Positions 1-64,000 of a DNA stretch of 64,000 nucleotides are shown one piece after another. Position 1 is the first letter of the stretch, and each line of letters starts with the position of its first letter. The notes beneath the pieces were generated by a model. The model made no database searches and was not told where the DNA came from. It was given only the letters and a program-made list of their open reading frames with translations. This DNA comes from Macrostomum lignano (lineage: Eukaryota). The position numbers and the translations under genes were made by a program. The stretch spans positions 186,001 to 250,000 of the forward strand of contig NIVC01000393.1 in the NCBI GenBank assembly GCA_002269645.1, given 5' to 3'.

Positions 1-207
1 AACAGAAAAACAATGCAAAGAATCAGCGGTCGCAGCACGTGACAACGATTTGCCTATGGCTCGCGCCTACCGGCGCTCGCCAGACAATCGTTATCACGCA
101 CTGGGACCGCTGATTATTTATCCATTGCGTTGCCGCGCGCTTCTATGGTAAAAACAAAAGCGAAATCGTTTGACAATTAATAAAACCATATATTGGGTTT
201 AAACCAT

Positions 208-450
208 AGACAGTGTCACTATATCGATGTCAGTATCACTATATCGGTGTCAGTATCACTATATCGGTGTCAGTATCACTATATCGGTGTCAGTGTCACT
301 ATATCGGGTCTGTATCACTATATCGGGTCTGTATCACTATATCGGGTCAGTGTCACTATATCGGTGTCAGTGTCACTATATCGGGTCAGTATCACTATAT
401 CGGGTCAGTGTCACTATATCGGGTCAGTGTCACTATATCGGTGTCAGCAT
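208..450. repeat. 19-20 bp minisatellite (CACTATATCGGTGTCAGTAT)
   Basis: Unit repeated about 12 times. The ORFs at 193-666, 213-527 and 227-505 are translations of this repeat. Confidence 0.9.
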
Positions 451-797
451 CAATATCTGTATCGCTGTCGATGTTGTCCTCTTTATTCATGTTTACGAGT
501 TATAATATCAATCGTTCAGTTCTTTGAGGGCCTTTCTGCTTCAAAAGACGTCACTACATATACATGTCAGAAAAAAACACCCAATAAAGAGAAAAAAAGT
601 TGGTCGGATAGTTTAGAATGTTTCGCTAAATCGATATTTCTTAACAATTTAGCTCTTTCAGGCTGATTTTAATTGGTTGACAGTTCACATTGAAATCGAG
701 AGTTTCAAAGCAGGCCTAAAGGAGTTTGATCAGAAGACTCAATCTCTTCGTCAAGTTCCGATTGAATTCAAAAGTACATCTGTCTTCAGCTCGACCC

Positions 798-2773
798 TCA
801 GGACAGGCATAGCGGCGCGGTGGACGATCCGACCTGCTCCACGGTCGCTCGACCGTTCGAGTCCAAGTTCGCTCCACTTGTCTTCACGATGTTCTTCGCC
901 TCTGCCGCCACAAAGCTGCCACCGCCGCCGCCGCCGCCACCCTTCTTGCCTCCACCGCCGCCGCCTCCAGAGTAGCCGCCGCCTCCACCGCCGCCAGATT
1001 TCTTTTTGCCGCCTCCGCCTCCACCGCCGCCGTAGCCGCCAAACGAGAAGTCTTCGTCACCGTTGCCCCCGCTCCAACCTTTGCCAAAACTCTCTCCGCC
1101 GAAACCACTATCTTTACCGGACCCGTCTTGGCCTGCCGACTTCCAGCCGGCGCCGGCACCGCCGTTTTCTTTTCCGGAAGTGCTCGCATGGCCGCCGTGG
1201 CCGCCTGCGCCGCCGGCACCGGCATCATCGCCGCCGCCGCTGGTCCCGGCCTCGGCGCTGCTCCCGTCAATTCCATTGCAGACGTCTTTGGATTCGCTGC
1301 CGCCACCTCCGCCCCCGCCGGCCGCCACCAGAGGCAGCGCCGTCGATGTGTCGATGCCGTTGACATAGATGAAGGTGCCGCCACCGCCACCAGCTGAGTC
1401 ATCGTCCTCTGGTGCGTCGCCGCCTGCTTTGCCAACGATAATCGCCAGGGTGATGCCTGCGGTCAGCTTGAAGTGTCCGGATACGTGGGCGCCCCTACCG
1501 CCAGGTTTGCCGCCGTCGACATTGCCGCCTCGGGCGCCCCAGGCGCTGATCTTGTAGCAGCCGGTTGTGACGATGGCGTGGGTCAAGATAGTGCCAACCT
1601 GATTGCTTCCAATAAGCGGGGCTGCAATGAATTCGTTAAGTACATTTTTTTCAAAAAGCATATTACGAGGTTTTGATTGAAACAAATAGATGAAGACTCA
1701 CCGGTCAAAGCCTGTTTGGGAGCAGTCGTAGTTGTACTCGTTGTTGTTGTTGTTTTTGGGGTCGTAGTGGTCGTCGTTGGAGTCGTGGTTGTTGTTGGAG
1801 TCGTGGTTGTTGTTGTTGGAGTCGTGGTTGTTGTTGGAGTCGTGGTCGTTGTTGTTGGAGTCGTGGTTGTTGTTGTTGGAGTCGTGGTTGTTGTTGTTGG
1901 AGTCGTGGTTGTTGTTGTTGGAGTCGTGGTTGTTGTTGTTGGAGTCGTGGTTGTTGTTGTTGGAGTCGTGGTTGTTGTTGTTGGAGTCGTAGTGGTCGTC
2001 GTTGGAGTCTTCGTTGTTGTTGGAGTCGTGGTTGTTGTTGTTGGAGTCGTAGTGGTCGTCGTTGGAGTCGTGGTTGTTGTTGGAGTAGTGGTCTTTGTTG
2101 TTGGAGTCGTGGTTGTTGTTGTTGGAGTCGTGGTTGTTGTTGTTGGAGTCGTAATTGTTGTTGTTGTTGGAGTCGTGGTTGTTGTTGTTGGAGTCGTGGT
2201 AGTCGTTGTTTTTGGAGTCGTGGTTTTTGTTGTTGGAGTCGTAACTGTTGTTGTTGGAGTCGTGGTTGTTGTTGTTGATGGAGTCGTGGTGGTTGTCGTT
2301 GTTGGAGTCGTAGTGGTTGTTGTTGCCGTTTGAGTCGTGGTTGTCGTTGTCAGAGATGTTGTTGTCGTGTCTGTAGTGGCAGCGGTTTCTCCGCAAGCAG
2401 GTCTGTTGTCCAACAGCTGCGTCAGACAGCTGGAGCCCGAACTCGACCTCCATTTGTTGGCAAGGTCACACGAGGAGCCGAGTACGCACTTTCCGGTGCT
2501 CAACGTCAAGGAGGCGATTTTTTCGCCCGGATGCAGCAACTGGAACACGGAGCATCTCATCCGCCCGATCGCGGCGCATTCAACTGCGCAGATCCGATGA
2601 TCCGTGACCCCAGAGATCTCTTTAAACGTGGCATTATTCGAAGCGCCGGTCGACAAAGGCAGCTCGATAGCGCAGAGGTTGTCCGTCGGAACCGTGAAGG
2701 AAACGCAGTCGATATTCTGGCAGGAGCAGGCGGACAGAAAGGCGAGGAGTGCAACAGTGACGGCTGCACTCAT
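798..2773 (-). CDS. Secreted protein: signal peptide, Cys-rich PAN/apple-like module, Thr-rich mucin-like stalk, ALK/LTK-type glycine-rich domain (about 631 aa, 2 exons)
   Basis: Exon 1 is 2773-1702 and exon 2 is 1621-798. The 80-bp intron 1701-1622 has a GTGAGT donor and a TTGCAG acceptor, both phase 1, joining ...KQALT-A-PLIGSNQ.... The N-terminus MSAAVTVALLAFLSACSC is hydrophobic. It is followed by a Cys pattern (ICAVEC...RCSVFQL...GKCVLG), about 200 aa of PT(5-6) repeats, and the C-terminal motifs YKISAWGARGG, GGRGAHVSGHF, LAIIVGKAGG, GGGGGTFIY, LVAAGGGGG and GGGSFV typical of the Gly_rich/ALK glycine-rich domain. Confidence 0.8.
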
Positions 2774-5700
2774 GATGCCGATTGGCTTGTCGTCTCCAGT
2801 GATTTAGATTCTTACAGTGAATAATTACCTCAGTTGATTGTTGCGCTCATTTTTATTCCAGAATAATGAAGCTACTCACTTCTGTTTGCTTTTTTAGGTT
2901 TGGAGCAGAGAAGCTGCAAGCAAACGCTTTGCCGCCCGTTGCCAATGGAAACTCGTGTCAAGCTCCACAGCTGGTTGGGGCGATGGGGTGGGCATCTGCA
3001 AGCCAAACCATGTGATTGCATTGTCAGTGGCGTGAGAGAAATGTTTTTGGCTATATTTACCTCAAATTAAACATGCTTCGATGGAAAAAGCGACGCCTGG
3101 AATGGCTGAACTTCCATGTTTACCTGAAATTAGACCTGCTTCGCTGGAAACAGCTAAGCCTGCTGAAGCAAAAAAGCAGGACTGGGATATGCCGTTCTTC
3201 CGTGTCTTTGAGACAATGGGAATGCAAAAATGAATACTGGGGCTCCTGGGAATAATTAAGAAATTTCTTCTTGGCATACGGCATATCTACCACCCCAAAA
3301 AAACAGGATAATAGCCATTCCCCCTCTTCCTGACAATGGGAATGAGAAAATGAATACTGAGGCTCTTGAGAATAATTAAGTGTTTTTCCTCCTGGTATAT
3401 GTCCTATCCACCACCCAATCTGGACTAAGCTCATTTCCTTCAATTTTATACGGAGAAAAATTATCGCGTGGCGCCCGGTATAATGCTGCATGCATCCGTG
3501 ACGTCTACCTGAAGGGGATGTCCCCGTTTGCTACCCTGATCAAAAGAGTGACGCCCTGTTCAGATAGAGACTGAACCGATGCGTGAGGTCGCGTCACAAA
3601 TCACGACCCAGTCCGTCCCACCCAAACCAATCACAGAAATAAACGTAAAGGTACACGCACGGAGCTTACTTCTCGTTGAAATACAAACGCGGCCCTGACA
3701 TCCTCACAGCCCATGCAGCAGTAACAGTAACAGTAATAAGTAAATCGGCGCCTCAGCCATTGATCAGGCTCTTACGCCACTAGATAAATATAGATTCCAG
3801 TTTGGGAGTGTACTTATGTACACTGAGATCCTAATTGGAGCTAAGAGGACTGTACAAAGGGCAAATGACAGATCAAAAACCTCCCGGGGGGACAGTGACA
3901 GCGGATCGACATACCAGTCAGGAAGCCCGTGCCCAAAAAACCAGGTTAGCTAGACCCCTTGCCTATTAGGGTTGGCCCGAAGGCCGAGAGCCGTGGCTAC
4001 CATGCTGGGGCCGACCACCCACCACCCCCGGGTACTCAAGCCAAACGTAACATAAACCTCCCCGGGGCCAGAGGGGGTAGAGTGAACCATTCAGGGAAGC
4101 CCGTGCCTACTCCTGGGTTAGATAAGCCAAAAATACCGGTCATATGACCGCCCCCACGGCCGTGGCAACCCGAAGGAGCCTCCCCCCCAACTAAACCCCG
4201 GGTACTCTTGCCAGACAGTCTCTTATCTTTGAAGCGGCAGGAGGGCTAATCGCCGGGACTATTTCACCCTTTGCTTCGCCAACCCGCCATTTCTATAGTG
4301 ACCGTGCCAACGGTCTCGTCCTGCTCAGACTCAGTCCTGGTTCTGGCACATTCCAGCTTTAGTAGGGTCGCTGGCTGTTCGCTCAGAGGGCACTCCGAGG
4401 GGGACCGTCAGAGCACCAACTGGAACAGGTATAGGCAGGTATCCTCACAGCCTATGCAGCCAAATCATCAGGAAAATAAATAGGCTTAGAGCGCACAGGG
4501 GGGGGGTAGAGAAAGAGGTGGCAGCCAATCACGTCGCGTGGGTGAGATAGAAAGGGACGAGATAAAAACGCGACGCGGGTGGGGAGCAGCCTATGCGGGT
4601 GAGAGAGGGAGGGGGTGGGTGCGATATCGGGCGCACCGGACTGCCAGCCCAAGGACGGCTAGCAGTGCAAGTGCACGGCGACACAATAATGATCAGCCCC
4701 GTTCTATAAAGCCATTGTAAGATAAGATTGTTTTTAGCCCCTATCTCTTTAGCCCCTATATTTAGCCCCTATAAACAACAATATTATTTCACGTTGTCGA
4801 ATAACAGGATTGTTGACGATTTAAGATTGATACCTGACACGGGAAAAGTCGGAATGCTTTCGAACCTATATGCGCATCCTTTGCGAGGACTTTGCTAGCA
4901 GAACTAGACTGCTAATTTATCTGTAGCCGTCAGATTGACTGAGAAAGTACATATGTACGTGTTTCTTTGGCCAAGGAAACAAGTTAAAAATTGCTTTTGG
5001 CATATGAATAATTTCCTAAATATTCTAAAATATTCCATTTTGCCACTGAATTCTTCCAAACTGCAAAAAAATTTCGTCCATTAGTTTGCTTTCCTAGAAA
5101 TGGGAGCCAAATTTAGATCATGTCATAGGACAGCTGTATGCGTTCACGCAAAGCGTTTCAGCCAGTATGCAAAACATTTCTTCCATTAAAGACTCCAAAC
5201 ATACATCATGTATAATACACTGTTTGCTTCGCGCTGTTTCCTGTCAACTAAAGTCTCCGGTCGTTTTTGAATAAATTGACTGCAGAGACTGCCTGGGATG
5301 AATTGCTAGCAGATTTCTTGCAGGCAAATCAGCAGATATAGCAGCTAGACCGCAGATACCTGCCCATACCTTGGCCAGTCAGAAATTCAGAAATTCGGAA
5401 TTCAGAAATTTAGTTAGAGAAAAAGAATGCAAGCACTTTATCTCATCTTAGTCATCGCTCCCCTGTTGTGGACCGGCTGCTCCCCCGTTGTTTTGCATGT
5501 ATAGCTGCAGGTAGATCTGAGATACAAAGGCTCGTATTATATACCTTTTTGTGCTTGCTCATTTGGTGAAATCTGCGTTCAATTTGGTGCGAATTCTCCA
5601 GCAGGCGGACGTTGTCAGCCACTTAATTAGGGTTTCGCCATAGACTAAGCAGAAAGAAAAAAGCAGAAATTTCGAAATAGCTGCATTTAATTTGGTCTGC

Positions 5701-7398
5701 ATGCCCAAGAATAGCTCGTACATGGTATATGTACAAAGAAATTGAGACATGGCACATATAGGCTCTTATTCCAAAATCAGCTTTGTAGACCGTAAGAGAA
5801 TTGTGAGCTAGCCCAAATAGAACAGAGTTAAGAGCGTAGATATTAAATACCCTAGATGGTTCACTCGACTCTACTGTATTTAGCAAAGCTACTCTGTGTT
5901 CGCTAGTAGTATGAGCGTAAAAAGCAACATTTATTTATTCAACAGAGCTTGCTTTCCACCTCAACAGCTAGAATTTTTTCACTTACTGTACTGATGACCT
6001 CTTCCGTCTACCAGATCTAAAAGCAGTCGGCACCGATAAGAATGGATCTGCATGGTATTACGAGCATCCCGTCGGTCAAATGGATCAGCCAAATCGAACC
6101 TCTGAATCTCCGGTGTGCATCCAGTATAACAAAACTTGAGGAGTTACAGATCTGCGTCGTCGTGTATCCTCGCAGCGCAGACAGTGGAAATACCGTTCAC
6201 CGATGCTACTGCACTGAAAGACACAAGAGCAGACGAAGACACGGCGAAGACACGGCGTTTTCAAATGCTAGTAGCTTGTAGCTGTGTGTTGTATAACCAC
6301 GTTTTGGTCGCGGGATCATGTGGGGAATTTTTTCGAGATATCCCAGATCCCTTTGACCCACTGGGCAGAGCTGTAGAGACTTAGTCGGGTCCCTGACCAG
6401 GCCAACTGACTCCCGCTCTGTTGCGACCCCCTGCTGTCTCTGTTCCGTCTCCCACTCAGCCACACGTGCCTTTTCGGAGCCCCTAGCTTTTTCACACCTT
6501 GTCCGCCGCCCCATTTCTCATGCGCCCCATCCCATTTATCATGCATTTCTCATGTTTCTCATCCCATTCTCATCTTTTTATCATGTTTTAGCACGTTTTT
6601 CTTGCGCTTTCCTCTCCTCATCCCGTGCCTACTTAGAGTATTGTTTGTGCTCGATCATCACCCCATCCCCCTCTAGGATTCCAAATAATGACGCAAGACT
6701 ACCGACCCCTCCCTCACCCCGATGACTCATCACCCTCCTCTTGTGCAACCTTTCTCATGCTATTGTTCTCTTCCCGGGATTTCTCATGTGACACCCACCC
6801 CTCGCTTTGTTCTCGCTTTTGATTCTTTTGTTCTCCTCTTCGCACCCAATTAGCACCTTTTTCTCAATGTTTGCTTTTCTATTGTTCTCGATTCTCCCCA
6901 ATAATCCACGATTTCCATTTCCTTTGTTCTCGATCTAGAACCTATTGTTCTCCATGTTTGCTTGCGCAACACTTCTTCGACCCCCCGCTGTGCTCATTTT
7001 CCCACCAACCCTCCTCCGAATTGCGCAATTCTCCCATTTCTCATGTTGCTATGCCGTTCTCATATTTCTCAAAATGACTCATTCTGACGTCATCTTCCCG
7101 GCGGCCAATCAGAGAGAGGGAGTCGTGGAAACGACCTTGGAGCGGCGGCTATGATGGATCTGAGGACTATCTAAGGAAGTGATTTTCGGCGTGAGAATCG
7201 GCAACCTTCCTTCCTGTCCCCTGTCCTCCCCCTTTCCTTCCTCTTGGAAGAAGCTGCTCTTCTCGTCCTATCTTTGGACTTGCCGTCAGACGCCGAGCTG
7301 GCCCTGATTTGTCTATAAGACGAAGCCCTGCCGGCCCGCGATCCGATACGCTTCACTACCTGCCTGTCCGCAGTCTACAGCCACCCTCGGTCACTCCA

Positions 7399-7453
<55 letters not shown>

Positions 7454-9371
7454 CTGCCGGTGAATTCCTGTATTGATTTGTGCTCTGATTGCCTTTGCTT
7501 ATCCGGGGTTTGCTTATTTCCCATTGCTTGATTAGAGAACTGAGCCAATTGTGTAACGTACCTTGCTGTATTTTACTCAATAGTGAAGCCGCCTATTGCC
7601 TGTTTATTTCGCCTAAGGGCCTAATTATTAACGATTACTAAACACCTCATTTTTCACACCTTCACCATAATTTCATGCATGGCTTGCTGAGCCTTTCTCC
7701 CTGAGGGGCAAAGCATAAGGAAGTTTGGGTAAGCTAATGGGCTCTCCCCGTGAAAAGCCCATCTGTGTGTGCGTGCTGCGGGTCCTGTTTGCGTGCAGTA
7801 GAGGGAATTAGCGGGTTATGGCACAGAATGGCAGCAGGACAGGAGGGTTTTAGTAGTGTGAGTTGAACATGTATACTAGCTATAGTTTAGATTGCTCAGG
7901 GTGAAGGAACGCGCAAGCAGGGCCGTAATATTGAAGCCGCAAGTCCGCCTCATTCACAGCCATAAAAGGATCCCCTGCTGAGAAACCCTCCAGATTGATC
8001 CCAGAGTTCCCGAGTGTGCCCAAAGCAGAGTCCCTGTACTCGGCTGCATGCGTCTCCCCTGTTAGCCTAAATATCCTGGTAACCAATCCAGGCGGGGCTC
8101 TAGCCTTGAAAGGTCTGGAAATAGCATGGGTGTGCCAGGTCAATTAGTTGGTGGCCTAGCCATTCGGTCATGCTATGATCGAGTGACCAGTTTTTGCACC
8201 TTGGCTACAGGTGGGGTCCATGTGGGTCCTTGGCCCTTTGGTTACGAAAGCGCTATCAAAAGCTAGCAATCATGTGGGCTTGACAGTCTGGTTGCTGGCG
8301 GTCCGTCAGGTCATTGCCCGTTCATAGTAGGCAGCCTACGGTCATTGCCCTATATGGTCATACCCTCCCCTCCCCGTGGAGCAGACGGTCATAAAAGGCG
8401 GCGGCGGAATGAATAGTCAGCCTTTCCGCCTTAATTTCTTCCTTTTTTGGTTTTTTCACTGTTCGAACGTCGTGAATACCCCTGTTTGAGTTCAACCAAT
8501 AAGCAAACGAAACGAGGATATAAAATATTTTTTAGAAACAGCTACCGTAACAGACTTTTGGGATATAGCCAGCAGAGGCACATGAACTTTCATATGTATA
8601 TGCATATGCTCCGTAGAAGTATAAGTTGAAGTTTCAATACCGCGAACATTAGAGCGTGTTAAAACAAATTATAAAGACAGATACTCTAGTCAGATAATAT
8701 TTTTTAGAAATAAAAAAATACAGATTACACTTCCAAGCACCTAATTAAACAAATATATCACAAGCAAAATAAGCAGGTTAGCTATAAGCCTATAACTATA
8801 TTTGAAAACGTTTTTCTTAGAAGAAATTAAGTAGTGAAATCACCCCTATAAGATTATGCCTAGTGATCTGCTGTTGGTACCAACTACCTAGGGTCGCTGC
8901 CGCTGAGTTTCTAAGAGTGAGACAAAGAAGGGAGCGAAGTTAAATTTTCCAACATTTTATCAAGACATAAGATATACTGTCCTGACAAACAATTTGCTAT
9001 TTAATTTCACCGATCACTCGATCAGAACTACTATTTAGCACAAACAATCTAACAATCTCTAACAATCAGAACTTAGTATTCTTAGTCTAGTAACAGTAGG
9101 GCCTATCATCCGCCTATGCCAATATGATGCTGCTTAGGTCTACATACAAATTATACAATTAAGTTTAGCTTGGCCTAGTACTTGTCCAGTTGTCCTCTGT
9201 AGAAATGAGTGACTAAAATAGTGAGCTGTGAGCAGTATATAAAAATAATATTTAATAGGTAGGCCCTTGAACCAGTCACTTGTCTAAAGGCATATTTAAA
9301 TTTTAAGCTACAAAATTACCCACAAAGCCAAAGGCCTTATTATGGCAACTTCAGCAACTTATTTTTCAGCT

Positions 9372-12300
9372 ATGGCTATTGATGGTCTTGGATCTGAAGT
9401 TTTGCTTGTAGCTATTTTTATTGTAGCTCTTTGTATTCTTTTTGGATCAATGATACTATTTCCAAATAATATTGATACCACAAATAGTGAGAACCCTGGG
9501 TAAGTAATAAGTAATTAATATCTTATAATATAAATATTTTTGGAACTTTTGTATAATTTAAGTGACAAGTATAGAATTTTCTATAATTAGTCATTATCCT
9601 ATCTCCAGAAGATATAGTACAAGTGAGAATTTTCTGGCATGCATTTAAAAATTTCAGCCTACATGGGGTACAAATTAAATTGCAAAAACGGATGCAGATA
9701 TGAACAGATTCATATATTAAAATGCAGATATAAATGTAGATTATTATTTTGCGGAGTCAATATAGATATAAAAACAAATGCAGAAAATCTCTGTATTTAG
9801 TTCTGTTATATAACATGGATTTATATTCTGATTTATTTCTGTTTCTGTTTAGGCCTTATTTTTAGATAAATTATTATCATTTAAATTTATTGTGAAATAA
9901 TGATGGAAAATCATTTTCTCTATTTTCAAAAGTAAAGCTGCTCCATGATATGCTACAGATAATAGAAAAAAAGAAATTTGATTAGGTCTAAAGTTATGTT
10001 TGTCGCTATATATAATAGAAAAATTTATGTACATAACATGTATACTTCTATAGACAACAAATGTATAAAGTTTAAGTTTGAATTCTAAATAGTTCAAGTC
10101 TAGATTGACTAGTTTCTTGTTTTCATGTACTTGTGCCAATTCCATAAAGTACATGTAAATCTCTTGATGATTTCCTCATCATTATTTGTTTTTTTTAAAT
10201 GGAAACAACAATTTTTCATCATTTCAAATTGAAAAATTTGAAATTGAAATTGAAATTGAAATTTCAAATTGAAAATTGACTGATTTTAAGGTTTTTTTTA
10301 CAAAAGTTGCAATATATGGCATGAGCAAAGTTTTTTGATAGGAATCATACATGCGAAACCTTGGGAATCTCCCAGCCATTTCTATTGGCAATACAATATA
10401 CATACATATAAGTCACTATTGGCTAAGAGCAGTCACGACTATTATTCAAAGCCAAAGCTTATATCAAACTTGACCTCTATTAAACTAGAATCTAGAAAAA
10501 TGTATAATTCATAATATATACCAAAACTTTATTATAAACTTACATTAAATCAACAACTTAATAGAAAAACAGATTGGTCTAAGATAGGTTATCCACATAT
10601 TTTTGACATTGGCTTGATTAGAGCTATCTTTAGTCTTCTAGATAAAAACTATCAAATAGCAATCTAATAGATTGCTAATAGACCTAATAATCCATAATTG
10701 ATTATCTTCCAAAGCCTCAATACTACTACTATGAATTATAGATTGATATTTATATTAGCCATCACATTCCTCTAAGCAACACTTAAATATACTCGTACAT
10801 GTAAATTCTAAATGTGTGATGATGTGTAAAAATGTAAAATATGTAAAAATGTGTGATGTTTGGCATTGCAAAAGACAAACAAAAAGCAATGTAGGCCCCT
10901 ATTTGAAGCCTAGTAAGAAATATTCTGTTGCTTTAAAAGTTTAATGTTTCTTCAAGTTTTTCCATAGATATCTTTGTTATAATAGCCTAAAAAGGTGGAA
11001 GAGACCTTTCATTTGTTATTCATAATAAATTTAAATAAGGAAAATTTATCTAAAAATTAAATAGAACTAGATATAAAGCAGAATATAAATCAATGTTTTG
11101 ATAGAACTAAATCTGGAGATTTTCTGCATCTGTTCTTTATATCTGCATTTATTATGCAAAATGGTAATCCACATCTGTATCTACATTTTAGTATGCAAAT
11201 CTATTCCATATCTGCATCTATTTCTGCAGTTTAGTTGGTACTACTAGATGTGCAATCGAAAGAAAGTGTAGTTGTCAGGGTACATGATTGCAATGTAATG
11301 TTCATTACTGCATGCCAGTTCAATATTGCAATGGGCCATAGTCAGGATTCAGGAAGATGGCCTTTTTCACAGAAAATTCTGGCACAAAAGGGGTTGGACA
11401 TGTGCCACACCAGCATGGTATGGCGCAAGAAAAAATTGGCACAATTTGGTGCAAGATAAAAACTTTAAAAAGACATTATTTTTTCTAATAGAAAATTAGC
11501 ATGTAATTTCTTTTTATGAGCTTTTTTGTTTGCCAATATATTGATGGCTTTTTAAATTAATTTATGTTAAAATTGCATTTTCTATGAAACAGATTCAAAT
11601 ACAAATTGTATAAGTATTTTTCAAATAGAAAATTGACTGATTTCATGGGTTTTTTTACAAAAGTTGCAATATATGGTGTGAGCAAAGTTTTTTGATAGGA
11701 ATCATACATGCGAAACCTTGGGAATCTCCCAGCCATTTCTATTGGCAATACAATACACATACATATGTCACTATTGGCTGAGAGCAGTCACATGACTACT
11801 ATTCTGTCTAATAGTGACTTACATGTGTGTTGCCAATAGAAACAGCCAAGTGAATCCCAAGGTTGCACCCAAGCATGATAGGAATAGTTCCAGCGCATGA
11901 TAAAAGCCAAAGCTTATATCAAACTTGACCTCTATTAAACTAGAATCTAGAAAAGTTTATAATTCATAATATATACCAAAACTTTTTTATAAACTTACAT
12001 TAAATCAACAACTTAATAAAAAAAACAGATTGGTCTAAGATAGGTTATCCACATATTTTTGACACTGGCTTGATTAGAGCTATCTTTAGTCTTCTAGATA
12101 AAGACTATCAAATGGCAATCTAATAGATTGCTAATAGGCCTAATAATCCATAATTAATTATCTTCCAAAGCCTCATTACTACTACTATGAGTTATAGATT
12201 GATATTTATATTAGCCATCACATTCCTCTAAGCAACACTTGAATATACATGTAAATTCTAAATATATGTAAAAATGTGTGATGTTTGGCATTGCAAAAGA

Positions 12301-14228
12301 CAAACAAAAAGCAATGTAGGCCCCTATCTGAAGCCTAATAAGAAATATTCTGTTGCTTTAAAAGTTTAATGTTTCTTCAAGTTTTTCCATAGATATCTTT
12401 GTTATAATAGCCTAAAAATAAGGTGTAAGTGCATTTATTCACAAGTATTTTTGTGACTTTCTGCTTATCAAATTTGGTACAGCTTAGCTTAAGCCTACTA
12501 AATAAAAAAACAGGATACCATTCGCTATCTCTTCCAAATAATTGGAATGCTAAATGAATACTGAGGCTATTGAGAATAAATTAAAAAAATTATTTTTGGC
12601 ATATGGCATATTTACTACTATTTTAGAATGGTAGATATGCAGTATGCCAAGAAGAAATCTCTTAATTTATTCTCAAGAGCCTTTAGTATTCTATTACTAA
12701 CCATTTATAGACCATTATATTATAGACCATTTTTAGCATAATAGATTTTTCATTCCCATTTTTGGAAAAGATGGGGAATGGTATCCTGGGGAATAAATTT
12801 GTTAAATTAACTATAAGTTTATAATTGAGTTCCTACTATAATTTTGTTCATAACTTTGGTTTCTATTTTTCCTTTTAAGACATTAAATTTATTATAAAGA
12901 AGAGAATTGGCACTATAAATTATAAACTATAAACTTTTTATAATCTTTTTTGATATTTTTACTGCCAAACCTTGAAGCTCGAATTCATTAGCATTAACCC
13001 TACCCCACACATTAACCCTACCACACACACACTTACCACACCCTACCACCCAACAGCGAGCGCTTCCAACTGCAGCCTCGATCAGCAGATCCGCCACTCG
13101 ATGCCTGCCCAATCTGCCTGGAAGAATCTCCCCGACTTGCTGTGCAAACATCCTGCGGTCATCACTTCTGCGGCCCGTGCTTCCTGACCCTGTGGGATGA
13201 TCGGGTGCTGGCCAGCGTGGCCTGTCCAATGTGCAGGCAGGCTGTGACCATTCTGTTCCCCGTGTTCACAGCTGATGAATTGGGTGCCGCCAATGATCAC
13301 CAGAATGAGGAACAATTCGGTCAGGTGATTGACAGGTTAGTTTTGTAGTTTTTTTTGTATTGTCTTTACTAGTCAAGAGATTCTGTCAATTCCCACACTT
13401 AGTCTGAGTAATTGCAGTAATTAAAATCTGAGTAATTGCCCTAATTACAGTCTGAGTAATTGCCCTAATTACAGTCTGAGTAATTCCCCTAATTACAGTC
13501 TGAATGATTCCCCTAATTACAGTCTGAATGATTCCCTTAATTACAGTCTGAGTAATTCCCCTAATTACAGTCTGAATGATTCCCTTAATTACAGTCTGAG
13601 TAATTCCCCTAATTACAGTCTGAGTAATTCCCCTAATTACAGTCTGGGTAATTCCCCTAATTACAGTCTGAGTAATTCCCCTAATTACAGTCTGGGTAAT
13701 TGCCCTAATTACAGTCTGGGTAATTGCCCTAATTACAGTCTGAGTAATTCCCCTAATTACAGTCTGGGTAATTGCCCTAATTACAGTCTGGGTAATTCCC
13801 CTAATTACAGTCTGAGTAATTCCCCTAATTACAGTCTGAGTAATTCCCTTAATTTCAGTCTTAATAATTCCCCAAATTACCATCCGACTAATCATTGATC
13901 CAACCCCCACAGGGTGAACAGGTTCAACCGCTACAACTCTGGTCGCGGAGTCCCATTGTCGGATTTGCTCCGCGATTTCCCCACTGTGCTGCGGCATTTC
14001 CTGGCCGACCTGTTCAGTCCGGACGGTTTTTCCTTTGTCTACATGGCGCGCATCTCGGTTGTCATGGTGATGTGCCTGGCGTACCTGATTTCGCCGTTGG
14101 ACATTCTGCCCGAGGCAGTGTTTGGCCTGCTGGGCATCCTGGACGATTTGGTTATACTGCTGTTGTGCCTCATTTTTGTCGTGTTCCTGTACCGCGATAT
14201 TGTCAGTCGTAGGGAGTTTCACGCGTGA
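9372..14228 (+). CDS. RNF170: E3 ubiquitin ligase RNF170 (N-terminal TM segment, C3HC4 RING, C-terminal DUF1232-type TM region; about 240 aa, 3 exons)
   Basis: Exons 9372-9499, 13057-13335 and 13913-14228; both junctions are phase 2 and GT-AG. Exon 1 MAIDGLGSEVLLVAIFIVALCILFG resembles RNF170 IEGVSDQVLVAVVV. The RING reads CPICLEE...CGHHFCGPC...CPMCRQ. The C-terminus YLISPLDILPEAVFGLLGILDD matches the RNF170 motif [22 protein letters not shown] recalled from the human protein. Confidence 0.9.
10272..12425. repeat. Two diverged direct copies of a 0.7-0.8 kb AT-rich unit in RNF170 intron 1 (about 10272-10997 and 11628-12425)
   Basis: Long shared stretches such as GATAGGAATCATACATGCGAAACCTTGGGAATCTCCCAGCC and AAAGCCAAAGCTTATATCAAACTTGACCTC occur in both copies. 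Confidence 0.85.
12511..12788. mobile_element. MITE/foldback-like element, about 278 bp, with imperfect long inverted arms
   Basis: Perfect 13-bp terminal inverted repeat CAGGATACCATTC / GAATGGTATCCTG. Internal arms also pair (GAGGCTATTGAGAATAAATT vs AATTTATTCTCAAGAGCC). Related single arms occur at about 3180-3300 and 3305-3420. Confidence 0.55.
13400..13870. repeat. 24-bp minisatellite (CTAATTACAGTCTGAGTAATTCCC) filling RNF170 intron 2
   Basis: About 19 tandem units. Explains the ITQTVIRG repeats of ORF 13386-14252. Confidence 0.95.
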
Positions 14229-14289
14229 CTTCAAGTTCGCTGTGTGACTCATTTGGCTTTGACGACTGACAGCTTAGTGACTCTTGGTT

Positions 14290-15720
14290 CTGACATCCTT
14301 TAGTGACTCCACTTGACCCTGACATCCTTTAGTGACTCCACTTGACCCTGACATCCTTTAGTGACTCCACTTGACCCTGACATCCTTTAGTGACTCCACT
14401 TGACCCTGACATCCTTTAGTGACTCCACTTGACCCTGACATCCTTTAGTGACTCCACTTGACCCTGACATCCTTTAGTGACTCCACTTGACCCTGACATC
14501 CTTTAGTGACTCCACTTGACCCTGACATCCTTTAATGACTCCACTTGACCCTGACATCCTTTAGTGACTCCACTTGACCCTGACATCCTTTAGTGACTCC
14601 ACTTGACCCTGACATCCTTTAGTGACTCCACTTGACCCTGACATCCTTTAGTGACTCCACTTGACCCTGACATCCTTCACCAAATTACCTTATCCCTGAC
14701 ATCCTTCAGTGACTCATCCTAGCCCTGACATCCTTCAGTGACTCCACTTGACCCTGACATCCTTTAGTGACTCCACTTGACCCTGACATCCTTTAGTGAC
14801 TCCACTTGACCCTGACATCCTTCACCAAATCACCTTATCCCTGACATCCTTCAGTGACTCATCCTAGCCCTGACATCCTTCAGTGACTCATCCTAGCCCT
14901 GGCATCCTTCAGTGACTCCACTTGACCCTGACATCCTTCAGTGACTCATCCTAGCCCTGGCATCCTTCAGTGACTCCACTTGACCCTGACATCCTTCACC
15001 AAATTACCTTATCCCTGACATCCTTCAGTGACTCATCCTAGCCCTGACATCCTTCAGTGACTCCACTTGGCCCTGACCCTGACATCCTTCAGTGACATTC
15101 TACCTAGCCCTGACACCCTTCAGTGACTCATAATAGCTCTGACATCCTTCAGTGACTCATCCTAGCCCTGACATCCTTCAGTGACTTATTGTAGCCCAGA
15201 CATCCTTCAGTGACATTCTACCTAGCCCTGACATCCTTCAGTGACATTCTACCTAGCCCTGACATCCTTAAGTGACATTCTACCTAGCCCTGACATCCTT
15301 CAGTGACATTCTACCTAGCCCTGACACCCTTCAGTGACTCATCATAGCTCTGACATCCTTCAGTGACTCATCCTAGCCCTGACATCCTTCAGTGACTTAT
15401 CCTAGCCCAGACATCCTTCAGTGACATTCTATCTAGCCCTGACATCCTTCAGTGACATTCTACCTAGCCCTGACATCCTTCAGTGACTCATCATAGCCCT
15501 GACATCCTTCAGTGACATTCTACCTAACCCTGACACCCTTCAGTGACTCATCATAGCCCTGACATCCTTCAGTGACTCATCCTAGCCCAGACATCCTTCA
15601 GTGACTCATCATAGCCCTGACATCCTTCAGTGACTCATCCTAGCCCAGACATCCTTCAGTGACTCATCCTAGCCCTGACATCCTTCAGTGACTCATAGCT
15701 CTTACACCCTTCAGTGACTT
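14290..15720. repeat. 29-bp minisatellite (GTGACTCCACTTGACCCTGACATCCTTTA and variants) between RNF170 and U2SURP
   Basis: About 1.4 kb array with homogeneous 5' units and diverged 3' variants (CATCCTAG, CTACCTAG). Confidence 0.95.
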
Positions 15721-16198
15721 ATCTTGTCATTAGCATCTTTCGGTGACTTCACCTGGCTCTGTGACATTTTCACCAGTTTTTTTTACAATTAGACCACATG
15801 CCACTGTTTCTTTGACTCTGCTGTGCTGCCCGTACTGATTTCTGTTGTCTTTACTGTAAAAGTTTATTGTGCCACATTGTATCAGTTGTGTACTATTATT
15901 ATATAAATTGAAGAGTAAAATATATTTTCTAAGAATCAATGACTGGTTTTCAACTACGAGTATATTTGTCTTCTTTTTGCAATTGTTTTAGTTAAGGCTA
16001 GTTTATTTTATACAATAGATTCTAGGAATAGTTTTTAATGCTCAATTTTGCCTACTCACCGCAGTAGTATTCATCAGTACAAATTGTAACTTTTTTAACG
16101 GATTCAATAATGTTTTGATTTAAATTGATGATTTGCTAAGTGCAAAGCCCTATTGAAGATTGGTAATATTTTTAATACTCGATATAAAAGCGGCAGTT

Positions 16199-23794
<7,596 letters not shown>

Positions 23795-24049
23795 TGGAGG
23801 AGATGCGGTTAACTACTATTAGTAACCTGTTACGCTTGTCTATGCCGTTAATAAATTAAGCTTTCTACTGCCTGTAATTAACAATACAGTCTGTTCGTGA
23901 AGCGTCGGATGTTCGATTTTCTTTGCTTGTGTAATCTGCGCTTATAACTGGTTGATGATAATGGGGTAATTGTCTTCAAATAGTTCCTTTCTGATTTATA
24001 TATTTTTATACTGACTTAGTGAGTCTCCCAAGCACGCACTGACATACTC

Positions 24050-24870
24050 TACAAACAGCACTGACAGTTTCTCGAAACAGACACTTTCAGTCTAAAAACA
24101 GGCACTGACAGTCTCTTAACTCTGGCACTGACAGTCTCTTAAAACAGGCACTGACAGTCTTAAAACAGGCACTGACAGTCTCTCAAAACAGGCACTGACA
24201 GTCTCTCAAAACAGGCACTGACAGTCTCTTAAAACAGGCACTGACAGTCTCTTAAAACAGGCACTGACAGTCTCTTAAAACAGGCACTGACAGTCTCTCA
24301 AAACAGGCACTGACAGTCTCTTAAAACAGGCACTGACAGTCTCTTAAAACAGGCACTGACAGTCTCTCAACTCTGGCACTGACAGTCTCTCAAAACAGGA
24401 ACTGACAGTCACAAAACAGGCACTGACAGTCTCCCATTACAGACACTGACAGTCTCCCAAAACAGGCACTGACAGTCTCCCAAAGCAGACACTGACAGTC
24501 TCCCAAAACAGGCACTGACAGTCTCCCAAAGCAGACACTGACAGTCTCTCAAAACAGGCACTGACAGTCTCCTAAAACAGACACTGACAGTCACTCAAAA
24601 GGGCACTGACAGTCTCCTAAAACAGGCACTGACAATCTCCCAAAACAGGCACTGACAATCTCCCAAAACAGGCACTGACAGTCTCTTAAGACAGGCGCTG
24701 ACAGTCTTTTAAAACAGGCACTGACAGTCTCAAAACAGTCACTGACAGTCTCAAAACAGGAACTGACAGTCCATCAAAACAGGAACTGACAGTCCATCAA
24801 AACAGGAACTGACAGTGTCTCAAAACAGGCACTGACAGTCTATCAAAACAGGCACTGACAGTCTCCTAAA
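24050..24870. repeat. 22-24 bp minisatellite (CTGACAGTCTCTCAAAACAGGCA) between U2SURP and ASAH1
   Basis: About 35 units. Confidence 0.95.
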
Positions 24871-24997
24871 ACACTCGCAATCCCCCCAAAGCGTTAGTCA
24901 GTTTTAGATTCAGCAAAAGATTAGCAAATCATGTTACTGAAAGTAGAGCAAATAAAATATTAAATTCAACCCATTGCAGCCAACTCTTTCTACTGCC

Positions 24998-27240
24998 ATG
25001 CGCCTCCTCGTCCTGTCGCTGTTCTGCCTGTCCCTGGCCGCGCCTCGCTTGGCCCAGCCGCCGCCGCCGACGGCTCAGTGTGTGGCCGACGCCTACCCGC
25101 CCCCGCCGGACACTCTCGTGCCAACCGCTCGCGTCAATCTGGACGAACCGCCGGCCACCCGATGGCGCCAGGTTGTGGCGCCGCGCGCCGCCGGAATGCG
25201 CGCCCTGTTGGGCCAATTCCGGCAGTTCCTGTTCAACCTGACCGGCTCCGACTCGCTCATGAACATCGTCGACAAGGAGATGGTGCCGCTGTCCCAGACT
25301 CTGCCTGAACCGTTTCGCAGTGAGCTGGCCGGCGTGTCGGCCCTGTCCAACCTCAGCCTGGGCGAGGTCACCCTGTTCAATGTCTTCTACGAGCTGTTCC
25401 CGCTGTGCACCTCCATTCTGGCCGAGGACTCCAGCGGCCGGCTGTTCCACGCCAGGAACATGGACTTCGGGCTGTTTCTGGGCTGGAATGTCACCAACAG
25501 CTCTTGGATTATTGCCGATTATTTGAGGCCGCTGCTGATCAATGTGGAGTTCTATAGGGGTGGCCGACTGGTGAGCATCAGTGTCCTGTGGCGTGTGATT
25601 TTGGGTGATTATGTAAACTGCTTCCCAAGTCCTCAGTAGCTGGGCCAGCCTCTCAGATCCCCAGTTGCTGTGCCAGCCTCCCAGATCCTCAGTTGCTGGG
25701 CCAGCCTCCCAGATCCTCAGTAGCTGGGCCAGCCTCCCAGATCCTCAGTAGCTGGGCCAGCCTCTCAGATCCCCAGTTTGCTGGGCCAGCCTCTCAGATC
25801 CCCAGTTTGCTATGCAAGCCTCCCAGATCCTCAGTTGCTGGGCCAGCCTCTCAGATCCCCAGTTTGCTATGCAAGCCTCCCAGATCCTCAGTTGCTGGGC
25901 CAGCCTCCCAGATCCTCAGTTGCTGGGCCAGCCTCCCAGATCCTCAGTTGCTAGGCCAGCCTCCCAGATCCTCAGTTGCTGGCCCAGCCTCCCAGATCCT
26001 CAGTTGCTGGGCCAGCCTCCCAGAGTGTCAGTTGCTGGGCCAGCCTCCCAGATCCTCAGTTGCTGGGCCACCAGCCTCCCAGATCCTCAGCTGCTGGGCC
26101 AGCCTCCCAGATCCTCAGTAGCTGGGCCAGCCTCTCAGATCCCCAGTTTGCTATGCAAGCCTCCCAGATCCTCAGTTGCTGGGCCAGCCTCCTAGATCCT
26201 CAGTTGCTGGGCCAGCCTCCCAGATCCTCAGTTGCTGGGCCAGCCTCCCAGATCCTCAGTTGCTAGGCCAGCCTCCCAGATCCTCAGTTGCTGGCCCAGC
26301 CTCCCAGATCCTCAGTTGCTGGGCCAGCCTCCCAGATCCTCAGTTGCTAGGCCAGCCTCCCAGATCCTCAGTTGCTGGCCCAGCCTCCCAGATCCTCAGT
26401 TGCTGGGCCAGCCTCCCAGAGTGTCAGTTGCTGGGCCAGCCTCCCAGAGTGTCAGTTGCTGGGCCAGCCTCCCAGATCCTCAGTTGCTGGGCCACCAGCC
26501 TCCCAGATCCTCAGTTGCTGGGCCAGCCTCCCAGAGTGTCAGTTGCTGGGCCAGCCTCCCAGATCCTCAGTTGCTGGGCCAGCCTCCCAGATTAATTATC
26601 TTCGCTGTCTATCCCCCCCCTCACCGAGCAGGTGTTTCTCTCCAGCCACTACGCCGGCTACATCGGGGTGCTTACCGGGCTCCGGCCGCACCAGTTCAGC
26701 CTGTCCGTGAACAGCCGCGTCAGCGCCAAGACCCAGAGCCTGGCCGGAGTTGTTGAGTGGTTGCTAGGCATCAGGGATCAGTACTGGCTAGGCGTTGCCA
26801 CTCGAGCTGTGCTAGAGAACGCCACCGACTATGGCCAGGCCAAGCAGCGCCTCGCCAACTGGAAGTTGATCGCTCCGGTTTACTTCATCCTTGGCGGCGC
26901 CAAACACCTGGAAGGCTGCGTGATCACCCGCGACCGAGCGGCCGGCGCCGCGGACATCTGGGAGCGGGCCGCGGCTGGCAACCACAGCTGGTACCTGCTG
27001 CAGACCAACTATGATCACTGGAAATCTCCCAATCCCATTGACAACAGGCGAGGTCCCGGCAATGCCTGCATGGCTAAGAAGGGCCAAGATGAAGCTGCCA
27101 GCTTCTCGGGTTTGTTCAACGTCCTGAGTTCGATTCCTGTACTGAACAAGCTGACGGTGTACACGGCGCTGATGCGAGTGGACGATGCCACCCTGGTGGC
27201 GTACAGGCGTCAGTGCCCTGACCCCTGCGCACCTTGGTGA
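24998..27240 (+). CDS. ASAH1: Acid ceramidase (N-acylsphingosine amidohydrolase), copy A (about 393 aa, 2 exons)
   Basis: Exons 24998-25570 and 26632-27240 (phase 0, GT-AG). Signal peptide MRLLVLSLFCLSLA. Ntn-hydrolase autocleavage/catalytic Cys in YELFPL-CTSILAED...RNMDFGLFLGWN. Further motifs YAGYIGVLTG, LIAPVYFILGG, LLQTNYDHW, DNRRGP, FNVLSSIPVLNKLTVYTALM and a C-terminal CPDPCAPW as in ASAH1 rather than NAAA. Confidence 0.95.
25630..26592. repeat. 28-bp minisatellite (CCAGCCTCCCAGATCCTCAGTTGCTGGG) filling the single ASAH1 intron
   Basis: About 34 units with interspersed variants. The GQPPRSSVA ORFs are artefacts. Confidence 0.95.
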
Positions 27241-27534
27241 CTGACGGACATGACTGTTTTATGATTTTTGAGTCTTTCTCTAATTGGTTCTGATTCTGCC
27301 ATAAAATTTATTAGTCAGGTGTTCCTTATGATTTGACTTGTGATTTAAACCTAATTTTAATTGCTCAAATTTTATATTTTACTATTGCAAGTAAATCAAG
27401 TTACAGAAATTTGGTGTTTTTCACATTTAAAATACAAAATCTTTCAAATTTACTTAATTTTTTTATTTTTTAACCTGATCTATAATTACTTTGAAAATGG
27501 AAACTTATTTTTGTCTTGATTTTCTTTTTAAAGT

Positions 27535-27727
27535 TACATAGAGATAGATAGACAGATAGATAGATAGACAGACAGAAAGATAGGTAGATAGATAGATAGA
27601 TAGATAGGTAGATAGATAGATAGACAGACAGATAGATAGATAGACAGATAGATAGATAGATAGACAGACAGATAGATGGGTACATAGATAGATAGATAGA
27701 TAGATATAGATAAATAGATAGACAGAC

Positions 27728-27792
<65 letters not shown>

Positions 27793-27868
27793 CTCGTAGA
27801 TAAATAGACAGACAGATAGATAGGTAGATAGATAGGTAGATAGATAGACAGACAGATAGATAGATAGG

Positions 27869-27930
<62 letters not shown>

Positions 27931-27982
27931 TAGATAAATAGATAGACAGACAGATAGATAGGTAGATAGACAGATAGATAGG

Positions 27983-28038
<56 letters not shown>

Positions 28039-28059
28039 CAGATAGATAGATAGACAGAC

Positions 28060-28094
<35 letters not shown>

Positions 28095-28098
28095 TAGA

Positions 28099-28174
<76 letters not shown>

Positions 28175-28242
28175 TAGATAGATAGACAGACAGATAGATA
28201 GGTAGATAGACAGATAGATAGGTAGATAGATAGGTAGATAGA

Positions 28243-28284
<42 letters not shown>

Positions 28285-28288
28285 TAGA

Positions 28289-28320
<32 letters not shown>

Positions 28321-28385
28321 TAGATAGACAGACAGACAGATAGATAGATAGATAGATAGATAGACAGATAGATAGATAGACAGAC

Positions 28386-28434
<49 letters not shown>

Positions 28435-28455
28435 AATAGATAGGTAGATAGATAT
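27535..28455. repeat. (GATA/GACA)n microsatellite
   Basis: Direct reading. Confidence 0.97.
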
Positions 28456-28879
28456 GGTGTATATTGTATTGTAGATAGATGAGTCATATGGTCACCAGAT
28501 CATTCAGACCTATTTGTAAATTATAGATAAACGAGTATTTAAGCTACCGTTTAGCTTACGGTAGTTAAGCAGATGTCAATTCAAGAATCCAGTGCGTGCA
28601 ATAAAGTACATTTGAACTCTAGCAATCTGGCATGCAGATCGCATCACATTCGATTGTTCAGTTGATTGCGAGCGGCATCCTCTGATCCGAGAGGGTTCCA
28701 ATGTCGCGCACCACCCCAACTTGACGGAGGCAAGTTGAGAAAGCCGAAAAATCCAAAATGTCACCGCATTTATTGCCCCAATCGGTTGGGCGCTTCCTAT
28801 CGCGCAGCGAGACAGTTGGGGGCTCGTAACTGATTCATAAAATATATACAATGTAGGTTACCATAACATCCCATGTATG

Positions 28880-29420
28880 ATTGGGTAGACTGGATAGATT
28901 AGATAGACTGCTTAGACCGGATAAACTGTAGTTGGGTAGACCATTGGTAGATTGGGTAGACTGGGTTGATTGGGTAAACTGGGTAGATTGGGTAGACTGG
29001 GTAGACGGGATAGATTTGGTAGATTGGGTAGACTGGGTAGACTGGGTTGACTGGGTAGACTGTGTAGTTGGTTATAGACTGGGTAGATTGGGTAGACTGG
29101 GTAGATTGGGTAGACTGGGTAGATTGGGTAAACTGGGTAGATTGGGTAGACTGGGTAGACGGGATAGATTTGGTAGAATGGGTAGATTTGGTAGACTGGG
29201 TAGACTGGGTTGGCTGGGTAGACTGTGTAGTTGGTTATAGACTGGGTAGACTGGGTAGATTGGGTAGAATGTGTAGATTGGGTAGATTGGGTAGACTGGG
29301 TAGACTGGGTAGATTTGGTAGAATGGGTAGATTGGGTAGATTGGGTAGACTGGGTAGACTGGATAGACTTGGGTAGACTGGGTTGGCTGGGTAGACTGGG
29401 TAGATTGGTTAGACTATCTA
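28880..29420. repeat. 9-bp minisatellite (TGGGTAGAY)
   Basis: Direct reading. The DWVDWV and LGRLGR ORFs are artefacts. Confidence 0.95.
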
Positions 29421-29979
29421 GAAAAGTTCGAACATGTCAACCCTATATTTATTATTATGTTGACTGTCTTCGACGATGTGAAAATTCTTTGAATTACAGC
29501 AGTAAGCGCGGATTGAACATGTAACAGCATCTAACAATCTAATTGTAGTAGATTGTGTAGACAGTCAGCCAGTCAGTCAGATTAAAGGTCAAATGCGATA
29601 CATGTATAGAGTCAGTCTGTCTTGTAGTTTTTCTAATATGAACAAACAAAGCATCTTGATGTACTTTGTATCACTACATGTAGTTGATAAATCGGCATAT
29701 AGTCTGCCATTTGCAATGTGCACTGGCCCAGCTTCACTTCCTAATTCTTCGTGGAGATGAAGCTCTGAGGCTATCAGCTGCAGAAATCTTACCTGCACTT
29801 ATAAATTGGATTGCTGTGTTAAAAAAAGTTTTCGAAGTGGAAAAGAATACGATTCATCTGGGGTCTCCGGCAGGATTACCCGTTCTGTCAAGGACAACTA
29901 CCAATACTAGAATTCGGATTGGAAACACTTCAAATTAGGAGCGACCCGGGTGCTTGTGCCCCCTCAAATGAAAGTGCAT

Positions 29980-30665
29980 GGCGCCCCTCAGATGAAGTTG
30001 CGCCGTCCCAGATGAAGTGGCGCCCTCTCAGATAAAAATGGCGCCGTCTCAGATAAAAATGGCCCCGTCTCAGATAAAAATGGCGCCGTCTCAGATGAAA
30101 ACGGCGCCGTCTCAGATAAAAATGGCGCCGTCTCAGATGAAAATGGCGCCGTCTCAGATGAAAATGGCGCCGTCTCAGATGAAAATGGCGCCGTCTCAAA
30201 TAAAAATGGCGCCGCCTCAGATGAAAATGGCGCCGTCTCAGATAAAAATGGCGCCGTCTCAGATAAAAATGGCGCCGTCTCAGATGAAGTGGCGCCTTCT
30301 CAGATAAAGTGGCGCTCTATTCAAAGGAAGTGGCGTCCCCTCAGATGATAAAAATGGCGCCGTCTCAGATATAAATGGCGCCGTCTCAGATGAAAATGGT
30401 GCCGCCTCAGATGAAAATGGCGCCGCCACAGATGAAAATAGCGCCGCCTCAGATGATGTTGCGCCGTCTCAAATAAAAATGGCGCCGTCTCAGATAAAAA
30501 TGGCGCCGTCTCAGATGAAAATGGCGCCGTCTCAAATAAAAATGGCGCCGTCTCAGATAAAAATGGCGCCGTCTCAGATGAAAATGGCGCCGTCTCAGAT
30601 AAAAAGGGCGCCGTCTCAGATGAAAATGGCGCTGCCTCAGATGAAAATGGCGCCGTCTCAGATGA
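29980..30665. repeat. 21-bp minisatellite (ATGGCGCCGTCTCAGATAAAA)
   Basis: The MAPSQIK repeats in the ORF track are translations of this array. Confidence 0.95.
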
Positions 30666-31537
30666 ATCCTTCAAATGAAGACCCCTGACTATACTCGTAT
30701 TAACACCTGCTGTTTAAAGTTACCATTATTTAAGCATAAGTTAGTTAGATAATTAAATCTCCTCTCAAGTTGGCCAACATAGAGCTCGTTGAGTTGACTG
30801 TTTAATTGTTTTTTTCAACCAGTTTCCAAATCCAGGCTCCTGCAGGATGCTGCTATGCGTCAGACATTCGGGGAAGCTGCGACCGCATGCAGCTGGTATC
30901 GTTATTTTTTCCCAACCCTGCCGTCCACCACCACTTTTGCCTCTCCCCAGCCTCCCCTCTCTCTCAGCTGCCCCACTTCCCGAAGTTCTCTACTGACCTC
31001 TCGACTGCGGCGTCAGCCTTACCGTCCCTCTCTCTCTCTCTCTGTCTTCATCCTTCCGATTCTGCAGCGCAAGCAATCGAAAGCAGCCGTGTTACCTTTT
31101 GTATATTGCACCTTGATTGGTTGGCCCCTCCGTCTTGTGTCAGCCCTACCAGCAGGCTGTATGCAACAAGTAATCTTCTTCTAGGAGGACTGTCCAGCAG
31201 GCTTATCCCCCCTCCCCCCGGGGGGAAAGGCTGTCTCCGCCGGTTTCGGGGTAGCCAAAAATGGAACCTGCGGAGCGCCACCGCATTCTGTCGCGAAGCC
31301 AAAAACTTTCTCTGATTCGTCACCGCCGCTTTTCTGCTTCTAGTAGCAGAAACTTCTGTACCGATTGCTTGCGCCCTCTCAGATCTGTATCATATCTGAA
31401 ATCCAAAGACTGCAGTACTTGAGTCTGCCGACCGCTTGGAGACAGAGAAGCCACCCTGAGCTGGTCTTGGTGGGTATCCGTGAGTGAAATTCTATGCAAC
31501 ATTGGCAAAATTATTGAACAAAAGTTTTCTTTGTACT

Positions 31538-32205
31538 GATCTGCTTCCAATGCAGCTGTTGTTGATCTGCTTCCAATGCAGCTGTTGTTGATCTGCTTCC
31601 AATGCAGCTGTTGATGATCTGCTTCCAATGTAGCTGTTGATGATCTGCTTCCAATGCAGCTGTTGATGATCTGCTTCCAATGCAGCTGTTGATGATCTGC
31701 TTCCAATGCAGCTGATGATCTGCTTCCAATGTAGCTGTTGTTGATCTGCTTCCAATGCAGCTGTTGATGATCTGCTTCCAATGCAGCTGTTGATGATCTG
31801 CTTCCAATGCAGCTGTTGATGATCTGCTTCCAATGCAGCTGTTGATGATCTGCTTCCAATGCAGCTGTTGATGATCTGCTTCCAATGCAGCTGTTGATGA
31901 TCTGCTTCCAATACAGCTGTTGATGATCTGCTTCCAATGCAGCTGTTGATGATCTGCTTCCAATGCAGCTGTTGATGATCTGCTTCCAATGCAGCTGTTG
32001 ATGATCTGCTTCCAATGCAGCTGTTGTTGATCTGCTTCCAATGCAGCTGTTGATGATCTGCTTCCAATGCAGCTGTTGATGATCTGCTTCCAATGCAGCT
32101 GTTGTTGATCTGCTTCCAATGCAGCTGTTGTTGATCTGCTTCCAATGCAGCTGTTGTTGATCTGCTTCCAATGCAGCTGTTGATGATCTGCTTCCAATGC
32201 AGCTG
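31538..32205. repeat. 26-bp minisatellite (CTGCTTCCAATGCAGCTGTTGATGAT)
   Basis: About 25 units. The same repeated peptide appears in all three minus frames. Confidence 0.95.
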
Positions 32206-32830
32206 TCCTGTCATCAATAAATTCATTTATTCAAAATTCCTACTAGGCAAGCCAGTTAACAGCTCAACTGTACCAAGTTCAGTTTGTAGTTTTTTGTTGC
32301 AAAGATCCATCTTGTTACAGAACCTCTTTCAAATTGACTATTGCTCTTTAAAATTTTACAACTCTTTAAAAATGCCGGTGTTGTAAAAGCCTTCGCTGAT
32401 GCGTCCGTCAGACAAAAACGGCAGAAAATTTTTTTAATATGCACGCGCAGTCTTGCATTCTGTCCAGATTCTGGGGCTAGATCGGCTGCTGCGATGCCTA
32501 GCGTGAGAAATTGCCGAAATTTACACCCGCTTGCCTCTGAAAGCAGAAATTGCTGTGAAAAAGAAAGACGCAGTCAACTCCTAACCCTACTAAAGACCTT
32601 ATGCAAGCAAGTTTACAAGCTCAGCTGCAGATATTATTTCAGTCTCAAGGTCTCTGTTTGGTATTTTTTTTAGAAAAGGAAACTTCCATTCAAAACCGGC
32701 CTTCGATAGAAGCTGCAAACTGCATTCATCCCTCCCAGATCCCCAGAGAATCCACAAACTCAACTCGAACACCTGCTGTAACCTGGCTGGAGCTTCGAGT
32801 GACGTGGGCAGCTGGAAGCAGCACAGAGGC

Positions 32831-46053
<13,223 letters not shown>

Positions 46054-46859
46054 CCGATTACCATTGTGCTGATGTAACTCGTGCCTGTCTCTCATTTCTT
46101 ATTTCTCATTCATCAGTTATGGTGTGCAAATTACTCACGCATGCACTGCAGTAGTTATTGCTCCAAGCATGAGCCTCGCGAGTGACTCTTGTTTATACAA
46201 AATAGCAAAGTTTGTTGTGCAAATTGCATTCAACGTAGAAAAGAGTTCGATTTCAGCTAGTGAAGCCTTTAAAAGCAGTACAAAATAAACCAGAAATATG
46301 AAACCACACCAGGGTTTGAATCTTCCGATTGCGTTAAATCTCGCGCTATCGCCTAGCTAGCTATTCCACTAGGCGATAGCGATAAAAGTCTATTCCACTT
46401 TTCAAGGTCAAATTTGACCCGTCAGCCAATGAGAATTGACCAGACGGGGGAATCCCAAACTAGAGCTGGGGTCTTGGGGTTGGTGGGGGTTTCCCTCTAT
46501 TTAAGAATGATCAATTCGTTTTGTACGCGATGTATCTGATAGTCCTGCTTCGATTCCTGGTTAAGTTGGTTGCGGCCATAGACTAAAGACAGTCGCTAAG
46601 TCGGTATGAAGTTCGCTTATCGCGCGGCCTTCTGTTGTTTACAACCGTCAGTTAAACCTTGAACAATACAAGACAAAAATAATGTAAGTTTACATTCTTG
46701 TAAAATATTGCTCTATATAGATTTATTTTTGTCCTGAGCTAAGATTAGTGCGATAAACCGAGGCTGAAGTGTTGAACTGTAGTTAAAAATGTACCAATTT
46801 GCTTTATTCATCAATTTTGTTGCTCCAAGAGGCGCAGCCCCAGGAGTTTTTGTTGGGAG

Positions 46860-47030
46860 AGGGGCTTTAGCACCAAGGGGCTTTAGCACCAAGGGGCTTT
46901 AGCACCAAGGGGCTTTAGCACCAAGGGGCGCCAGCACCAAGGGGCGCCAGCACCAAGGGGCGCCAGCACCAAGGGGCGCCAGCACCAAGGGGCGCCAGCA
47001 CCAAGGGGCGCAGCACTAAGGGGCGCCAGC
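46860..47030. repeat. 16-bp tandem repeat (AGCACCAAGGGGCTTT / AGCACCAAGGGGCGCC)
   Basis: About 10 units. Confidence 0.9.
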
Positions 47031-47050
47031 CTGTCTGCCTGACTAAGCCC

Positions 47051-47580
47051 CTAATCCGACAGTCGCTTCAAACCACATTTTTTGCTTTCCGATTTTTCTC
47101 CAGCTTCAAAATTACTTAGTGGGCGCGACTTTAATGTTTTGGGCCCCGTAAAGACAGAAGCAGACTTGGAAAAGTCCATTATGTTGGAATCAAATTTTTC
47201 CTCAGAGTCAAGCCACGCCCATTCATGCGATGCAACACCCGAGAAGCCATGATACTCTTCAATAGCAGTCAATGAGCTGAGTAAACGCTCCAGTATTTCG
47301 CGGGTTTACGACTAGCAACCTACAGTGGAGAAGGCGCCACGATCTCCGTTGTAAAACAGAGCTGCAGTGCTCCGCTGCTAGGCTGAATCCAGAAATTACT
47401 GGATTTACCCATTGAAAGGGCCATACCACCAACCCGTGCCTCATGGGAATGCGATTATATAGCTGCCTCTCTCTCCACTCAATGTCCCTCTGCTCAAGCT
47501 GCTCCTGCAGCCTTGCTAAAGCCAAGGAGCTCGCGGTGCGAGAGACTGGAGTTGAAACTCTCTTCCCCAAACCCGACATT
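47051..47580 (-). CDS. Putative last two exons of an unidentified gene (coiled-coil-like), 5' part apparently missing
   Basis: Exons 47580-47434 and 47276-47051 join in phase 2 across a 157-bp GT..TTTACTCAG intron, giving ...LARLQEQLEQRDIEWRERQLYNRIPMRHG-SLTAIEEYHGFSG...KRLSD*. There is an upstream AATGCAG acceptor. No family was recognised. Confidence 0.35.
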
Positions 47581-47769
47581 CTGCATTATCTGTTAAGAAT
47601 TGGTTGAACCAATCTTTGAAAACCACTGTCTTATTTTCAATCCGAATGATTCCATATCGTTTATTTGCGTTTTAACAAAATTTTGCGTTCTGAAAATAAG
47701 TAACATAAGCAACCCTAAGGGGCACCAATAGTGTCTGGGTGGGCGCCCCTTGTCTATTGATTAGCGCCT

Positions 47770-48550
47770 CTATATCTTAGTCGGCGCCCCTGTCTCTGAG
47801 TCGGCGCCCCTATCTCTGAGTCGGCGCCCCTATCTCTTAGTCGGCGCCCCTATCTCTTAGTCGGCGCCCCTGTCTCTGAGTCGGCGCCCCTGTCTCTTAG
47901 TCGGCGCCCCTGTCTCTTGGTGGGCGCCCCTGTCTCTTAGTGGGCGCCCCAGTCTCTTAGTGGGCTCCCCTGTCTCTGAGTCGGCGCCCCTGTCTCTTGG
48001 TGGGCACCCCTGTCTCTGAGTCGGCGCCCCTGTCTCTTGGTGGGCGCCTCTGTCTCTGAGTCGGCGCCCCTGTCTCTGAGTCGGCGCCCATGTCTCTGAC
48101 GGCGCCCCTGTCTCTGAGTCGGCGCCCCTGTCTCTTGGTGGGCACCTCTGTCTCTTGGTGGGCGCCTCTGTCTCTGAGTCGGCGCCCCTGTCTCTTGATG
48201 GGCGCCTCTGTCTCTTAGTCGGCGCCCCTGTCTCTTGGTGGGCGCCCCTGTCTCTTGGTGGGCGCCTCTGTCTCTGAGTCGGCGCCCCTGTCTCTGAGTC
48301 GGCGCCCATGTCTCTGACGGCGCCCCTGTCTCTGAGTCGGCGCCCCTGTCTCTTGGTGGGCGCCTCTGTCTCTTGGTGGGCGCCTCTGTCTCTGAGTCGG
48401 CGCCCCTGTCTCTTGATGGGCGCCTCTGTCTCTGAGTCGGCGCCCCTGTCTCTTGGTGGGCGCCCCTGTCTCTTGGTGGGCGCCTCTGTCTCTGAGTCGG
48501 CGCCCCTGTCTCTTGGTGGGCGCCTCTGTCTCTGAGTCGGCGCCCCTGTC
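47770..48550. repeat. 20-bp minisatellite (GCGCCCCTGTCTCTGAGTCG / GCGCCCCTGTCTCTTGGTGG)
   Basis: About 38 units, ending exactly at the duplication junction. Confidence 0.95.
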
Positions 48551-49147
48551 CCTTCAGTGACTCATCTTATCATTAGCATCTTTCGGTGACTTCACCTGGC
48601 TCTGTGACATTTTCACCAGTTTTTTTTACAATTAGACCACATGCCACTGTTTCTTTGACTCTGCTGTGCTGCCCGTACTGATTGCTGTTGTCTTTACTGT
48701 AAAAACATCCACTTCTGCGCATTGTATCAGTTGTTGCTAAGCTTCTAGATATTCAAGCGTCTATGATTATCAGATAATTTGTGCTTTTGTGCCTTTTAAA
48801 AAGTTTATTGTGTCATTGTATCAGTTGTGTACTATTATTATATAAATTGAAAAGTACAATATATTTTCTAAGAATCAATTACTGGTTTTCAACTACGAGT
48901 ATATTTGTCTTCTTTTTGCAATTGTTTTAGTTAAGGCTAGTTTATTTTATATAATAGATTCTAGGAATTGTTTTCTAAAAGTTTTAATGCTCAATTTTGC
49001 CTACTCACCGCAGTAGTATTCATCAGTACAAATTGTAACTTTTTTAACGGATTCAAAAATGTTTTGATTTAAATTGATGATTTGCTAAGTGCAAAGCCCT
49101 ATTGAAGATTGGTAATATTTTTAATACTCGATATAAAAGCGGTAGTT

Positions 49148-55320
<6,173 letters not shown>

Positions 55321-56438
55321 TGGAGGAGATGCGGTTAATTACAATTAGTAACCTGTTACGCTTGTCTATGCCGTTAATAAATTAAGCTTTCTACTGCCTG
55401 TAATTAACAATACAGTCTGTTCGTGAAGCGTCGGATGTTCGATTTTCTTTGCTAATTTTTCCTAACTTGTGTAATCTGCGCTTATAACTGGTTGATGATA
55501 ATGGGGTAATTGTCTTTGAGTTGTTCCTTTCTGATTTTTAAGAGTATATATTTTTATGCTGACAGACTTACAGTCTCTTAACAAGCACCGACAGTCTCTC
55601 AAAACAGGCACTGACAGTCTCTCAAAACAGGCACTGACAGTCTCTCAAAACAGGCACTGACAGTCTCTCAAAACAGGCACTGACAGTCTTCCAAAGCAGA
55701 CACTGACAGTCTCTCAAAACAGACACTGACAGTCTCTCAAAACAGGCACTGACAGTCTTCCAAAGCAGACACTGACAGTCTCTCAAAACAGACACTGACA
55801 GTCTCTCAAAACAAGCACCGACAGTCTCTCAAAACAGGCACTGACAGTCTCTCAAAACAGGCACTGACAGTCTCTCAAAACAGGCACTGACAGTCTCTCA
55901 AAACAGGCACTGAAAGTCTCTCAAAACAGACACTGACAGTCTCTCAAAACAGGCACTGACAGTCTCTCAAAACAGGCACTGACAGTCTCCTAAAACAGAC
56001 ACTGACAGTCACTCAAAAGGGCACTGACAGTCTCCTAAAACAGGCACTGACAATCTCCCAAAACAGGCACTGACAGTCTCTTAAGACAGGCGCTGACAGT
56101 CTTTTAAAACAGGCACTGACAGTCTCAAAACAGTCACTGACAGTCTCAAAACAGGAACTGACAGTCCATCAAAACAGGAACTGACAGTCCATCAAAACAG
56201 GAACTGACAGTGTCTCAAAACAGGAACTGACAGTCCATCAAAACAGGAACTGACAGTGTCTCAAAACAGGCACTGACAGTCTATCAAAACAGGCACTGAC
56301 AGTCTCCTAAAACACTCGCAATCCCCCCAAAGCGTTAGTCAGTTTTAGATTCAGCAAAAGATTAGCAAATCATGTTACTGAAAGTAGAGCAAATAAAATA
56401 TTAAATTCAACCCATTGCAGCCAACTCTTTCTACTGCC

Positions 56439-58682
56439 ATGCGCCTCCTCGTCCTGTCGCTGTTCTGCCTGTCCCTGGCCGCGCCTCGCTTGGCCCAGCC
56501 GCCGCCGCCGACGGCTCAGTGTGTGGCCGACGCCTACCCGCCCCCGCCGGACACTCTCGTGCCAACCGCTCGCGTCAATCTGGACGAACCGCCGGCCACC
56601 CGATGGCGCCAGGTTGTGGCGCCGCGCGCCGCCGGAATGCGCGCCCTGTTGGGCCAATTCCGGCAGTTCCTGTTCAACCTGACCGGCTCCGACTCGCTCA
56701 TGAACATCGTCGACAAGGAGATGGTGCCGCTGTCCCAGACTCTGCCTGAACCGTTTCGCAGTGAGCTGGCCGGCGTGTCGGCCCTGTCCAACCTCAGCCT
56801 GGGCGAGGTCACCCTGTTCAATGTCTTCTACGAGCTGTTCCCGCTGTGCACCTCCATTCTGGCCGAGGACTCCAGCGGCCGGCTGTTCCACGCCAGGAAC
56901 ATGGACTTCGGGCTGTTTCTGGGCTGGAATGTCACCAACAGCTCTTGGATTATTGCCGATTATTTGAGGCCGCTGCTGATCAATGTGGAGTTCTATAGGG
57001 GTGGCCGACTGGTGAGCATCAGTGTCCTGTGGCGTGTGATTTTGGGTGATTATGTAAACTGCTTCCCAAGTCCTCAGTAGCTGGGCCAGCCTCTCAGATC
57101 CCCAGTTGCTGTGCCAGCCTCCCAGATCCTCAGTTGCTGGGCCAGCCTCCCAGATCCTCAGTAGCTGGGCCAGCCTCCCAGATCCTCAGTAGCTGGGCCA
57201 GCCTCTCAGATCCCCAGTTTGCTGGGCCAGCCTCTCAGATCCCCAGTTTGCTATGCAAGCCTCCCAGATCCTCAGTTGCTGGGCCAGCCTCTCAGATCCC
57301 CAGTTTGCTATGCAAGCCTCCCAGATCCTCAGTTGCTGGGCCAGCCTCCCAGATCCTCAGTTGCTGGGCCAGCCTCCCAGATCCTCAGTTGCTAGGCCAG
57401 CCTCCCAGATCCTCAGTTGCTGGCCCAGCCTCCCAGATCCTCAGTTGCTGGGCCAGCCTCCCAGAGTGTCAGTTGCTGGGCCAGCCTCCCAGATCCTCAG
57501 TTGCTGGGCCACCAGCCTCCCAGATCCTCAGCTGCTGGGCCAGCCTCCCAGATCCTCAGTAGCTGGGCCAGCCTCTCAGATCCCCAGTTTGCTATGCAAG
57601 CCTCCCAGATCCTCAGTTGCTGGGCCAGCCTCCTAGATCCTCAGTTGCTGGGCCAGCCTCCCAGATCCTCAGTTGCTGGGCCAGCCTCCCAGATCCTCAG
57701 TTGCTAGGCCAGCCTCCCAGATCCTCAGTTGCTGGCCCAGCCTCCCAGATCCTCAGTTGCTGGGCCAGCCTCCCAGATCCTCAGTTGCTAGGCCAGCCTC
57801 CCAGATCCTCAGTTGCTGGCCCAGCCTCCCAGATCCTCAGTTGCTGGGCCAGCCTCCCAGAGTGTCAGTTGCTGGGCCAGCCTCCCAGAGTGTCAGTTGC
57901 TGGGCCAGCCTCCCAGATCCTCAGTTGCTGGGCCACCAGCCTCCCAGATCCTCAGTTGCTGGGCCAGCCTCCCAGAGTGTCAGTTGCTGGGCCAGCCTCC
58001 CAGATCCTCAGTTGCTGGGCCAGCCTCCCAGATTAATTATCTTCGCTGTCTATCTCCCCCCCTCACCGAGCAGGTGTTTCTCTCCAGCCACTACGCCGGC
58101 TACATCGGGGTGCTTACCGGGCTCCGGCCGCACCAGTTCAGCCTGTCCGTGAACAGCCGCGTCAGCGCCAAGACCCAGAGCCTGGCCGGAGTTGTTGAGT
58201 GGTTGCTAGGCATCAGGGATCAGTACTGGCTAGGCGTTGCCACTCGAGCTGTGCTAGAGAACGCCACCGACTATGGCCAGGCCAAGCAGCGCCTCGCCAA
58301 CTGGAAGTTGATCGCTCCGGTTTACTTCATCCTTGGCGGCGCCAAACACCTGGAAGGCTGCGTGATCACCCGCGACCGAGCGGCCGGCGCCGCGGACATC
58401 TGGGAGCGGGCCGCGGCTGGCAACCACAGCTGGTACCTGCTGCAGACCAACTATGATCACTGGAAATCTCCCAATCCCATTGACAACAGGCGAGGTCCCG
58501 GCAATGCCTGCATGGCTAAGAAGGGCCAAGATGAAGCTGCCAGCTTCTCGGGTTTGTTCAACGTCCTGAGTTCGATTCCTGTACTGAACAAGCTGACGGT
58601 GTACACGGCGCTGATGCGAGTGGACGATGCCACCCTGGTGGCGTACAGGCGTCAGTGCCCTGACCCCTGCGCACCTTGGTGA
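56439..58682 (+). CDS. ASAH1: Acid ceramidase copy B (about 393 aa, 2 exons), protein identical to copy A in the ORF track
   Basis: Exons 56439-57011 and 58074-58682. Translations are identical to copy A. Confidence 0.93.
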
Positions 58683-59173
58683 CTGACGGACATGACTGTT
58701 TTATGATTTTTGAGTCTTTCTCTAATTGGTTCTGATTCTGCCATAAAATTTATTAGTCAGGTGTTCCTTATGATTTGACTTGTGATTTAAACCTAATTTT
58801 AATTGCTCAAATTTTATATTTTACTATTGCAAGTAAATCAAGTTACAGAAATTTGGTGTTTTTCACATTTAAAATACAAAATCTTTCAAATTTACTTAAT
58901 TTTTTTATTTTTTAACCTGATCTATAATTACTTTGAAAATGGAAACTTATTTTTGTCTTGATTTTCTTTTTAAAGTTACATAGAGATAGATAGACAGATA
59001 GATAGATAGACAGACAGAAAGATAGGTAGATAGATAGATAGATAGATAGATAGGTAGATAGATAGATAGACAGACAGATAGATAGATAGACAGATAGATA
59101 GATAGATAGACAGACAGATAGATGGGTACATAGATAGATAGATAGATAGATATAGATAAATAGATAGACAGAC

Positions 59174-59242
<69 letters not shown>

Positions 59243-59274
59243 CTCGTAGATAGATAGACAGACAGATAGATAGG

Positions 59275-59390
<116 letters not shown>

Positions 59391-59394
59391 TAGA

Positions 59395-59454
<60 letters not shown>

Positions 59455-59514
59455 TAGATAGATAGACAGACAGATAGATAGGTAGATAGACAGATAGATA
59501 GGTAGATAGATAGG

Positions 59515-59556
<42 letters not shown>

Positions 59557-59560
59557 TAGA

Positions 59561-59592
<32 letters not shown>

Positions 59593-59657
59593 TAGATAGA
59601 CAGACAGACAGATAGATAGATAGATAGATAGATAGACAGATAGATAGATAGACAGAC

Positions 59658-59700
<43 letters not shown>

Positions 59701-59705
59701 CAGAC

Positions 59706-59754
<49 letters not shown>

Positions 59755-62700
59755 AATAGATAGGTAGATAGATATGGTGTATATTGTATTGTAGATAGAT
59801 GAGTCATATGGTCACCAGATCATTCAGACCTATTTGTAAATTATAGATAAACGAGTATTTAAGCTACCGTTTAGCTTACGGTAGTTAAGCAGATGTCAAT
59901 TCAAGAATCCAGTGCGTGCAATAAAGTACATTTGAACTCTAGCAATCTGGCATGCAGATCGCATCACATTCGATTGTTCAGTTGATTGCGAGCGGCATCC
60001 TCTGATCCGAGAGGGTTCCAATGTCGCGCACCACCCCAACTTGACGGAGGCAAGTTGAGAAAGCCGAAAAATCCAAAATGTCACCGCATTTATTGCCCCA
60101 ATCGGTTGGGCGCTTCCTATCGCGCAGCGAGACAGTTGGGGGCTCGTAACTGATTCATAAAATATATACAATGTAGGTTACCATAACATCCCATGTATGA
60201 TTGGGTAGACTGGATAGATTAGATAGACTGCTTAGACCGGATAAACTGTAGTTGGGTAGACCATTGGTAGATTGGGTAGACTGGGTTGATTGGGTAAACT
60301 GGGTAGATTGGGTAGACTGGGTAGACGGGATAGATTTGGTAGATTGGGTAGACTGGGTAGACTGGGTTGACTGGGTAGACTGTGTAGTTGGTTATAGACT
60401 GGGTAGATTGGGTAGACTGGGTAGATTGGGTAGACTGGGTAGATTGGGTAAACTGGGTAGATTGGGTAGACTGGGTAGACGGGATAGATTTGGTAGAATG
60501 GGTAAACTGGGTAGATTGGGTAGACTGGGTAGACGGGATAGATTTGGTAGAATGGGTAGATTTGGTAGACTGGGTAGACTGGGTTGGCTGGGTAGACTGT
60601 GTAGTTGGTTATAGACTGGGTAGACTGGGTAGATTGGGTAGAATGTGTAGATTGGGTAGATTGGGTAGACTGGGTAGACTGGGTAGATTTGGTAGAATGG
60701 GTAGATTGGGTAGATTGGGTAGACTGGGTAGACTGGATAGACTTGGGTAGACTGGGTTGGCTGGGTAGACTGGGTAGATTGGTTAGACTATCTAGAAAAG
60801 TTCGAACATGTCAACCCTATATTTATTATTATGTTGACTGTCTTCGACGATGTGAAAATTCTTTGAATTACAGCAGTAAGCGCGGATTGAACATGTAACA
60901 GCATCTAACAATCTAATTGTAGTAGATTGTGTAGACAGTCAGCCAGTCAGTCAGATTAAAGGTCAAATGCGATTCATGTATAGAGTCAGTCTGTCTTGTA
61001 GTTTTTCTAATATGAACAAACAAAGCATCTTGAGGTACTTTGTATCACTACATGTAGTTGATAAATCGGCATATAGTCTGCCATTTGCAATGTGCACTGG
61101 CCCAGCTTCACTTCCTAATTCTTCGTGGAGATGAAGCTCTGAGGCTATCAGCTGCAGAAATCTTACCTGCACTTAATTGCTGCGTCAAAAAAGTATTCGA
61201 AGTGGAAACGAATACGATTCATCTGGGGTCTCCGGCAGGATTACCCGTTCTGTCAAGGACAACTACCAATTCTGGAATTCGGATTGGAAGCACTTCAAAT
61301 TAGGAGCGACCCGGGTGCTTGTGCCCCCTCCAATGAAAGTGCATGGCGCCCCTCAGATGAAGTGGCGCCCTCTCAGATAAAGTGGCGCTCTATTCAAAGG
61401 AAGTGGCGTCCCCTTAGATGATAAAAATGGCGCCGCCACAAATGAAAATGGCGCCGTCTCAGATACAAATGGCGCCGTCTCAGATGAAAATGGCGCCGTC
61501 TCAGATAAAAATGGCGCCGCCTCAGATGAAAATAGCGCCGCCTCAGATGATGTTGCGCCGTCTGAGATAAAAATGGCGCCGTCTCAGATAAAAATGGCGC
61601 CGTCTCAGATAAAAATGGCTCCGTCTCAGATAAAAATGGCGCCGTCTCAGATAAAAATGGCGCCGTCTCAGATAAAAATGGCGCCGTCTCAGATGAAAAT
61701 GGCGCCGTCTCAGATAAAAATGGCGCCGTCTCAGATAAAAATGGCGCCGTCTCAGATGAAAATGGCGCCGCCTCAGATGAAAATAGCGCCGCCTCAGATG
61801 ATGTTGCGCCGTCTCAGATAAAAATGGCGCCGTCTCAGATGAAAATGGCGCCGTCTCAGATAAAAATGGCGCCGTCTCAAATAAAAATGGCGCCGTCTCA
61901 GATGAAAATGGCGCCGCCTCAGATGATGTTGCGCCGTCTCAAATAAAAATGGCGCCGTCTCAGATGAAAATGGCGCCGTCTCAGATAAAAATGGCGCCGT
62001 CTCAAATAAAAATGGCGCCGTCTCAGATGAAAATGGCGCCGCCTCAGATGATGTTGCGCCGTCTCAAATAAAAATGGCGCCGTCTCAGATGAAAATGGCG
62101 CCGTCTCAGATAAAAATGGCGCCGTCTCAGATGAAAATGGCGCCGCCTCAGATGAATCCTTCAAATGAAGACCCCTGGCTATACTCGTATTAACACCTGC
62201 TGTTTTAAGTTACCATTATTTAAGCATAAGTTAGTTAGATAATTTAAATAACTTTTTTCGGATTTTTATTTAAATCTCCTCTCAAGTTGGCCAACAAGAG
62301 CTCGTTGAGTTGACTGTTTAACTGTTTTTTTCAACCAGTTTCCAAATCCAGGCTCCTGCAGGATGCTGCTATGCGTCAGACATTCGGGGACGCTGCGACC
62401 GCATGCAGCTGGTATCGTTATTTTTTCCCAACCCTGCCGTCCTCCACCACTTTTTCCTCTCCCCAGCCTCCACTCTCTCTCAGCTGCCCCACTTCCCGAA
62501 GTTCTCTACTGACCTCTCGACTGCGGCGTCAGCCTTACCGTCCCTCTCTCTGTCTGTCTTCATCCTTCCGATTCTGCAGCGCAAGCAATCGAAAGCAGCC
62601 GCGTTGCCTTTTGTATATTTGCACCTTGATTGGTTGGCCCCTCCATCTTGTGTCAGCCCTACCAGCAGGCTGTATGCAACAAGTAATCTTCTTCTAAGAG

Positions 62701-64000
62701 GACTGTCCAGCAGGCTTATCCCCCCTCCCCCCGGGGAAAGGCTGTCTCCGCCGGTTTCGGGGTAGCCAAAAATGGAACCTGCGGAGCGCCACCGCATTCT
62801 GTCGCGAAGCCAAAAACTTTCTCTGATTCGTCACCGCCGCTTTTCTGCTTCTAGTAGCAGAAACTTCTGTACCGATTGCTTGCGCCCTCTCAGATCTGTA
62901 TCATATCTGAAATCCAAAGACTGCAGTACTTGAGTCTGCCGACCGCTTGGAGACAGAGAAGCCACCCTGAGCTGGTCTTGGTGGGTATCCGTGAGTGAAA
63001 TTCTATGCAACATTGGCAAAATTATTGAACAAAAGTTTTCTTTGTACTGATCTGCTTCCAATGCAGCTGTTGTTGATCTGCTTCCAATGCAGTTGTTGAT
63101 CTGCTTCCAATGCAGCTGTTGATGATCTGCTTCCAATGCAGCTGTTGATGATCTGCTTCCAATGCAGCTGTTGATGATCTGCTTCCAATGCAGCTGTTGT
63201 TGATCTGCTCCCAATGCAGCTGTTGTTGATCTGCTTCCAATGCAGCTGTTGTTGATCTGCTTCCAATGCAGCTGTTGTTGATCTGCTTCCAATGCAGCTG
63301 TTGTTGATCTGCTTCCAATGCAGCTGTTGTTGATCTGCTTCCAATGCAGCTGTTGATGATCTGCTTCCAATGCAGCTGTTGATGATCTGCTTCCAATGCA
63401 GCTGTTGATGATCTGCTTCCAATGCAGCTGTCCTGTCATCAATAAATTCATTTATTCAAAATTCCTACTAGGCAAGCCAGTTAACAGCTCAACTGTACCA
63501 AGTTCAGTCTGTATTTTTTTGTTGCAAAAATCCATCTTGTTACAGAACCTCTTTCAAAATTGACTATTGCTCTTCAAAATTTTACAACTCTTTAAAAATG
63601 CCGGTGCTGTAAAAGCCTTCGCTGATGCGTCCGTCAGACAAAAACGGCAGAAATTTTTTTTAATATGCACGCGCAGTCTTGCATTCTGTCCAGATTCTGG
63701 GGCTAGATCGGCTGCTGCGATGCCTAGCGTGAGAAATTGCCGAAATTTACACCCGCTCGCCTCTGAAAGCAGAAATTGCTGTGAAAAAGAAAGACGCAGT
63801 CAACTCTTAATCCTACTAAAGACCTTATGCAAGCAAGTTTACAAGCTCAGCTGCAGAAATTATTTCAGTCTAAAGGTCTCTGTATGGTATTTTTTTTAGA
63901 AAAGGAAACTTCCATTCAAAACCGGCCTTCGATAGAAGCTGCAAACTGCATTCATCTCTCCCAGATCCCCAGAGAATCCACAAACCCAACTCGAACACCT

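What the first reader, a model, noticed from the sequence alone, without database searches (positions are those of the whole stretch)
798..2773. Secreted PAN-like + mucin stalk + polyglycine (ALK/LTK-type) protein with no TM or kinase
Seen: two ORFs splice in phase into one 631-aa protein with a signal peptide, a Cys-rich module, about 200 aa of PT(5-6) repeats and a C-terminal glycine-rich domain ending in a stop with no transmembrane segment. Established: in ALK/LTK this domain forms a polyglycine-II helix bundle with a TNF-like sheet and binds ligand, and similar PGII bundles occur in phage adhesin gp38 and snow-flea antifreeze protein. Inference: a two-headed, heavily O-glycosylated soluble molecule that may act as a mucus/adhesive cross-linker, lectin-like effector or ALK-pathway decoy. 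I do not recognise this architecture.
Basis: partly seen in the sequence, partly recalled or inferred. Interest (0 to 1): 0.75.

Follow-up and report, generated by a model that had tools for sequence, protein, structure and literature searches.

The report
Secreted mucin-stalked protein with ALK-type glycine domain
This is a real two-exon animal gene for a secreted protein with a small cysteine-rich (Apple-like) head, a long sugar-bearing threonine/proline stalk and a complete polyglycine binding domain of the kind found in the ALK receptor. That domain is much closer to phage tail-fibre and bacterial surface proteins than to ALK, and the gene is an uncharacterised variant rather than a new kind of thing.

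Summary
On the minus strand, exon 1 (2773-1702) and exon 2 (1621-798) join in phase across an 80-nt, AT-rich GTGAGT...TTGCAG intron to give a 631-aa protein. It has a signal peptide, a nine-cysteine module, 219 aa of PTTTTTT repeats, a glycine-rich domain and a stop. The only hydrophobic segment is the signal peptide.

- **C-terminal domain:** it is a complete TNF-like + polyglycine ("TG") domain. A family profile hits ALK/LTK structures at 1e-30. The AlphaFold model (pLDDT 91) matches only ALK/LTK/SCD-2 in the PDB.
- **Nearest relatives:** these are phage and bacterial PEP-CTERM proteins (35-49% identity, PHROG 8e-27), against 21-24% for ALK/LTK.
- **N-terminal module:** it has one relative among 1.84 billion representative proteins, Macrostomum lignano A0A1I8IMG2 ("Apple domain-containing protein"). 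That protein has both end modules but no stalk. PAN/Apple similarity is moderate: hhalign beats 300 of 300 column shuffles, Pfam finds nothing, and the structure model is poor.

Most likely this is a secreted two-headed tether in mucus or apical matrix. That function is inferred. An ALK decoy is unlikely. I rate it a new variant of a known kind, of moderate interest.

The parts
1702..2773 (-). Exon 1 (1072 nt): start codon, signal peptide, Cys module and Thr/Pro stalk. It ends in phase 1 at the donor CCG|GTGAGT.
   Evidence: upstream in-frame TAA 30 nt before the ATG
2720..2773 (-). Signal peptide, residues 1-18 (MSAAVTVALLAFLSACSC). The cleavage site is inferred to lie near ACS|CQ or CSC|QN.
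   Evidence: It is the only Kyte-Doolittle peak above 1.5 in the protein. No predictor was available, so the assignment is inferred.
2393..2719 (-). Nine-cysteine N-terminal module, residues 19-127, Apple/PAN-like. It carries a conserved NAT sequon at N47.
   Evidence: It is 51-57% identical to M. lignano P0121, with all nine Cys conserved. hhalign to solved PAN/Apple domains scores 23.0 against a shuffle maximum of 18.2. There is no Pfam or PDB sequence hit. The AF2 model is poor.
1718..2374 (-). Mucin-like stalk, residues 134-352: 176 Thr and 28 Pro in 219 aa, mostly PTTTTTT units.
   Evidence: TRF finds a period of 21 bp and 27.6 copies at 1746-2325. The stalk is absent from the M. lignano homologue.
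1622..1701 (-). Intron, 80 nt, GTGAGT...TTGCAG, GC 0.30.
   Evidence: Retaining it shifts the frame to a stop at 1583.
798..1621 (-). Exon 2 (824 nt): the whole TNF-like + polyglycine domain, a 10-residue tail and the TGA stop (800-798).
831..1601 (-). TNF-like + glycine-rich ("TG", PF12810-type) domain, residues ~365-621.
   Evidence: Homologues align end to end. The profile hits ALK/LTK at 1e-30. The AF2 model has pLDDT 91.3 and pTM 0.90. Foldseek finds ALK/LTK/SCD-2 only in the PDB and 64 viral proteins. PHROG 22713 scores 8.3e-27.
801..830 (-). C-terminal tail GSSTAPLCLS with a conserved Cys. No hydrophobic GPI-type tail follows.
   Evidence: It aligns with the ...GTASSDLCA end of P0121.
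482..673 (-). Candidate polyadenylation signals: ATTAAA at 673-668 (124 nt after the stop) and AATAAA at 487-482 (310 nt after the stop).
   Evidence: motif match only

Best explanation
This is a functional two-exon gene for a 631-aa secreted glycoprotein made of three parts:
- an N-terminal nine-cysteine Apple/PAN-like module;
- a ~220-residue Thr/Pro tandem-repeat stalk, which would be densely O-glycosylated and extended (about 55 nm at ~0.25 nm per residue);
- a complete free-standing TNF-like + polyglycine ("TG") domain.

**Family.** It belongs to a small lineage-restricted family. The only other detectable member is Macrostomum lignano A0A1I8IMG2, which has the same two heads without the stalk. 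The stalk is therefore a later tandem-repeat insertion into the linker.

**Type of TG domain.** It is the phage/bacterial type, not the receptor type.

**Inferred mechanism.** The protein works outside the cell as a two-headed tether or spacer in mucus or apical matrix.
- The Apple-like head anchors to a protein or carbohydrate partner.
- The stalk projects the TG head away from it.
- The variable loop tips of the polyglycine bundle recognise a second partner, as they do in phage fibres.

**Shown versus inferred.** The gene model, the domain identities and the relatives are shown. Secretion, glycosylation, the binding partners and the tissue are inferred.
For: - **Gene model.** It rests. The intron is AT-rich and canonical. 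GC3 is 0.70 in the N-terminal module and 0.69 in the TG exon, not far below the 0.77-0.84 of the neighbouring ASAH1 exons. The TG exon is therefore host-like and not a contaminant.
- **Collinearity.** The protein aligns with P0121 through both modules and the C-terminal tail. P0121's own best non-self TG match is this protein.
- **TG domain by sequence.** 869 proteins score E <= 1e-3, the best at 3e-27, and they align end to end. All 18 invariant columns of the 94-sequence family alignment are present.
- **TG domain by profile and fold.** The profile hits ALK/LTK at 1e-30. The model has pLDDT 91.3. Foldseek returns only ALK/LTK/SCD-2 from the PDB, at E 2e-10 to 2e-6.
- **Phage/bacterial type.** The top hit, P0001, lies in a phage-like contig. 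PHROG 22713 scores 8e-27. The best viral models reach TM 0.64-0.69 at 30-33% identity, against TM 0.50-0.58 at 21-24% for human ALK and LTK.
- **Precedent for the binding role.** In phage Pam3 gp24 a TNF-like + glycine-rich domain is the receptor-binding tip (PMC9608196).
- **Precedent for the architecture.** C. elegans LET-653 combines PAN domains, a mucin-like region and a C-terminal ZP domain in an apical matrix protein (PMC4970718).
- **No membrane anchor.** There is no TM or GPI-type tail.
Against: - I had no transcript, proteomic or expression data, so the splice, the secretion and the tissue are unverified.
- Pfam's own cutoff for PF12810 is narrowly missed (21.2 against 24.5 bits).
- The Apple/PAN assignment is only moderately supported. 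There is no Pfam or PDB sequence hit, hhalign probability is 16%, and the AF2 model has pLDDT 38.
- Nothing identifies a binding partner for either head.
- The window ends 797 nt past the stop, so alternative 3' exons beyond it cannot be formally excluded.
Confidence: 0.6

Rival explanations
1. Microbe-binding mucus protein. The phage/bacterial-type TG head recognises bacterial surface structures, while the Apple head and the mucin stalk hold it in the mucus layer. It would act as an innate-immune trap or a tool for managing the microbiota. This is a more specific version of the best explanation.
For: The closest TG relatives are phage virion or tail-fibre-like proteins and bacterial cell-surface proteins. 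In Pam3 gp24 the same module is proposed to recognise the host receptor. The stalk is mucin-like.
Against: There is no binding data. The loop tips that would determine specificity are not conserved with any characterised phage protein. Bacterial PEP-CTERM members have no known ligand.
Confidence: 0.18
2. Structural or adhesive secretion component, for example of a glue, cement, eggshell or reproductive gland. The glycine-rich, lysine-tipped domain and the mucin stalk would provide material properties rather than specific recognition.
For: The only relative of the whole protein is from Macrostomum lignano. From my own knowledge, not tested here, that flatworm has well-studied glandular adhesives. 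The polyglycine hairpin tips carry KKKS and KK. The stalk is a long PTS region.
Against: The TG domain is a compact folded module (pLDDT 91), not a low-complexity glycine-rich fibre. A literature search turned up no link between this family and flatworm adhesion.
Confidence: 0.12
3. Soluble ALK-pathway decoy. A secreted TG domain would sequester the ligand of the animal's own ALK receptor.
For: It has the same fold and common ancestry with the ligand-binding region of ALK/LTK. It is secreted, with no TM or kinase domain.
Against: It is only 21-24% identical to human ALK and LTK and 18% to SCD-2. Single-sequence E-values against ALK are 0.14-0.99, while phage and bacterial proteins are far closer. 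After the domain there is only a 10-residue tail, so there is no EGF-like module. From my own knowledge, the ALK ligand-binding region also uses helical and EGF-like elements adjacent to the TG domain, and these are absent here.
Confidence: 0.04
4. Not one gene. The two ORFs are separate, or they are pseudogenic remnants, and the long ORFs are a by-product of GC-rich and repeat sequence.
For: Repeat and GC-rich DNA here gives long ORFs in several frames on both strands. I had no transcript evidence.
Against: The correct frame carries conserved residues throughout both modules, and both modules are collinear in P0121. Exon 2 alone has no signal peptide or ATG; its ORF opens with TTG. The intron is canonical and AT-rich. 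No frameshifts or stops interrupt the frame.
Confidence: 0.05

Closest known systems
Macrostomum lignano A0A1I8IMG2 (P0121), named "Apple domain-containing protein" by UniProt's automatic annotation; uncharacterised
   Same: It has the same nine-cysteine N-terminal module (51-57% identity, all Cys and the NAT sequon conserved). It also has the same TG domain and the same short C-terminal ..LC tail. Identity is 45% end to end.
   Different: Its linker is only ~25 residues where the window protein has the 219-aa Thr/Pro stalk. The deposited model lacks a start Met, and a cluster mate (P0126) is a chimeric model.
Free-standing PF12810 proteins of phages and bacteria, such as phage Pam3 tail fibre gp24, PHROG 22713, and PEP-CTERM, MYXO-CTERM or VPDSG-CTERM surface proteins of Planctomycetes and Verrucomicrobia
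   Same: These are the nearest sequence relatives of the TG domain: 35-49% identity over the full length, E down to 3e-27. They are also the best structural matches (TM 0.64-0.69). In Pam3 the module is an extracellular receptor-binding tip.
   Different: They have an N-terminal fibre shaft or a C-terminal sorting signal instead of an Apple-like module plus mucin stalk. They are prokaryotic or viral genes without introns.
ALK / LTK / C. elegans SCD-2 extracellular TNF-like + glycine-rich (TG) domain
   Same: They are homologous and share the fold. The profile scores 1e-30. Foldseek gives E 2e-10 to 2e-6 and TM 0.5-0.58, and they are the only significant PDB hits.
   Different: Identity is only 18-24%. 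The window protein has no EGF-like module, TM helix, kinase, MAM or LDLa domain. ALK has an insertion between the two matched stretches that the free-standing family lacks.
C. elegans LET-653 (PAN/Apple domains + mucin-like linker + ZP domain), an apical extracellular matrix protein
   Same: It follows the same design logic: a secreted protein with PAN-type head(s), a Ser/Thr-rich mucin region and a C-terminal interaction domain (PMC4970718).
   Different: Its C-terminal module is a ZP domain rather than a TG domain. I did not look for sequence homology. This is an analogy of architecture only.
Polyglycine-II bundles of phage S16 gp38 and snow-flea antifreeze protein
   Same: They also contain glycine-rich PGII-type lattices (general knowledge; gp38 is discussed in PMC9608196).
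   Different: Foldseek did not recover them among the 21 PDB matches with E <= 0.001, and they lack the TNF-like sandwich. I saw no evidence of homology.

Membership tests
PF12810 / ALK_LTK_GRD (TNF-like + polyglycine TG domain) superfamily | Score above Pfam's gathering threshold | tested here: not met
   21.2 bits against a cutoff of 24.5, E 3e-4. The M. lignano relative P0069 also falls just short, at 23.8 bits.
PF12810 / ALK_LTK_GRD (TNF-like + polyglycine TG domain) superfamily | Significant full-length homology to proteins that carry the domain | tested here: met
   869 proteins score E <= 1e-3, the best at 3e-27, and many are annotated PF12810. Alignments cover residues ~7-270 of 274. 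All 18 invariant columns of the 94-sequence alignment are present.
PF12810 / ALK_LTK_GRD (TNF-like + polyglycine TG domain) superfamily | Profile match to solved TG domains, covering both the TNF-like strands and the glycine-rich part | tested here: met
   ALK and LTK chains score 9e-31 to 1e-25 in two stretches, and SCD-2 scores 1e-13.
PF12810 / ALK_LTK_GRD (TNF-like + polyglycine TG domain) superfamily | Fold: a beta-sandwich with an inserted glycine-rich lattice | tested here: met
   The AF2 model has pLDDT 91.3 and pTM 0.90, with strands at both ends. About 140 central residues have no helix or strand yet score pLDDT 81-97 per 10-residue block. Foldseek finds only ALK/LTK/SCD-2 at E <= 1e-3.
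ALK/LTK receptor tyrosine kinases | Transmembrane helix and intracellular kinase domain | tested here: not met
   The stop codon comes 10 residues after the TG domain. The signal peptide is the only hydrophobic segment. Pfam finds no kinase domain. The homologue P0121 ends at the same point.
ALK/LTK receptor tyrosine kinases | EGF-like module following the TG domain; MAM and LDLa modules in ALK | tested here: not met
   Only the tail GSSTAPLCLS follows the domain, and there are no such Pfam hits.
ALK/LTK receptor tyrosine kinases | Binding of an ALKAL, Jeb or HEN-1 type ligand | not testable with these tools
   This needs biochemistry.
PAN/Apple domain | Match to Pfam PAN models or to solved PAN/Apple sequences | tested here: not met
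   There is no Pfam hit at E <= 10 for the window module or for P0121. A two-sequence profile finds no PDB hit at E <= 10.
PAN/Apple domain | Core motif (helix C-x3-C, then strand C-x-x-F, then strand C-x-L) aligned by profile-profile comparison | tested here: inconclusive
   hhalign against FXI apple 1-4, plasminogen PAp and HGF N aligns exactly this core, with P 0.0016 and probability 16%. The score is 23.0, while 300 column shuffles give mean 10.8, sd 2.1 and maximum 18.2. I checked the reference sequences against the PDB.
PAN/Apple domain | PAN fold | tested here: inconclusive
   The AF2 model from the two-sequence alignment has pLDDT 38, so a fold search would be meaningless. UniProt's name for the homologue is a label, not a test.
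Mucin-like (PTS) domain proteins | Long Pro/Thr/Ser tandem-repeat region | tested here: met
   The region is 219 aa, 80% Thr and 13% Pro, with a 21-bp unit repeated 27.6 times.
Mucin-like (PTS) domain proteins | Dense O-glycosylation | not testable with these tools
   This needs glycoproteomics.
Gel-forming mucins | VWD, C8, TIL and cystine-knot oligomerisation modules | tested here: not met
   Pfam finds no such domains.

The most novel reading that the evidence does not exclude
An animal lineage carries a free-standing, phage/bacterial-type TG domain as the working end of a mucin-tethered secreted protein. The domain would have been either retained from the pre-receptor ancestor of the ALK ligand-binding domain or acquired horizontally and since adapted to host codon usage. 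If it binds microbial surfaces, it would be the first functional non-kinase TG protein in animals. It would also be a living model for how ALK's unusual ligand-binding domain arose from an adhesin-type module.
Probability: 0.15. Interest if true: 0.75.

Novelty: new variant of a known kind. Interest (0 to 1): 0.48.

Why it matters
The TNF-like + polyglycine domain is known in animals almost only as the ligand-binding region of the ALK/LTK receptors. Here it sits in a secreted, non-kinase animal protein, on a mucin stalk, fused to an Apple-like head, and in a form closer to phage tail fibres than to ALK. That gives a concrete case for asking two things: what this fold binds outside receptor signalling, and where ALK's extracellular domain came from. 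It also flags a small uncharacterised flatworm-linked family. Public names for related M. lignano proteins ("PE-PGRS family protein", "Apple domain-containing protein") are automatic and in part misleading. The practical importance is modest until expression and binding data exist.

Tried and rejected
- **Single-sequence searches are too weak for the TG domain.** Pfam scores 21.2 bits, below the cutoff. PDB phmmer gives E 0.09-1, with unrelated reductases ranked above ALK. A family profile was needed.
- **The word-index search missed the N-terminal homologue.** It found nothing for the N-terminal module, while the full HMMER search found P0121. The other four hits of that search (P0122-P0125) are CCCH zinc-finger repeat proteins. 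I rejected them as matches of cysteine pattern and composition only.
- **The N-terminal structure prediction failed.** The model has pLDDT 38, so I ran no fold search on it.
- **The organism stays unidentified.**
  - Exact look-ups of two window ORFs were not on record.
  - The neighbouring ASAH1 exon has its best hit at only 57% identity, with no Macrostomum hit.
  - The species is therefore an unnamed animal whose only family-specific relative is from M. lignano.
- **No paralogue in the window.** A tblastn search found no second copy of either end module.
- **NCBIfam gave no hit**.
- **BLASTP with composition adjustment badly under-aligns the glycine-rich domain**. MAFFT and HMMER were used instead.
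- **Literature searches found nothing on this family.** They covered non-kinase animal TG proteins and Macrostomum glycine-rich or PE-PGRS proteins.
- **Contamination or very recent horizontal transfer is rejected.** GC3 of the TG exon (0.69) matches the N-terminal module (0.70), the exon is spliced to an animal-type exon, and the window carries ordinary animal genes.
Full report

ORF 1583..2773(-) opens with MSAAVTVALLAFLSACSC... and runs through a cysteine-rich stretch into a long Thr/Pro repeat. ORF 798..1685(-) carries a glycine-rich sequence.

Splicing 2773..1702 to 1621..798 removes an 80-nt intron (GTGAGT...TTGCAG). It joins the frames through a split codon and gives 1896 nt, which is 631 aa plus TGA.

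- The intron is AT-rich, with GC 0.30, against 0.48 for the stalk and 0.66 for exon 2.
- If the intron is retained, the frame runs to a stop at 1583, and exon 2 has no ATG or signal peptide of its own.
- The ATG at 2773 is the first start codon after an in-frame TAA 30 nt upstream.
- ATTAAA and AATAAA motifs lie 124 and 310 nt after the stop.
- A hydropathy scan finds a single hydrophobic segment, the N-terminal signal peptide. The C-terminal tail (GSSTAPLCLS) is too short and too polar for a TM or GPI signal.
- The stalk (residues 134-352) has 176 Thr and 28 Pro in 219 residues. It is made of 28 P-initiated units, mostly PTTTTTT, encoded by a 21-bp repeat of 27.6 copies.

I had no transcript data. 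The splice is supported indirectly by a collinear homologue, described in section 3.

**2. The C-terminal domain.** Alone, the sequence narrowly misses Pfam's cutoff for PF12810 ALK_LTK_GRD (21.2 against 24.5 bits). It also barely registers against ALK/LTK chains in the PDB (E 0.14-0.99).

It does have many real relatives.

- 869 proteins score E <= 1e-3, the best at 3e-27, and they align across essentially the whole 274 residues.
- Most are ~300-aa bacterial proteins with PEP-CTERM, MYXO-CTERM or VPDSG-CTERM sorting signals.
- A few are eukaryotic: two Macrostomum lignano proteins, the choanoflagellate Stephanoeca, and a BACK-domain protein.
- A published fungal case also exists (PMC4859500).

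A 94-sequence alignment used as a profile hits every ALK and LTK extracellular structure at 9e-31 to 1e-25. It hits C. elegans SCD-2 at 1e-13. Two stretches match, covering the TNF-like strands and the glycine-rich part through the last strands.

AlphaFold2 with that alignment gives pLDDT 91.3 and pTM 0.90. The model has beta-strands at both ends and about 140 confidently placed residues without helix or strand. Foldseek against the PDB returns only ALK, LTK and SCD-2 TG domains as significant (E 2e-10 to 2e-6, TM 0.50-0.58, 18-24% identity). Everything else has E > 1.

**The domain is not of the receptor type.**

- The best hit, P0001, sits in a compact phage-like contig with an M15 peptidase and DUF3310.
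- The domain matches PHROG 22713 at 8.3e-27.
- Foldseek against predicted viral structures gives 64 hits at E <= 1e-3. Many are cyanophage and Caulobacter-phage virion proteins. The top ones are better than any ALK match (TM 0.64-0.69, 30-33% identity).
- A solved example of this class is the tail fibre gp24 of cyanophage Pam3. Its TNF-like + glycine-rich domain is the receptor-binding tip, and its authors noted the resemblance to SCD-2 (PMC9608196).

GC3 of the TG exon (0.69) equals that of the N-terminal module (0.70). It is not far below the neighbouring ASAH1 gene (0.77-0.84). This is a resident, host-adapted gene, not a contaminant or a recent transfer.

**3. The N-terminal module and the family.**

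- Pfam finds nothing.
- The word-index search finds nothing.
- A two-sequence profile finds nothing in the PDB.

An exhaustive HMMER scan of 1.84 billion representative proteins finds exactly one true relative, P0121 (E 3.5e-20, 57% identity). The four other hits are CCCH zinc-finger repeats, which I rejected.

P0121 is UniRef100_A0A1I8IMG2 from Macrostomum lignano, auto-named "Apple domain-containing protein". With the stalk removed, the window protein aligns with it end to end at 45% identity. The following are conserved:

- all nine N-terminal cysteines;
- the NAT sequon;
- the Cys in the first TG strand;
- the short C-terminal ..LC tail.

P0121 has a ~25-residue linker where the window protein has the 219-residue stalk. 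P0121's TG domain is closer to the window's than to any bacterial protein (75 against <= 45 bits).

This shows three things. The two modules belong to one polypeptide. The protein ends right after the TG domain. The stalk is a later tandem-repeat expansion in the linker.

**Is the module PAN/Apple?** The AF2 model was unusable (pLDDT 38).

- hhalign aligns the window's CAVEC-x7-CSVFQL...CVLG onto the canonical C-x3-C...C-x-x-F...C-x-L core, with P 0.0016 but probability only 16%.
- The score of 23.0 exceeds all 300 column-shuffled controls (mean 10.8, sd 2.1, maximum 18.2).

I therefore call it Apple/PAN-like with moderate support, not proven.

**4. Surroundings.** The window is animal DNA with GC 0.467.

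- It carries a Surp-module gene and an acid ceramidase gene, inside a large segmental duplication (15858-32774 against 48799-64000).
- It contains many microsatellites.
- It contains a second, unrelated Thr/Pro ORF at ~36 kb.
- No second copy of either end module is present.

The species could not be named. Window ORFs are not on record. The ASAH1 exon's best hit is 57% identical, with no Macrostomum hit.

**5. How it most likely works.**

- **Shown:** a secreted-type precursor with two folded end modules separated by a PTS stalk, and no membrane anchor.
- **Established knowledge:** PTS repeats are densely O-glycosylated and extended. PAN/Apple modules mediate protein or carbohydrate binding. 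In phage fibres the loop tips of the polyglycine bundle bind the target.
- **Inference:** a two-headed extracellular tether in mucus or apical matrix. The Apple-like head anchors, and the TG head sits on a ~55-nm stalk recognising a second partner.

C. elegans LET-653 (PAN domains + mucin region + ZP domain) is an architectural precedent among apical matrix proteins (PMC4970718).

More specific versions, such as a microbe-binding mucus protein or a gland adhesive component, are possible but untested. The ALK-decoy idea is unlikely, because the domain is far from ALK and lacks the neighbouring modules.

**6. Novelty and verdict.** The domain family is known (Pfam PF12810; phage and bacterial members; ALK/LTK structures). 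A stalk-less version of this very protein exists, uncharacterised, in M. lignano.

What is new is the mucin-stalked architecture. It is also now recognised that an animal secreted protein carries a phage/bacterial-type TG domain fused to an Apple-like head. That makes it a new variant of a known kind. It is moderately interesting, mainly for the origin and non-receptor uses of the ALK ligand-binding fold.

Noticed in passing
window 211-456: A 19-bp tandem repeat (CAGTATCACTATATCGGGT, 12.6 copies, 92% matches) lies just beyond the gene's putative 3' UTR.
   Followed up: no
window 15858-32774 vs 48799-64000: A large segmental duplication at 86-97% identity carries a Surp-module exon and an acid ceramidase gene in both copies. 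The second copy runs to the end of the window.
   Followed up: partly
window 25238-25573 + 26626-27240 (copy at 56679-57023 + 58032-58682): The acid ceramidase (ASAH1) gene appears to have only two coding exons. Its single ~1-kb intron is filled by a tandem repeat (25620-26592). The best database hit is only 57% identical, so the source species seems absent from the protein collection.
   Followed up: partly
window 35926-36717 (+): A second Thr/Pro mucin-like ORF (PTTTTT units) has no Pfam hit and no similarity to the end modules of the gene studied here. Its gene structure is unknown.
   Followed up: partly
window 42526-43536 (+): This ORF begins with collagen-like G-X-Y stretches and a glycine run before running into a microsatellite. 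It has no Pfam hit.
   Followed up: no
window 17223-17912, 27470-28487, 33083-33745, 58947-59807: Long tetranucleotide microsatellites generate spurious 200-320-aa "SIYLSIYL / SVCLSVCL" ORFs on both strands.
   Followed up: no
window 14259-15761 and 18407-20163: Two further long internal tandem-repeat arrays show up as self-matches at 75-88% identity.
   Followed up: no
P0126 (M. lignano, MetaClust UPI0007A20D54): This 1892-aa public gene model fuses the P0121 gene to two pyruvate-kinase copies and repeat-derived sequence. It is a chimeric prediction that hides the true family architecture.
   Followed up: partly
method note (vs 35): The word-index homology search reported no hit for the N-terminal module. 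The collection nevertheless holds P0121, which shares several exact words with the query and scores 3.5e-20 in the exhaustive search.
   Followed up: yes
P0069 / P0045 (M. lignano): Two other M. lignano proteins with the TG domain are auto-named "PE-PGRS family protein", a mycobacterial label that reflects glycine content only. P0069 has an N-terminal region that aligns weakly to the Cys module but lacks most of its cysteines.
   Followed up: partly
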